A stretch of DNA of 62,463 nucleotides, counting the filler, from Craspedostauros australis (taxonomy: Eukaryota): the NCBI GenBank assembly GCA_030167865.1. It is 10 parts of 10 records of this genome, joined end to end, with 100 filler letters (N's around TTAATTAATTAA, not from the genome) between each part and the next. Parts side by side here need not be neighbours in the genome. Positions count along the whole stretch, not along the records: positions 31,577 to 43,644 come from JALAGF010006620.1; 9 more parts are not named here. One strand, written 5' to 3'. Positions 1 to 62,463 of this stretch are shown here, piece after piece (positions within the stretch are counted from its first letter, which is position 1; every line of letters begins with the position of its first letter). The notes below the pieces were generated by a model. The model made no database searches, was not told the origin of the DNA, and was given only the letters and a program-made list of their open reading frames with translations. Both the position numbers and the translations under genes were made by a program.

Positions 1-3000
1 GTGACTTGCGTGCGCTTGAGAAAGCCGCTGAGGAAGATGGGCTTGTGTGGCGTTTCCACTCGTCCGACGAAGTCCCGAATGTCATTTGTGACACACACCG
101 ACGCTCCGCTGTCCCAGATGACTTGAAAGGTGGACTGGCCTTCGTTCTGGCCATGCGGAGTATCCATCAGGGAGAGGAGTCTGCCAGCTCTTGATGTGGG
201 TGGAACGTTGATTGCCATTGCACCAAAGAGTTGGTCAGTGATGTCACGCTCATGTCCCAGGACGAAGAAGCTCCGAAGCATACTGATAAGCCTGATGGCT
301 TGCTCAGAGACGGCTTTTGGGATTGGAATGTCCCAGTCATGTCTGTCGATGGGTTCTCCTGGGTCAAAATCCTCTCGGGATTGTTCTGATGTGGGAGTGG
401 AAGCTTCGTGATGGCCATTGTGTTGGTATCCGCGGTCATGGTCGCGAAGAAAGCGTTGGAAGGATCCATCTGCGAAGAGCTCCTCGTACAGTCCGGATGG
501 ATTGCGTGTGAAGCGATTGTCATTGTGAAGGCGCATCGGATACTGCGGATCCACATACGCTGGTCTCTTGTTGTGGCGTCCACGCTTCTTCCGAGCCTTG
601 TTCCAACGAGCCTTTGCATGTCGAAGATGTGCTCGTGGTGGGTGCTTGGGATCTTCCGATGGTCTGCCATGTAAGTAGCCAAGGACGGTTGCTGTCCCTA
701 ACCACAAGAAGATGGCCACTGTTTTCCATTCATGGAGGAGTCCGAGGAGGATGATCTGAACCAGGCCGAAGATGAGGGATGGGTTGGTCGCAAGGACAAA
801 CTGCAGGATCCATGTAAGCATGTGTTGCAAATGTTTCCAGAATCCAATTTGGTTGGTTGGTTCTGTTTCCATCATGCACATCCATGCCGAAGGGTCGATT
901 GCAAGATTGCCTTGGGCCTCCTTCNNNNNNNNNNNNNNNNNNNNNNNNNNNNNNNNNNNNNNNNNNNNNNNNNNNNNNNNNNNNNNNNNNNNNNNNNNNN
1001 NNGTCTTGTTGTCCATGAGCTTCTTCTGGGGCTCTCCTTTGCGAGGTGGTGTGGTCTTCCACGAGTTCTTTCGCGATTGGCCACGATCAATCTTCTTGTT
1101 CGTCTTCCTCCCTTGGTTAGGCTTCCGATTTCCAAGCAGTGGACAGTTGGCCTTGATGTGACCAGGCTTGCCGCAGTTGTAGCAGNNNNNNNNNNNNNNN
1201 NNNNNNNNNNNNNNNNNNNNNNNNNNNNNNNNNNNATTGCCTTGGGCCTCCTTCCTGCCCCCAAAGTTCTCTTGGTGTTCCGATGTACCATGAGAGATGC
1301 GCCAGTGCTTGCACTTGGCGCACCAGTGATACGTCTTGTTGTCCATGAGCTTCTTCTGGGGCTCTCCTTTGCGAGGTGGTGTGGTCTTCCACGAGTTCTT
1401 TCGCGATTGGCCACGATCAATCTTCTTGTTCGTCTTCCTCCCTTGGTTAGGCTTCCGATTTCCAAGCAGTGGACAGTTGGCCTTGATGTGACCAGGCTTG
1501 CCGCAGTTGTAGCAGCTGACAGCGACTTGGGAGTTGCCTTTGCTGGACTGGATGAGCGTCCAGGCTTGGCTGATGTCTTGGTCCAAGGTTGCTGCAGCAT
1601 GAGCGCCATGGCGAGGAATGGATCGGTCCTTTGTGCGTTGGTGGGCATGCCAGCGCCCGTCTTCCACCTCGATGTTGTAGAGCAACACAGCCTTGCGGCA
1701 AATGTTGCGCCATGTCATCTTGTGTTGGAGGAGGAGACGCTTCGCTAGTTCTCGGTCCATCAGCCTGGTCTTCATCAGGAGATCGTTGAGGAGCGATGAC
1801 ATGTCATGGAGATCATGCCGAAACTTCTCTCCATGACCACCTGGGNNNNNNNNNNNNNNNNNNNNNNNNNNNNNNNNNNNNNNNNNNNNNNNNNNNNNNN
1901 NNNNNNNNNNNNNNNNNNNNNNNNNNNNNNNNNNNNNCTTGTCGCACATGAGCTCGATGTTCTCTCCCGGAAACTTGTTGGGTTTGAGATGTCGGACTTG
2001 CTCCTTGATGCGCTCGTACTTGTCGTTGGTGGATGGATCGCTGCCCATCACCAGCTCAACCACGAGCATGCGGATGTCATGGTTGTACTCTGGTTGGGCT
2101 CGTCCACTGGTCTTGCGGAAGAGGTCCTGGTCCACGGATCCCTTGAAGAGGCGATATGCCGTCATCATGTTGTACCAATCGTACGCGTCGTAGAGGTCCT
2201 GGTGGTCGTTGATGGTATCAATGACATTGTCTGAGGTGTAGATACCTGAGTTGTCAAAGATNNNNNNNNNNNNNNNNNNNNNNNNNNNNNNNNNNNNNNN
2301 NNNNNNNNNNNTAACGTGCTGCTCGATTACCTCGTGGTTTATCTCACAGTCTTTCCTAAAACATTGCCCAAGATGGCATGTTGATTTACACGATACTCCG
2401 TGTTATTCTCGCCTTTGGGTCTTTCTTCATCTCTCCTGGTCTTGCCTAATCTTGATATCTGTTTGATCACATATGGATTGATCCGTCTACGTTGACGAGG
2501 TGCATGCATCACCTCTGACGATGTTGTTCTGGATCCTAAATGTTGTTGCCACGTGCTCGATGATGCACTCGGCTAGGCTAGACAGGTCAGCATACCATGA
2601 CTAAAATATAATCTCGATTCCGAGGATCACAATGACCGATCCTCTGACGTCATACGATGATGTCAGTGCCTACGTCANGTTCGATGACNGTAGTGACNGA
2701 ATNTCAATCGTGTAATCAAGACTCACTCGACTATACTCTCAAATCGAGTCGAATCAAAAATAGTGAATCACGTTTCAGTCATGGGAGATGGGTACCTAAT
2801 TTCGCTCTAGATGTTGATATCCCTTGAAGAGGCGGTATGCCGTCATCATGTTGTACCGATCATAAGCGTCGTAGAGGTCCTGGTGGTCGTTGGTGGTATC
2901 AATGACATTGTCTGAGGTGTAGATACCTGAGTTGTCAAAGATGCTGACCATCTTGGTCTTGTCCACTGGGCTTCGGACGTAGGTGATGGCATCGATTCCT

Positions 3001-3830
3001 CTCATCTCACACTCTTCCTTCAGCTCGGAGAGGAAGTTGAGAAGATCGTCGCCGCGTTTGTAGCGTGGGCTGATTCCTTTCTCCATGGTGACTTGGATCT
3101 TGGATTCAGCACAGCTGTTGGCAGGGCGTCGTTGGTACGGATGGTGGTATCGCTTCTTCTCGCGCACCAATCCGCTCCAGTCTGCCTTCGGTGCTCCACC
3201 AGTCCAGGCCATGTGCCGACGTTCCTCGGCACAGACTCCTCCCATGATGGGCTTGGTCGGTTTCTTGCCGACCTTGCCTCCTCGACCAGCTGAGGGTCCG
3301 TTCCCGCCTCCGCCACCACCATCATCATCGCTTGGGTCGCTGTCGTCTCCAGAGTCGTCTCCGCCACCTCCACCAAAGAGATCGTCATCATTGTCATCAG
3401 AGATGTCGCTGGCATTGTTGTCCTTGCTCTTGTCATCGTCGATGTCGTCGTTCTTCGGCTTGTCGTTCTTGCGGTTGCCTTCGTCATTGGGCTCCAAGAC
3501 GTCATCCAGTCCCTTCATCATGATGGGTGACATAATCTCACTGATGAGCTTGCTGGCACCAAGGATGCTTCCTGGGGTTGCGGGATCCGACTTCATCAGT
3601 CCTTCGTATGCCTCCATACGTTGCTTGAGATTGGCCTCTCTTTCAGCCAGTATGGCTTGTGCTGCTTCGAGCTGGGCCTTTGCTTCGTTGAGCTGGGCCT
3701 CGTCTTGCTTCAGACGGGCCTCACGGAGATCTACTCCATCATCATCATGCTGTTGGATTTCCGTTCGATCGGTTTGTTCTGCTGCTGCGGTCTCGCCGGG
3801 CAGCACCATGTCCTTGCTGGCATCAGTCAT
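1..3830 (-). mobile_element. CoDi-type Ty1/copia retrotransposon, gag-protease part (runs off the window start; gapped and partly duplicated by assembly)
   Basis: Minus-strand Gag ORF 2796..3830; Zn-knuckle variant YHWCAKCKHWRISHGTSEH at ~1275-1335; aspartic protease motif FQVIWDSGASVCVTND at ~80-130; 2140-2261 duplicates 2820-2941. Confidence 0.8.
2312..2819 (-). mobile_element. LTR-like repeat (5' end TATCAACATC) inserted in the gag above
   Basis: Breaks gag at 2819/2820, while the parallel copy at ~2131-2150 is uninterrupted; the same terminus recurs at 17441-17522 with a different flank. Confidence 0.65.
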
Positions 3831-5206
3831 GCTGATTCACTTCTTGAGCGTTTGCCTTGCAGGTGGCAGATCTTGTCTGCTTGTCGATATCGTTGTCGCC
3901 ACGTGCTGGGATCCAACTTCCTGGCGGAAGGTGTGCACAGGATTCTGAGCTCCGGCGATGGTTGGTGGGCTGTTTCGTGAACAGCNNNNNNNNNNNNNNN
4001 NNNNNNNNNNNNNNNNNNNNNNNNNNNNNNNNNNNGGTGGGCTGTTTCGTGAACAGCGGTTGGTAGTCTGGACTACTCCAGCTTCTTGTTTCGCTTGGGT
4101 AGTCAGGGGTATTCGCTGCATTGCGTTGTAGCAGAGGAAGCGTAGTTAGTGGATTCGAAGAATCAGATCGCAGCTACCAGTTAAATTGCGTCAGTTCGCA
4201 TCGTTTTTCGCGTGTCCGAGATGTCCCCGTAGATGGAACAAATCCGGATTGGATCGTTGTTGTTGTTCGTTGTTCGTTGTTGGCAATAGGGACGGACTTT
4301 GTGTTTTTGTTGCTGTGAGAAAATTGTTTGTTGCGTTGCCTTGAGCAAGCGTTCAATGTCGCAACTCGGACCGACTGATGAAGTCGTTTGGTGTCAGAGT
4401 TTACGATGGGAAGACGAGAGTGAATGCAATTAATTTGTACTGTGTTTGAAGAGTGTTTTTGATTTGTGAACTTTTGCATTTTATGATTAAGTTGATGATA
4501 AAGATAATGAAGATGATGATGAAGACAATGAAGAGACAACAATCATGCAGGACATGTTTCTTGGCAGTTTGGTTTGCAGGAGATTTCCTGCAGACATCAT
4601 TGTGCTCTCTGCAGAGCAAGACACTTGGCTGTGTGCCTTGTTTCACTCCTTTCTTGCTATGTATTGATCCTTCAAGCATCTCATGTTCTCCTGCTGATCT
4701 TGGTTCGTCTTGGAGCAGCAGAGTCATGGCTCCTACTTCTATCATTCTGTCTATGTCAAGGGCTGAGGTCATACATGCAAGAAGTCTTTGCAGTTCAATC
4801 CAATCACTCTTGTGATTCAAATATAAGCTGCAATGAACCTCTTGATAAACATCAGTGATTGGNAGTCTCCAATCCCTTGTTTCTCTGCAGTTCCCATTTG
4901 GTCTTGGTTCGTACCGAGGGGTACACGCAACGTGTTGGCGGACAGTCGTGAGAAAACCAAGACCAAATAATTTTGGGGGGGAAATGTCAAATTGGACTAA
5001 CCCGATTACAAGGAAACTCTGAAGAGTGTCCTGCTTTCGGATGTCCAAGGCCTCATGTTGTAACTATGGTCAATCAAGTCGGAGGATTTCGCGCCAAAAC
5101 AAGAATTTCTCCCATCAGGGACACCCGGCAAATCCATCAAACTGGATGGTATTCGACTAATTCGACCTCATCGATCTTCTCCTTCGGTTTTCGCTTTGTT
5201 CCCCTC

Positions 5207-5960
5207 TGTCAGGAATCGGGGGTACGCTTTTACCGAGATACCCATGATTGCCGCACCTCCCAATAATATCTTCACAACTCGACGAGATCAACTTTATTGG
5301 TAACACTCGGACCACCTTGCAGCCTGTCCCCCATCAACTCTCTGTTCATGAATGACATCAACATCAGTCATGTCCCACCATGGAACCTATCCATGAACCA
5401 CCGCTGTGATGAGGGCGAACCTATGGATCGACCTCTAGGGATGTAATCGCACATGAGCCAAGACTATGGACGAAGCTGTCGATATGTATCAGACATGTCG
5501 ACGCGCATCGACGGACAAGGGATCGCTTCTCTGAGAAAGAGAAACGGAGGCGATGCCTCTATCCGCTCCAGAGCACGATCGACGACGTGACATGCATTCA
5601 TCATAACCAGCGTGTATGCAATATTGGATCAGAAGGAATGCTGAGGAACCGAGGTCAAGTGGGATCGATCAGACTGAGACCCATGCTGAAGGTACCTGTG
5701 CGTCTATGAGAGATGATGCTCGAATGTAGAAGATGCAAATCACCACGACGATGCATGATGAATCTGCAGAGGAGAGCATGAGAACAAGTTGATGAAGCAG
5801 ATGAGAGCAACCATGGACATGTGCATGATCATGATGAACTGCTACGGATTACACTTGCTGCTGAATTGGAATTGAAGAGTCAAGGAGTTTGTTCTCACAG
5901 TTCTAAATTGGTACAGATTGATAACAGATTAATCTACTACCTAACCCCAGATTTCCAACA
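5207..5960 (+). repeat. 5' LTR (754 bp)
   Basis: TGTCAGGAATC...ATTTCCAACA; matches 12323-13010. Confidence 0.95.
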
Positions 5961-6042
5961 CGTTTCGAAACGTTACGATTGAAATCCAACGTTTCCATCA
6001 CCCACCAACACAGCAACGAACATCACCACCACTACTTCNACC

Positions 6043-9000
6043 ATGAGCTCCCANCTCTTCAAGTCTGATCGCGTTGTCGTCTTCGACGGCAAGCGTTCCA
6101 GTTGGAAAGGCTGGAGTATCAAGTTCATCACCCGCGCCACGCGCAAGGGGCTTGGGGACTTTTACCTCATGGACTATGACGATGTAGTGGTGAAGCCAGC
6201 TCCGTTCAGCTCAGACCCCTTGGCTCCCATTCCTAAAACGGAGGAAGGCGCGAGTGAACCGAAGAAAGTATCCTCCCTGACCCGTGCGGAAAGGGCAGAG
6301 TACAAGAAGATGCTGGCTAAGTATGCGTTCGAAGAACTGACCGTGGCTATCAACCACGAAACTACNNNNNNNNNNNNNNNNNNNNNNNNNNNNNNNNNNN
6401 NNNNNNNNNNNNNNNNNNNNNNNNNNNNNNNNNNNNNNNNNNNNNNNNNNCTTGAGCGCATCTACGAGCAACGAACCGCGCCTATGAAGGCAAAGTTGTT
6501 GGCTCAACTCAACGGGATGCGATTGAAGAAAGGCGAGAACCCAGACACGTTCCTCACCGAAATGGAAGTGCTGCGCAATCGTCTCGGTAACACTGGTATC
6601 AACATGGATATGCAGCAGTACCACATGCTCGTACTCAACGCCCTTGGCAAGGAGTACGAAATGGATGTGAAGATCATAGAACTCAGATTCCTCGGAAAGG
6701 AAGAGACCATGACCATCGAAGACATCCGCGAGACCATGAGTGCCACCTACGACGGCCGCAACATCAAAGGAGGCAACTCCAACCGTGGCGGCAACAACAG
6801 CAAGGAGGAGATGGCACTCGCAGCCATTGGGAGCTTCAAGGGCAACTGTCGCAACTGTGGCGCCTACGGCCACAAGAAGGCCGACTGTCGCTCCGCAGCC
6901 AAGAAGGGCAACGGCAAGAACAAGTCGAAGGGCCAAGGCAATGGCGGTGGCAAACCCAAATTCAACGGGGAATGCAACTACTGTGGCAAGAAGGGGCACA
7001 AGATCGTGCAGTGCTTCAAGCTCCGGGCCGCTATGAAGGAGGCAGACTCTGCCAACGTCGCTACCGACGGAATGGATGGAGCTGACGACGTCGCACTCAC
7101 CGCATCAGATGAAATGATGTGTGTGTTCATCAACGAAGACGCGACCGAAGACGAAAATGTGATCAACGAAAAACTCAACAAAATCACGGAATTCGCGAAC
7201 CAAGACAGAAATGTGACCACACAGGACCGTGTGATTTCACACGATGATGACGTGATGATGGACGACATGGCGTTCATCACGATCGACGTCGACGGAACCG
7301 CCAGCTTCGAGAGCGGAACATCCAACGCGGAGAGAGCGTGGACTTCCGAGGATATGGCCAAGCACTCTCCACGAGAGTACGGTTACTACGGGCCCCCTAT
7401 CAACGATGGGGAGATGATCAAAGACGAGCTCTTTTCATCCGACGTAGAAACAGAGGACCCCGACGATGTGGTCACAGAGCACCACGAGGGAACGACAGAT
7501 GAGGAAGACGCAGACGTGACGGAGATGGCAATGACAGGAGTCGACAACGACAACATCGACCGCGCCATCAACGAACCGGTCTATAGTCTCCCATCCCGTC
7601 CAAGCGCACTCGACGACATGATCGAGCGATCATCACGTCGCGACATGAACAACGGATGGTGTCCGTTGTGCCTCAAGCGCGGGCCTCTCTACGCATGGTG
7701 CGTGGACTGCCCAAACATTCCTTTCTTCATCCAGCTCGCCAACGAGCCAAGAGATGCCGTGCCTAGAAACGAAGGCGAAAGGATGGTACGCAGAGAGGTG
7801 CTAGAAGAGACGAGTGGAATGTTGTTCGAGACCGCCCGATGCTCGCTGAGCAACGTCCTTTCACCAAACGACGTCCGGTCCGAACTCTCCCTCATCTGCT
7901 TCGACGCAGTGCATGATATCGCAACCCTCAGACTAACGGGGGTGGAGCCACGCTCCCTGTACTACTTAATGCACCAAATCGGAGTGCGAGGCGCACTCGA
8001 CATCTGTGTCAACGCATACCGGATGAACGGAATGCTGGAAAGCGTTCGCCTCCAACCAATCCAACAAGCGCTAATCGGAGCTATGAGCAGCACCGCATCG
8101 GAGCAGCTGATGTGGATGCACCATCCGAGCATCAACGGCGTCCGTGATTATCGTACTCACTGCGAGTTAACACTATACAGCGATGCCAACGGCCACGAAA
8201 TGGCAATGGTGATCGGCGACTTGGACGACGTCGATACGCGCAAGTCGACCATCGCACCCNNNNNNNNNNNNNNNNNNNNNNNNNNNNNNNNNNNNNNNNN
8301 NNNNNNNNNCGATGCCAACGGCCACGAAATGGCAATGGTGATCGGCGACTTGGACGACGTCGATACGCGCAAGTCGACCATCGCACCCGACCGTCACGAG
8401 GTCAACACCTGGTTGGGAGATTCCGGTGCCTCCTGTCACCTCACGAACAACGACGAGGGCATGACCAACGTGCGCACAGCGAATCATTCCATCAAGGTAG
8501 GCAGCGGTCGATACCTCAGGGCAACCAAGGTGGGGNNNNNNNNNNNNNNNNNNNNNNNNNNNNNNNNNNNNNNNNNNNNNNNNNNNNNNNNNNNNNNNNN
8601 NNNNNNNNNNNNNNTATGGGTCAACCTCTTGAGCATCAACAAGGCTCTCGAAAACGGTTTCGATATCAGCAACCGAGGTGTGATCATGTCCTTGGAGAAG
8701 AAGGGACAACGCATTCGCTTTGATCGCATCATTGCGACGCACAGTGGATTTGTGAGTGGCGTGAACATGATAGCCGCTCCAGCACACGACGATCAAGCCA
8801 ACGTCGGGGTGTCGACGAAGAAACCGATCGACATCAACAAAATCCATAAAATGTTAGNCCATGTTGACACTTACACCATCTCTCGCACTGCGGGACGATA
8901 CGGATGGAATGTCACAGGGAAGCTGAACGCTTGTGTGGATTGCGCGATCGGCAAATCGCGACAAAGAGGATTGACGAAGACTCTACAGCCGAGAGCAAAG

Positions 9001-11931
9001 AAAGTCGGAGATCGACTGTTCATGGACACATCGAGTGTTCAGACGTACAGTTTCGGCCGAGGCAAATACTGGCTTCTGGTTATCGACGATTGCAGTGATT
9101 ACTGCTGGAGTTTCTTTGTGAGAGAAAAAAGTGACGTCGGATCCAAGATGGTGGGGTTATTACGGTGGCTTCAGGCGAATCAACAAGTGAGCGTGAAAAA
9201 TGTGAGATGTGACAACGCGGGAGAAAATTACTCCACGGAGAAGCAACTACTTAATGCTGGATTCGGACCGACTTTCGAGTACACCGCCGCGGCCACTCCC
9301 CAACAAAATGGTCGCGTGGAGCGAAAATTCGCGGTACTATACGGAAAGGTGAGAGCTATGCTGAACCAGACGCATCTACCGAAGAGCCCTCGAAGTAAGC
9401 TGTGGGCAGAAGCAGCTCGCACAGCCACGCAATTGGAGAACATCATCGGAACAAAGACAAGAGAACCAGCTTGCATCCTATTCAACGAACAGATCCCCAC
9501 CTACGTAGATGGACTGCGTACGTTCGGCGAAATAGGTATGGTCCACATCGGAGGTCGAACAATCAAGGCGAAATTGGATAGCAGATCCAAGCCGGCTATG
9601 TTCGTCGGATACGGTCAATCGCATGCTAGTGGTGTGTACCGGATGATGAATCTAGCTACAACGAGAATCCTAATCACAAGAGACGTGACATGGATGAATC
9701 AGTCATATGGGCAGTTCAAGGGTATTGCGAACGCCAACAGGTCAGTACTGATAGATCTGGAAGATGACGACTCTACATCGGAGATACCTTCCCCGAATAA
9801 TAGAGTAACTTGGGAGCGACGTGAGGACACCATGAAGGGAATGGAGACCGACGACGCAGATCAGAGCAGAGGAGCCGGAGTCGATATAGATACAGAAGAC
9901 GCTGCTCAAGGGCAAGATGACTTGCTCCCCACCCAAGGGGACGACGAATCGTACGATGATAACGACGATGAATCCGGAAGGGACAACGAGAAGGAACAAT
10001 ACGAGTCGGGCGAGGACGAGCCAGACGAGGTCCCAATCACAACTCCTGTCAGAGGCATGCCAAGGATGCTGAAGGCTCTCGCAGGGTTCAACAACTCACC
10101 CATTCCCAAGGAGGAACGAGACCTAGGATCCAGTGGAGAGTCAGAATCAGATGAAGGAGAGAATGAGACCACTCCAACAGGAGGACAAGATTTCCACACG
10201 AATTGGTCAACATTCAACAGAGACGTCGCAGGAATGATGATAGATACTACTCATGGTAAGATGAGACTCGATGACTTCATCACTGCGAGCCAAGGATTGA
10301 ATCAACAATCACTCGAAGAGAGGTACGAGCAAGCTAATGTCGCAATGATGCTAGACCCTACCACATTCGAGGAGTGCTGGGATCATGCAGATCCCGAGAA
10401 AAGAACGAAATGGCGGGAGGCCATCAACAAGGAGTTCAACGATATGACCAGAAGAGGAGTATGGGGAAAGATCAAGATGAACCAAATGCCGAAGGATCGG
10501 CGATGCGTGAAGACCAAATGGGTGTTCAAGGAGAAGAGGAACGGTGTGTTCCGTGCAAGACTCGTCGCATGCGGATACTCACAGATTGCAGGGGTTGACT
10601 TCTCAGCACACCACGCACCAGTGATACACGACGCAACCTACCGCGTCATGCTCACAATGAAGATGTTGTTACACTTGGACAGCATCATTATCGACTTTGA
10701 GACAGCATTCTTACATGGAGAACTCGAGGAGGAGATCTACATGCGATGCCCCAAGGGTATGAAGCATGAAGCCGACGAATGCCTGCTACTCAAGAAGACG
10801 ATTTATNNNNNNNNNNNNNNNNNNNNNNNNNNNNNNNNNNNNNNNNNNNNNNNNNNNNNNNNNNNNNNNNNNNNNNNNNNNNNNNNNNNNNNNNNNNNNN
10901 NNNNNNNNNNNNNNNNNNNNNNNNNNNNNNTGATCGGAACCTACGTTGACGATTGCTTATGCATCGGAGAGGAACAGGAACTGAAGAAGCTAGTGAGGGA
11001 TATCAAGGCAGAGCAATTCGGAATCAAGGTGGAAGAGGATCTCGAAGACTATCTCAGTTGCAAGATCATATTCAACCACGACCATACGAACTGCTGGGTG
11101 AACCAACCGCACATCATCAAGAACATCACCGATACATTCAAAGACGACGTGATGAAGCTACAGCGGTACGGTACACCAGGGACACCAGGGCAAGGCATCC
11201 AAAGGGACAGCGACTCGCCCAAGGTGGACAAGGAACGACACAGCAGGTACCGAAGTGGAGTAGGTATGCTGCTATACTTGGTGAAACACTCCCGGCCCGA
11301 CATCGCTAACGCAGTACGCGAACTGACCAAGGTATTGGATGGACCAACAGCCATAGCATACAAGGAAATGCTAAGGGTCATGAAGTTCGTGTCGGACACG
11401 AGAGAATATGGACTAAGGGTGAAGCCCGATCCATTGGAGAACGATGCATGGAGAATTGTTGTATACACCGACAGCGAATTCGCTGGTGACAAGGACAACC
11501 GCATCAGCGTAGGAGGGCACATCGTGCTACTACAAGGAGTGCCAATCATCTGGAGATCGAAGGCACAACGCAGCGTGACACTGAGCTCAACGGAAGCAGA
11601 GTATGTCGCACTATCGGAGGCCGGAAAGGAGATCCGCTTCCTCACCCAACTGATGAGAGACATCGGGTTGGAGATGCACAGACCAGCAGACGTGATGGTT
11701 GACAACGTGGGAGCAATCTTTATCGCTTCCAACCCATCCACATCCGCCAGAACCAGACACATCGATATACGACATCACTTCATTCGAGAACTGATTGCGA
11801 ACAGAGAGGCTAGAGCCCGGTTCGTACGTTCAGAGGACAACATCGCAGACGGATTCACCAAGAATACAAAGAAAGAGATCTACGACAGACACAAGGGCGA
11901 TATCATCCAGCTAAGGTCAGCACTGGACTAG
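6043..11931 (+). CDS. Copia Gag-Pol polyprotein (Gag, 2x CCHC, extra domain, PR, IN, RT, RNase H)
   Basis: CRNCGAYGHKKADC and CNYCGKKGHKIVQC knuckles; WLGDSGAS protease; HHCC plus RCDNAGE/PQQNGRVER integrase; FRARLVACGYSQ and YVDD RT; YTDSEF, SSTEAEY and NIADGFTK RNase H; PR-IN-RT order is diagnostic of copia. Confidence 0.95.
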   Translation: MSSXLFKSDRVVVFDGKRSSWKGWSIKFITRATRKGLGDFYLMDYDDVVVKPAPFSSDPLAPIPKTEEGASEPKKVSSLTRAERAEYKKMLAKYAFEELTVAINHETXXXXXXXXXXXXXXXXXXXXXXXXXXXXXLERIYEQRTAPMKAKLLAQLNGMRLKKGENPDTFLTEMEVLRNRLGNTGINMDMQQYHMLVLNALGKEYEMDVKIIELRFLGKEETMTIEDIRETMSATYDGRNIKGGNSNRGGNNSKEEMALAAIGSFKGNCRNCGAYGHKKADCRSAAKKGNGKNKSKGQGNGGGKPKFNGECNYCGKKGHKIVQCFKLRAAMKEADSANVATDGMDGADDVALTASDEMMCVFINEDATEDENVINEKLNKITEFANQDRNVTTQDRVISHDDDVMMDDMAFITIDVDGTASFESGTSNAERAWTSEDMAKHSPREYGYYGPPINDGEMIKDELFSSDVETEDPDDVVTEHHEGTTDEEDADVTEMAMTGVDNDNIDRAINEPVYSLPSRPSALDDMIERSSRRDMNNGWCPLCLKRGPLYAWCVDCPNIPFFIQLANEPRDAVPRNEGERMVRREVLEETSGMLFETARCSLSNVLSPNDVRSELSLICFDAVHDIATLRLTGVEPRSLYYLMHQIGVRGALDICVNAYRMNGMLESVRLQPIQQALIGAMSSTASEQLMWMHHPSINGVRDYRTHCELTLYSDANGHEMAMVIGDLDDVDTRKSTIAPXXXXXXXXXXXXXXXXXDANGHEMAMVIGDLDDVDTRKSTIAPDRHEVNTWLGDSGASCHLTNNDEGMTNVRTANHSIKVGSGRYLRATKVGXXXXXXXXXXXXXXXXXXXXXXXXXXXWVNLLSINKALENGFDISNRGVIMSLEKKGQRIRFDRIIATHSGFVSGVNMIAAPAHDDQANVGVSTKKPIDINKIHKMLXHVDTYTISRTAGRYGWNVTGKLNACVDCAIGKSRQRGLTKTLQPRAKKVGDRLFMDTSSVQTYSFGRGKYWLLVIDDCSDYCWSFFVREKSDVGSKMVGLLRWLQANQQVSVKNVRCDNAGENYSTEKQLLNAGFGPTFEYTAAATPQQNGRVERKFAVLYGKVRAMLNQTHLPKSPRSKLWAEAARTATQLENIIGTKTREPACILFNEQIPTYVDGLRTFGEIGMVHIGGRTIKAKLDSRSKPAMFVGYGQSHASGVYRMMNLATTRILITRDVTWMNQSYGQFKGIANANRSVLIDLEDDDSTSEIPSPNNRVTWERREDTMKGMETDDADQSRGAGVDIDTEDAAQGQDDLLPTQGDDESYDDNDDESGRDNEKEQYESGEDEPDEVPITTPVRGMPRMLKALAGFNNSPIPKEERDLGSSGESESDEGENETTPTGGQDFHTNWSTFNRDVAGMMIDTTHGKMRLDDFITASQGLNQQSLEERYEQANVAMMLDPTTFEECWDHADPEKRTKWREAINKEFNDMTRRGVWGKIKMNQMPKDRRCVKTKWVFKEKRNGVFRARLVACGYSQIAGVDFSAHHAPVIHDATYRVMLTMKMLLHLDSIIIDFETAFLHGELEEEIYMRCPKGMKHEADECLLLKKTIYXXXXXXXXXXXXXXXXXXXXXXXXXXXXXXXXXXXXXXXXXXIGTYVDDCLCIGEEQELKKLVRDIKAEQFGIKVEEDLEDYLSCKIIFNHDHTNCWVNQPHIIKNITDTFKDDVMKLQRYGTPGTPGQGIQRDSDSPKVDKERHSRYRSGVGMLLYLVKHSRPDIANAVRELTKVLDGPTAIAYKEMLRVMKFVSDTREYGLRVKPDPLENDAWRIVVYTDSEFAGDKDNRISVGGHIVLLQGVPIIWRSKAQRSVTLSSTEAEYVALSEAGKEIRFLTQLMRDIGLEMHRPADVMVDNVGAIFIASNPSTSARTRHIDIRHHFIRELIANREARARFVRSEDNIADGFTKNTKKEIYDRHKGDIIQLRSALD

Positions 11932-12322
11932 TGGAACAGCAAGTGGGATGGTGGTGATGAAGGGCAAGGGAGAGCAGAGTCAAGAATGATATATTGTCGA
12001 TGCGACAATGGAAGGGTGTCAGGANNNNNNNNNNNNNNNNNNNNNNNNNNNNNNNNNNNNNNNNNNNNNNNNNNACGACATCACTTCATTCGAGAACTGA
12101 TTGCGAACAGAGAGGCTAGAGCCCGGTTCGTACGTTCAGAGGACAACATCGCAGACGGATTCACCAAGAATACAAAGAAAGAGATCTACGACAGACACAA
12201 GGGCGATATCATCCAGCTAAGGTCAGCACTGGACTANNNNNNNNNNNNNNNNNNNNNNNNNNNNNNNNNNNNNNNNNNNNNNNNNNNNNNNNNNNNNNNN
12301 NNNNNNNNNNNNNNNNNNNNNN

Positions 12323-13010
12323 TGTCAGGAATCGGGGGTACGCTTTTACCGAGATACCCATGATTGCCGCACCTCCCAATAATATCTTCACAACTCGACG
12401 AGATCAACTTTATTGGTAACACTCGGACCACCTTGCAGCCTGTCCCCCATCAACTCTCTGTTCATGAATGACATCAACATCAGTCATGTCCCACCATGGA
12501 ACCTATCCATGAACCACCACTGTGATGAGGGCGAACCTACGGATCGACCTCTAGGGATGTATTCGCACATGAGCCAAGACTATAGGCGAAACTGTCGATA
12601 TGTATCAGACATGTCGACGCGCATCGACGGACAAGGGATCGCTTCTCTGAGAAAGAGAAACGGAGGCGATGCCTCTATCCGCTCCAGAGCACGATCGACG
12701 ACGTGACATGCATTCATCATAACCAGCGTGTATGCAATATCGGATCAGAAGGAATGCTGAGGAACCGAAGTCAAATGGGATCGATCAGACTGAGACCCAT
12801 GCTGAAGGTACCTGTGCGTCTATGAGAGATGATGCTCGAATGTAGAAGATGCAAAGCAACCATGGACGTGTGCATGATCATGGTGAACTGCTACGAATTT
12901 ACACTTGCTGCTGAATTGGAATTGAAGAGTCAAGGAGTTTGTTCTCACAGTTCTAAATTGGTACAGATTGATAACAGATTAATCTACTACCTAACCCCGG
13001 ATTTCCAACA
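12323..13010 (+). repeat. 3' LTR (688 bp)
   Basis: Matches the 5' LTR except for ~13 substitutions, a 67-bp deletion and a 1-bp insertion; the true LTR start is also seen at 12017 before a gap. Confidence 0.95.
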
Positions 13011-13140
13011 CCCCTCTTTAACGGTCATCACTGTAAAAAGTACGTTGGGAATAATAGGTTAAATATCGGATCTCATAACAATGTCAATGACATGTCCACA
13101 AGCATACTCATACAGTATTGATATTTGTTGTTCAAGCTAT

Positions 13141-13351
13141 CGAGTCCCGTACAACGCGTCTCCAAAACAAAAAATGGAAAGCACAATAGAAAATGGATTT
13201 CGCTTTTCCATTAATTGAAAGTCAGTACCGATAATGGAAAATAAAATGGAAAATGGAAACGCGTTTCCCATTAATGGATTTCGCTCCAAAAAATGGAAAG
13301 TAATTGGGTCCAGCGCAATTCTAAAAGGACACCCTCAACCACTCGTGAATG
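13141..13351 (+). repeat. ~210-bp cassette CGAGTCCCGT...TCGTGAATG, copy 1
   Basis: Same end motifs at 15880-16088 and 26894-27126; internal AAATGGA/CATTAAT repeats. Confidence 0.55.
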
Positions 13352-15879
13352 AGGCCCCACACCGACATTCCATCACAGGCGGTCTTCTCTGCCCCACACA
13401 ACTTGTTCGCAGATCATTCTCTGACAAACACAACAACACGAGTCTCAAGACCCAAGATGACAATGAATATGACCCAGTTGAGCGACAGGACCTGCAGTCG
13501 GTCCTGGAGTGGTGGCAATATATGTGACTATAGACCAAACCACTTGCATATGAATAAACTAGATAACAATGTAAGATTCTGTGTGGAAGTAGATTTTGCT
13601 CTAAGGCATTATTTTATTTTTTATGGACCCATCAATTTTTCTGTCATCTAAACACGACTAGCGCACTACGGCCAGACTCCATTGCTTGCTGTGTTGGTTG
13701 GTATCGCCAAAAACAGGATTGTCGATGTCGACTTCAATGCAATGCTATTTGTTAGTCCTTCCATTGCGGTTCTGACTCGTTGCAGCCACTGTGTTCTCAC
13801 ATTCTGTTCCACCATCTCAGGAGATGCCGCATTTTCCTTCATTATTTGTGACTCACACGCAACTTGCTCGGATGTTTCGATTTCTTCTTGTTGTAGCACG
13901 ATTTCTTCCTCTTCTGTTGTTGTCTGTTGTGGAGGCACGATTCCTGCGTCAGTGCTGTTTGTGTTTGTTGTGTTCGTTGTATTGGATGCGTTTTTGCTGG
14001 AGCATGCGATTCGGTTCATCGTTGGTTTGGATTTCAATGTCGCACCCGTCGTCGAAAGTTGCGCCTTTGAGCACAGGAGGCAAGAGCGTGTCTGTTGCAG
14101 AAGTTGGATTGTGCTGCTTACCATCCATATCCAATGGAGGCAACAGCTTCTCAGCAGTAGATGGTGCGACCAGTTCTTTGCGATCAATTGGATCCGATGG
14201 AAAGGGGCGCACAGATCGAGAGGATGGCAAACGCTGCATCTTGGAGGGGGAAGGATTGGCATCCTTGGATGCAGCTTTCGAGGCAGAGACGAGCATGATA
14301 CTGATTGATACTGATGGGTGGATGGAGAAGACTACTATTGATGGAAGTGAACTGAGCAGGAGGAGGGCAAGAAGGTGACGATACAAGCACTACATGAATA
14401 TGCAATAAGCACAGCACACCACCGCAGAGAAGCAAAGGTTGATTCCGTGCCGAAATGTGAGGAGATTTGTGACGTGACGAGAGTAAGAATTTGAACGTGT
14501 ACGTTGACATCTAATAACGGTTACTCGCTGAGAAAATGTGTTCGAACAGGTCAAACAATGATGTCACTGAAACACCAAATTCTGTACGCAACCCGTCAAA
14601 ACAAAGTTCATTCCCGAACGTGTCTGCGCACATCACGTTGTTTGCGATGGGAAAACTAATCAATGCCACGCGATCATCACGGAGCAGCGTGCATATTCGA
14701 CCAAGAGGACCGGAAACCTACAAAGATCCATAAAATTTAAAGAAAGCCATTCAAGCAAAATCTGCGTCCATGCCTTATGCCAGCAGACGATTGAGGGATA
14801 ATTGTAGATTATGATTACCTTCCTTCCTTCTTGCCTCCACCTGCTCTACTTTGCGTTACTCCACAAGTAGCGCACTCTGCCATGCCGTCTCTGCTTANTC
14901 CGTGCCTGTTCCAAGAACCACGCCTGAATTCCAAACCTGCGCCACCTGGTCGCTCATTTACTTGCTTCCATGTTTTGGCATCAAGTTTGGTNGTGGCATG
15001 TTTTCCATATGTTGGCCCTGCAGTTACGACTGAGTTGAGTCTCGCATGGTTGGACTCGACTGACTGGTCTCAGTCACGGACGTTACTGGACTTGATCCAG
15101 TGCTGGCAACAGTAGATACATGACTGGACTCAATTGGGAGACTAGGATATTCTAGCTAGTTATCNNNNNNNNNNNNNNNNNNNNNNNNNNNNNNNNNNNN
15201 NNNNNNNNNNNNNNGTTCCAAGAACCACGCCTGAATTCCAAACCTGCGCCACCTGGTCGCTCATTTACTTGCTTCCATGTTTTGGCATCAAGTTTGGTAG
15301 TGGCATGTTTTCCATATGTTGGCCCTGCAGTTACGACTGAGTTGAGTCTCGCATGGTTGGACTCGACTGACTGGTCTCAGTCACGGACGTTACTGGACTT
15401 GATCCAGTGCTGGCAACAGTAGATACATGACTGGACTCAATTGGGAGACTAGGATATTCTAGCTAGTTATCAGTCTAGGTCAGTCCATGACGATTCTTAT
15501 AGTTGATCTAATTTATGGATATGTGAGTGGCTTGGTCCAAATTGCCGTAAGTTGCCACCACCCCAGGACCGACTGCAGGCCCCGTTGCTCAACTGGCGAA
15601 AAAGTACTTCGTTGGTGGGCGAATTATGGTGCTGTTGACATGAAGTACGACCAAGATACACTGCAAACATTCCAGCTCTGTTGTCCATCTGGTAGGCAGA
15701 AGAGAACAATCCAAATTTCTGTTGCGTCAACGATAGCTACGCATACATTGCAGCAGGTGAGTGTGCCCAGTTGAGAAATGTGGAGAGCACTCGCTGGTGA
15801 GAAACCGATGAGGTTGTGTTCTGGTTCTGCATCGCACGCGACTTCGATCACTCTCCACACTTGTCGCAGAGGCGGACGA

Positions 15880-16088
15880 CGAGTCCCGTGACCGATGCTC
15901 CGAAACAAAAATGGAATCGTATTGGGCCCAGTGCACTTCCATGAAAAAAATGGAAACGAGAAATGCATTAATGGAAACAGTCGCGACCAGCGCACTTCTA
16001 TAGAACAAAAATTGAAATGAGAAATCCATTAATGGAAATAATCAAGACCAGCGCATTTCTTTAGGCGTGAAAGTCTAATTCGTGAATG
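15880..16088 (+). repeat. ~210-bp cassette CGAGTCCCGT...TCGTGAATG, copy 2
   Basis: Shared ends with copy 1; internal repeats CATTAATGGAAA...GACCAGCGCA. Confidence 0.55.
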
Positions 16089-17440
16089 AGGTCACAAAGA
16101 CAGTCGCAATGATGTTTGACATTTGTTTGTGTACTAAAAAATATATTGGTCATAGAGAGATGCGACAATAGTCACTGATTCTGTAAACCGGGATGGACGG
16201 TCATTGTCATGGTTTCAATCATGCCCAACGAAGTGTTCCGCACACATCAGTGAAATAGAGGTCGAGTTAGTCGTACATCGACCATTTTTCTGGACTTGCC
16301 GGGTGTCCCAGGTTGATACCGTGTCTGGTAATAGTCTGTCCCTTATTGAATCTCAACTATGTATGTGGAACCATCTGCGATTTTTATTTTGGCGAATGAA
16401 TGAGTTTGACGCAGCGCCAACACAACGAGAGAGCAAGTGCAAGAGAGAGAGAGAGAGAGAGAGCAACGAGTGCGAGATCAATCCGTCTATCCATTCATTC
16501 TCTATTGATTTCTTCTTTTTATTCTCATCGGTTGTAGCCTCAATTTCTCATCATTTGCACTGGCATCGTGAGAGACGATCGCGTGTGTATCATGATTACG
16601 TCCCTGGTGGCCGAACGCAACACGGTTGGATACGATCGATCTGTTCTTCGTTGGTTGCCATTTGGAGTTGTGTTGGCTGTCGGCGCCGATCGTCTCAGAT
16701 ACGACGATTGAAGCATCCGCAGTGAATGGGAAAGAGCATAGTCGTTGGGTGTGTGATGTGTGATGTGAGTTCACTGTGGCAGACGTTCTGTCCTGCCTGT
16801 TGTTGTCGGTTGGTGTGGGACGCTGGATCGTTGGTACACGAATCCATCATTGGTGATCTCATCGTGTCGTTTTCTTGATTTTCGGACAAACTTTGGTTCT
16901 TCGTTGTTCGTTTGTTAAATGTAGTTTGTCCTTGTGAGCAACAAACGACATTTGCACTTAACCATTGACGATTCCCATCCAATCAGATTCGACCGAGGTG
17001 CGCCAATTTCGCACCCACATTTTCGATCAAGACAACAAAACCGGATCGGGCATCGACCATGGCATGCAGTGTATTGTCGAGTATGAGACAAGTAGATGAC
17101 GCCAAGCCGATCTTCGAACCATAATGGAACCACAAAAGCGCAGCGCTCACAATGGTGCAGGAGCGCGTCCATAGTTCCACATATTTCGGAAGCCGCTGCA
17201 ATTAGCCCACTGCTGTCGCCGATCGTCAATTCTGTTGCTTGAGTCGTTGGCCTCGTGATGCAAAGCGGTAGGAAATCATGCCCCGCACCATCTCCAGCAT
17301 CCGGGTCATCCGCAAACTTGCGTAGCTTGCTGAATCAATGCCATGTTCATCTCCTTCCATTGGTGGAATTCGAAAAGGCCAACACCACACGGATCCGCGA
17401 GCACTTGAAAGTCAACACACTGTCTGCCGGAGTCCGGAGC

Positions 17441-17522
17441 TATCAACATCTAGATCGAAATTAGGTACCCATCTCCCATGACTGAAACGTGATTCACTAT
17501 TTTTTGATTCGACTCGATTTGA
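17441..17522 (+). mobile_element. 5' end of LTR-like repeat (TATCAACATC family), cut by scaffold end
   Basis: Near-identical reverse complement of ~2739-2819. Confidence 0.7.
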
Positions 17523-17566
17523 NNNNNNNNNNNNNNNNNNNNNNNNNNNNNNNNNNNNNNNNNNNN

Positions 17567-17578
17567 TTAATTAATTAA
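17567..17578. other. Artificial scaffold linker TTAATTAATTAA (also 21573, 23102, 27191, 31521, 43689, 46599, 49615, 59317)
   Basis: Identical 12-mer with stops in all six frames, embedded in N runs nine times. Confidence 0.97.
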
Positions 17579-17622
17579 NNNNNNNNNNNNNNNNNNNNNN
17601 NNNNNNNNNNNNNNNNNNNNNN

Positions 17623-18411
17623 GAGGTACTCGGGGTCTACGACGTTCTTCACACCGTGCGCTGCAGCGGTGGCTCGGAGACGTCGGTCGAAGACCATGAA
17701 CTGGTCGTCGCTCTTCAGGATCGGATAGTCGCTGAGGTTCCGCTTGATGCCCTTGTCGAAGGCAGCGGCTCCATCAGAGANNNGTTCAGGTGGTGNTGGT
17801 GGNGTCACCATGGACGACATGGTGGGTTCGGGTGTNGGNNTGGAGGCNTCCACGCGNTTCTTGAGTTCAGCTCTCATGAAGCTCTGGAGCCTCGCAGCAT
17901 TCAGGCCAAGCCAGACGGAGTCGCCGTCGCCAGCTTGCGCGTCATACCACACTGGGAGTGCAAGGATCTTGCGAATGTGCAGCGCAGTCAATCGGCATGA
18001 GTATGGGTCTCCCGAGGTGGGAGTGAAGTCGCGATGAAGACCGTCAAGGTCTTCCTTGGTGAGGAAGGTGAGGTCGTCAACATTCTCCACCGCTGCGTCG
18101 ATGATAACGCGGCGATGGTCGGAGTCGTCGGAGATACCNNNNNNNNNNNNNNNNNNNNNNNNNNNNNNNNNNNNNNNNNNNNNNNNNNNNNNNNNNNNNN
18201 NNNNNNNNNNNNNNNGAGAAGCGGATACGCTGTGCTCGGTGTGTTCGTTTGTTCGGTTCGTCACGGAGAAGCGGATACGCTGTGCTCGGTGTGTTCGTGT
18301 GCGCTGCCTTGGGAGGCTCTTGTTCTTGTTCGGTTCTTGCTTCACGTCGTCACGTGATGCAATTGGTTCGGTGCTGATGGGATCAGCTCGGTGGTTCGGA
18401 GGGGGGTTCAC
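17623..18411 (-). CDS. CoDi-type copia Gag, N-terminal part
   Basis: FDKGIKRNLSDYPILKSDDQFMVFDRRLRATAAAHGVKNVVDPEY resembles diatom CoDi Gag; lies just downstream of an LTR and PBS. Confidence 0.8.
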
Positions 18412-18435
18412 TCAGTCAGGTCAGGACGTAGTGCT

Positions 18436-18449
18436 TGCGACTGTTAATC
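18436..18449 (-). promoter_or_regulatory. Primer-binding site complementary to the tRNA-Asn(GUU) anticodon arm
   Basis: GATTAACAGTCGCA immediately after the LTR-terminal CA; its complement TGCGACTGTTAATC is an Asn anticodon stem-loop sequence. Confidence 0.65.
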
Positions 18450-18977
18450 TGTTATCTCGTTACTGTACACAGCGAAATCACACGAGTCCTTCAAGAGAGA
18501 TCAAGTCTTTCAGGACGAGGGTGACAAGCTGGTGAGTGAAGACACTGTTTGGGTTGAGTGACTTCTGTTCTTATGTTATCTTCATTGAGTTGTATCTCAT
18601 GTTGTTGTCTTCAAGGTCAGCTCTCGGTCATTGCACCTCTGCGATCTTGTTCTGATGTGGAGATGACCCATGATGTGGCGATGATGTCTTCTGTGTCGAC
18701 GTCACTCATCACCGTTCCATGGCTCTGTCGATTCCACATTCCATTGATGATGCTTAAGGTCGTCGGGTGTGTTGTCATTTCAGGTTTAGTTGGGAAGTAT
18801 ATCAGGTCGAATTGGACATCACATGTTTGCCGGGTGGTGGCCAGACCGAATCTCTGATGTTCNNNNNNNNNNNNNNNNNNNNNNNNNNNNNNNNTGTCTG
18901 AGGAAAGCATCGTTTCAGCACATACAAGGACAGACTAATCAGAAAACGAATCAGGTGAATAAAGCGTTGTGCTAATA
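18450..18977 (-). repeat. 5' LTR of CoDi element (TA...CA, ~528 bp)
   Basis: Matches 59585-60110 in the opposite orientation with identical boundaries. Confidence 0.9.
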
Positions 18978-20590
18978 TCCAGGATGTGTTGCGGCGATGC
19001 AATGGCGCAATCTCGTGGGACGATGTTGCACGCGAACTAGCAGGAAGGGACAACGTCCAATGCGTTTGCGCAGAAACCATTCGAACATACGTGATGGGAT
19101 TGGAGGGCAGCGAATACCGTTCTACAACAATGCTCCCCAAGATCCAGGGCGACATCAAGGTGAAGCGCAACATCTGGGCCAAGGACTTCTGTGTGTTCTG
19201 GGAATCAGTTGAGCTGTTCCCGAATACGCAAGTTGTTGTCCACATGGACGAGAAGTGGTTCTACTCTATTGTCGCTTGGCGCAACCTCAAACATGTGCCC
19301 CAAATGGGAGTTAAGCCTGTGAAGCATCCTGTGCACCACAAATGCCACATCGAAAAGACCATGGCGATTGCATCAACAGCGTTCGCTCCAACAGACAACT
19401 GCTTTGGGCAAGGAGGAAAGGCGTATCAGGTCAGCTTCGAACGTGTTGGGTGCATGGTCCGAGCGCAGAAGACCACGTACAAGCGAACTTGGGTCTCGCC
19501 AACCAAGTACAAGCACCTTCCTGATCCCAACAAAATCTCTTGCAAGAAGGGTGAACTGTACTTTCAACCACTGGAGATGATGGGCAGCAAGGAATCAGTT
19601 GGTGCGCCTGATAAGCCCAAGCCAAAATACAGCCTCAAGAAATTCTTCTGCGAAAAAGAAATCCCCGCACTGGATTCGCTCGCCAGCAAAATCAAGGCCG
19701 AAACGGGCAAGAACGTGGTGATTCGGTACCAGATGGATGGCGCGGGGCCACACAGAGACATGGAACTGCTCAGGTTCATCAACGAGGAGTTTGACAGTCG
19801 CGGATGGCACCTACGATTCCAACCATCGAATTCTCCCATCACGAATGTGAAAGACGATGCAATATTCCCAGCGATGTCGAAACATGTGTCAGCACATCAA
19901 GGTAAGTACCACAGGAGCCGCATGTTCACCACTGATGCGTTGTGGGGCGCTTGTGGAACCTGTTGGGAGCAATTTGGGCTGGACAAGGTGGCTCGCGCGT
20001 ATGTTCGCCACCATCAGATTGCCTACGCAATTTGTGCTGCGGAAGGAGGTGACGAATTTGTGACAGAGCGCAAGGGCCTGAGCATGAATGTGCGGAAACA
20101 ATCGTTCACCAAAACTGACAAGGATGGCAACAAGATTGGCGTTACCGTGTCTCACATGGACTTCGTGTTGGAGGAGGATGAGGCAACCAACAATACTGCC
20201 AAGAAACCAGCTGCAACAGGCAAGAAAGACGAATCAGCTGGCTTCAAATATGCCAAGCCCGACATCGAAGGTATGTACAATGATGCCCTCAAGGTGATGG
20301 CTGTCAGTGGTCTGCAATGCCTTAAAACGAACCTGCCAACAACCAGCAGCCTCATTCCGTTGCTGGAGAAGCAAATCGTCGCAACCACCAGAGCCAATGA
20401 GGAGGCTGAGCAACAGAAGAAAGGCAAGAAGAAGAAGACGCCCAGCAAGAGCAAAGCCAAGATCATTGAGCCTCACAACAACAACACCGAGGCAGCACCC
20501 ACCATGAACACATTCGAAGTGGCCTGTCTGAGTGGCAAAACCGAGCATCGCAGCAAAGCAGAGCAGGATGCCAACACAGCAGAGATGTAA
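18978..20590 (+). CDS. Tc1/mariner transposase, plant-mariner (DD39D)-like, here DD38D; 5' end cut by LTR insertion
   Basis: VHMDEKWFY, YQMDGAGPH and FQPSNSPITNVKD motifs; 38 residues between the 2nd and 3rd Asp; frame open from the LTR junction. Confidence 0.85.
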
Positions 20591-20779
20591 CTGCAAATTG
20601 TATTAGTAGTAGTATATGTTATAGGCACACCTGTGATTGGAGTGCCTATGTGTGCATCGTCTGCTTGATGGCATGGAGGATTGTGATGTGTGGTGTGTGG
20701 TGTGATGTGATGTGATGTGTTGTGTTGTGTTGTGTTTGAGTTTTTTTTGTGACGAGGACTGTTATTTTTGTGTCGCGGT

Positions 20780-20945
20780 TGGTGCACGTCGCCACACGAT
20801 CGGTGCGTTGTGTTGCGGAGCCGTCACGTTGTGTTGTGGCACGGTCCGCGTGTGTTGTTGCACGGTCCGCGTGTGTTGCGGCGCGATTGGTGTGTGCTGC
20901 GCAGCCATCACATTGTGCCGCGGAACAAGGGCCACGTGCTGCGAG
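20780..20945 (+). repeat. Degenerate 21-bp tandem repeat
   Basis: CACGGTCCGCGTGTGTTGYKG-like units. Confidence 0.6.
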
Positions 20946-21408
20946 ACGCACTCACATCTTGTGTTGTGAGTGGTTTCGCATGACGTCGAATCCGTCCTGT
21001 GACGTAGAAGACGGATCAGAGAGAGACAACACGAAATAGCTCTAAATGTACAATCGCCGTTGCTCCCAAAAGCAAGCAAACCAGTGGCGACAAGGGGCCA
21101 AAACTCTACAACTAGTGCTATCGTGACCCCATTCTGCATGTGGTGCAGCTGGTACCACCCATCCACAGACACCGGCCCAACCGGTTTGGTGTCTTGAGTC
21201 GTGCGAGGCCGACAGCGTCTGGAACACCCAACAATTTGTCCACATTTCTGGTCGAAATACAACCACAATATTGCCGGACAAGAAAAAGGACAAAACATGG
21301 CCTTTTATTGAATGTGTCAAAATTGCGTTAGAACTCATGACTAATTCGATCAAGAGTCCGAAACCTGTATTCTGTTAGCGGACATATACGGACAGACTCG
21401 ACCCATTC

Positions 21409-21503
21409 GGACACGTACGGACAAATCCGGACAGATCTGGACAAATCTGGACAAATCTGGACAAATCCGGACAAATCTGGACAAATCTGGACAAATCCGG
21501 ACA
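21409..21503 (+). repeat. 10-bp tandem repeat (GGACAAATCY)
   Basis: About 9 consecutive units. Confidence 0.9.
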
Positions 21504-21628
21504 GCACTGGAACACAAGAGATTACTCANNNNNNNNNNNNNNNNNNNNNNNNNNNNNNNNNNNNNNNNNNNNTTAATTAATTAANNNNNNNNNNNNNNNN
21601 NNNNNNNNNNNNNNNNNNNNNNNNNNNN

Positions 21629-21886
21629 CGTACCGTCGTTGGTGGCCTTCTTCGCGCGATTCCTCTTCACAGAGTTCCGGAGGTTCCGAAGGTTGCGTGG
21701 AAAATTGCGCTTCGACAAGAACCGCAACTCCGAGTTTTCCTCCCAAACGACTCTTGGCGGTGTTGTCATGGGGATCGCCCCGCTCTCGATCTTCGCCCGC
21801 AGGTCACGGATCTGCGAATACAGTCGCTCGTTCCATTCGGCTCCATCGCCGTCATCCAGCTTCGCGACACCGGCCTTCCTCGGCAT
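21629..21886 (-). CDS. Hypothetical basic protein, N-terminal fragment (possibly transposon-associated)
   Basis: ATG-started ORF running into a gap; plausible coding composition; no function recognised. Confidence 0.4.
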
Positions 21887-22540
21887 GTTTGACTGTTACT
21901 TACTGGCGAATGGTGGGGGAGCGTTTGAGACAGTTATGCGAATGCTATCTGGATGCGTTTTATGAAACGAAGAGTGTTGCTGCATTCCGAGGCTTCCTCC
22001 TGTGTTCGTTTTCATCATGTGGTGATCAACAAGCTTGTCATGCACAGCATCCGCACTATCCATCACCGTGTTGCAGCGTGATCATCCCATGTGGAGCTAC
22101 TCCCCTCCACCAGCGTCCAACGCATGCTACAAGCCTAGTCGATCCCGCGTTCGAGGAGGAATGATTATATATTATAAAAGGAATAGATATATTATAACAA
22201 TATGTACATGTCTAAGTGTACGTTACATAAATATACACCTTTGAAGATGAGTGTATATACAATACTAGGCTAGACCCAACGCACAACGTACGGTTGGGGA
22301 CGGCTCCTATGAGTCGAAATTTTGGGATACACATGGTTCTCTTTGCCTGCGCCACACTCGCTCGGAGCATGCACGTGTCACTATCACTTTGACGCTTTGG
22401 CTCTTCACCATGTGCTTCGATCCGTTGAGACAATGATGTGAGGTTCGCGTGCTTGTCACCATGAGCCTCTAAGTGGAATGTGTTTGGATAGACAACGACA
22501 CGACATGTATGTGCGACACGCATGAGACAGGATCAGCGTA

Positions 22541-23057
22541 GACGAGCAAACTTGGGGAATCGACGAGCAAACGAGGGGGAGTCGACGAGCAAACGAGGCG
22601 CGTCCGACGAGCAAACGAGGGGAATCGACGAGCAAACGAGGGGAATCGACGAGCAAACGAGGGGAATCGACGAGCAAACTTGGGGAATCGACGAGCAAAG
22701 GACACTAAATCAGCCCAAAATACCGCGGATTTGGCACTGCGACATGGGGGTGATAGTTGATCAAGCTAATGCATCGGGTATAGTTGTCTTTTTACCTGCA
22801 GTATGATGCAGAAATGAAAAATTGATAAGACAGATGAGACATGCAGCTTGTGTTGTTCAGCTTAAGTGGTTGATGTTGATTGAAAGCTGCGTTCGGAAAC
22901 ACAATTGACATGAGAGTTTTGCATCGCAACCTTGTCATCTACGATACTGCGACATGTTGCTGTAAATGATTTTGTCGTATGGGACGTGTCGAAAGTACAG
23001 AAATAGTCCACACTTGAGGGGAATCGACGAGCAAACTTGGGGAATCGACGAGCAAAC
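22541..23057 (+). repeat. 21-bp tandem repeats GACGAGCAAAC(G/T)(A/T)GGGGAATC in two blocks (22541-22698, ~23016-23057)
   Basis: About 7.5 units plus 2 units before the gap. Confidence 0.9.
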
Positions 23058-23429
23058 NNNNNNNNNNNNNNNNNNNNNNNNNNNNNNNNNNNNNNNNNNN
23101 NTTAATTAATTAANNNNNNNNNNNNNNNNNNNNNNNNNNNNNNNNNNNNNNNNNNNNGAGAGGTCCAAGGATAAGCTCAAGATGATTTCATTCCTCCAAA
23201 TTGATCAGTGCAGTGCAGATATAGGCCGGTTTGACCCACAGCGGCGTTCGACGATCGGTGTCATCGTGTGTACGAGGAACATGAAGGTTTCAACCCCTTA
23301 CGCAAGTAAAGAAAGCGTACAAACCCACGGAATATGCCGATGGAAAGGCCTTGGATGGGTCCCAATCGGTTGCATGCCTTCGGACTGGTCATTCCCATGC
23401 ATGAGTAGCAAAATCGCGAAACACCGAGG

Positions 23430-26400
23430 AGCTGAATATTCACCGTTGCATGCATGACCAAATTGGACCGGAGTGACCCCTAAATATACATTGGCGACCT
23501 ATAACCACTCAGAGCGCACCCATCAGGGACCACACCATGGCCCACCAGCGTTGGCTTGCTTGAGGATCGATGATTTGTGTGCACTTCTGCCCAGAACACG
23601 ATATTCAGTGTTGCTGAATATTCAGCTTCATGTGTGTGACGAAATTTGACCGGAGGCACGCTTAAATATGCAATCACGGCCTATAACCACTTGGAACGCA
23701 CCCATGGGGGACCATACCATGGCCCACCATCGTTGGTTTGCTCGCGAATTGATCATTCCTATGTACATCTGGCCAGAACACGATATTCAGTGGCGCTGAA
23801 TATTCACTGTCATATGAATCACGAAATTGGACGGAGTGACCCCCTAAATATGCAATCACGGCCTATAACCACTCGGAACGCACCCATTGGGGACCATACC
23901 ATGGCCCACCATTGTTGGTTTGCTCGCGCATTGATCATTTGTATGCACTTATGGCCAGAACACGATATTCAGTGGCGCTGAATATTCACCATCATATGAA
24001 TCACCAAATTGGACGGAGAGACCTCTAAGTATGCATTGGCGACCAATAACCACTCGGAACGCACCCATTGGGGACCATACCATGGCCCACCATTGTTGGT
24101 TTGCTCGCGCATTGATCATTCCTATGCACTTATGGCCAGAACACGATATTCAGTGGTGCTGAATATTCACTGTCATATGAATCACCAAATTGGACGGAGT
24201 GACCTCTAAATATACGATTATGGCCTATAACCACTTGGAACGCACCCATTGGGGACCGTACCATGGCCCACCATCGTTGGTTTGCTCGTGCATTGATCAT
24301 TCCTATGTACATCTAGCCAGAACACGATATTCAGTGGCGCTGAATATTCACCATCATATGAATCACCAAATTGGACGGAGTGACCTCTAAATATGCAATG
24401 ACGGCCTATAACCACTCGGAACGCACCCATTGGGGACCATACCATCGCTCACCATCGTTGGTTTGCTCGCGCATTGATCATTCCTATGCACTTCTGGCCA
24501 GAACACGATATTCAGTGGCGCTGAATATTCACTGTCATATGAATCACCAAATTGGACCGGAGGACCCCTAAATATGCATTGGCGACCTATAACCACTCGG
24601 AACGCACCCATTGGGGACCATACCATCGTCCCCCATCGTTGGTTTGCTCGTGCATTGATCATTCCTATGTACATCTAGCCAGAACACGATATTCAGTGGC
24701 GCTGAATATTCACTGTCATATGAATCACCAAATTGNNNNNNNNNNNNNNNNNNNNNNNNNNNNNNNNNNNNNNNNNNNNNNNNNNATATGCATTGGCGAC
24801 CTATAACCACTCGGAACGCACCCATTGGGGACCATACCATCGTCCCCCATCGTTGGTTTGCTCGTGCATCGATCATTCCTATGTACATCTAGCCAGAACA
24901 CGATATTCAGTGGCGCTGAATATTCACTGTCATATGAATCACCAAATTGGACGGAGTGACCCCCTAAATATGCAATGACGGCCTATAACCACTCGGAACG
25001 CACCCATTGGGGACCATACCATGGCCCACCATTGTTGGTTTGCTCGCGCATTGATCATTCCTATGTACATCTAGCCAGAACACGATATTCAGTGGCGCTG
25101 AATATTCACTGTCATATGAATCACCAAATTGGACCGGAGGACCCCTAAATATGCAATGACGGCCTATAACCACTCGGAACGCACCTATCGGGGACCATAC
25201 CATGGCCCACCATCGTTGGTTTGCTCGCGCATTGATCATTCCTATGTACATCTGGCCAGAACACGATATTCAGTGGCGCTGAATATTCACTGTCATATGA
25301 ATCACGAAATTGGACGGAGTGACCTCTAAATATGCAATCACGGCCTATAACCACTCGGAACGCACCCATGGGGGACCATACCATGGCCCACCATCGTTGG
25401 TTTGCTCGCGCATTGATCATTCCTATGTACATCTAGCCAGAACACGATATTCAGTGGCGCTGAATATTCACTGTCATATGAATCACCAAATTGGACGGAG
25501 AGACCCCTAAATATGCATTGGCGACCAATAACCACTCGGAACGCACCCATTGGGGATCATACCATGGCCCACCATCGTTGGTTTGCTCGCGCATTGATCA
25601 TTCCTATGCACTTATGGCCAGAACACGATATACAGTGGTGCTGAATATTCACTGTCATATGAATCACCAAGTTTGACCGCAGAACCTCTAAATATGCAAT
25701 GACGGCCTATAACCACTCGGAACGCACCTATCGGGGACCATACCATGGCCCACCATTGTTGGTTTGCTCGCGCATTGATCATTTGTATGCACTTCTGGCC
25801 AGAACACGATATTCAGTGGCGCTGAATATTCACTGTCANNNNNNNNNNNNNNNNNNNNNNNNNNNNNNNNNNNNNNNNNNNNNNNNNNNNNNNNNNNNNN
25901 NNNNNNNNNNNNNNNNNNNNNNNNNNNNNNNNNNNNNNNNNNNNNNNNNNNNNNNNNNNNNNNNNNNNNNNNNNNNNNNNNNNNNNNNNNNNNNNNNNNN
26001 NNNNNNNNNNNNNNNNNNNNNNNNNNNNNNNNNNNNNNNNNNNNNNNNNNNNNNNNNNNNNNNNNNNNNNNTAAATATGTAATGACGGTCTATAACCACT
26101 CGGAACGCACCCATTGGGGACCATACCATGGCCCACCATCGTTGGTTTGCTCGCGGATCGATCATTCCTATGTACATCTAGCCAGAACACGATATTCAGT
26201 GGCGCTGAATATTCACCATCATATGAATCACCAAATTTGACCGGAGGGACCTCTAAATATGCAATGACGGCCTATAACCACTCGGAACGCACCCATTGGG
26301 GACCATACCATCGTCCCCCATCGTTGGTTTGCTCGCGCATTGATCATTCCTATGTACATCTGGCCAGAACACGATATTCAGTGGCGCTGAATATTCACTG

Positions 26401-26633
26401 TCATATGAATCACCAAATTGGACGGAGTGACCCCCTAAATATGCAATGACGGCCTATAACCACTCGGAACGCACCCATTGGGGACCACACCATGGCCCAC
26501 CATCGTTGGTTTGCTCGCGGATCGATCATTCCTATGTACATCTGGCCAGAACACGATATACAGTGGTGCTGAATATTCACTGTCATATGAATCACGAAAT
26601 TTGACCGGAGGATCCTTTAAATATGCAATGACG
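23430..26633 (+). repeat. 181-182-bp tandem satellite, ~17 units including gaps
   Basis: CGATATTCAG recurs at 23781, 23963, 24144, 24325, 24506, 24687 etc.; the first unit is more diverged. Confidence 0.97.
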
Positions 26634-26893
26634 ACCACCCCCACTGTATCCCAGATGGATTTGTTTACAGCGAGCACCTGGGACACCCGGCAAGTGCATC
26701 AAATACTTCAGTTTACGACTAGTACGACTTGATAGTGGTTTTTGTCATTTGTTGTGATTCTTTGTTGTTTGTGAGATGTTGACAAAGCAAATGTCGCAGC
26801 GACGTCTTCGTTTGATTCATTGATATTACTACTTTATCAGTCGGTGTTACTCGGACAAATTTAGTCATTGCTTCCGTTTGGTTGAAGTGTCAT

Positions 26894-27126
26894 CGAGTCC
26901 CGTCGAACCTGCTTCCTTTTGCATTTAATGCATTTGCAGTGCATTTAATGCACTTGGGGTTCAAAAAATGCATTTGAAGTGCATTAAATGCAAATGGAGT
27001 GCATTAAATGCATTTGTAGTGCATTAAATGCAATTGGGGTGCATTAAATGCATTTGGAGTCAAAAAAATGCACTTGAAGTGCATTAAATGCACTTCATCG
27101 GTTTTGCTGTGAACAATTCGTGAATG
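26894..27126 (+). repeat. Cassette copy 3 with 20-bp GCATTWAATGC repeats in both orientations
   Basis: CGAGTCCCGT start and TCGTGAATG end; GCATTTAATGC x2, then its reverse complement GCATTAAATGC repeated. Confidence 0.7.
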
Positions 27127-27532
27127 GATCCTCCTGGCATCAACTCNNNNNNNNNNNNNNNNNNNNNNNNNNNNNNNNNNNNNNNNNNNNTTAATTAATT
27201 AANNNNNNNNNNNNNNNNNNNNNNNNNNNNNNNNNNNNNNNNNNNNGGTGGAATACATCCTCTTCTGTCAATGCCGCAATGTGTCGCCCCCCGGTTGAGC
27301 CCCTGTGGGGGTTGCGTTTCGAATTCAGATGCTTTCGCAGGGTCTTGCCTGACGCTGCCTCGCGGGATGCAGCAGCGGAGTCCGCGTATGCAAACTCCAA
27401 CTTCAGCTCCTACAGATTTTGTAGCACGATTCCATAGGATTGAAGTAGATCAGGTTTGAATTGTGTGGACATCGATCTTATGGTGTTAGCGGTTGCATCA
27501 CCTGATGGTAGGAGGAGGTGGGTTCGAGAGGA

Positions 27533-30500
27533 TCAGAGGAGAAAAGCAAGAACAGTTTGAGTGAGCACCGCGAATCGACTTTTGAAATTCATGGCAGGAG
27601 CTCCATCCATTTCATGCTTGAACGTACCAATTACAATCATTGCACCTGTCACCCCAAAGACGAAGGCATGACAAAGCAGTTGAATCATCTCTGATTTCTT
27701 TTCGAACAATGCCCTCCATTTGTTGTCTTGGAGATCCACGAACACATGACTCTTTCCCTCCGTCCCATGCTCCCAATCGGCCTTCCGCTGGTGCCGTCTT
27801 TCAAGATCTTCTGTGTCTGTCGTTGCCCGAGTCTTGATCTCCACAACAAAGGCTTCATCGTCGCTGTCGTCCTCTGGATCACCGACGATTGCAAGGAAGT
27901 CGACGGAGGCGCAGGCGTACGGTGCATCAGTGTTTCGCACCACCCCCACTTGGTACGTTGCCTTCACTTGCCTTCCCTCGCCGCCCACTCCAACACAGTG
28001 GAGGGCCTGCTTCATGAGGGGAGCTTCGTTTTTGTGGCCTAGCTTGGCGAGCTTTCCGGCCTTGCCCCGAACCGACTTCATGAACCACGATTGTAACATG
28101 AGAGTTGTGAGGTCGTGGTCAAGCTTGTGCATCCACTCTGAAGTGGTGCTTCCCGCCTGGAAACTGGATGGATGGTCAGGCTCCTGCTCGATCTCCTTCA
28201 TCACCAGGGCAACCAATCTCTCCACAACCTTCTCTCGTGGCATTTTTGTTACATTGGTTTTGGGGAGACGAGCCTTGAGGTCTTTCTTGAGGGAGGCGTC
28301 GCTGATGGCCACGAATCGCCGTCGAACCTTGGCGTCATCAGCGAGGATGGTGCGGAGCATTTTGCATCGTGTGGCTCTGGTTCGCTGGGCCTTGCTGCGG
28401 TAAAACATAGCCATGAGTTCGATGAACTCTTTGTCAGGGAAGGCATCCTCTTCAGGGGCATCATCGCGGAGAGAGGAGAGAAGTGCAATTTCAACATGAC
28501 GGGAATCGAAGGTGGGAGATGGGAGTTGGGAGTATAACTCAAGTGCGCGCAATCTCGCTTTTTCTGCTTGCAACGCATTGTGGTACTTCGCCTTCCGACC
28601 AAGCACGTCATATCCCAAGTAGCGGCCAATGCACTCCCATGCAGTTTGATTGAATATGGTGGCATTGTCGGTGTTGCACCACTCTCCACTTTCAAGCACC
28701 TTCTGTATCATGCTGTAGGTGGAGGTGCTCGTGAACGCAAAGCGGCAGTGGACGAACCACAGATGGTCACCCTGGCCACAGGTGAGTCCATCCACAGGCA
28801 GATCCCACACCATATCTGCCCAACGCTGTTTNNNNNNNNNNNNNNNNNNNNNNNNNNNNNNNNNNNNNNNNNNNNNNNNNNNNNNNNNNNNNNNNNNNNN
28901 NNNNNACGAGCGTGTTGGATTGACAGTGCATGTTTGGAAGAAGTGTGGGTAGTGTGGGGATCTTCGATTGTTCCCATGCTTGTCCTCCACCATGTCTTGG
29001 TACTTTTGTTGGTCACTGGCGTTGGTGAGGGTGAGGTCCCACTCGAAGCCACTCGATCTTGTGGAGAGTGCAAGTTCAGTTTGTTCGTTGAGGCGGTATC
29101 CATAGCATGTCAATTGTTGTTTGCCAATGCTGTTGGTGACAGCGCTATGCACCATCCTTGGCCCCTTCCTCCCAATATTCATCTGGAGTGTACCCTTGCC
29201 AATGGATGGGCCNAAGGTGAATGGTAGGTATCCGGCTCGCATGTGTGTACCCTCCAGATTGGCACCCCTGGTAGTGAGGAAGGCGGTAGTGCTGTGGCAG
29301 TTGTATCCTCAATCTGTCATGAGGGTTAGATTTCGAAAAGAACCATCTGGTTCTTTTAGTTGGGTGAACAACCAATAGGTGTCATCATCGAACCCATCTC
29401 GGCAAGCAGCCAACCCCACAACAAGTCCAGAAGCAGACTGGACAAGAGTGTTCAGGGTTAATCTGAAGGAANNNNNNNNNNNNNNNNNNNNNNNNNNNNN
29501 NNNNNNNNNNNNNNNNNNNNNNAATGGAGATGCCACCCCTCTGCAACAAAACACACAATGCTGTTCGTCACTTACCCATTACGATTTGCATGAGTATGTC
29601 TCATGCCAAGCAGATAGCTGCTCTCCGCACGGCTGCTGCAATGGACCTTGTCATCATCCAATGTGACAATCCGATTCGGGCAACGATGCCGAAGACAAAG
29701 AATCTCAAGCGTCAAGTTGAAAGAACTTTCCAATTCGGTCCAAACAAAGCGATGACCATTCCAAGAGACAGGGTGTCCATTGCGTCGAATACGATCCCAG
29801 AGATTGACGTAATGCTGTCTGGTGGGAAAGCTGGGAAGCGTGGCAGCGTTGCCGCCATCGTAGAGCCGACAAACGGTGCAGCTTTCCACCATCTGTGATG
29901 TGATGGCATAGAGGAACTCCACGTACTCAGCATATGAGAAACCCAGCCCACTTGGGCCAAATGCACGGATGAAAATGGGAGATGTGGGGCCCAGCACATC
30001 GTGGATCAAGTCATGGGGTGTTGGCACGTATGGTGGAGACCCAGGAGGACTCTTGGGGAAGTGCTGCAAGACAGCTGTTCGCAGTGAACGAATCTCTTCC
30101 TTTGCATGGAGAAGAGCAAGCTTGTGTGCTTCTCCAACAGTCACTTTTGTTGCATGGTCGTAGGCCGAGAGCACCTTCCACTCCACAGAGATCTCCCGAC
30201 TCCCTTTCTTGGGAGGGAGGACGATGCGATGGCTGTAGCCAGGAATCGAGCACGGTTGGACTCCAAAATCGCCAACAGGATCTGGAAGCACCATTGTAGG
30301 CACCGCACCCTCATCATCACTGTTGACACAGATGCCATCTCCTTCTTCATGGGTGTGTTTGCCTGCATCACCCATTCCATCATCCAAAACTTGTCCAAAG
30401 GGATGAAGCTGCTGGGATGGAGAGANNNNNNNNNNNNNNNNNNNNNNNNNNNNNNNNNNNNNNNNNNNNNNNNNNAATGGACCTTGTCATCATCCAATGT

Positions 30501-31355
30501 GACAATCCGATTCGGGCAACGATGCCGAAGACAAAGAATCTCAAGCGTCAAGTTGAAAGCACTTTCCAATTCGGTCCAAACAAAGCGATGACCATTCCGA
30601 GAGACAGGGTTTCCATTGCGTCGAATACGATCCCAGAGATTGACGTAGTGCTGTCTGGCAGGAAAGCTGGGAAGCGTGGTAGTGTTGCCGCCATCGTAGA
30701 GCCGACGAACGGTGCAGCCTTCCACCATCTGTGATGTGATGGCATAGAGGAACTCCATGTACTCAGNATATGAGAAACCCAGCCCNCTTGGGCCAAATGC
30801 ACGGATGAAAATGGGAGATGTGGGGCCCAGCACATCGTGGATCAAGTCATGGGGTGTTGGCACGTATGGTGGAGACCCAGGAGGACTCTTGGGGAAGCGT
30901 TGCAAGACGGCTGTTCGCAGTGAACGAATCTCTTCCTTTGCATGGAGGAGAGCGAGCTTGTGGGCTTCTCCAACAGTCACTTTTGTTGCATGCTCATAGG
31001 CCGAGAGCACCTTCCACTCCACAGAGATCTCCCTACTCCCCTTCTTCGGAGGGAGGACGATGCGATGGCTGTAGCCAGGAAGCGAGCACGGTTGGACTCC
31101 AAAATCGCTAACAGGATCTGGAGGCACCACTGTAGGCACCGCACCCTCGCCATCACTGTTGACACAGATGCCATCTCCTTCTTCTTCATGGGTGTGTTTG
31201 CCTGCATCACCCATTCCATCATCCAAAACTTGTCCAAAGGGATGAAGCTGCTCGGATGGAGAGACGTTGCCATGGCCGATTGTTGCAACTGGAGTGGAAG
31301 CTGTGGGCAAGTCATCATTGGCATTGGGAGCATTGGGCGGACGAGAAGATGCCAT
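27533..31355 (-). pseudogene. piggyBac-like DDD transposase fused to a YqaJ/lambda-exonuclease (PD-(D/E)xK) domain with a SAP-like insert; inactivated, N-terminal part duplicated
   Basis: VTLDDDK (~29650, ~30490); LMTD*GY (DRGY with stop, ~29310); GANLEGTHMR; TCGQGDHLW...FAFTST; GHKNE; ASVD; VVEIKTR; QLLCH. Confidence 0.7.
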
Positions 31356-32734
31356 GATGAAGGTGATGTATCGAAGAAGGCAAGCTGGAAGAAGAAGGCA
31401 GTATGGGGGATGCTGCGAATGACAAGCAAGGAGGTGCGAGGTTGGTGATGGAATGAAATGAACCACAGCAGGCAAGNNNNNNNNNNNNNNNNNNNNNNNN
31501 NNNNNNNNNNNNNNNNNNNNTTAATTAATTAANNNNNNNNNNNNNNNNNNNNNNNNNNNNNNNNNNNNNNNNNNNNGCAAAAGATCGAAAATTGTCTCGA
31601 AATTTGCGTCCTGACGCATCTTGGGTCCATTATCGCGACGAAAAATCACCGTGGATATCAGCATCCATAGAATTGGATCCCTTCCTGACGGATCAAAGAC
31701 TTCAAACTTCATGTCCTTACTCTTTGGAGTGTTCTTGGAGTGATGTGGCTGATCGGATCTCTCAAAATGGCCTGCCGAATGCATAGATATGCAGAAGACT
31801 GTACAGTGCAATGCGCACCACTCAGTATCACGCGATTCACAGATTTGGATACCAGCATCTCTTCCAGATGGATTTAGATACCCACAAGCTAATAATATAC
31901 CCATTGGAATGCTCTCCATGCTCTTATCTTGTTAGAATGTAATATTTTTGTCCTTTCCATTGAACGTGTCGTCAGAATACGATCCACAGCGCAAGGAATT
32001 GGAGCAAACAGATGGATGATGTACACATCTACAACTAAGGTAGCCATTTATTCCTTTTACTAGATGCATTAAATTTTAGTGGACTATTTGATTGCATTCT
32101 ATGGCGGTTATGCTAAACATGTATGATGTGGCTTATACTTTTCGTGTGTAGTGCAGGTAGTCTATATTTATACCTAAACTTGCGAGTCGATGTGAGATGT
32201 TGTGTCCACGGGACGTCGTATGGACATTTGGACGTTTTGGGTCGCTAAGAAACACAAAACAGGCTGGTTGATGCAAATCGGCACTTCAAAAGGGCTGGTT
32301 AATGAATTTCCTCATGTGAAATGCGATAGGCCTCTATTGTGCCACGCAGTTGTTTCTGGTTGTTCTACTACTGGCTTCGCGTTAGCTGACGCTCGTGTTC
32401 GTTGTGTAACGCCATTTCAACGGTTTCACATGTATCCTGGTTTGCCGAACGACCCAAAGAAAACAGAAGAAACCAGAAGAAAACGAGTCACGATCAGCAA
32501 GTCGGGACACGATCAGCAACAAAGACACAGCAAATTGTCCGACCCACGAACAACACCACGATCAAAAGACCAAGGAGGACACTGCAACAACAATAACGAC
32601 GGCAACTTCGACATCCAGTGGTTGCATACGACTACTATTATACTCTACTAAACAACAACACAGAGACATTGGGAGTACTATACACACCGGATCCAATCTG
32701 CTCCTCCTCTTTCCAACACAAATCACAGCAACAG

Positions 32735-32766
<32 letters not shown>

Positions 32767-33180
32767 CACGCGCGACCGCGCATAAACAATCATCCTTCCC
32801 ACCCCACGATTCTCCTACCCTCCGCCATTTGGCCAACTCGTCCACTCGGTCAGCCCGCTTTCGATCAAACGATCAGATCTCGTGCCGTGCCGTGCTGTCT
32901 GTCCTCTTCTTCTTCTCCTTCTCCTGAGCGAAGAGTCGAAACCCAAGCGCGCGGAGACTGGAAATAACGACGTTCCACACCCTCTCTCAGCAGTGCCTCC
33001 GACACAACTGTTACACCCACGGATCCAGCCATCAAGCAGGGAGACAGCCTTCCCATCGACACCAACAAACAGATTCAATAGCCAACCACAAGCAACCAAC
33101 CACGAGCAACCAACCACGAGCAACCAACCACGAGCAACCAACAAAGAACGAACGTCCAGCACCCAGAAGCCAACACGACG

Positions 33181-36100
33181 ATGATCCGAACCGCAATGTC
33201 AAAAGCGGCAGCCAAAACCGCATCCATGCCTGTCTTCGCCCACACCTTGATCAGGACAACTCGCATGCCCGACTCACGCACGTTCTCCGCCGTGGCCAAC
33301 AAACTTCTCCCTCCCATGGCGACAGGGACGGCGACAGCGATTAATGGCCCCATGCTGGGACCTGCCCCCTCAGCTCCACCTTTGCTATCCCCGCAGCGAC
33401 CATCCACCACTTCCAGATTCATCTCTTCGGTGCCTTTCGCACCAGCACCGGCCTCATCCTTGCCATTGGTGCCAGCTTCGCCAACCCAATGCCAACTGCA
33501 ACGATGGTGGTCTGCTTCCTTTCTCCGTGCGGCATCCACCAACGGCAATGGCCGATCTCTGCCAGAGCTGCCAACAAATGTCAGTGACTACGAGGACCTC
33601 TTTAACACTTCTGCATTCTGGAATGCCAGTTTGAAAAACGAAGATGTCGAGAAGATGCTGAACAAGCATTTTAGCATGGCCGCTCCCCCGACTGACTTCT
33701 GGAACACCGTGGTCGGGGACAGGCAAAGCTTCGTCGACACCGCTAAAGAAGAACACAACCGTGTTGGCAATTTGGAAGGCATGGCAGACGGTTTCCTGCG
33801 CAAGAGTGCCACCGACCCCATGAGTCTATGGATCAAGTCCCCAGACGACAACAACGACATGAACAGAAAGAACGTCTTCAAGTGGGTTCGATCATCCTTG
33901 AAGAAGAAACCTGAGAACGTTCGCGAGGCAATTCTCAATGACTTGGAAGAGATTTCCAAAGACAAGGTCAACGATGTTGAACAGGTAAAAGAACTGCATT
34001 GCAACAACACCGTGAAAACCTTCTATGTTGGTCATGCCAACTTTCGGCACAAGGGAGAGGCCCAAAAACGACCACCGAAGGTCTTTCTCAACAAGCCAGA
34101 AGCAGACCAGGACGACAAGGTGTGGGTTTATTACACCAACAGCGGCAGTGGCAAGACTGTCGAACTTGCTGCCAGTGGATACCTGCGAGGAGGAGTGATG
34201 AGCATCATGAACAAGGTTTCCAAGGACATCCCCACTCGGGACAACACAGAATCTCGAAAGACTGAATGTCGCAAGGCACTCATCTCCTGCCTGGACGACA
34301 TTGTGAAAACAAACAAGGCTACATTCGAAACACTCATCAAATCAATGAATGCATGGGAAAAAACTACTGAACCGGTTCGAATCGTGTTTTGCATCGATGA
34401 GGCATCTTCATGCCCAAACCTCCTACGCGCAATCATCAGCGAATACGAAGCTCTCAGCGGAGAGTTGGGAAATTACATCGCAAGTGGCTTCGGCGGCGCT
34501 ATTGACACCACAAAGAAAAATGCGATTCAAGTTCTTTTCTCCGTTGCAGGCACGGGGGCGTATCAAGGCTCGTCTGGATCTCTCGGTGATAATTATCAAT
34601 ATCTCACACCCACTGGCAACGTAGTGGGGGAAGACCTGTACAAAACACTCACATCCGAATACGAGGACAACGATCACAACAAGATTGGGACGCTTCCGGG
34701 ATTCAAGGACTTGCAAGATGCCCCGTTTCTCTGGATCATCATGCAGTATAACGCAAGGATGGCTTCCATCCTCATTGACCAAATGTACAACTCGCAACTC
34801 AGGTACAACCATCCACACGAAGAAACCAGACTCATGTCGTTGGTGTTCGAGAAGTACGTTCGCAGCAACGGAATGCACTTCCTTTGGCATTCCCAGGGAG
34901 ATTCTGACCAGTCGAAGTTGAACACAACAAGCAACCGACTCCATGTGGCATCAATGGGGCTTGCCACCTATCTTTATCCACAACCTGTCACGATTCCAGC
35001 TGGCGAGGATGAGATTAGCGAGCTCGCGCTGGGACTCGACTACGGCATCAGGTTCCAGTCGTTTTCTGCCCAAGAAGGAAAGGCCAAAGCTGAAACTAGG
35101 TCTGGATCTGGATCTACTGACGCTGATGTTCCGTGTGACAGCAACGTCACCGGCAACAAAGAGAAAAGGCGTCGAACGCTTATGGACCTTCTTGTTCGAG
35201 AGTGCGGATTGGTGACGCAAGAACAGTTTTCCAAGAAGACAGAGGACAACGTACTGGAACAGCCGTTCATCGTCAACGAAGCGATGCAACTGCTCTGCGT
35301 CTGGCTCATGCAGGGTGGCCAGAGATTAAAGAGCACTGAATCGCTGTTGGGGACGACTCCATTTGCATTCGAGGTGCTGTCGACCCAGCTTGTGAGCTGC
35401 GCCATCTCTGCAGCCATGACTGTCCAGGTTGAACACCGTCCGAAGGTCCACGAGATCTTGACTAAGTCCCTCGGAATGTTTCGGAACAAGTGCATGCTGG
35501 GAAAAGAAGAAAAGCCGTTTTTGGACCCGTATGTCGAAACTAGTTGGGCAGCGCTGGAGAATGTGATCCCTGTTTCAATCAAGTGCGACCTTGCAATGGA
35601 CGGTATGTATCACCACAAATCTCCGATGTTGCTGAAGGCCAAGCCAGAATCTAAAGGCGATGACAAGTTGGATACAAGCAAAACGGGTGGGAAGACGCCA
35701 GCAACAAGAACGAGCACCAAACCGAAGAACTCTGAGGCCTGGGCCAACGTGGCGACGATGGCAATTAGGAAGGGCGACACCTTGGATCTTGACTCTCTTA
35801 AAGACCTCGAAGAAAAGAAGGACTTCGATGCCGCCGTGGCGAGCAGCCAACAGGAAGAGACCCTCACCATGGACCGAGACATGTTGATAGGTCTCACACA
35901 GATGAGACAGAACAAGGACTGTGACGGTACACCACAGTACTTCACTCCATCTCTGTGCAGTGTGGCGGAAGGCAACAGTAACCTGGCCGATGGAACCGTC
36001 TCCTTCATCGGTGCCAAGTGGAACGAACGCGAAGAGAAATTGGAGGACCACGCAATGTACACCATCTGTGTCCAAGCAAAGGATATCTTCGGGAAATCCT

Positions 36101-36423
36101 TGAAAATGGAGAAGGTCCACAACAACCTGAACAGAGTGAAACATGATCTCAATAACATTCCGTTCGGAGAGAATCGCATGTACTGTGTTGCATCTCGGGC
36201 TCATCTGGTGACGAGAGCAAGGGTAAATCTCGACAACGGTTTCACTGATGGCAAACGGAACGACGACATGCCGAAACTCGAAACGAAAATATCTCCTTTT
36301 GTCTCCTATCCCACCGACGGAACTAAGATTCTCTCTGGTGTAATGGAGGCAATTGACGAACGTCGCAACAGGCAGGAGAAGATCGTGAAGCATGGCGTGA
36401 TGCTGAAATACGAGGAAGAGTAG
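33181..36423 (+). CDS. P-loop NTPase + PD-(D/E)xK nuclease protein (Crinkler/RHS-like architecture) with long mitochondrial-type presequence
   Basis: Intact 1080-aa ORF; Walker A-like NSGSGKT (~34138-34158); Walker B IVFCIDEA (~34381-34404); C-terminal LADG...ICVQAK; first ~125 aa rich in R/S/A/T/P with almost no acidic residues. Confidence 0.7.
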   Translation: MIRTAMSKAAAKTASMPVFAHTLIRTTRMPDSRTFSAVANKLLPPMATGTATAINGPMLGPAPSAPPLLSPQRPSTTSRFISSVPFAPAPASSLPLVPASPTQCQLQRWWSASFLRAASTNGNGRSLPELPTNVSDYEDLFNTSAFWNASLKNEDVEKMLNKHFSMAAPPTDFWNTVVGDRQSFVDTAKEEHNRVGNLEGMADGFLRKSATDPMSLWIKSPDDNNDMNRKNVFKWVRSSLKKKPENVREAILNDLEEISKDKVNDVEQVKELHCNNTVKTFYVGHANFRHKGEAQKRPPKVFLNKPEADQDDKVWVYYTNSGSGKTVELAASGYLRGGVMSIMNKVSKDIPTRDNTESRKTECRKALISCLDDIVKTNKATFETLIKSMNAWEKTTEPVRIVFCIDEASSCPNLLRAIISEYEALSGELGNYIASGFGGAIDTTKKNAIQVLFSVAGTGAYQGSSGSLGDNYQYLTPTGNVVGEDLYKTLTSEYEDNDHNKIGTLPGFKDLQDAPFLWIIMQYNARMASILIDQMYNSQLRYNHPHEETRLMSLVFEKYVRSNGMHFLWHSQGDSDQSKLNTTSNRLHVASMGLATYLYPQPVTIPAGEDEISELALGLDYGIRFQSFSAQEGKAKAETRSGSGSTDADVPCDSNVTGNKEKRRRTLMDLLVRECGLVTQEQFSKKTEDNVLEQPFIVNEAMQLLCVWLMQGGQRLKSTESLLGTTPFAFEVLSTQLVSCAISAAMTVQVEHRPKVHEILTKSLGMFRNKCMLGKEEKPFLDPYVETSWAALENVIPVSIKCDLAMDGMYHHKSPMLLKAKPESKGDDKLDTSKTGGKTPATRTSTKPKNSEAWANVATMAIRKGDTLDLDSLKDLEEKKDFDAAVASSQQEETLTMDRDMLIGLTQMRQNKDCDGTPQYFTPSLCSVAEGNSNLADGTVSFIGAKWNEREEKLEDHAMYTICVQAKDIFGKSLKMEKVHNNLNRVKHDLNNIPFGENRMYCVASRAHLVTRARVNLDNGFTDGKRNDDMPKLETKISPFVSYPTDGTKILSGVMEAIDERRNRQEKIVKHGVMLKYEEE

Positions 36424-36673
36424 AAAGTCAAGCGTAGCAGCAACAGACACATCCCTTACCTCATACGCACAACAAAATGGGACATCAAACACTGTTCTTT
36501 CCATGGTCGAGGGTTCTCATGATCGACCCACGGATGTAATTTGTAGAGTGCGTACTTGTCGAAGCAGTTCACGCTACCTCTACTCAATACTATACACATA
36601 TGACCCGTGTGAGCGAAAAGCGGTGCGGTCCAGGCAGAATGCATTTTGGCCCAAGCTTGTGCGGTCCCTCATA

Positions 36674-38236
36674 TTCCTCTGTTCCGAAATGATTTCCACT
36701 TATCTATTTTATCATCGGTTCGACACCGTGTCGTAGTGGGGAACTTTGGGAGCTGCGGGAGACCGATTTCCCAGTCGCCTCCCACCCTGGTCTGACGCAT
36801 CCTTGTTGACCTTCGGTACCCATCGCAGTATCATCAATAGTTGATGTACCACTATATGTAGATACCAAGTAGACTGTACCACAAAAACAGACGACAGCAT
36901 CTCCACATTTAGACTGCTTGTCCAGCACCATGCCTCCACGTTTCTGTCAGTGAAACACTGTGCAAGAGTTGGTTCGTGTGCTTTCACTTGTTCGAGTGTT
37001 TGGAAGGTTAATTCTTATCGTGACATCACTCTCTGTTCCGTAAGTCCAAATCATCCTCCAGTTAACAGGCGAAATAGAACACTGTGCAACATGCGAAGAA
37101 CGACGCAATGACAAAATCACGAAACATCGATTTTCTATTTGACATTTTATTTGTGTTCACAAGCACGCAATCGATATTTGTTTGAAAGGAAACATGAGAA
37201 CTCCCCTCGTGTTGTGGACATCGGTGTCTTCGTGACCTGTCGCAGACATCATTGCGTTCCCACCAAATAAGATCTTTGACATAACGCCACGACCCAACCA
37301 GCCAATCATGATGGTCGGTTCATGCAATGCCATAGTTATTGTTAAATGATGACGCCATCGAGCTTCCGAAGGGTTTGTCCAACACGTCACGTTGGTCGTG
37401 TTGTGAATTTTCCTTTTCCATTTTTACGTTTCGAAGCACAATTTTTTGTGTTGTCGTTGTGGTTGCGCTTTGAAAACGCGATTTCCGACTGATTGCAACA
37501 CTCATCCATTTCCCGAATCGTGTAATTATCGTGCTATTTTCATATTTTTTTGTTTCTACTGACAACATGCATGGTGTTGTCCAATTGTTGTCTGAATTTG
37601 TCAGTATCGCGAGTGTTGTGTGTATGATTTCGTGCTGATGATGGATTCGTGACTACGGGGTTGTGATGTTGTTTGTTGTGTCAGCTGTTGCTGCTGTCAA
37701 TGACGTCTGTCATCGTACATGTGTACAGATGCAACACCTCACACGCTTGTGTTAGCTAGCGGAAACAATTCAGTATGTCGTACAAAGAAGACTGGGATCA
37801 CCGCACTCCACTGGCGGCATTCACTGGCGGCATTCACTGGCAGCATTCACTGGCGAACGTAGAATGATGGAATGCATCCCATGAGTAGGTCCGTATGTCG
37901 AAAGAACAGAATCACAGGCATCTGCTTGTTGCACAGATCCAAAGCATTAGGGTTGGATGACACATCAGCAATGAGGATGAGATATCTGCCCACCCAATCG
38001 CAGACCGCAAATGTGTGTATATCGATATGCCTGGAGTTCCTTGGCGGTTGGTTGGCATTTGCCATCATTCTGGCGCCTTGGTTGTCCTTGTAGATAAGTA
38101 TGGCATGCTGTTGGCACATGCTGATTTTGTCCAGGATGGACCAAAACCAGAGCACCATCTTGCCATTGTTGCTGGTGACATTGAACTTGGCTTTAGAGGT
38201 AATGAGAGAAACAGTGGGTTGGACGCAGGTTTTCCA
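36674..38236 (+). mobile_element. Dispersed repeat with Stowaway/mariner-like end (TA|TTCCTCTGTTCCGAAAT), copy 1
   Basis: Inverted match to 43745-45708; similarity stops sharply at a TA dinucleotide in both copies. Confidence 0.65.
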
Positions 38237-40501
38237 CGCAACAGCGGGGCTGCCAAGAAGCAACACCATGCCTCTGGTAGATTTACAATGCCTTGTATTG
38301 GCACCCCAATCGGCGTCCACATATACATAGAGGAAAGTCACCTGGATGGTGGCCTGGTCCGCTGGGCTGTGGTGCTTGTTGTTGGCAGGCACAAGTTGTT
38401 TCAGTGCTGGCACATCTGCAAGCTGCGGAACAGGAGACTGTCACCAGTAGGTGATCTCAAAGTCCCTGGTGGATGCAACATACCTGAAGAGGTATTTGAC
38501 AGCTTTGTAGTGTACATGTGCAGGGTTCATCAAGACTTAGCTCAGCTTCACCACAGGGAAGAAGATGTCAGTGCAACAGGAAAGCATGGCCCAGATGAGC
38601 TTGCCAATGGCTTAGTGGTAGCTGAAGGACTTGGATTGCAGACCATTCTGCTTGGCTTCCATGTTGGGTATGACTGCCTGATCCAATTGCCACACATGTA
38701 CATTGTCTGTGCGCATGGGTAGGCATTGTGTAGACTTCAATCAATGCCAATCGTGTTGCTTGAGCGCCTTGTCGATGTATGTGGAGCAGTGCACATTCAC
38801 ATATCATCAGGCCTGAGTGAGATCCAGTCCGTTGTAGTGTGCAAACAGACTGTGCCAAGTGATGGGATAGTTCAGCCAAGCATTGAGCATGTCACAGAAC
38901 TCCTTGTAAAAGGTCTCATCCTTGGTTGCCACTGCAAAGTTGTCTACCTGCCAGGGCACATACGCATTGTGGGTGTGAAGGTTTCCAATGTGCAAACATG
39001 GTGCTTGAGTTGTTGTGTGAACCCCATGTCCTTGAGTAGCCGATTGGTATGCGGACTCCACTGTAGTGGTGCTTCAGGATGCCCTGTAGATTCTTGAGAA
39101 CAGGCACAACCATGTGTCGACCCAGAACAACGTCATGCTTGTGCTTCCACCAGCTGCAGAACTGATCATCAATTCACATGTAGAAATGTTGTGCGCTGGC
39201 AGGCGCTTTGGTGACTGCATTTGGAATGTCAGCTCCGTACATGAGCAGTCCTTGCACTTCAACAATGGCCACCAAGATGTGGAACTCCGTGAGGTCGGGA
39301 GTAGCAGCGTATGTGTGACCAAAGATGTGCACGTTGCCTCCCCAGGTGGACCCATCAGAAATGGCACAAGCCTTTTTGCGGTTGCTCTCTTGCGTCTATA
39401 CGACGTAGAACCAAACCCAGTTGAAGACNNNNNNNNNNNNNNNNNNNNNNNNNNNNNNNNNNNNNNNNNNNNNNNNNNNNNNNNNNNCCATTTTCTTGAA
39501 TTTGGCTTGTTGTCACTCATCCCGGCCATCGCGCTGGAGCAGTTTGCGCTAGGTGAGCTTCGGAGCAGCCTCCACTTGACATGCAGTTGGTGAGATGTGA
39601 TGGAAGATGGAGCCGATATGCCCAAGTTGGTCAAAATACATTTGTGGAACATCGTGCTGTGTGAGGGAGTTTCGAACATCACCGAACGCAAAGACCGTGT
39701 CGCACGCATCCAGTACAGCCTGGGTGAGATCCAGCAGCGAGCGGATGTCATGGTCATTGATGGCCAACAAGTAGGCACCCTTGAGCCAGGATCTCCACTG
39801 CAGAATGCGCGCTGCAGCTGAACCTGGTTTGCATCATGTGAGACGCAGACATCCTCAGAGCTCATCAGGCACAAATTCCAACCCTGCAGTTGAATTGTTT
39901 CTGGAGAGGCAGATGCGCTGTTGGAATGCCCTTTCGTAGGGATCCCCAGTCATGCGCACGATGTAGGCACTGTCAACACTGTCAACACCGTCAACAGAGC
40001 ATGCTGCTGAAGCTTCATGGAGCATGTCACTATCATGCAAAATGTAGTTGGCGCGCTTGATAGAAAGGCGTATGACTGTCCGTCTTGGCTTTCTCAGCAC
40101 CTGAGCCATGTATGCCATTGCCATTGTGAGGCAGTTGAAACCTGAGGTCGAACAGAAGTCGTGGTCCTGGCGGACGTTCATGGGCAGAGAAGTGGGCCTC
40201 ATCGAAGATCAGGTTGCCAGCGGTCTTGATACACCCCGAATCCAAGTCAAAATATTTATGGAGCATGGGTGTGGCAGTATGACCCACAAAGATGCTGTCG
40301 CAGGTATGGATGTCCAGCTTCACGGCAGGATGGCTGGGCTTGCACACAACCACTCTGGAACCAAGACTTGCGGGTGGCTCAGGTTGGGCTTTATGCCATG
40401 AGGAAGCTGGTACAGAGTGGTGTCAATGATGGAGTGTCAAAGCTTATTCTTGACATACACCGCATGTGCAAGGGCACAAGCCTGGAACTTGGGATGCAGG
40501 G
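37847..40501 (-). pseudogene. Degenerate copia/CoDi pol (IN C-terminus, PDZ-like segment, RT, RNase H)
   Basis: YVDADWG, QPTVSL, YKDNQGA and RHIDIH RNase H remnants; IFVGHTAT/IFDEAHF integrase tail; many stops and frameshifts; visible CpG loss. Confidence 0.85.
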
Positions 40502-40845
40502 TGTTGGCAAGTTCCGTTCACGGATACTCTTGCGACTGCTGACGATGGTGGTGGTGGTGGTAGTTACGATTCTGTTTGCTATTTCAGTATGTTGCTCCAA
40601 TGCCTCTTGGAGTCTCCCAATGCTCTTGGTGTCTCCCAACTATGAGTTGGCACACGAGACGCTCTCTCGCTGTTTCTTGCATTCTCTCTCTCTCTCTCTT
40701 GCATGTTGGTACTACGCAATATTCTGTACTTGATATGTACTCCGTATTCGATACGTAGTCAGTCCGCTCATCCTCTACTGGCCCACTGCTCTGCGTGTAG
40801 TTGCCAATATCTCGTCCAAACTCCTCCTTGCATATCCATGATCTC
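40502..40845 (-). repeat. Partial LTR related to 40846-41113
   Basis: Both begin TGTTGGCAAGTTC on + (LTR 3' end ...GCCAACA) and share ~230 bp of diverged sequence. Confidence 0.65.
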
Positions 40846-41113
40846 TGTTGGCAAGTTCTGCTCATGGGTATTCTTGTGATTGCATACAATAGTGGTGGTG
40901 GTGGTGGTGGTTACAATTCTGCTTGCTATTTCATTACGTTGCTATTCCAATTCTGTCTCGGAGTCTCCCGACTATGAGTCGGCACGCGAGATGCTCTCTC
41001 GCTGTTACTCATATTCTCTCTCTCTCTTTCTTGCGTGTTCGTACTACGCAATATTCCGTACTAGATACGTGCTCCGTTGTCAGGATGCACATACACATAT
41101 TCGCATCCTGACA
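40846..41113 (-). repeat. 3' LTR (~268 bp) of copia element
   Basis: PPT GGAAGGG then TGTCAGGA on minus, 20 bp after the pol stop; ends GCCAACA. Confidence 0.75.
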
Positions 41114-41133
41114 CCCTTCCTGTGTGCATTTGG

Positions 41134-43598
41134 TCATTCGAATGTTCTCGATGTGTCAAGGTACGACTTCTCATGTTCTCGTTGCAAGTCGGCCTTGATG
41201 TTCTTGGTGAATCCGTCGCTTGTGTTCTGCTCGGATTTGACAAAAATGATTGGGATGGTCTTGTTGGTTACCATGTTCCTCACGTAGTGATGGCGCACGT
41301 CGATGTGCCGCGATTGTTGGGATGTTGATGGGTTCTTGGCGATGAAGATCGCTCTGACGTTGTCCGCACGGACCTTGATCGGTGTCTTCATTGGGACACC
41401 CACACTCTCGAGTAGCTGCACGACGAAGAAGATTTCCTTTGCCGCTTCTGAGAGGGCAACGTATTCTGCTTCGGATGAGCTGAGTGTGACGGCCTTCTGT
41501 GCCTTGGATCGCCAAAGGATTGGTACCTTGCACAGGTATAGGATGAACCCTCCTACGCTGATTCTTGTGTTCTTGTCCCCTGCATATTCGCTATCGCAGA
41601 AGAGCTCCATGTCCCAGCCGTCGTCGTCTGGGCATACTGGATGGATCTTCAATCCATGGTGCTGCGTATCGATCACGTACTTGATGATCCGATACATCTC
41701 CTTCATTGCGGCCTTGGTGGGCCCAATCAATACCTTGGAGAGTTCCCTCACAGGGTTCGCGATATCTGGTCGCGAGTGCTTGATGAGAAAGAGTAGCATA
41801 CCGACGCCTTGGCCGTATTTGGCATGTTCTTCCGGTCCGACCTTCTGTAGTCCGTTATCTTCGGATGGTCGTACGATGATTTGACCCGGGGTTCCCCGTG
41901 TCCCGTAGCATTGCATCTTCTCAACCTTGGTTCCAAATTCTTTGATGAGATGTTGGATGAGATGTGGTTGACGCAATGTTGCTCTAGTCTTGTCATGGTT
42001 CAGTTCGATGTTGCAGCTGAGGTAGTCTCCGAGTCCGCGCTCGATTGTCACCTTGAATTTGCTGCCTTGGATGTCCTTCAGGAAGGTCTCCAGTGCCTTG
42101 GAGTCTCCACAGCAGAAGCAATCGTCCACGTAGATGGCCACGATCATGCTTCCTTCGTTCGTCTTCCTGTAGAACAGGCACGGGTCCGCTGCGCTCTGTT
42201 CGAAGTTGATATTCTTGGGGGTCGATACCAACATCTTGAACCATTGCCTGGCGCTCTGAACAAGTCCGTAGATTGGCTTGTGTAGGGTCAGGGCTTCGTC
42301 TGGTTGATGATCCATTCCGTTGGGACAGTTCATGTAGATCTCCTCGTTGAGGTCTCCATGTAGGAATGCCGTTACGACATCGACGAGTGCGCAGTCCATC
42401 TTCTTGATCAGCATGATCACCATCATGACCCGATAGGTCACGTCATGAATCACTGGTGAGTAATGCTCTTGGAAGTCCACTCCTGCGATTTGTGAGTAAC
42501 CACATGCAACGAGTCGTGCTCGATGTGTGCTGTCGTGCTTCACCTTGAAGACCCATTTGCATTTGCAGCATCTGCGGCCGCATGGGATGGCGTCTCGTTT
42601 GATCTTGCTGTACACCTTGCGTGTATCCATTGAGTCGAACTCCTTTTTGATGGCTGCTCGATATCCCTTTCGATGGATGGGATCCGGGTGATTGAAAGCT
42701 CCATCGAATGTCGTTGGTTCGATGTGTTTCTCTGGTTCCTTGTTCTCGTCCTGCATCGACAGTCCAATGTCGATTGCCGGTGTCTCAGTGATGATTGCGT
42801 TCATTCCGTATAGTCCAGTTGTATTGTAGTGGGTGATCTCGATCTCTTCTTCTTCGTCTACGACTTCCTCGTCATCTGTAGTTTCTTTGTTGGATTCGTC
42901 GGTTATCTTGTCACTGAGTTCGTCACTATCTTCGTTGAATGACGACTCACTCGCATAACCTTCCTCCTTTTGGCCTCGTTCGTTGAAGTCTGCAAGCTCA
43001 CGCAGAGCTCTAGGAATACTCTTCCCTGTAGTCGGTTTGGGATTAGCTTCTCCCTTCCTGCCTCGTGCTTCGTGACGTCGGATTCTCTCCTTTCTAGCTA
43101 TGTCACGCTTCCTTGGTTTGCTTGGTGGAGGTCTCGATGGTGTATCATGTGTAGACCTCGCTGGTGTGTTCGGAGGAGTGACGTCTGTATCATCGTCGGC
43201 TTTGTTGCTGGATGGTGGGATCTCGTCATCCTCATGATTGGATTCGCTCCGATCTTCGTCGTCGTTATGGATTAGTTGAGTTACTGCTTCATCGTCCTCA
43301 TCATCCTCATTGTTGCTGTCTGATAGGATGTGATACTTGTTCGTGTCAGCAAAAGATACTCTCTTTGCTTCTGATTGTTGACGTATTGCCGTTCTTGGCA
43401 TTGCTCCCTTCCGTCCGATGGTTGTGAAGCCGTCTGCGTCCGTTGTTCCTGCTTTGCTGGATATGTTTGGTGCTGGTGCCCAGCCACAGAACTGTCCGTG
43501 TGATTGGTTGAGCCATTTGATGTTGCAGAAACAGACCAGTGACTTGGTTGATGGTCTGTACATGTTGTACACTCCTGATGCATGTTGGTGTGCATATC
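41134..43598 (-). CDS. Copia Pol fragment (IN C-terminus, RT, RNase H), related to but distinct from the 6043 family
   Basis: HRARLVACGYSQIAGVDF, IYVDD, FCDSEY, SSSEAEY and RHIDVRHH motifs; cut at 43598 by an LTR. Confidence 0.92.
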
Positions 43599-43644
43599 TG
43601 TCAGGAATCGAGGGTACGCTTTTACCAAGATACCCATGATTGCC
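43599..43644 (+). mobile_element. 5' end of an LTR of the 5207 family, inserted in the copia integrase region
   Basis: TGTCAGGAATCGAGGGTACGCTTTTACCAAGATACCCATGATTGCC, 2 mismatches to 5207-5252. Confidence 0.9.
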
Positions 43645-43744
43645 NNNNNNNNNNNNNNNNNNNNNNNNNNNNNNNNNNNNNNNNNNNNTTAATTAATTAA
43701 NNNNNNNNNNNNNNNNNNNNNNNNNNNNNNNNNNNNNNNNNNNN

Positions 43745-45708
43745 TGGAAAACCTGCGTCCAACCCACTGTTTCTCTCATTACCTCTAAAGCCGAGTTCAA
43801 TGTCACCAGCAACAATGGCAAGATGGTGATCTGGTTTCGGTCCATCCTGGACAAGATCAGCATGTGCCAACAGCATGCCATACTTATCTACAAGGACAAC
43901 CAAGGCGCCAGAATGATGGCAAACGCCAACCAACCGCTGAGGAACTCCAGGCATATCGATGTACACACATTTGCGGTCTGCGATTGGGTGGACAGAGATC
44001 TCATCCTCATTGCCNATGTGTCATCCAACCCCAATGCTTCGGATCTGTGCAACAAGCAGATGCCTGTGATTCTGTTCTTTTGACATACGGACCTACTCAT
44101 GGGATGCATTCCATCATTCTACGTTCGCCAGTGAATGCCGCCAGTGGAGTGCGGTGATCCCAGTCTTCTCTGTACGACAGAGTGGAATGTTTCCACTAGC
44201 TAACACAAGCGTGTGGGGTGTTGGCATCTGTACACATGTACGATGACAGATGTCATCGACAGCAACAACAGCTGACACAACAAACAACATCACAACCCCG
44301 TAGTCACGAATCCATCATCAGCACGAAATCATACACACAACACACACGATACTGACAAATTCANACANCAATTGGACAACACCANGCATTTNGTCNGTAG
44401 AAACCATAAAANTATGAANATAGCACGATAATTACACGATTCGGGAAATGGATGAGTGCTGCAATCAGTCAGAAATCACGTTTTCACGACGCAACCAAAA
44501 CGACAACACAAAAAAATTGGCTTCGAAACGTAAAAAATGGAGAAGGAAAACTCACGACATGATCAACGTGACGTGTCGGACAAACCCTTCGGAAGCCCGA
44601 AGGCGTCATCAGTTAACAATAACTATGGCGTTGCATGAACCGACCATCATGATTGGCTGGTTGGTTCGTGGCGTTATGTCAAANNNNNNNNNNNNNNNNN
44701 NNNNNNNNNNNNNNNNNNNNNNNNNNNNNNNNNATCCATCATCAGCACGAAATCATACACACAACACACACGATACTGACAAATTCAAACAACAATTGGA
44801 CAACACCAGGCATTTTGTCGGTAGAAACCATAAAAATATGAATATAGCACGATAATTACACGATTCGGGAAATGGATGAGTGCTGCAATCAGTCAGAAAT
44901 CACGTTTTCACGACGCAACCAAAACGACAACACAAAAAAATTGGCTTCGAAACGTAAAAAATGGAGAAGGAAAACTCACGACATGATCAACGTGACGTGT
45001 CGGACAAACCCTTCGGAAGCCCGAAGGCGTCATCAGTTAACAATAACTATGGCGTTGCATGAACCGACCATCATGATTGGCTGGTTGGTTCGTGGCGTTA
45101 TGTCAAACCTCTTATTGGGCGGGAACGCAATGATGTCTGCGACAGGTCACAAAACCACCGATGTCCTCAACACGAGGGGAGTTCTCACGTTTCCTTTCAA
45201 ACAAATATCGATTGCGTACTTGTGAACACAAATAAAATGTCAAATAGAAAATCGATGTTTCGTAATTTTGTCATTGCGTCGTTCTTTGCATGTTGCCAAG
45301 TGTTCTATTTCGTCTGTGGAACTGGAGGACGGTTTGTACTTACGGAACAGAGTGTGGCGTCACACCAAGAATTAACCTTCCAAGCACTCGAACAAGTGAA
45401 AGCACACGAACCAACTCTTGCACAGTGTTTCAATGATAGAAACGTGGAGACATGGCGCCGGACAAGCAGTCTAAATGTGGAGATGCTGTCCTCTGTTTTA
45501 TGGTATGGTTTAAATGGTATCTACATACATTGGTACATCAACTATTGATGATACTGCGATGGGTACCAAAGGTCAACAAGGATGCGTCAGACCAGGGTGG
45601 GAGGCGACTGGGAAATTGGTCTCCCGCAGCTCCCAAAGTCGGCCACCACGACACGGTGTCGAACCGATGATAAAATAGATAAGTGGAAATCATTTCGGAA
45701 CAGAGGAA
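43745..45708 (-). mobile_element. Dispersed repeat, copy 2 (copia RNase H remnant plus mariner-like end)
   Basis: Inverted match to 36674-38236; internal gap-flanking duplication 44309-44683 / 44734-45107. Confidence 0.7.
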
Positions 45709-45742
45709 TATTATATTATACAAACAACCACCAACAGCAAAA

Positions 45743-46189
45743 ATGACAACATCCACAATGATCCACGAACACTTCTCCGCCATTACCGAGGTCCGTCCAG
45801 GACGCTCCATGTTCGCAAGATGTCTCCTCATCGGAACGGATAACATCGCTGAGACCACCATCAACCTCGTTTGCGCGCACGGCATGATGGGATCCTGCAA
45901 GCAATTCGGCGGAGTTTGGGAACCCTTGGCAGATCTTCTCGCCGCGTCGCCGTCCACCAAGATGGCCGTCTGGATGTTCGATCAACTGGGTTGCGGTCGC
46001 ACGCCGGGATCGCCGTCGGCCTCGGATTTCACCGACATCGAAATCGAACGCGACATCGCGGGTCTTATCACGGCGCGGGTCGGCCTCAGCAAGCCGATCC
46101 TCTTCATGGGTCATTCCTACGCGGCCCAAACCATCCTGAAGCTCGTGCGCGATTTCCCCGATATCCATAAAGAAATTCGTCCACGATAA
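45743..46189 (+). pseudogene. Alpha/beta-hydrolase, truncated after the nucleophile elbow
   Basis: VCAHGMMGS oxyanion motif, FDQLGCGRT, and MGHSYAA nucleophile motif; coding-like composition ends abruptly at ~46164. Confidence 0.75.
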
Positions 46190-46654
46190 AAGTCCAAAAT
46201 TGTCTCAGGAGACCAAGCGGATTCGAGGGGTGCCAAAATTGGTCTCCTCAGACCAAAATCAAGCAACGCGACGTTTTATCGCGATGGCATTTTCTTCGAC
46301 CACCTCGACTAAAACTATTTGTTCGCGCTCACTTTTTTCCCCCCTCATATCGTTTTTTCCGATTTCTCACAATATCCTGGCATGCCCTCCTATTTACTAT
46401 GGCTCAATGCTTCTCCTGGATGCATTGAGCCACTTGCATCTCATCACAGTTCTTCGTATACATATGTTCGTTGCATGCTTATCCATGTCCTCCACGCTCT
46501 TCACAGGACATGATCGTTCCGCAGCGTTCTTCCTCTTGCATCACAATGATTTGTNNNNNNNNNNNNNNNNNNNNNNNNNNNNNNNNNNNNNNNNNNNNTT
46601 AATTAATTAANNNNNNNNNNNNNNNNNNNNNNNNNNNNNNNNNNNNNNNNNNNN

Positions 46655-49570
46655 CTTTGTTCCGATGATGTTCTCCAATTGCGTGGCTGTGCGAGCTGCT
46701 TCTGCCCACAGCTTACTTCGAGAGCTCTTCGGTAGATGTGTCTGATTCAGCATAGCTCTCACCTTTCCGTATAGTACAGCGAATTTTCGCTCTACGCGTC
46801 CATTTTGTTGGGGAGTGGCCGCGGCGGTGTACTCGAAAGTCGGTCCGAATCCAGCGTTAAGTAGTTGCTTCTCCGTGGAGTAATTTTCTCCCGCGTTGTC
46901 ACATCTCACATTTTTCACGCTCACTTCCTGATTCGCNNNNNNNNNNNNNNNNNNNNNNNNNNNNNNNNNNNNNNNNNNNNNNNNNNNNNNNNNNNNNNNN
47001 NNNNNNNNNNNNNNNNNNNNNNNNTCGATAACCAGAAGCCAGTATTTGCCTCGGCCGAAACTGTATGTCTGAACACTCGATGTGTCCATGAACAGTCGCT
47101 CTCCGACTTTCTTTGCTCTTGGCTGTAGAGTCTTCGTCAATCCTCTTTGTCGCGATTTGCCGATCGCGCAATCCACACAAGCGTTCAGTTTCCCTGTGAC
47201 ATTCCATCCGTATTGTCCCGCAGTGCGAGAGATGGTGTAAGTGTCAACATGGCCTAACATTTTATGAATTTTGTTGATGTCGATCGGTTTCTTCGTCGNN
47301 NNNNNNNNNNNNNNNNNNNNNNNNNNNNNNNNNNNNNNNNNNNNNNNNCAGTGCGAGAGATGGTGTAAGTGTCAACATGGCCTAACATTTTATGAATTTT
47401 GTTGATGTCGATCGGTTTCTTCGTCGACACCACGACGTTGGCTTGATCGTCATGGGCAGGAGCGGCCACCATGTTCACGCCGCTCACAAATCCACTGTGC
47501 GTCGCCATGATGCGATCGAAGCGAATGCGTTGTCCCTTCTTCTCCAAGGACATGATCACACCTCGGTTGCTAATATCGAAACCGTTTTCGAGAGCCTTGT
47601 TGATGCTCAAGAGGTTGACCCATAGCTNAGGCACGTACTTCACCGACTTGAGGAGGATGATTGCGGTATCGCCATTCTTCTGCATGACCTTCATCCGCTT
47701 GTCCCCCACCTTGGTTGCCTTGAGGTATCGACCGCTGCCTACCTTGATGGAGTGATTCGCTGTGCGCACGTTGATCATACCCTCGTCGTTGTTCGTGAGG
47801 TGACAGGAGGCGCCGGAATCTCCCAACCAGGTGTTGGCCTCGTGGCGGTCGGGTGCGATGGTCGACTTGCGCGTATNNNNNNNNNNNNNNNNNNNNNNNN
47901 NNNNNNNNNNNNNNNNNNNNNNNNNNTTCACCGACTTGAGGAGGATGATTGCGGTATCGCCATTCTTCTGCATGACCTTCATCCGCTTGTCCCCCACCTT
48001 GGTTGCCTTGAGGTATCGACCGCTGCCTACCTTGATGGAGTGATTCGCTGTGCGCACGTTGATCATACCCTCGTCGTTGTTCGTGAGGTGACAGGAGGCG
48101 CCGGAATCTCCCAACCAGGTGTNGGCCTCGTGGCNGTCGGGTGCGATGGTCGACTTGCGCGTATCGACGTCGTCCAAGTCGCCGATCACCATTGCCATTT
48201 CGTGGCCGTTGGCATCGCTGTACAGTGGTAACTCGCAGTGGGTGCGATAATCACGGACGCCGTTGATGCTCGGATGATGCATCCACATCAGCTGCTCCGA
48301 TGCGATGCTGCTCATTGCTCCGATCAGCGCCTGTTGGATTGGCAGAAGACGAACACTCTCCAGTATTCCATTCATCCTGTATGCATTCACGCACACGTCG
48401 AGTGCACCTCGCACTCCGATTTGGTGCATCAAGTAATACAGGGAGCGTGGTTCCACCCCCGTCAATCTGAGGGTTGCAATGTTATGCACTGCCTCGATGC
48501 AGATGAGGGAGAGTTCGGACCGGACGTCGTTTGGTGAAAGGACGTTGCTCAGCGAGCACCGGGCGGTCACGAACAACATTCCGCTCGTCTCATCTAGCAC
48601 TTCTCTGCGCACCATCCTTTCGCCTTCGTTTCTAGGCACGGCACCTCTTGGCTCGTTGGCGAGCTGGATGAAGAAGGGTATGTTCGGGCAGTCCACGCAC
48701 CATGCGTAGAGAGGCCCTCGCTTGAGGCACAACGGACACCATCCGTTGTTCATGTCGCGACGCGATGATTGCTCGATCATGTCGTCGAGTGCGCTTGGAC
48801 GGNNNNNNNNNNNNNNNNNNNNNNNNNNNNNNNNNNNNNNNNNNNNNNNNNNNNNNNNNNNNNNNNNNNNNNNNNNNNNNNNNNNNNNNNNNNNNNNNNN
48901 NNNNNNNNNNNNNNNNNNNNNNNNNNNNNNNNNNNNNNNNNNNNNNNNTTTGATCATCTCCTCGTCGTTGATAGGGGGCCCGTAGTAACCGTACTCTCGT
49001 GGAGAGTGCTTGGCCATATCTTCGGAAGTCCACGCTCTCTCCGCGTTGGGTGTTTCGCTTTCGAAGCTGGCGGTTCCGTCGACGTCGATTGTGACGAACG
49101 CCATGTCGTCCATCATCACATCATCATCGTGTAAAAACACACGGTCCTGTGTGGTCACATTTCTGTCTTGGTTCGCGAATTCGGTGATTTTGTTGAGTTT
49201 TTCGCTGATCACACTTTCTTCTTCGGTCGCGTCTTCGTTGATGAACACACACATCATATCGTCTGATGCGGTGAGTGCGACGTCGTCGACTCCATCCATC
49301 CCGTCGGTAGCGACGTTGGCGGAGTCCGCCTCCTTCATGGCGGCCCTGAGCTTGAAGCACTGCACAATCTTGTGCCCCTTCTTGCCGCAGTAGTTGCATT
49401 CCCCGTTGAATTTGGGTTTGCCTCCGCCGTTGCCTTGGCCCTTCGACTTGTTCTTGCCGTTGCCCCTCTTGGCTGCGGAGCGACAGTCCGCCTTCTTATG
49501 GCCGTAGGCGCCACAGTTGCGACAGTTGCCCTTGAAGCTCCCAATGGCTGCGAGTGCCATCTCCTCCTTG
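46655..49570 (-). mobile_element. Second copy of the 6043 copia family (Gag knuckles, extra domain, PR, IN)
   Basis: ORFs 47254..49560 and 46607..47260 are near-identical in protein to the 6043 ORF. Confidence 0.95.
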
Positions 49571-49670
49571 NNNNNNNNNNNNNNNNNNNNNNNNNNNNNN
49601 NNNNNNNNNNNNNNTTAATTAATTAANNNNNNNNNNNNNNNNNNNNNNNNNNNNNNNNNNNNNNNNNNNN

Positions 49671-52600
49671 AGCTCGCCACGCACTACCGGCAGCACTGCC
49701 TGGACAGCTTCGCGTTCTTCGTCTGCGGCAAGTTCGATCTGCATCAAATGGAGGAGCCCTACGCCGGCATCCGTAGTGCGATGGGGGAGCTCATGGAACA
49801 GATCAAGTTGCTGCCGCCCAACGACGTCGTCGGCGCAACCATGGACGATCCAAGGAGGGTCTCGCGCGTGCATCAGGCGCTGGTCCGCAATCTGTCGTCC
49901 AGCGAGCTGAGGACGCTGCACAAGATCGTCCCTGGTATGTACAAATGGATGACGGGCGAAGATGCCGTCACCGTCGGCACGCGGCAAAGCAAATGTGCGG
50001 ACCTCACCAGCAGGGATGCAACCAGCGACGATGTCAACAACAGCAATGTCAACAACAGCAATAATGATGACAATAGCGACACTGCAGCCATCATCACGAA
50101 TACGGAGCTGGTTGGCAGTAACTCCATGATCCAGCAGAAGTCGCTTGCAACCCTATCGATAGGATCCGACGGTGAGAGGAATCCTGCCGCGGCGGAGGGA
50201 TACAAGGAGAAGTCCGACAGGATCAAGCACACGCTCAAACGGTTCCTGCAGATCATTTGCCAACACAGCCCGCTTGTGCTCATGATGGATGACATCCAAT
50301 GGGCCGACAAGGCGTCGCTGGATCTGATCGAAACGTGGACGCTGGATGCTGAAATCCCGTCTTTGATGATCGTGGGATGCTTCAGATCCAACGAGCTGGA
50401 GCAGAATGAATCGCTGCAAGGCATGATCGGCACTCTCGAGAACTTGAAGCGAGAGCGAGCCATCCGCATCATCAACATCCATATGAGCGACCTACCCCAG
50501 CACAGCGTCCGGCGGATCCTCGTCGAGATCCTGCTGCCGGACAAGGATGACGATGTCAACGGCCTCGCGGATATCGTCCATCGCAAGACGGGCGGCAACA
50601 TCTTCTTCGTCAAGCAGTTTCTGGAATCGTTGGTTGATGACGATCTGCTGTGGTTTGATGAGGTTGGTGGGATGAAGTGGCTCTGGGAGGAACGCAAGAT
50701 CATCGCCGAGTCGTCGGCCACGGACAACATTGTGGATCTGATGAAGCACAAGCTGCATCGCGTTGATGATGCTCACCAGGCACTCCCGATTGCAGCGTGC
50801 CTCGGATGCACGTTTTCGCGCAAGAGGTTGATGCTTGTGATTCGGGCATTTTCGATCCATTCCGATCACAGGGTGTTCTTTCGAGATCTGCTGATTGAGG
50901 ATGACGCAGCGCAGCCCAAATTGGTTGGTGCCGAACCAAGACGGAAGCAACGGCGGCGGCAAAGTGTCGATCTCACATCGCATAAGAGCATACAAAAGGT
51001 CCTCGATACCTGCGAACGCGAAGGGCTCATCGAGCAACATTCCCAACATCAAACCAAGCGTGCCAAGTCGAAAACCAAGACCGAGAAGGCGCGAGCGGCA
51101 TCAAACCAAGCGCGAAACGATGATGATCGATGCACCTTCATCCACGACAAGATCCAGGAGGCGGCATTGGCGTTGGTACCCCAAGACAAGTTATCTGAGC
51201 TGCAGCATAGGGTTGGTGACATCCTGCTCTCCTCCTTCTCCAATGGCGAGATGGAGGATCACGACATCTACATGGTCGCTGGCCTCATCAACACGAGGCT
51301 TGACCTGATTCCAGCCACGGCAGAGCAATCCAACCGCCGCATGAGGATCGCCATGCTCAACTACAAGACGGCCCAGCTCGCCGTGGAGTGCGCCGCGTTT
51401 CAAGCTGCGTTGCGGTACTTCGCAACGGCCATGCAGATGCTGCCTACCAATCATTGGAAGAGCCATTTCGCCGAGAGCTTGGATATCTACGCCTCGGCAG
51501 CTGAGTGCGCATACCTCATAAATGACTCCAACAAGGCCAAGGAGTACTGCTCGGCCGTCCTATCGCTTGAGTGCCCTCTGCTTCACAAGGTCCGAACTTA
51601 TCATATCTTCCTAGAAGTCCTATTCACGGAATCTCAAGCACACAAGACGGTCAAGACGCTACCAACGTGCATCAACCTGCTCAGCATGCTTGGTTGCGAA
51701 CTGCCGAAGAGCAGCTTCAGCAGAAAGATGCGACTCATCTTTGGCCTGTCGAAGATGAAGCGAGTGGCATCAAAATGGACAGTGGAATCCTTTCGAAGCA
51801 TGCCAGCGTCACAGGATCCAACGCAAATGGCAATCGTCAAGACCCTCAACAAGTCAATCGTCATCGCCTTCGTTCTCGAGCCGGACCTATTTCCTTTGAT
51901 CATCGTCGAGTGCGTACGCAGGACCTTGAAGTACGGAATCATGCCATGCTCAGCACCTGCTTTTAGTTGCTTGGCCTTACTCGTAGGGTACTTCATGGGA
52001 GACTTCGTAACAGCAGTCAAGATTTGCAAGGTTGCTCTCGCCATAACAGATCGCGAATCAAACCAAATTTGCAAATGCCAGGTGATGTACACTGCTTGCC
52101 TGGGCACCATGCACTGGGTCAGACCTCTGGGGGAGATACCAGCGCCTTTTTGGGAGGCTTACGAGCTGGGCATGGCCTGCGGGGATGTCGACTCGGCCAT
52201 CCGGGCTCTCATGTACTATTGGCTAGCGAGATTCTACATCGGAGTCCCGCTGCCTCAGCTCGATGAGGAAATGCTGAAGTACTCGAAGGTCATGGAAGAC
52301 TTTCAGAGGGCGGACACAAGAAGCATCATCAACGTGACTTGGCAATCAATACGGAACTTGCGCGGTCTCTCGGACAATGACATCAAGCTGAAGGGAGACA
52401 TATTCGACGAAGATGCCTTCTTCCGAAACGCCGCGGAGGAAAACGACAATTTCGTGTCGCTTGTGGTGATGTCATGTCGGCAAACGCAGGGCGTTTTCCT
52501 CGGCGAGTACGAGTACGGAGCTTCGGCATCGGTGAAAATCTTCGATGAGGAGCTGAAGGTATTTGCTGGATCGTTCTTCCTGCCGCTTGCCGCGTGCTAT

Positions 52601-53101
52601 TCCGGGGTCTGCTGCTACGCTGCCTCCCACAGCACATCCAACAAGGCCGATGCGAAGCGATATCGCAAATTTGCTGACAAATGCCGAAAGCAGCTGCAAG
52701 TATGGGCAGACAAGGGCAATCCAAACTGCGACCACAGACTCGCCCTCCTGGAGGCGGAGCACAAGATGTTGCGATCAAAGTACGACTTTGCCCTCTTCAA
52801 GTTCAGGAGTGTCATCGAGATGACCGACAAGCTCGGATGCATCNNNNNNNNNNNNNNNNNNNNNNNNNNNNNNNNNNNNNNNNNNNNNNNNATGGGCAAG
52901 AGAGACGTCGCTCTTCTGGCCATGGCGGAAGCCATCAGGCTGTACGAGGAGTGGGGTGCAATGAAAAAGGTTGAGAAGCTGAGGTTGGCATCCGAGAAGA
53001 TGCGACAGGGGGCACGGGCTGATGGTGTCGCTGTTTCGGTTGGTGGGGATACTGATACGGTGCCGTTCGCGGCAGGTTCGACAGGCACGGCAAGTGCGTG
53101 A
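49671..53101 (+). CDS. STAND/AAA ATPase (COG3899-like) with C-terminal helical/TPR region; 5' end lost in gap
   Basis: GKFD, PLVLMMDDIQWAD (Walker B), GCFRSNE, KTGGNIFFVKQFL, FIHDKIQEAA, and terminal AIRLYEEWGAMKKV; 53169-53497 duplicates the 3' end. Confidence 0.85.
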
Positions 53102-55101
53102 AGCGGCAAGAAGTAAATNNNNNNNNNNNNNNNNNNNNNNNNNNNNNNNNNNNNNNNNNNNNNNNNNNCCTCTTCAAGTTCAGGAGTGTCATCGAGATGA
53201 CCGACAAGCTCGGATGCATCCATGAACAAGCCTTGGCGAATGAGCGGCTGTCGGAGTGCTTGGTGAGGATGGGCAAGAGAGACGTCGCTCTTCTGGCCAT
53301 GGCGGAAGCCATCAGGCTGTACGAGGAGTGGGGTGCAATGAAAAAGGTTGAGAAGCTGAGGTTGGCATCCGAGAAGATGCGACAGGGGGCACGGGCTGAT
53401 GGTGTCGCTGTTTCGGTTGGTGGGGATACTGATACGGTGCCGTTCGCGGCAGGTTCGACAGGCACGGCAAGTGCGTGAAGCGGCAAGAAGTAAATAAGTA
53501 ATATAATAGAGTAGACCGCTTGTGATCGAGTGTGATTATGTCGGTGGGTAGATGCGAGGAAGCATGAGTAGGCATGGTACACCGTACCATGGAATAGATG
53601 GTTTGACTGCACCGTGCTGTGCTGCTCTGTGCTCTTGAGGAGATTGGTGTGGTGTGGTGCTGTGTTGAGTTGTTCGTAGATTTCTGCGGTTCCGGTCCTT
53701 TTTGGATTTTGTGAGGAAGTTCCGTATCCACGTCTGGATCAAGGCTGCGACACAACCACGACATTCGAAGACACCAACACATAGCGAGATTGAGTCACGC
53801 GACGTCACAACCCAGACACGTACGACCTCCACACCAACAAATGAGAACAAGAATCCAGAAGCAGAAGATCGTGGAAGGTGGAGACATCACCAACAACAAC
53901 CAAGAGACGCGCTCACCACAACACAGCACACTGCGCACACCATGGTCTCCGATTACCACAATACTCACACAAACACGCTTCCCTCTACTCGTACGACTAA
54001 TGGTACAAACACTTCCGAGATGATGGGCGCGGTCTTCGCTGCTTCAATTCCGCCGCCTGAGCAGGTCAGACACCAACGTTGCGCGGAAAATGGCAGGTGA
54101 TGGACGAGAGAGCTGAAGTCGGACCACGCGTCATGTGGTCTCTTGGCGTCGACTTCGGTTGCGCGTATCTTCCGACAGATGATGCCAATCCCCAAGTTGT
54201 CAAGCTGGAGCACTGAGCAAGACTCTCACCCTGCGGCGAATTCGTCCTGAGGCGTGGAAAGCAACGGCATGGCAGCGAAGCATCGCATGGCATCGGTGCG
54301 CTGCACAGGAGATGCATCGCTTTGGACGCCGGAGCAGTCGCCAACCCAGCCAAGTGGTTGGACCACATCAAGCCTCGCGCACTCCGCCAGCGGCGAGCGA
54401 TCGCATGAAACATAACCAAAGAGCAATTGGCGTGGCACATGGTTCTTGCTTCGTTGCTTGGCTCATCTGCTGCCCCAATGGCTGGCCCAATGGCTGGCCC
54501 GAACAACAGAGCAAACGCCCGCGTATAACAAGACACCAAGGGTATGACGACGAATATGAATGTGAATCCAGCGGAGGCTCCACGGCGCTGGCTCCACTCA
54601 TATTCCATGCTCCTCGCCTACCGACATTCGCACTCACACTCACACTCATATTCATATTCACACTCATATTCACAGCCAGCTTGTCTCCCCTTCGCATCAA
54701 CACGCCGCACAACTGAATTTAACAATGATCGAGTGATTGTTTGATGTCGTGGTAGTTCCGCTTGCAGCACTCTCTTCGGAACGTGCAAACCAACTTTCGT
54801 CTTTTCACTCAACGCGAGCGTTGGTGTTGAATCGGTGCATGACTCGGCATGTGCGATGCGGCATTGGACTGATAACTCGTCATCTCCTTCACCTTGACTG
54901 CACAGTGACTACTCATACAAGTCTCACTCCCTACGAATCTGAAGGCTCTCTTGATAAAGTAATATAGAGAATATCTAATTGTTCAGACTTTGTCATCTGC
55001 GCCCTCCACTGCATGATACGTTTGCTCCTCAAGCGCCGTTGCTGCAGTGAACTGCTTCACTCCTCTTCCTCGGTGGTGCCGTCCACCTCAATCACTTCGG
55101 A

Positions 55102-56721
55102 TCAATTGGTTTTCATAGAGCTGGTTCTCATCGAGCGGACGAAGTCCACCAGTGCCGCCCGATCCATGTATGCATCCACTCGCGCGGTACCCTCGTCTTC
55201 GCTCAGCGCCTCGTACAACTCCATCATGGACATACGGTTGTACTCATCATCAATACCATCGCTCTCCATTCTACCATGGCAGAGGTCATGAATGGCTCCC
55301 ATTAGGTGAGGATGATGAAATAGCTGCTTGGAATCTGGATGACTGAACAATTTGTTCTCATATTCAGCTGCCATCCTCATTGCGGTATCCTTCAACAGTG
55401 TATAGTTGTGTTGACGGGCGGATAGCAATGCGTCTATCATGGTGTCCTCTGTGAGATGCTTGCGGGCCAACTCTGCTTCAAGGACAAGCTTGAGTCGCCA
55501 GAAACCGAACTCATTGGCCACAAGGATCAGATGTTGCAGATCATCCTGTCCAGTGAGGGTGGGAGTTGGCTGGTTTGCGTCATCATCGCCAGCGAAGTCA
55601 TGAGCGCTGTCATTCAAGGATATCTCACCTGTGTAGATGCATTGGAGGACTTATCGGACGTGCCTTGGTTGGAGGTGGGGAAGAGGGATGGTTGTTTGGA
55701 TGGAGCCGCGCCGTCTTCGGTGTCATCATTCGCGTGCTGATGTCGGATTCCTTTGTCGACCAGTGTCTCAATGGATGGGGCAGCGATCAGGAGGACTCCA
55801 GAGTTTGCCTTCATTGGTTGTTGTTGGTCGCCCTGTCCACACGAGGGGATGGTGTCTGCCCTGTTCTCGGTTTGGAAGGATCTGAGCCGGTCTTATCCAA
55901 TGCTGATGTTGGTCCTCTTGTGGCTACTGTTCTTGTGGTTGTTCATTTGCTTGTTCGTTTTGTTGTAAGTGTTGCTGCAGTTGTTGCAGTTGTGAGTGAA
56001 CTGAAGGTGAAAGTCCTCTGACGAGGGACTCCATACACTCCAGGTGGCCACGCGTGCATGCCCAACGAAGGGGAGTTTCACCTTGGTTGTTTTGACAGTT
56101 GATGTTCGCCCCACCTGATTCGATGAGGTACTTCACACACTCCAGCTTGCCATTGGAGCATGCCTCATGAAGGGGAGTCCAACCATAGTTGTTTTTGCAG
56201 TTGATGTTCGCCTCACCTGATTCAATGAGGTACTTGACACACTCCAGGTGGCCGTTGTAGCATGCCCGATGAAGGGGAGTGGAACCTATGTTGTTTTTGC
56301 AGTTGATGTCCGCCTCACATGATTCGATGAGGTACTCCACGCACTCCAGGTGGCCGTTGTGGCATGCTACATGAAGGGGAGTGAGACCATTGTTGTCTTT
56401 GCAGTTGACGTCGGCCCTGCATGATTTGATGAGGTACTTGACACACTCCAGGTGGCCGTTGTAGCATGTATCATGAAGGAGAGTGTCACCATCGCTGTCT
56501 TTGCAGCTGATGTCCGCCTCACATGATTTGATGAGGTACTTGACACACTCCAGGTGGCCGTTGCAGCATGCCAGATGAAGGGGAGTCCAACCACCGATGG
56601 TTTTGAAGTTGACATCAACTCCTTCATTCTGCGTCTTGTTCTGCCTCTTCCATTCCTTCAACACTGACAAGTCACCTGCCTTGGCAGCATCAATGAGTTG
56701 TTGGTTGGTAACACTCGGCAT
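55102..56721 (-). pseudogene. Ankyrin-repeat + BTB/BACK-like + SAP-like protein with disrupted BTB region
   Basis: About 6 near-tandem ankyrin repeats (TPLHxACxNGHLECVKYLI, 102-bp period); BTB motifs MKANSGVL and HVR*VLQCIYTGEI are in different frames with an in-frame stop; post-BTB helices in ORF 55102..55617. Confidence 0.7.
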
Positions 56722-59373
56722 TTTGAGAGTATGGTGGATGGTCGCTGGACGATAGACGTTGGACGATTTACGTTGGATTGGCTGTCGAGGATGTCTGTGG
56801 TCGGAGCTGCCTATGGAAGAGATATCGATGTTTGTGTATGCAACAGCTTGTATTAGTATGAGTATGAGTATGAGTACCATACGCTGTGTGATGAATATGA
56901 GTGGCAATTCGATGTCTGTTGTTCACGCGGTTGAGTATGGGGTTGAGTGTGGGGTTGGGTGATGTGTGTGTTGTTGTCTTGTTCGCATGGTCTCCTCCTT
57001 CTGTTTGCCTGTGTTTGTCTCCTTCTCTTGATCAAACGCGTCTGGTTCGCGCGGATTGGATCTTTCTGTTCNNATCCATCACGAAAATGCGTGCGACCAA
57101 CAACAAGAAAGAAGCACCACAACAGAGTTCTCGTTTGGCCACAATCAACGCAACACCAATCCGAAGCAAACAACGTCAAAGTCTTCGGAAACACAGAGAG
57201 CTGTCATCGTCGCCACCACCGCCGCCACCACCATGTGCACCATGGCCCACGCTTGCTTGCGTCATCGTGGCATCTGCAAGACCGCTGACCCCCGTCCGCC
57301 TGCCATTGCAAGCACCAACTTGAGGTGTGAACCAATGCCTCGAACAACCATGAAGCCACCGATGAAGCCACCGATATGACTGCCTTTGTTGGTTGCGACC
57401 CATCTCATTTGGATTTGGCTGGTTGCCATCCCACCGCATTGCAAGCATCACCATCTGCGCAGGCAACAAGAGTCCTCAACATCCAACCAACACCACGTTG
57501 TGTATTGGGATGGGTTGGCACATTCAGCAATCAATAGGCGGAGCGATACTGTGACGCCTCCACTGTTCCTGCCGCACGGAACACCAAGACACAATACCAT
57601 GCGCATTCTATCCAGAGGCATGAGCGCCATCGTCTTGGCTCGTGACTTCCAGAGCATCGATGCCCAACCGAGGCGATCGACAGGAACCTCCGTCTCATCA
57701 ACGAAGTTGGGAGCATCACGAAGGAGGACATATGGGAATATGGCGCGCATTGGCAATGGATCACTGACCGCGTGCTTCTTCTACCATATGGAACTCTGTG
57801 TCAACCATGATCCGCAGTACGGCACTCGCACTCTGCATGGGGTTGCTTGTTGGTTTGTTGGTTGGTTTCTTCTCTTGCTCGTCAAGCTCTCTGGATGCTT
57901 GGACTGGGCTGGCTCGTCGGTTCTTGTCTTTCCGCCACACTGGCATTGGTCGCTTCGAAGATTGGAATGGATGGTGACCCTGGCATTTGCTGCTTCAACG
58001 GTGAGTGATCGCTCCTCCTGGGACTTGGCAAGGGTCTTGACTGCAGTGTTGGCGCAATGGCAGGAGTGCAACTCATCCAGCGACGAGGTCAATAGCGCGA
58101 TACGAGACGGTCAATGGAACCGCACAGCAACCATGCTCCTCGCGGCTTCTCACCATTTCTCTCTGCCTTGTTCACCATGTGCTCTTCGTCGTCTCTTCCA
58201 CAAACTTGGATCGGCTGGCATCGGCACTGTAGCTTTCAATCTACTTGGCAGTGTGACTTGGAGTAGAGTGCACTGGGTGCGAATCCGGCGGCATGGTGAC
58301 GACTGTACGGCTTGTGAAAATGCTGCTGCCATGCGTCCTCTGTCTGCGCAACGAACCAACAACGATGCTGATGGCGGAGTGTGGATGGAACCACGGACGT
58401 CCAATCTGCTCGTGAATGACATTGGCAACATCCCTGTGTGCGTATGTATTGTAGAGAGCGGACCAGACTTGTCGTACACAAGGCAAAGGCAGCATTGGAG
58501 CAGTATCCAGCCCTTCAATCTCTTGAAACATCCGGTGACTTCATGACTGTGTTCTTTTGCACAAGCAGGGACTCAGTGCATGTGGTACTGTTCCAAACAT
58601 ACATAGAGAAGTACAGTCTCTTCGTAGGTGTGTTACATGCAGGGACGTGAGTCTACCACACCTCTATGAGTATGATACGAATACAGAGCGGCCCCTCCGT
58701 CTCATTCCATCCCATCGTGTCGTGATGCATCACTGGGTGGGAGTGTTGGTACCATTAATCAAGCGATCGTGGTACTGAGACGCGCTCTTTCTCCTGACCA
58801 CATTCTTTTATGTGAGTTGCAGTGGCTTTGTGCCAGACAGCTTCTCATGGTAGACAGCATCGCGAGTTGACGATCTGCTTCGTCCACGGCGATTTGATTG
58901 AAGGGCTCCGCGTGATGACGAACGTTTGTTGCCATGTTGTTGTTTGCCATCTCGTCCATTGTCATCTCGCTCATTGCTGTGCCGTTCGACGCTGTCAATT
59001 CGATGTCCTCTTGATCTGCTTCGTTGTCGCGCCGATGGTGATCATTCATCGGAGGACTTCCTTCGCTGATCTTCGCCGATCTTCGCCACGTGGTGTCGAT
59101 TGGCTACGGCCACGTTGATTTGGTGTTCGCGAACTTCTTCGGACATGCATTCGGGAAGGTGAGCCGTTGCACTGTTGCAAACCAGTACCAGTGGAGTGCG
59201 CATTTGAGTTGGTTTCGCGTGAACTCGAGGCTGCGTTCATATCATCCGAACTGCCAGATGTTCGTTGTCGCCNNNNNNNNNNNNNNNNNNNNNNNNNNNN
59301 NNNNNNNNNNNNNNNNTTAATTAATTAANNNNNNNNNNNNNNNNNNNNNNNNNNNNNNNNNNNNNNNNNNNNC

Positions 59374-59559
59374 AACGCACTGGCCTACCACCGAGTCCGA
59401 TCGGCCATCGCCGCTGGGACGATGTACTTCATCAAGATCAAGGGAAACCAGAACATTGCCGACATCCTCACGAAGTTCCTTCCACGGTCGGTTTTCTGGG
59501 ACCTCATCCAACCACTGTTGTTCTGGAAGGGCAACACCGATCCCAACCACAACAAGTGA
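59374..59559 (+). CDS. CoDi-type RNase H C-terminus
   Basis: NALAYHRVRSAIAAG...NIADILTK...PLLFWKG, followed by PPT GGGGAG and an LTR. Confidence 0.9.
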   Translation, partial: NALAYHRVRSAIAAGTMYFIKIKGNQNIADILTKFLPRSVFWDLIQPLLFWKGNTDPNHNK

Positions 59560-59584
59560 CTGCGAAAAGATACGTTTCGGGGAG

Positions 59585-60110
59585 TATTAGCACAACGCTT
59601 TATTCACCTGATTCGTTTTCTGATTAGTCTGTCCTTGTATGTGCTGAAACAATGCTTTCCTCAGACACATGATTTTCGACATGAGGGACACACTAGGGAA
59701 CATCAGAGCTTTGGTCTGGCCACCACCCGGCAAACATGTGATACCCAATCCGATCTGATATACTTCCCAACTAAACCTGAAATGACAACACACTCGACGA
59801 CCTCAAGCATCATCAATGGAATGTGGAATCGACAGAGCCATGGAANNNNNNNNNNNNNNNNNNNNNNNNNNNNNNNNNNNNNNNNNNNNNNNNNNNNNNN
59901 NNNNNNNNNNNNNNNNNNNNNNNNNNNNNNNNNNNNNNNNNNNNNNNNNNNNNNNNNNNNNNNNNNNNNNNNNNATGAAGATAACATAGAACCAGAAGTC
60001 ACTCAACCCAAACAGTGTCTTCACTCACCAGCTCGTCACCCTCGTCCTGAAAGACTTGATCTCTCTTGAAGGACTCGTGTGATTTCGCTGTGTACAACTA
60101 CGTGATAACA
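59585..60110 (+). repeat. 3' LTR of CoDi element (TATTAG...GATAACA)
   Basis: Follows PPT 59579-59584; matches 18450-18977. Confidence 0.9.
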
Positions 60111-62463
60111 ATAGTAGGAGTACGCGAGGTTGGTGTATCCCTCTTGGTACCTGCCAATGATGATCCACTTCGACAGGATGACCTCCAGCGTGAGNNNNNN
60201 NNNNNNNNNNNNNNNNNNNNNNNNNNNNNNNNNNNNNNNNNNNNNNNNNNNNNNNNNNNNNNNNNNNNNNNNNNNNNNNNNNNNNNNNNNNNNNNNNNNN
60301 NNNNNNNNNNNNNNNNNNNNNNNNNNNNNNNNNNNNNNNNGCCGATTTCATAGGCTGGGATGATGGGCAAAGCGAACATGAAGAGGATGATGAGCACGCC
60401 GATGACCTGGATGACGGTGGATGTTGTTTGGGGGAACCGTTTCTCATTGTGCATGGTGGTAAGCTTGTTAAGCGCCGGGAGACGCGTTGGGAGCGGTTCT
60501 CCATGCGATGTCTCGAGGAATGTTTTGAGATCCATGAGCGTTGGAAACATCTCGAAGCAATTTGAAGGGAGGGTGGTGCTGTACCGTTTTGACAGTGATT
60601 GCCGGAGCTCNNNNNNNNNNNNNNNNNNNNNNNNNNNNNNNNNNNNNNNNNNNNNNNNNNNNNNNNNNNNNNNNNNATCTCGTTGAAGGTCTTACTTTGG
60701 AGGTCGTCGTCGTGGTCTGCGTTCCTCGTCAATATCGTTGCTGCTGTTGACGACTTGGCACCGCCATCCTGCGCTATTTGGGAGGTTGGATTTGGGTTTG
60801 CGATGAAGTTCAAGATCATTTTCTGGCCTCCGTCATGCAAACGTTGTCGGTTGCGGCGTCTCTGGATCTTCCCGCTTGTTGTTTTGGAGATGGTGCGTTC
60901 TTTGACGGCTGCGACTGTTGCCGGTGTCAACCCGATGTGTTCGATCACGTCCTTTCTGACCTCCCGACACACCGATGCTGCATCATCCGCACGGCTCGCT
61001 CGAATCTCAAATACGATCTCGAGCTGTCCGTCGTTGCCTGAATCATCAGATGAGAATGCCGCGACACATCCTGGACGGACGGCAGATGAGGCCTCTTCAA
61101 CAGCATGCTCGATATCTTGCGGGTAGTAGTTGACACCATTGACGATGATGATGTCCTTCTTGCGTCCGCAAATGAAGAGATGATCATCTTGGAAGAATCC
61201 GTAGTCTCCCGTTCGCAAGTACGTCTTGGTTGAAGGGCGGCCTCCATTGCTGTCACTGTCAGCGGTGTTCTCGCCATTGCCATTGCCATCGGATGGAGGA
61301 TCTTGCAGCTTCGCATGAAATTCGTCGGCGGTGAGCTGGGCTTGATTGTAGTACCCGGCTGCGACAGAGGCCCCGGCGATCCAGATCTCTCCCGTGACGT
61401 TGTCTGGACGTTGGACGCGGGTGTCCGGGTCCACGATGATGATATCAATCGAGTGGTGTAGAGTATTGCGGTGTGCAATTGCCACAGATGGATGCAGATC
61501 TTCACCTTCGCGGATGGTAGAAACATGAAATCCATGCTTGAAACTCACGCCAACCACATTCTCTGCAAGACCATACCCAGCCACAAACCATTCCTTGCGC
61601 AGGCCGTATGGGCAGAATGCGTCAGAGAAGTGCTTTTCTGTGTCCAGCCGTGTTGGTTCGGCCGCGTTTTGCAGATGATACACGTTGGATAGGTCGAGGT
61701 TCGGGATGGGATGACCTTTTCCAGTCTGCTTGCTCTTGGCCTCGTTGAACTTGCGTGTTGCAAGACGGTACGCAAAGTCTGGCGCAGCACTCACGTGGCA
61801 CTTGTGCTGGGACATGAGATCAATCCAGAGCAACGGGTTGCTGATAAATGAGACGGGCGACATCATATGGAGACGGAAGGCACTGGCCAAAGGTTTAATG
61901 CCCAACTGGATCAGACCCATGTCGTGGTACTGCGGTAGCCATGAGCATGCTGTGATCCGCTTTGGTGTTTTGCGTCTATCACTCAGATCATTTTCAAAGC
62001 AATCCAGCCAACCACCATGGAGAAGTTCGATGTTAGCTCTCAGTGCGGCATGCGTCACCATGACGCCCTTGGGATTGCCTGTGCTTCCAGATGTGTACTG
62101 GAGGAACGCCAGATCCGATCCTGCGATGTTGGGTTCATCGAATGAAGGCGGCGGCGATGATGAATGGCCAGAGATGAGGCTGGAAAGGAAGCCTTTCTTG
62201 GCTTGCTTGTTCTTGCCGTTGGTCTTGTCCGTGATGAAGCCATCATGGCAAATGATGCGATCGGTGACTTGGTACTTCACCCCGCTTGGCCACATGGAGC
62301 GGCTCCTGGATGTTGGGTTGGCGCGATCGGCGGCTCGAAGGAGATTGATGGATGTTTGGGTGAGGATGAGTGCTGGCGAGCAATCCTCGATCACCTTGTT
62401 CATCTTGGTGAGCGACTTGACGAGCGGCGGTCCAGGAGGATAGACCAGCACGGCAGTCACGCC
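60111..62463 (-). CDS. Fatty acyl-AMP ligase-ACP-membrane (Pls-type terminal domain) NRPS-like protein; 5' end outside window, 3' part cut by LTR
   Basis: AFLQYTSGSTGNPKGV, SWLPQYHDMGLI, GYGLAE, YLRTGDYG, GRKKDIIIVNGVNYYPQDIE and KTTSGKIQR; ACP-like helices ~60500-60610 (Ser motif hidden in gap); TM helix VIQVIGVLIILFMFALP; KWIIIGRYQEG. Confidence 0.82.

Follow-up and report, generated by a model that had tools for sequence, protein, structure and literature searches.

The window, i.e., the whole stretch of 62,463 nucleotides analyzed from Craspedostauros australis, consists of ten small scaffolds separated by N44-TTAATTAATTAA-N44 linkers. One of them, a 4.2-kb draft scaffold (27247-31476) flanked by these artificial linkers and containing three N gaps (28832-28905, 29472-29522, and 30426-30475), carries on its minus strand a fragment of a transposable element. 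The small scaffolds are repeat-rich and a copia-type reverse transcriptase can be found on others of them; the nine remaining scaffolds showed no second copy of the element.

The N-terminal part of the element is present twice. Copy 1 (30476-31355, minus strand) starts with an ATG (31355-31353), harbors an LDDDK motif (30483-30497) in the region of the first catalytic Asp, and ends at an N gap; it matches positions 43-219 of the family HMM described below (E 2.1e-22). Copy 2 (29554-30425, minus strand) harbors a second LDDDK (29647-29661) together with an in-frame TAA (29572-29574). The duplicated segments (30476-31264 and 29640-30425) are 95.7% identical across 789 bp, and both N-terminal copies adjoin a 50-N gap. 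A short intron starting at the TAA was considered and rejected, as the family alignment passes uninterrupted across this codon, which is a stop. The second half of the transposase core (28906-29380, minus strand) carries a D*GY motif, in which a TGA (29309-29311, minus strand) occupies the Arg position of DRGY directly after the second Asp, then GTHMR (29237-29251) and the region of a beta-rich insertion domain. The first two Asp sites are thus both present in the window copy, and the reading frame shifts from piece to piece of the element.

Downstream lies a nuclease in two lobes. The N-terminal lobe motif TCGQGDHLWFVHCRFAFTSTS (28721-28783, minus strand) was assigned by nuclease fold comparison and family conservation. 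It is followed by a SAP/HeH-like helix pair (28181-28306, minus strand), located in an insert of about 190 aa which splits the nuclease, and by the C-terminal lobe (27628-28039, minus strand), with GHKNE (28025-28039), ASVD (27899-27910), VEIK (27833-27844), and QLLCH (27668-27682). All these motifs, including LDDDK, had been listed in an earlier sequence-only reading of the region, and each was recovered on the minus strand where it had been placed. The same reading had set the lower end of the feature at 27533; the TGA found there (27533-27535) was rejected as a gene end or a lesion, being located inside a spliced GT..AG intron of 126 nt (27502-27627, minus strand), and the gene continues to the end of the scaffold. 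The next exon (27247-27501, minus strand) contains an in-frame TAG (27410-27412), shows family homology up to position 881 of the 1201 HMM positions, and is still open where the scaffold ends. Since the scaffold stops too early, the window lacks both the third-Asp motif and the Cys-rich end. The intron is supported by a contig from run X1 spliced across it and by the family HMM score, which is 209.5 bits for the spliced and 182.9 bits for the unspliced sequence. Regarding transcription, a diatom transcript from a named record shares 95% identity with the window. One sequencing run, guessed to be an RNA run, contains a small share of the window's words, and none recorded as RNA was listed as containing them.

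With its three in-frame stops (TAA 29572-29574, TGA 29309-29311, and TAG 27410-27412), some of which could be errors of a low-quality draft, the element in the window represents an incomplete and decayed member of a DNA transposon family that named records assign to diatoms.

Relatives and domain order of the family

A full HMMER scan of the whole library returned 66 related proteins at E<=1e-3, only two of which are named, both from diatoms. About 20 are full-length (1150-1350 aa), and 16 long members could be aligned end to end with identical motif order, namely DDDK, DRGY, and GTxxR, then a beta-rich insertion domain, the split nuclease, an SDT motif, and a Cys-rich end; between the two lobes of the nuclease lie an acidic linker and a pair of SAP-like helices. 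A family HMM of 1201 positions, built from these 16 full-length relatives with the window sequence excluded, matches the minus-strand frames of the window in three pieces (30474-31019, E 2.1e-22; 29554-30183, E 2.8e-28; 27323-29380, E 1.7e-76), a sequence match that is far beyond chance. Pairwise identity among relatives is as low as 20-25%, yet both active sites are conserved. Relatives of 550-800 aa without the first two Asp are also present. They were considered as a separate short architecture, which was rejected: two of the four inspected, P0039 and P0049, have their start within the N-lobe motif or shortly ahead of it, and the short relatives are probably ORF-calling artefacts at introns. 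The short form was absent from the genome-contig and viral-contig collections searched.

General domain libraries recognize little of this family. No piece of the window matched any Pfam family at E<=1, PF13843 and PF09588 included, and neither of these two was matched by any of 40 relatives at E<=1e-3. When 53 relatives were searched at E<=10, PF13843 was found in one (E 0.01) and PF01609 in two, whereas the families listed (25 of 56) did not include PF09588. A profile match to the piggyBac DDD domain or to YqaJ, the absence of which the sequence-only reading had named as refuting it, is missing for the window, and reduced to a single relative for PF13843. A PHROGs search of the window pieces gave no useful match; profile searches against PDB sequences gave none for piggyBac and lambda exonuclease only at E 0.86, and when the nuclease was compared with PDB sequences by phmmer, all matches were at chance level. 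For the 432-aa nuclease, a word-seeded homology search found no match at E<=1e-3, the family being recovered by the full HMMER scan only. Language-model searching returned nothing usable for the N-terminal 283 aa; as a lead only, a search bearing on the nuclease pointed to YqaJ clusters (score 0.91, 21 of 30 matches). Domain identification rests on predicted-fold comparison and conserved residues.

Regarding the transposase, the fold query was the full-length relative P0057, 20-25% identical to the window (pLDDT 80.6, pTM 0.68). When its model is compared with transposase structures, both piggyBac-family structures rank at the top, with an rmsd of 3.5-4.1 vs. 5.3-8.8 for Tn5. Foldseek gives piggyBac an E of 8e-6, and the ranking is unchanged in a Foldseek-independent search of 48,161 representative chains. 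The core is RNase H-like, with the catalytic Asp placed in strand 1 (DDDK), after strand 4 (DRGY), and in the core remainder (SDT); the P0057 model places D83-85 within strand 78-88, D168 just behind strand 163-167, and D867 at the start of helix 865-874, which comes after the insertion domain. Among the non-gap rows of 53 relatives, the DDD of DDDK is conserved in 22-23 of 22-23, the D of DRGY in 25 of 25, and the D of SDT in 41 of 42. By both the P0057 model and conservation, the family has the RNase H-like core and the three catalytic Asp expected of piggyBac. The N-terminal part belongs to a transposase whose best predicted-fold match is piggyBac, in agreement with the sequence-only reading.

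The C-terminal part had been read as a split lambda-exonuclease/YqaJ nuclease, and this also held: the predicted fold matches lambda exonuclease, N-terminal segment included, with two lobes about 190 aa apart. In the 432-aa translation starting at 28831, the PD-(D/E)XK residues D311, E331, K333, and Q384 are intact, and the corresponding positions are conserved among relatives (D in 50/51, E in 51/51, K in 48/51, and Q in 49/49). An Arg of the N lobe, found in 31 of 32 rows, may correspond to the Arg with which lambda exonuclease binds the 5'-phosphate, provided that the structural alignment has no gap at this place. From its modeled fold and conserved residues, this part is a nuclease of the lambda-exonuclease/YqaJ PD-(D/E)XK type, with a putative activity. 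The module spans about 500 aa, the SAP-like pair included. The helix pair of the window has no Pfam match; among the 53 relatives, Pfam SAP is matched in four (best E 9.8e-6) and Rho_N in five (best E 2.6e-6), and the Rho_N match of P0034 aligns exactly onto the window motif (residues 176-217), where the model of the window nuclease shows helices 178-188 and 199-216. On these grounds, the insert probably holds the SAP/HeH-like pair previously proposed for it.

In intact relatives, transposase and nuclease belong to one gene, as had been supposed, since the nuclease lies within a single ORF in the approximately 20 full-length relatives and within the transposase span of the P0057 fold. Two other claims are not supported, namely that the nuclease replaces the Cys-rich C-terminus and that there is no obvious third Asp motif, the latter being an effect of the scaffold end. 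Because relatives continue past the nuclease with the conserved SDT Asp and a Cys-rich end, the nuclease interrupts the catalytic domain, being inserted between its second and third Asp. Seven Cys/His positions of the Cys-rich end are conserved among relatives (32-41 of 32-41 rows), and its only profile matches are weak ones to PHD-like fingers (E 0.06-0.08). The order of the intact transposase, which measures about 1200-1350 aa, is N-terminal region, RNase H-like core, beta-rich insertion domain, nuclease, core remainder, and Cys-rich domain.

Termini and mobility

Terminal inverted repeats were seen in metagenome relatives only. There, similarity between copies (65-76% identity) begins and ends at an inverted terminal motif; its exact 11-mer, ATCCATGTTGA, was counted 10 times across 12 loci, each time at one of these termini. 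The motif is present with zero mismatch at four independent left ends and two independent right ends, and with one or two mismatches at both ends of L002 and in L010; both element ends could be seen in L009 and L002. The flanks read ATAT at 8 of 9 ends and ACAT at 1 of 9. TTAA was found beside the motif at none of the nine ends examined in these relatives. Of the terminal repeats and target duplications which the sequence-only reading had expected to be definable from further copies, the inverted termini have thus been obtained and a TTAA target has not; the flanking ATAT is either a target duplication or a part of the repeat. No empty sites were found for the metagenome relatives. Elements of this subfamily carry two further conserved ORFs. 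In the window, its terminal motif is not enriched (7 matches at <=3 mismatches vs. 6.8 expected). Decayed copies are represented by the window and L009.

Proposed mechanism and alternatives

The best explanation of the locus, to which we give a probability of about 0.75, is a piggyBac-type transposase, partly preserved and decayed, that carries an inserted nuclease with a proposed role in resection at excision breaks. The DDD site would excise and integrate the element in the piggyBac fashion. The built-in 5'-to-3' exonuclease would resect 5'-phosphorylated strands at excision breaks, which would prevent simple re-ligation and favor repair by homologous recombination with a copy that has retained the element, and the SAP-like pair would keep the nuclease bound to DNA. 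We infer 5'-strand resection at excision breaks as the most likely role of the nuclease. More tentatively, the family may be a piggyBac-derived lineage whose chemistry was changed by the lambda-exonuclease module, with an ATAT target and either a resection that restores the donor and makes transposition effectively replicative, or a second-strand cut that replaces the hairpin.

The same architecture could also serve another job, the nuclease cutting or trimming the second (5') strand at the element ends in a TnsA-like manner and thereby replacing or assisting the hairpin step. The nuclease directly follows the insertion domain and adjoins the catalytic core, the termini lack TTAA flanks, so that end chemistry may differ from that of piggyBac, and the division of labor in Tn7, where the nuclease TnsA works beside the DDE transposase TnsB, provides a precedent; we nevertheless regard this job as rather unlikely. 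It is less likely still that the core lies outside piggyBac and represents a separate lineage of the IS4/Tn5/piggyBac DDE group, possibly a superfamily of its own, considering the first ranks and lower rmsd of both piggyBac-family structures with respect to Tn5, the Asp identity of the third catalytic residue in 41 of 42 rows, and the conserved Cys-rich C-terminus.

Domesticated piggyBac genes are known from other eukaryotes, and the family could in principle be an immobile host gene derived from a transposase, with the window as a dead paralogue. The existence of transcripts and the retention of both active sites among members of only 20-25% identity are consistent with such a history; however, the inverted termini at which inter-copy similarity ends, the decayed copies in the window and L009, and the location of the window copy amid repeat-rich small scaffolds argue against it and make it improbable. 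That the juxtaposition is a scaffolding artefact of two unrelated genes has a negligible probability: the scaffold does contain three N gaps, one of them adjoined by the duplicated segment, but one common order is shared by unbroken ORFs (1150-1350 aa) of several independent sources, and the fold puts the nuclease inside the transposase span.

Known systems and significance

Tn7 resembles this family in having a PD-(D/E)XK nuclease beside a DDE transposase, and differs in that TnsA is a separate, restriction-endonuclease-like subunit, whereas here the nuclease is of the exonuclease type and fused in. Compared with piggyBac and piggyBat (PDB 6x67, 9c0f), the present transposase carries some 500 aa of inserted nuclease and SAP-like sequence ahead of the third Asp, PF13843 fails on the family, the flanks are ATAT instead of TTAA, and the metagenome subfamily has its two additional conserved ORFs. 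Unlike lambda exonuclease, YqaJ, and LHK-Exo (PDB 1avq, 3syy), the nuclease is not free-standing but embedded in a transposase, split by about 190 aa comprising an acidic linker and the SAP-like pair, and without a PF09588 match.

Among DNA transposons, ISL2EU is the only relevant case of YqaJ met in the literature searched. As a precedent, ISL2EU elements (PHIS superfamily) are eukaryotic cut-and-paste transposons which, like the present family, bring their own YqaJ-type nuclease, encoded there as a second ORF and with a function called unknown by the authors (PMC4122938; PMC4482050). They differ in this separate nuclease ORF and in a PIF/Harbinger-type transposase with THAP, whereas one polypeptide with a piggyBac-like core is found here. 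The kinship to ISL2EU which the sequence-only reading had suggested checking is not borne out, given the single ORF and the absence of THAP and DDE_Tnp_4 among the Pfam families listed for relatives (E<=10). A diatom element "weakly related to piggyBac," with an uncharacterized transposase and present in two diatom genomes (Maumus et al., 2009; PMC2806351), may belong to the same family; neither nuclease nor architecture is mentioned in the passages on it. A fusion of piggyBac with YqaJ or an exonuclease was not described in the literature searched. Within these sources, the layout of a phage-type nuclease inside a piggyBac-like transposase was not met, and the family would represent an undescribed form of piggyBac-type transposon.

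With this family, a name becomes available for a group of long proteins, from diatoms and metagenomes, that fall outside every Pfam family. The transposase piggyBac is a major genome-engineering tool whose structure and mechanism are well studied; if the present reading is true, the insertion-domain region of a piggyBac-type transposase can accommodate about 500 extra aa, and a transposon is able to bring along a break-processing enzyme inside the transposase itself. The question of the role of YqaJ raised by ISL2EU would then become testable in a single polypeptide.

Motif order and conservation in the family

When the 591-aa frame at 27536-29308 was run with HMMER against all 1.84 billion representative proteins, 66 relatives emerged at E<=1e-3. 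Among the 20 relatives whose clusters were checked, only two are named entries, both from diatoms: in Craspedostauros australis a transcript product of 183 aa with 95% identity to the window, and in Seminavis robusta an 'unknown protein'. Some 20 relatives measure 1150-1350 aa; an alignment of 16 long ones over their full length, at 20-27% identity, shows a constant motif order. An N-terminal region, DDDK-H, DNRxG, DRGY, GTxxR and PFTYD are followed by a beta-rich stretch ending in ST....WD, by LTxxQGxxxWFxxRxFxxTSS, and by an acidic linker with a helix pair; the second part of the nuclease comes next (GHxxE, SxD, ExKxR, QxLHH), then PLPPxxRxxPxxxxxWNxxKGxSDTxTKL and finally CxxC...CxxCxxxxC...CxxxxH. 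While the sequence-only reading saw no obvious third Asp and took the nuclease to replace the Cys-rich end, the relatives carry, after the nuclease, both the SDT Asp and a Cys-rich end. A subfamily intron lies right before the SDT motif and is read through by some gene calls, appearing as a 27-aa low-confidence insert in the full-length relative P0057 (residues 839-863) and as a split ORF in the metagenome locus L009 (about 3880-3900).

Counted over non-gap rows among 53 relatives, the first, second and third catalytic Asp motifs are conserved in 22-23/22-23 (DDD of DDDK), 25/25 (D of DRGY) and 41/42 (D of SDT), and seven Cys/His positions in 32-41/32-41. In the nuclease, the values are G 52/52, H 48/52, E of GHxxE 52/52, D 50/51, E of ExK 51/51, K 48/51 and Q 49/49. 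Both active sites are thus retained across members in which only some 20% of residues are shared.

Fold of a full-length relative and limits of assignment

The window pieces matched nothing in Pfam, PHROGs, phmmer against PDB sequences or a word-seeded homology search. PF13843 and PF09588, the profiles from which the sequence-only reading expected support, matched none of 40 relatives at E<=1e-3; when 53 relatives were run against Pfam at E<=10, one matched PF13843 (E 0.01) and two PF01609, PF09588 being absent among the matches listed (25 of 56 families). In profile searches against PDB sequences, lambda exonuclease reached only E 0.86 and piggyBac gave no match. Predicted structure and conserved residues are therefore the basis of the assignments.

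The model of P0057 (1155 aa, 53 aligned sequences) is confident (pLDDT 80.6, pTM 0.68), and with Foldseek it matched piggyBac 6x67_C (E 8e-6), Tn5 (E 1.4e-5), piggyBat (E 9.8e-4) and lambda exonuclease (E 7e-3). A Foldseek-independent search of 48,161 representative chains left the order of targets unchanged, further DDE enzymes scoring far lower (ISCth4 7.6, Mu 7.2, integrases about 7, Sleeping Beauty 5.6). The predicted secondary structure follows the classical RNase H-like order, with the DDD of DDDK inside strand 78-88, the Asp of DRGY right after strand 163-167 and the Asp of SDT, past the nuclease, at the start of helix 865-874. Assignment of the transposase half thus modelled depends on a distant relative, together with the conserved residues. 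Since the nuclease range lies within the transposase range, the nuclease is an insertion rather than the terminal fusion previously proposed.

For the SAP-like helix pair noted earlier, Pfam at E<=10 gave SAP matches for four of the 53 relatives (best 9.8e-6) and Rho_N matches for five (best 2.6e-6), and the Rho_N match of the relative P0034 aligns with window residues 176-217, exactly on the motif, where the window model has helices 178-188 and 199-216.

The window copy and its scaffold

Every motif of the sequence-only reading was found on the minus strand of one region; no single continuous reading frame joins them. A family HMM built from the 16 long relatives, window sequences excluded, matched minus-strand frames at 30474-31019 (E 2.1e-22), 29554-30183 (E 2.8e-28) and 27323-29380 (E 1.7e-76), jointly spanning positions 43-881 of 1201; therefore the copy, like its scaffold, ends short of both SDT motif and Cys-rich end, and the window holds only a broken fragment of the element. 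Its N-terminal part, which begins with the ATG at 31355, is duplicated (30476-31264 and 29640-30425, 95.7% identity over 789 bp). A 50-N gap adjoins both copies; they may be two alleles or two copies of the element that scaffolding placed in tandem, or else a genuine duplication. The other nine scaffolds hold no additional copy.

The minus-strand frames are interrupted by TAA at 29572-29574, through which the family alignment continues, TGA at 29309-29311, replacing the Arg of DRGY, and TAG at 27410-27412. Taken at face value, these stops point to a decaying element, although some could be draft errors; the nuclease active-site residues are unbroken. The TGA at 27533-27535, formerly taken as the end of the region, falls inside a 126-nt GT..AG intron at 27502-27627 (minus strand): a contig of the sequencing run X1, guessed to be RNA, joins 27499 to 27626, and the family HMM scored 182.9 bits with the intron versus 209.5 bits after its removal. 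An X1 contig also tracks the minus strand down to 27921, followed by 70 unlike letters, with GTACGC adjacent at 27920-27915, and P0001, the named diatom transcript product, departs at the same point. This site looks like the confirmed intron's own 5' splice site; the divergence may reflect alternative splicing that drops the nuclease active site, or else stem from a rearranged copy.

The element's scaffold (27247-31476, 4230 bp) has N gaps at 28832-28905, 29472-29522 and 30426-30475, and three single Ns. It is one of 10 small scaffolds separated by nine artificial linkers, N44-TTAATTAATTAA-N44 (17523-17622, 21529-21628, 23058-23157, 27147-27246, 31477-31576, 43645-43744, 46555-46654, 49571-49670 and 59273-59372), so that adjacency across a linker is meaningless. 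Copia-type retrotransposon ORFs at 5986-11928 (plus strand; RVT_2, copia gag and retroviral SH3-like domains) and 41137-43641 (minus strand; RVT_2 at E 1.7e-40) mark the DNA as repeat-rich and poorly assembled. Other ORFs comprise an ankyrin-repeat ORF (55927-56919, minus strand), one of 1142 aa that weakly matches AAA_16 (49673-53098, plus strand), and two plus-strand ORFs of 1112 and 542 aa without Pfam family (33085-36420 and 18962-20587).

Termini, precedents and possible mechanism

A metagenome contig scan with a nine-member subfamily alignment gave 12 loci, some sampled twice at one place (L007/L008/L009, L003/L006, L011/L012). Pairs of copies with just 65-76% identity show DNA similarity that starts sharply upstream of the ORF and stops at one point downstream, and both boundaries bear ATATCCATGTTGA(G/C)(G/A)A in inverted orientation; terminal inverted repeats were located in these relatives only. 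All 10 occurrences of the exact 11-mer ATCCATGTTGA in the 12 loci are at these termini. Zero-mismatch ends comprise four independent left ends (L001, L004, the L009 group, L011) and two independent right ends (the L003 and L009 groups), L002 (both ends) and L010 having 1-2 mismatches. Subterminal AATGAATCCC repeats lie near both ends, and the L009 element measures ~5.7 kb (581-6313). The boundary tetranucleotide is ATAT at 8/9 ends and ACAT at 1/9; TTAA was found at 0/9. ATAT lies on either side of L009 and L002, the loci with both ends, and could be a 4-bp duplication (the repeats then beginning CCATG) or part of the repeat.

Within these elements, downstream of the transposase, two small ORFs without Pfam family (L009: 4927-5367, minus, and 5658-6092, plus; L003: 4589-5146, minus, and 5415-5786, plus) are conserved at 52% (E 6e-29) and 69% identity (E 2e-66) between copies ~69% identical in DNA. 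The contig ends of L011 (1-81, 8454-8534), far beyond the element termini, form an inverted repeat of 81 nt with 98% complementarity, which could be explained either by a larger composite structure or by the assembly being at fault. In the window, the 14-base terminal motif occurs with one mismatch at 6598-6611 (minus strand), inside a copia ORF, probably by chance since 7 matches were found versus 6.8 expected (<=3 mismatches).

The literature search found no report of a piggyBac-like transposase with an exonuclease domain, and the portions of papers covered describe no piggyBac-YqaJ fusion. ISL2EU elements offer a precedent for a transposon encoding a YqaJ protein, there of unknown function and as a separate ORF (PMC4122938, PMC4482050). 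A diatom transposase element that a 2009 paper (PMC2806351) calls 'weakly related to piggyBac', and does not describe beyond that in the passages covered, may belong to the same family as the window element.

The relatives combine the nested architecture with conservation of two catalytic centres. In piggyBac, the DDD centre performs excision and integration, and lambda exonuclease is a processive 5'-to-3' enzyme acting on 5'-phosphorylated ends. In the main reading, the DDD centre would excise and integrate the element as in piggyBac, and the nuclease, with processive 5'-to-3' exonucleases as its nearest folds, would resect the breaks after excision, so that they would be repaired via recombination instead of re-ligation. 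In a rival reading, the nuclease would cut the second strand at the element ends, as TnsA does in Tn7.

Follow-up and report, generated by a model that had tools for sequence, protein, structure and literature searches.

A Crinkler/RHS-type NTPase–nuclease family in the diatom Craspedostauros australis, and a copy with a presequence-like leader

Within a 62,463-nucleotide window of joined sequence parts from Craspedostauros australis, the gene P0001 (33181–36423, + strand, as are all features below) is one member of a diatom gene family, large and quick to change, whose products are DNA-cutting enzymes under ATP control, of the Crinkler/RHS (CR) type. Its product is predicted to be catalytically complete, with E731, D937 and K967 intact. 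The putative address tag differs from copy to copy: some look plastid-directed, some nucleus-directed, and others have none. The P0001 leader reads as a plastid-type leader that lacks its +1 Phe and bears an additional 45-residue extension scoring as presequence-like. We tentatively favour, at a little under an even chance, the view that P0001 is a catalytically complete, diatom-expanded CR-type conflict nuclease from a family re-addressed among DNA-bearing compartments, this copy most likely being mitochondrial.

Reading frame and domain architecture

As originally predicted, the gene is an intact, intronless ORF of 1080 aa—a single exon with 0 internal stops—that encodes a leader, a helical header, an AAA+/STAND-like NTPase, a helical/winged-helix region and a PD-(D/E)xK nuclease. 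Because the + strand between 32433 and 33180 contains no ATG upstream of the start, and because the next Met downstream of the leader, M159, lies within the conserved helical domain, at least 70 leader residues are expected to be translated. Contigs of one sequencing run (presumed RNA) span 32776–36772 without a joint, which fits an unspliced transcript; absence of such cover outside ~32700–36800 is uninformative. In neutral simulations run over half the synonymous distance to the sister copy, the whole CDS stayed stop-free in 0.2% of cases, and the leader alone remained open in 16–29%. Base shuffles of the leader held at most one acidic residue in 2.5% and were stop-free in 3.8%; the chance component in its composition and openness is modest.

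The predicted architecture rests on the structural model (pLDDT 80.8, pTM 0.81) and on motifs. Following a disordered stretch (aa 1–126), the model places an all-helical, header-like domain at aa 128–262 (33562–33966) that is not ubiquitin-like and carries an F..FW motif, the latter found in 43/59 5'-complete copies of the same genome. Motifs and structure searches assign the next segment (33967–34866) to the P-loop NTPases of the AAA+ class (STAND/ORC-like). The proposed divergent Walker A (TNSGSGKT) and Walker B (IDEA) were recovered at aa 319 (34135–34158) and aa 405 (34393–34404), with GxGKT and hhhhDE conserved in homologues, and two further NTPase motifs, AGTG and NARMAS, lie at 34546–34557 and 34750–34767. 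Since the motifs of P0001 are conserved across dozens of homologues, they stand far beyond chance. The best Foldseek matches of the model were ORC5, CED-4 and NRC3 (E 2–4e-4), and VIA gave as its top matches NLRs as well as two archaeal ATPases, 2qen (Z 11.8 and rmsd 5.6 over 280 aligned positions) and 2fna (Z 10.4); model residues 270–708 align with residues 7–350 of 2qen. The helical region that follows the ATPase lid (34867–35340) carries a basic KRRR patch at aa 662. It aligns with the C-terminal thirds of 2qen and 2fna, a winged helix, and is a candidate HTH between NTPase and nuclease.

The PD-(D/E)xK nuclease domain (35341–36420), delineated from the predicted structure and conserved residues, contains a large insert. 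The expected C-terminal D...QAK was confirmed, with QAK at aa 965–967 (36073–36081, including K967) and D937 (35989) as the aspartate, and a further nuclease residue, E731 (35371), had been absent from the original prediction. D937 is invariant in 15 diverse family members, and 97% of the 59 rows aligned have E731; all three residues are kept in 23/28 rows from the same genome and 24/26 library rows. The anticipated restriction fold is adopted in the model, around an E731...D937...QxK967 site: among the 50 matches listed for the C-terminal model, most are restriction-fold nucleases by title (AF1548, PaqCI, MspJI, BspD6I, FokI). The best nuclease-fold match (Z 5.6, rmsd 3.4, 106 aligned) runs from the helix bearing E731; nuclease-fold Z values are low, at most 5.6, and the best Foldseek E value for this part was 0.05.

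Language-model neighbours of P0001 were all eukaryotic clusters, one of them carrying PF20147 Crinkler on 45% of its members at 0.93, and a lead to PF07999 came from 14% of a cluster at 0.84. No Pfam family matched P0001 or its domains, nothing consistent emerged across 40 homologues, and a search of solved-structure sequences with the family profile returned one chance match (E 0.2). Together, predicted structure, motifs, structure matches and language-model neighbours uphold the pairing of an NTPase with a restriction-fold nuclease of Crinkler/RHS type.

Leaders of P0001 and its paralogues

The leader (aa 1–127) had been described as rich in R/S/A/T with one acidic residue, and its first 125 aa indeed contain 9 R, 3 K, 1 D, 0 E, 16 S, 13 T and 20 A, together with 17 P. 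Residues 1–45 (33181–33315) form a mitochondrial-presequence-like extension with a net charge of +5 in 40 aa, a hydrophobic moment of 0.58 and a sequence, R33-T-F-S, that presumably corresponds to the cleavage-like R-x-F-S motif. An intact counterpart of this extension was found in none of the other paralogues surveyed. The remainder (aa 46–127; 33316–33561) appears, from DNA alignment and a profile match, to be what is left of the bipartite, plastid-type leader of the family: aa 70–122 match the family leader with 28.5 bits, whereas none of 1000 shuffles exceeded 8.0, and aa 46–69 align weakly to paralogue leaders at the DNA level. G60-P61 occupies the position of the paralogues' G|F, the +1 Phe being gone, and the transit-peptide-like second half is kept.

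We compared leaders by hand-made scores of charge, moment, hydropathy and cleavage, using as controls six presumed mitochondrial and six FCP genes of the same genome, all hand-picked and with location assumed from their family. P0001, with a 10-residue hydropathy of 1.27, falls within the range of the mitochondrial controls (net +3 to +7, moment 0.57–0.84, hydropathy 0.29–0.80) on charge and moment and above all six on hydropathy; the FCP controls show hydropathies of 2.07–2.62 and moments of at most 0.49. Were translation to begin instead at M29, M46 or M58, the positive N-terminus would be lost, leaving a net charge of +1 to +2. No hydrophobic core precedes any Phe site from six possible starts (best cleavage scores 4.5–6.1), the best candidate plastid cleavage site has a hand-scored hydropathy of 0.46, and P0001 itself appears to lack the diatom plastid signature of a signal peptide followed by F/W/Y/L at +1.

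The notion of an organellar presequence held in part: in its scores the leader resembles the mitochondrial presequences of this genome and departs from its FCP signal peptides, but it does not replace the header, an all-helical domain (aa ~128–262) sitting between leader and NTPase. Judged from its sequence, import of P0001 into mitochondria is evenly poised. Against transposon copies of its DNA the leader shows a pN/pS of 0.83–1.1 and no apparent amino-acid-level constraint, and two basic patches, KKK241 and KRRR662, may allow nuclear import.

Across the family, 19/60 5'-complete copies carry a plastid-type [A/G]|F-x-x-P leader, some start with basic clusters and many have no leader motif. 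The survey of paralogues that had been suggested found no conservation of the P0001 leader, which was found intact in this copy alone. Clear bipartite leaders occur in L007, L021 and L025 and in library proteins P0003, P0004 and P0017, with ASAFind cleavage scores of 7.1–7.9 (FCP controls, 7.7–9.05); with the L067 row left out of this scoring, the AMG|F leaders of L002, L005, L012, L020, L026, L031 and L069 scored 5.5–6.2 (mitochondrial controls, 3.6–6.5). The 'MTPP..HSARTF' starts of L032, L037 and L039 were considered as mitochondrial and rejected on their net charge of −1 to 0. The transit-like part common to six intact genes aligns without frame breaks, whereas transposon copies of the same leader DNA contain frameshifts and 1–4 stops.

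The nuclease is intact in 1/9 plastid-type copies versus 20/27 others, suggesting that an active enzyme is poorly tolerated in an organelle, a point against the mitochondrial reading of P0001. The sister copy L002, which kept G|F and lost the catalytic Lys, forms a natural pair with P0001, in which the active site is kept and the plastid motif lost.

The family, adjoining mobile DNA and candidate explanations

The family occupies ~90 places in the diatom genome, nearly all with open reading, and includes complete copies alongside ones that are catalytically altered or hold the NTPase only; an NTPase query gave 106 matches in this genome (G000), 1 with an internal stop. With dN/dS between recent copies of 0.4–1.0 and a CDS that so rarely stays open in neutral simulations, the family appears fast-evolving yet maintained. 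Library proteins P0005, P0006, P0012 and P0035 are 96–100% identical to loci of this genome and do not count as independent evidence. Word-indexed protein searches returned either P0001 itself or 4 proteins in all, the most distant of which, P0106, has NTPase and nuclease motifs in common (profile probability 96%); carrying no name, it was dropped as a bridge to named CR families. Narrow pattern scans found relatives among 0/23 candidates from viral contigs, 0/16 from prokaryote genomes and 1/17 from metagenomes, and a viral fold search gave generic AAA+/STAND matches alone.

The 5' UTR and leader DNA of P0001 (33015–33530) has a ~77%-identical counterpart, broken by frameshifts and stops, within a 6.66-kb element that has terminal inverted repeats. 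P0001 lies outside this element, a lone 72-bp left end of which (36602–36673) sits 178 bases past its stop codon.

On the reading we favour, the STAND/ORC-like AAA+ domain would bind nucleotide, probably switch or oligomerise on sensing DNA, and then license the C-terminal PD-(D/E)xK endonuclease to cut DNA, with gating and DNA substrate inferred from the CR literature. If the predicted targeting is real, gain, loss and remodelling of N-terminal leaders would have re-addressed the family among DNA-bearing compartments. In the P0001 lineage, a plastid-type leader would have lost its signal-peptide/+1 Phe element and gained the presequence-like extension; the protein would therefore most likely be imported into mitochondria, a step to which we give roughly half a chance. 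There, under tight control, it would most plausibly be directed at DNA of foreign or selfish origin, such as plasmids, mobile introns or a competing organelle genome, and not serve in housekeeping.

A possible though less probable account holds that the leader is a decayed relic, a plastid address that lost its signal peptide and +1 Phe with an incidental upstream ATG extension, and that P0001, in common with copies whose leader is basic or missing, works in the nucleus or cytosol to counter mobile or invading DNA. The homology of the second half of the leader to plastid-type leaders, the pN/pS near 1 versus transposon copies, the confinement of the extension to one copy, the basic patches, the concentration of active nuclease in copies without a plastid-type address and the retention of G|F in the sister that lost its catalytic Lys all agree with this. 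However, a positive, amphipathic, nearly acid-free stretch with R-x-F-S begins at the first AUG within the covered region, charge and moment are in the range of native presequences, and the leader frame is intact where transposon copies are broken. Copy number (~90 places), high dN/dS and the mix of complete, altered and NTPase-only copies would also suit a selfish poison-antidote family, in which active copies kill gametes or offspring without them, dead or NTPase-only copies serve as antidotes or decoys, and addresses vary since any genome will do. Precedents are Medea1, a CR NTPase+REase protein that kills embryos (excerpts of PMC11342252), and Spok, which kills by DNA degradation (excerpts of PMC12693581). 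We consider this unlikely: no fixed partner gene was seen adjoining P0001, and the run covering it is not known as a sexual stage.

It is very unlikely that P0001 encodes an autonomous element's transposase and that the family simply represents copies of that element. The genes are intronless and multi-copy, PMC5289972 (section 11) links prokaryotic NTPase+REase pairs with transposons, and the inverted-repeat element captured the 5' end and has two of its ends just 3' of family genes. Yet those ends point away from the genes, no NTPase or nuclease remnant was found inside the element, and nuclear transposition needs no long acid-free leader. An autonomous DNA transposon with defined ends was rejected on the ragged flanks of 11 copies of the youngest clade, whose common flanks end at differing places with no terminal motif in common (for the 5' alignment, among the rows listed); older copies could have lost their ends. 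Hardly any weight falls on a domesticated factor that destroys one parent's mtDNA after mating (uniparental inheritance). A presequence-like leader with an intact active site would suit it, and organelle-imported nucleases have precedents in Chlamydomonas plastids and C. elegans mitochondria (part of PMC11756805); such a factor should, however, be a stable orthologue, and P0001 is a paralogue of recent origin that evolves fast, with no intact counterpart of its extension found. Plastids of the pennate diatoms treated in 10.64898/2026.06.14.731673 (excerpt) are inherited from both parents. The literature searched contained no text on the mode of mitochondrial inheritance of these diatoms, the passages of PMC9033121 being silent on organelle inheritance.

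Returning to the favoured reading, if the mitochondrion-like tag of P0001 were confirmed in cells, a nuclease of genetic conflict would be directed against organelle DNA of the very cell that makes it. If a free-living alga does send CR nucleases into both its plastid and its mitochondrion, eukaryotic conflict systems would reach organelle genomes too, and there would be concrete candidates for the sorting of biparentally inherited organelles in diatoms or the policing of plasmids and introns in organelles. An extended form, which we regard as improbable, is a CR-type arsenal in all three diatom genetic compartments: one leader would be recycled to switch paralogues among nucleus, plastid and mitochondrion, active copies would cut rival or invading organelle DNA (for instance the other parent's organelle genome, or plasmids), dead or NTPase-only plastid copies would be guards or antidotes, and P0001 would capture a switch of address from plastid to mitochondrion while under way.

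Comparison with known systems

Structurally, the closest matches of aa 270–708 are switch ATPases, namely archaeal/bacterial STAND-like ATPases (2qen, 2fna), ORC/Cdc6 and NB-ARC/NACHT proteins, at 9–13% identity and rmsd 5.6–6.4. Tribolium Medea1 (CR-NTPase8 + CR-REase7; PMC11342252, in part) and Podospora Spok (nuclease+kinase; PMC12693581, in part) share with P0001 a single-gene union of nuclease and regulatory NTP-binding domain, and a setting of genetic conflict. P0001, likened to them by architecture, is not known to cause drive, and the REase7 signature as excerpted, which places a His three positions past the active-site Glu, is at odds with its QxK site.

The diatom bipartite plastid presequence carries an ASAFAP motif (PMC4329603). 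ASAFAP-type features—a hydrophobic stretch, a small residue at −1, Phe at +1, Pro at +3/+4 and an acid-free transit part—occur in 19/60 census rows, several paralogues having weak hydrophobic cores and P0001 lacking the motif. Oomycete CRN effectors use an LxLFLAK/ubiquitin-like header for host delivery; P0001 has no such motif, and its N-terminus is disordered and then all-helical.

The closest class is the CR NTPase+HTH+REase class of Zhang et al. 2016, as described in section 11 of PMC5289972 and in parts of PMC11342252 and PMC11064341. Both appear to follow one order, in P0001 a putative header, then the P-loop NTPase, a helical region that may be an HTH and the restriction-fold nuclease, and both show lineage-specific expansion in a eukaryote, the CR class occurring in free-living organisms too. 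That class includes unrelated helical headers, and the putative P0001 header is helical as well. P0001 differs in having no ubiquitin-like header, no Pfam Crinkler or RHSP match and a large insert within the nuclease domain. The literature listings searched, with most subscription papers outside their scope, contained no description of this family or of organelle-addressed CR proteins; the supplements of Zhang et al. 2016 may list diatom members. In the passages of the CR literature consulted, CR proteins are described as host-directed or nuclear agents, and the review excerpt reports signal peptides as ruled out for CR headers, with one hydrophobic exception. Unlike those headers, many copies of the diatom family carry plastid-type bipartite leaders, and P0001 carries a presequence-like leader ahead of its header.

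Architecture of P0001

The protein of the gene at 33181-36423 on the plus strand (P0001) is encoded by a stop-free frame of 1080 residues, the first 125 of which include nine Arg, three Lys and one Asp, with TNSGSGKT at position 319, IDEA at 405 and QAK at 965; the ORF is as the original prediction has it. ATG is absent from the plus strand between 32433 and 33180, upstream of the gene, and the first Met beyond the leader sits within a conserved domain, so the start must be one of the six Mets found up to codon 58. From a single public run, taken as RNA only by guess, contigs span 32776-36772 without a joint. The 65.9-Mb genome yielded 59 light-harvesting family matches, several with AAA-FAP leaders, and the labelled homologues come from diatoms (Bacillariaceae sp., Nitzschia sp.), from which we take the host to be a diatom too.

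A Pfam search of P0001 returned zero matches. A structural model from a 97-sequence alignment (mean pLDDT 80.8, pTM 0.81) comprises a disordered leader (aa 1-126), an all-helical region (aa 128-262), then an alpha/beta core and a second alpha/beta domain at the C-terminal end. Foldseek matched the core to ORC5, CED-4 and NRC3 at E 2-4e-4, and VIA-align matched it to NLRs and to two archaeal ATPases, 2qen (Z 11.8; rmsd 5.6 over 280 aligned residues) and 2fna (Z 10.4); by these matches the core is an AAA+ NTPase of the STAND/ORC-like type. A second model, limited to aa 658-1080 (pLDDT 82.5), drew restriction-fold nucleases throughout its match list, including AF1548 (Z 5.6), PaqCI (5.4), MspJI (5.2) and FokI (5.0), low values that are expected because the nuclease core spans only ~110 residues and is divided by an insert; the best Foldseek match reached only E 0.05 (MspJI). 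The structural match starts at the E731-bearing helix, and the triad E731, D937 and K967 is retained in full by 23 of the 28 complete rows from the own genome (32 minus four duplicate or truncated) and by 24 of 26 library rows. The initial call of an NTPase joined to a restriction-fold nuclease was right: AAA+ matches, a C-terminal list dominated by that fold (Z ≤5.6) and a conserved triad all agree with it.

A fast-changing family and a captured leader

Searching the same genome with full-length P0001 gave at least 68 matches (43 of 202 candidates scored), and the NTPase alone 106 from 107 candidates, one with an internal stop; by hand count the latter come to ~90 places, among which there are probably some alleles or duplicates of the assembly. 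A representative library held 84 relatives at E ≤0.001, P0001 included, four of them near-copies of own-genome loci. Recent paralogues show dN/dS of 0.4-1.0, and when neutral drift to its sister was simulated, only 0.2% of runs left the P0001 frame open, from which we infer a family held open yet fast-changing, in the manner of conflict genes. P0001 is not evidently a transposon, since the common flanks of 11 young copies end raggedly. Our literature search found no published description of the family.

DNA 33015-33530 (5' UTR plus leader) reappears, at ~77% identity and with frameshifts and stops, in a 6.66-kb element bounded by terminal inverted repeats and flanked by TA (L059:3917 onward; G000:C154 about 22416-29075). 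Its roughly 20 copies are 89-95% alike, with the left end at 18 sites and the right end at 22; it contains no NTPase or nuclease remnant and no recognisable transposase. The TA flank points to a non-autonomous Tc1/mariner-type element. A lone left end lies at 36602-36673, 178 bases past the P0001 stop, and a right end ~10 bases past that of another family locus, L016 (L016 position 1280), both within 200 bases 3' of the stops and oriented away from the genes. By rough estimate, two ends beside family genes seems more than chance for ~40 ends in 66 Mb. Speculatively, the element, having captured this 5' sequence of the gene family, could give rise to small RNAs that act against the gene.

The surroundings of the P0001 gene are rich in transposons. 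A 498-aa plus-strand ORF (19094-20590), without significant Pfam hit or match to the 6.66-kb element, carries what we take to be IS630/Tc1/mariner transposase-like motifs. Three minus-strand ORFs (27533-31355) likewise lack significant Pfam hits; one presumably carries a YqaJ-like nuclease motif and the other two, near-duplicates of each other, a transposase-like acidic motif, and they may be a two-gene DNA transposon adjoining the P0001 gene. Copia-type LTR retrotransposon ORFs lie at 6043-11931 (plus), 41134-43563 (minus) and 46607-49560 (minus). A 1117-aa plus-strand ORF (49748-53101; AAA_16 hit, long helical repeats) is a STAND-type ATPase of a different kind from P0001. On the minus strand are an ankyrin-repeat protein (55924-56880) and an AMP-binding enzyme resembling fatty acyl-AMP ligases (60025-62403). 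A short repeat (32166-32314), matched by dozens of contigs, also occurs upstream of the family locus L026.

Leader variety and predicted plastid addresses

Leaders were classed in part of the family, namely 60 5'-complete rows (including the fragment L150b by mistake, minus L003, removed by a filter, and with three starts hand-shifted to a later Met). Nineteen carry a small residue followed by F-x-x-P and a near acid-free stretch; five open with a basic cluster under a strict rule that the similar-looking L035 and L041 missed; most others begin directly with an acidic header. Diatom plastid import is described as using a signal peptide, then a +1 Phe and an acid-poor transit peptide (PMC4329603). 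Scored with that matrix, without SignalP, the loci L007, L021 and L025 and, from the library, the proteins P0003, P0004 and P0017 reach 7.1-7.9, with hydrophobic cores resembling those of light-harvesting (FCP) controls (7.7-9.05). Leaders of L002, L005, L012, L020, L026, L031 and L069 (5.5-6.2) overlap mitochondrial controls (3.6-6.5) and are ambiguous; eight later-found plastid-type rows were judged by motif and hydropathy only. In FastTree trees, whose deep nodes are weak, plastid-type leaders are spread over several clades, with P0003/P0004 and P0017 apart from these, a scatter that points to repeated gain or loss. In one young clade, point mutation has switched the leader: the start codon of L032, L037 and L039 lies ~17 codons further upstream than that of L019, L033, L035, L036, L038 and L041, and another N-terminus has taken the place of the basic one.

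Of 36 own-genome copies that are complete and free of N, one of the nine with the plastid-type motif keeps the nuclease triad, compared with 20 of the 27 others (Fisher p 0.0015, although the rows are related, with ~4 separate losses counted among them). In six of these nine only the NTPase is present, and its Walker motifs are altered. In P0001 the triad survives and the Phe is gone; the sister copy, L002, retains the Phe and has Asp at the K967 position. The link is not absolute, as the triad persists in the three library proteins whose leaders are clearly of plastid type. Triad-less copies would fit a role as plastid guards or decoys. The NTPase-only paralogues with altered Walker motifs (L113, L114, L115, L116, L120-L124, L143 and L152), six with plastid-type leaders, are candidate decoys or antidotes.

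Possible destination of P0001 and known systems

The leader of P0001 shares descent with those of its paralogues: residues 70-122 match the paralogue-leader profile at 28.5 bits (best of 1000 shuffles, 8.0), and DNA alignment carries the match back to M46, with G60-P61 opposite the paralogues' G-F in a weakly aligned part. The survey of paralogues envisaged in the original prediction did not reveal leader conservation: leaders differ among the 60 rows, and residues 1-45 of P0001 found no intact counterpart. Counted from M1, the leader carries a net charge of +5 in 40 residues, a hydrophobic moment of 0.58 and R-T-F-S at 33, compared with +3 to +7 and 0.57-0.84 in six presumed mitochondrial enzymes and -1 to +3 and ≤0.49 in six FCPs of the same genome; its length is no objection, given ~90-residue leaders in two mitochondrial controls. 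Counting against import are a hydropathy (1.27) above mitochondrial controls, an acid poverty reached by 2.5% of base shuffles, the loss of leader charge from later starts, and pN/pS of 0.83-1.1 against the transposon copies, meaning no amino-acid-level constraint. On sequence features, import into mitochondria stands at about an even chance, and the mitochondrial idea first put forward is plausible but unproven. Alternatively, the leader may be a relic. The rarity of the triad in plastid-motif copies favours this reading, as it warns that organelles may cope badly with an active nuclease. Of more interest than the mitochondrial idea is the wider range of leaders in the family: plastid-type, nuclear-type and presequence-like.

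The likeliest function would be to defend against foreign or rival DNA, or to be in conflict with it, within whichever compartment the protein reaches. Precedents for a selfish poison-antidote role are Medea1, in which a Crinkler/RHS-type (CR) NTPase is joined to a CR REase (PMC11342252), Spok (PMC12693581) and, more loosely, AACRNL (PMC12957317). Other organisms offer precedent for a role dedicated to inheriting mtDNA from one parent (PMC11756805), but such a role sits badly with P0001 being a single recent paralogue; in the pennate diatoms discussed in 10.64898/2026.06.14.731673, plastids are biparental.

We regard P0001 as a real, by its sequence apparently catalytically complete CR-like NTPase-nuclease of a strongly expanded diatom family with swappable addresses. 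Its language-model neighbours fall in eukaryotic clusters, in one of which (score 0.93) 45% of the proteins carry the Pfam Crinkler family. P0106, a distant, unnamed 816-aa protein sharing the NTPase and nuclease motifs (probability 96%), may bridge this family and other protist CR-like families. The commonest CR core is described as header, NTPase, HTH and REase, the REase being the supposed toxic part and the NTPase its supposed regulator (PMC5289972, on Zhang et al. 2016). By analogy, P0001 would act like a CR protein, with nucleotide-gated DNA cutting.
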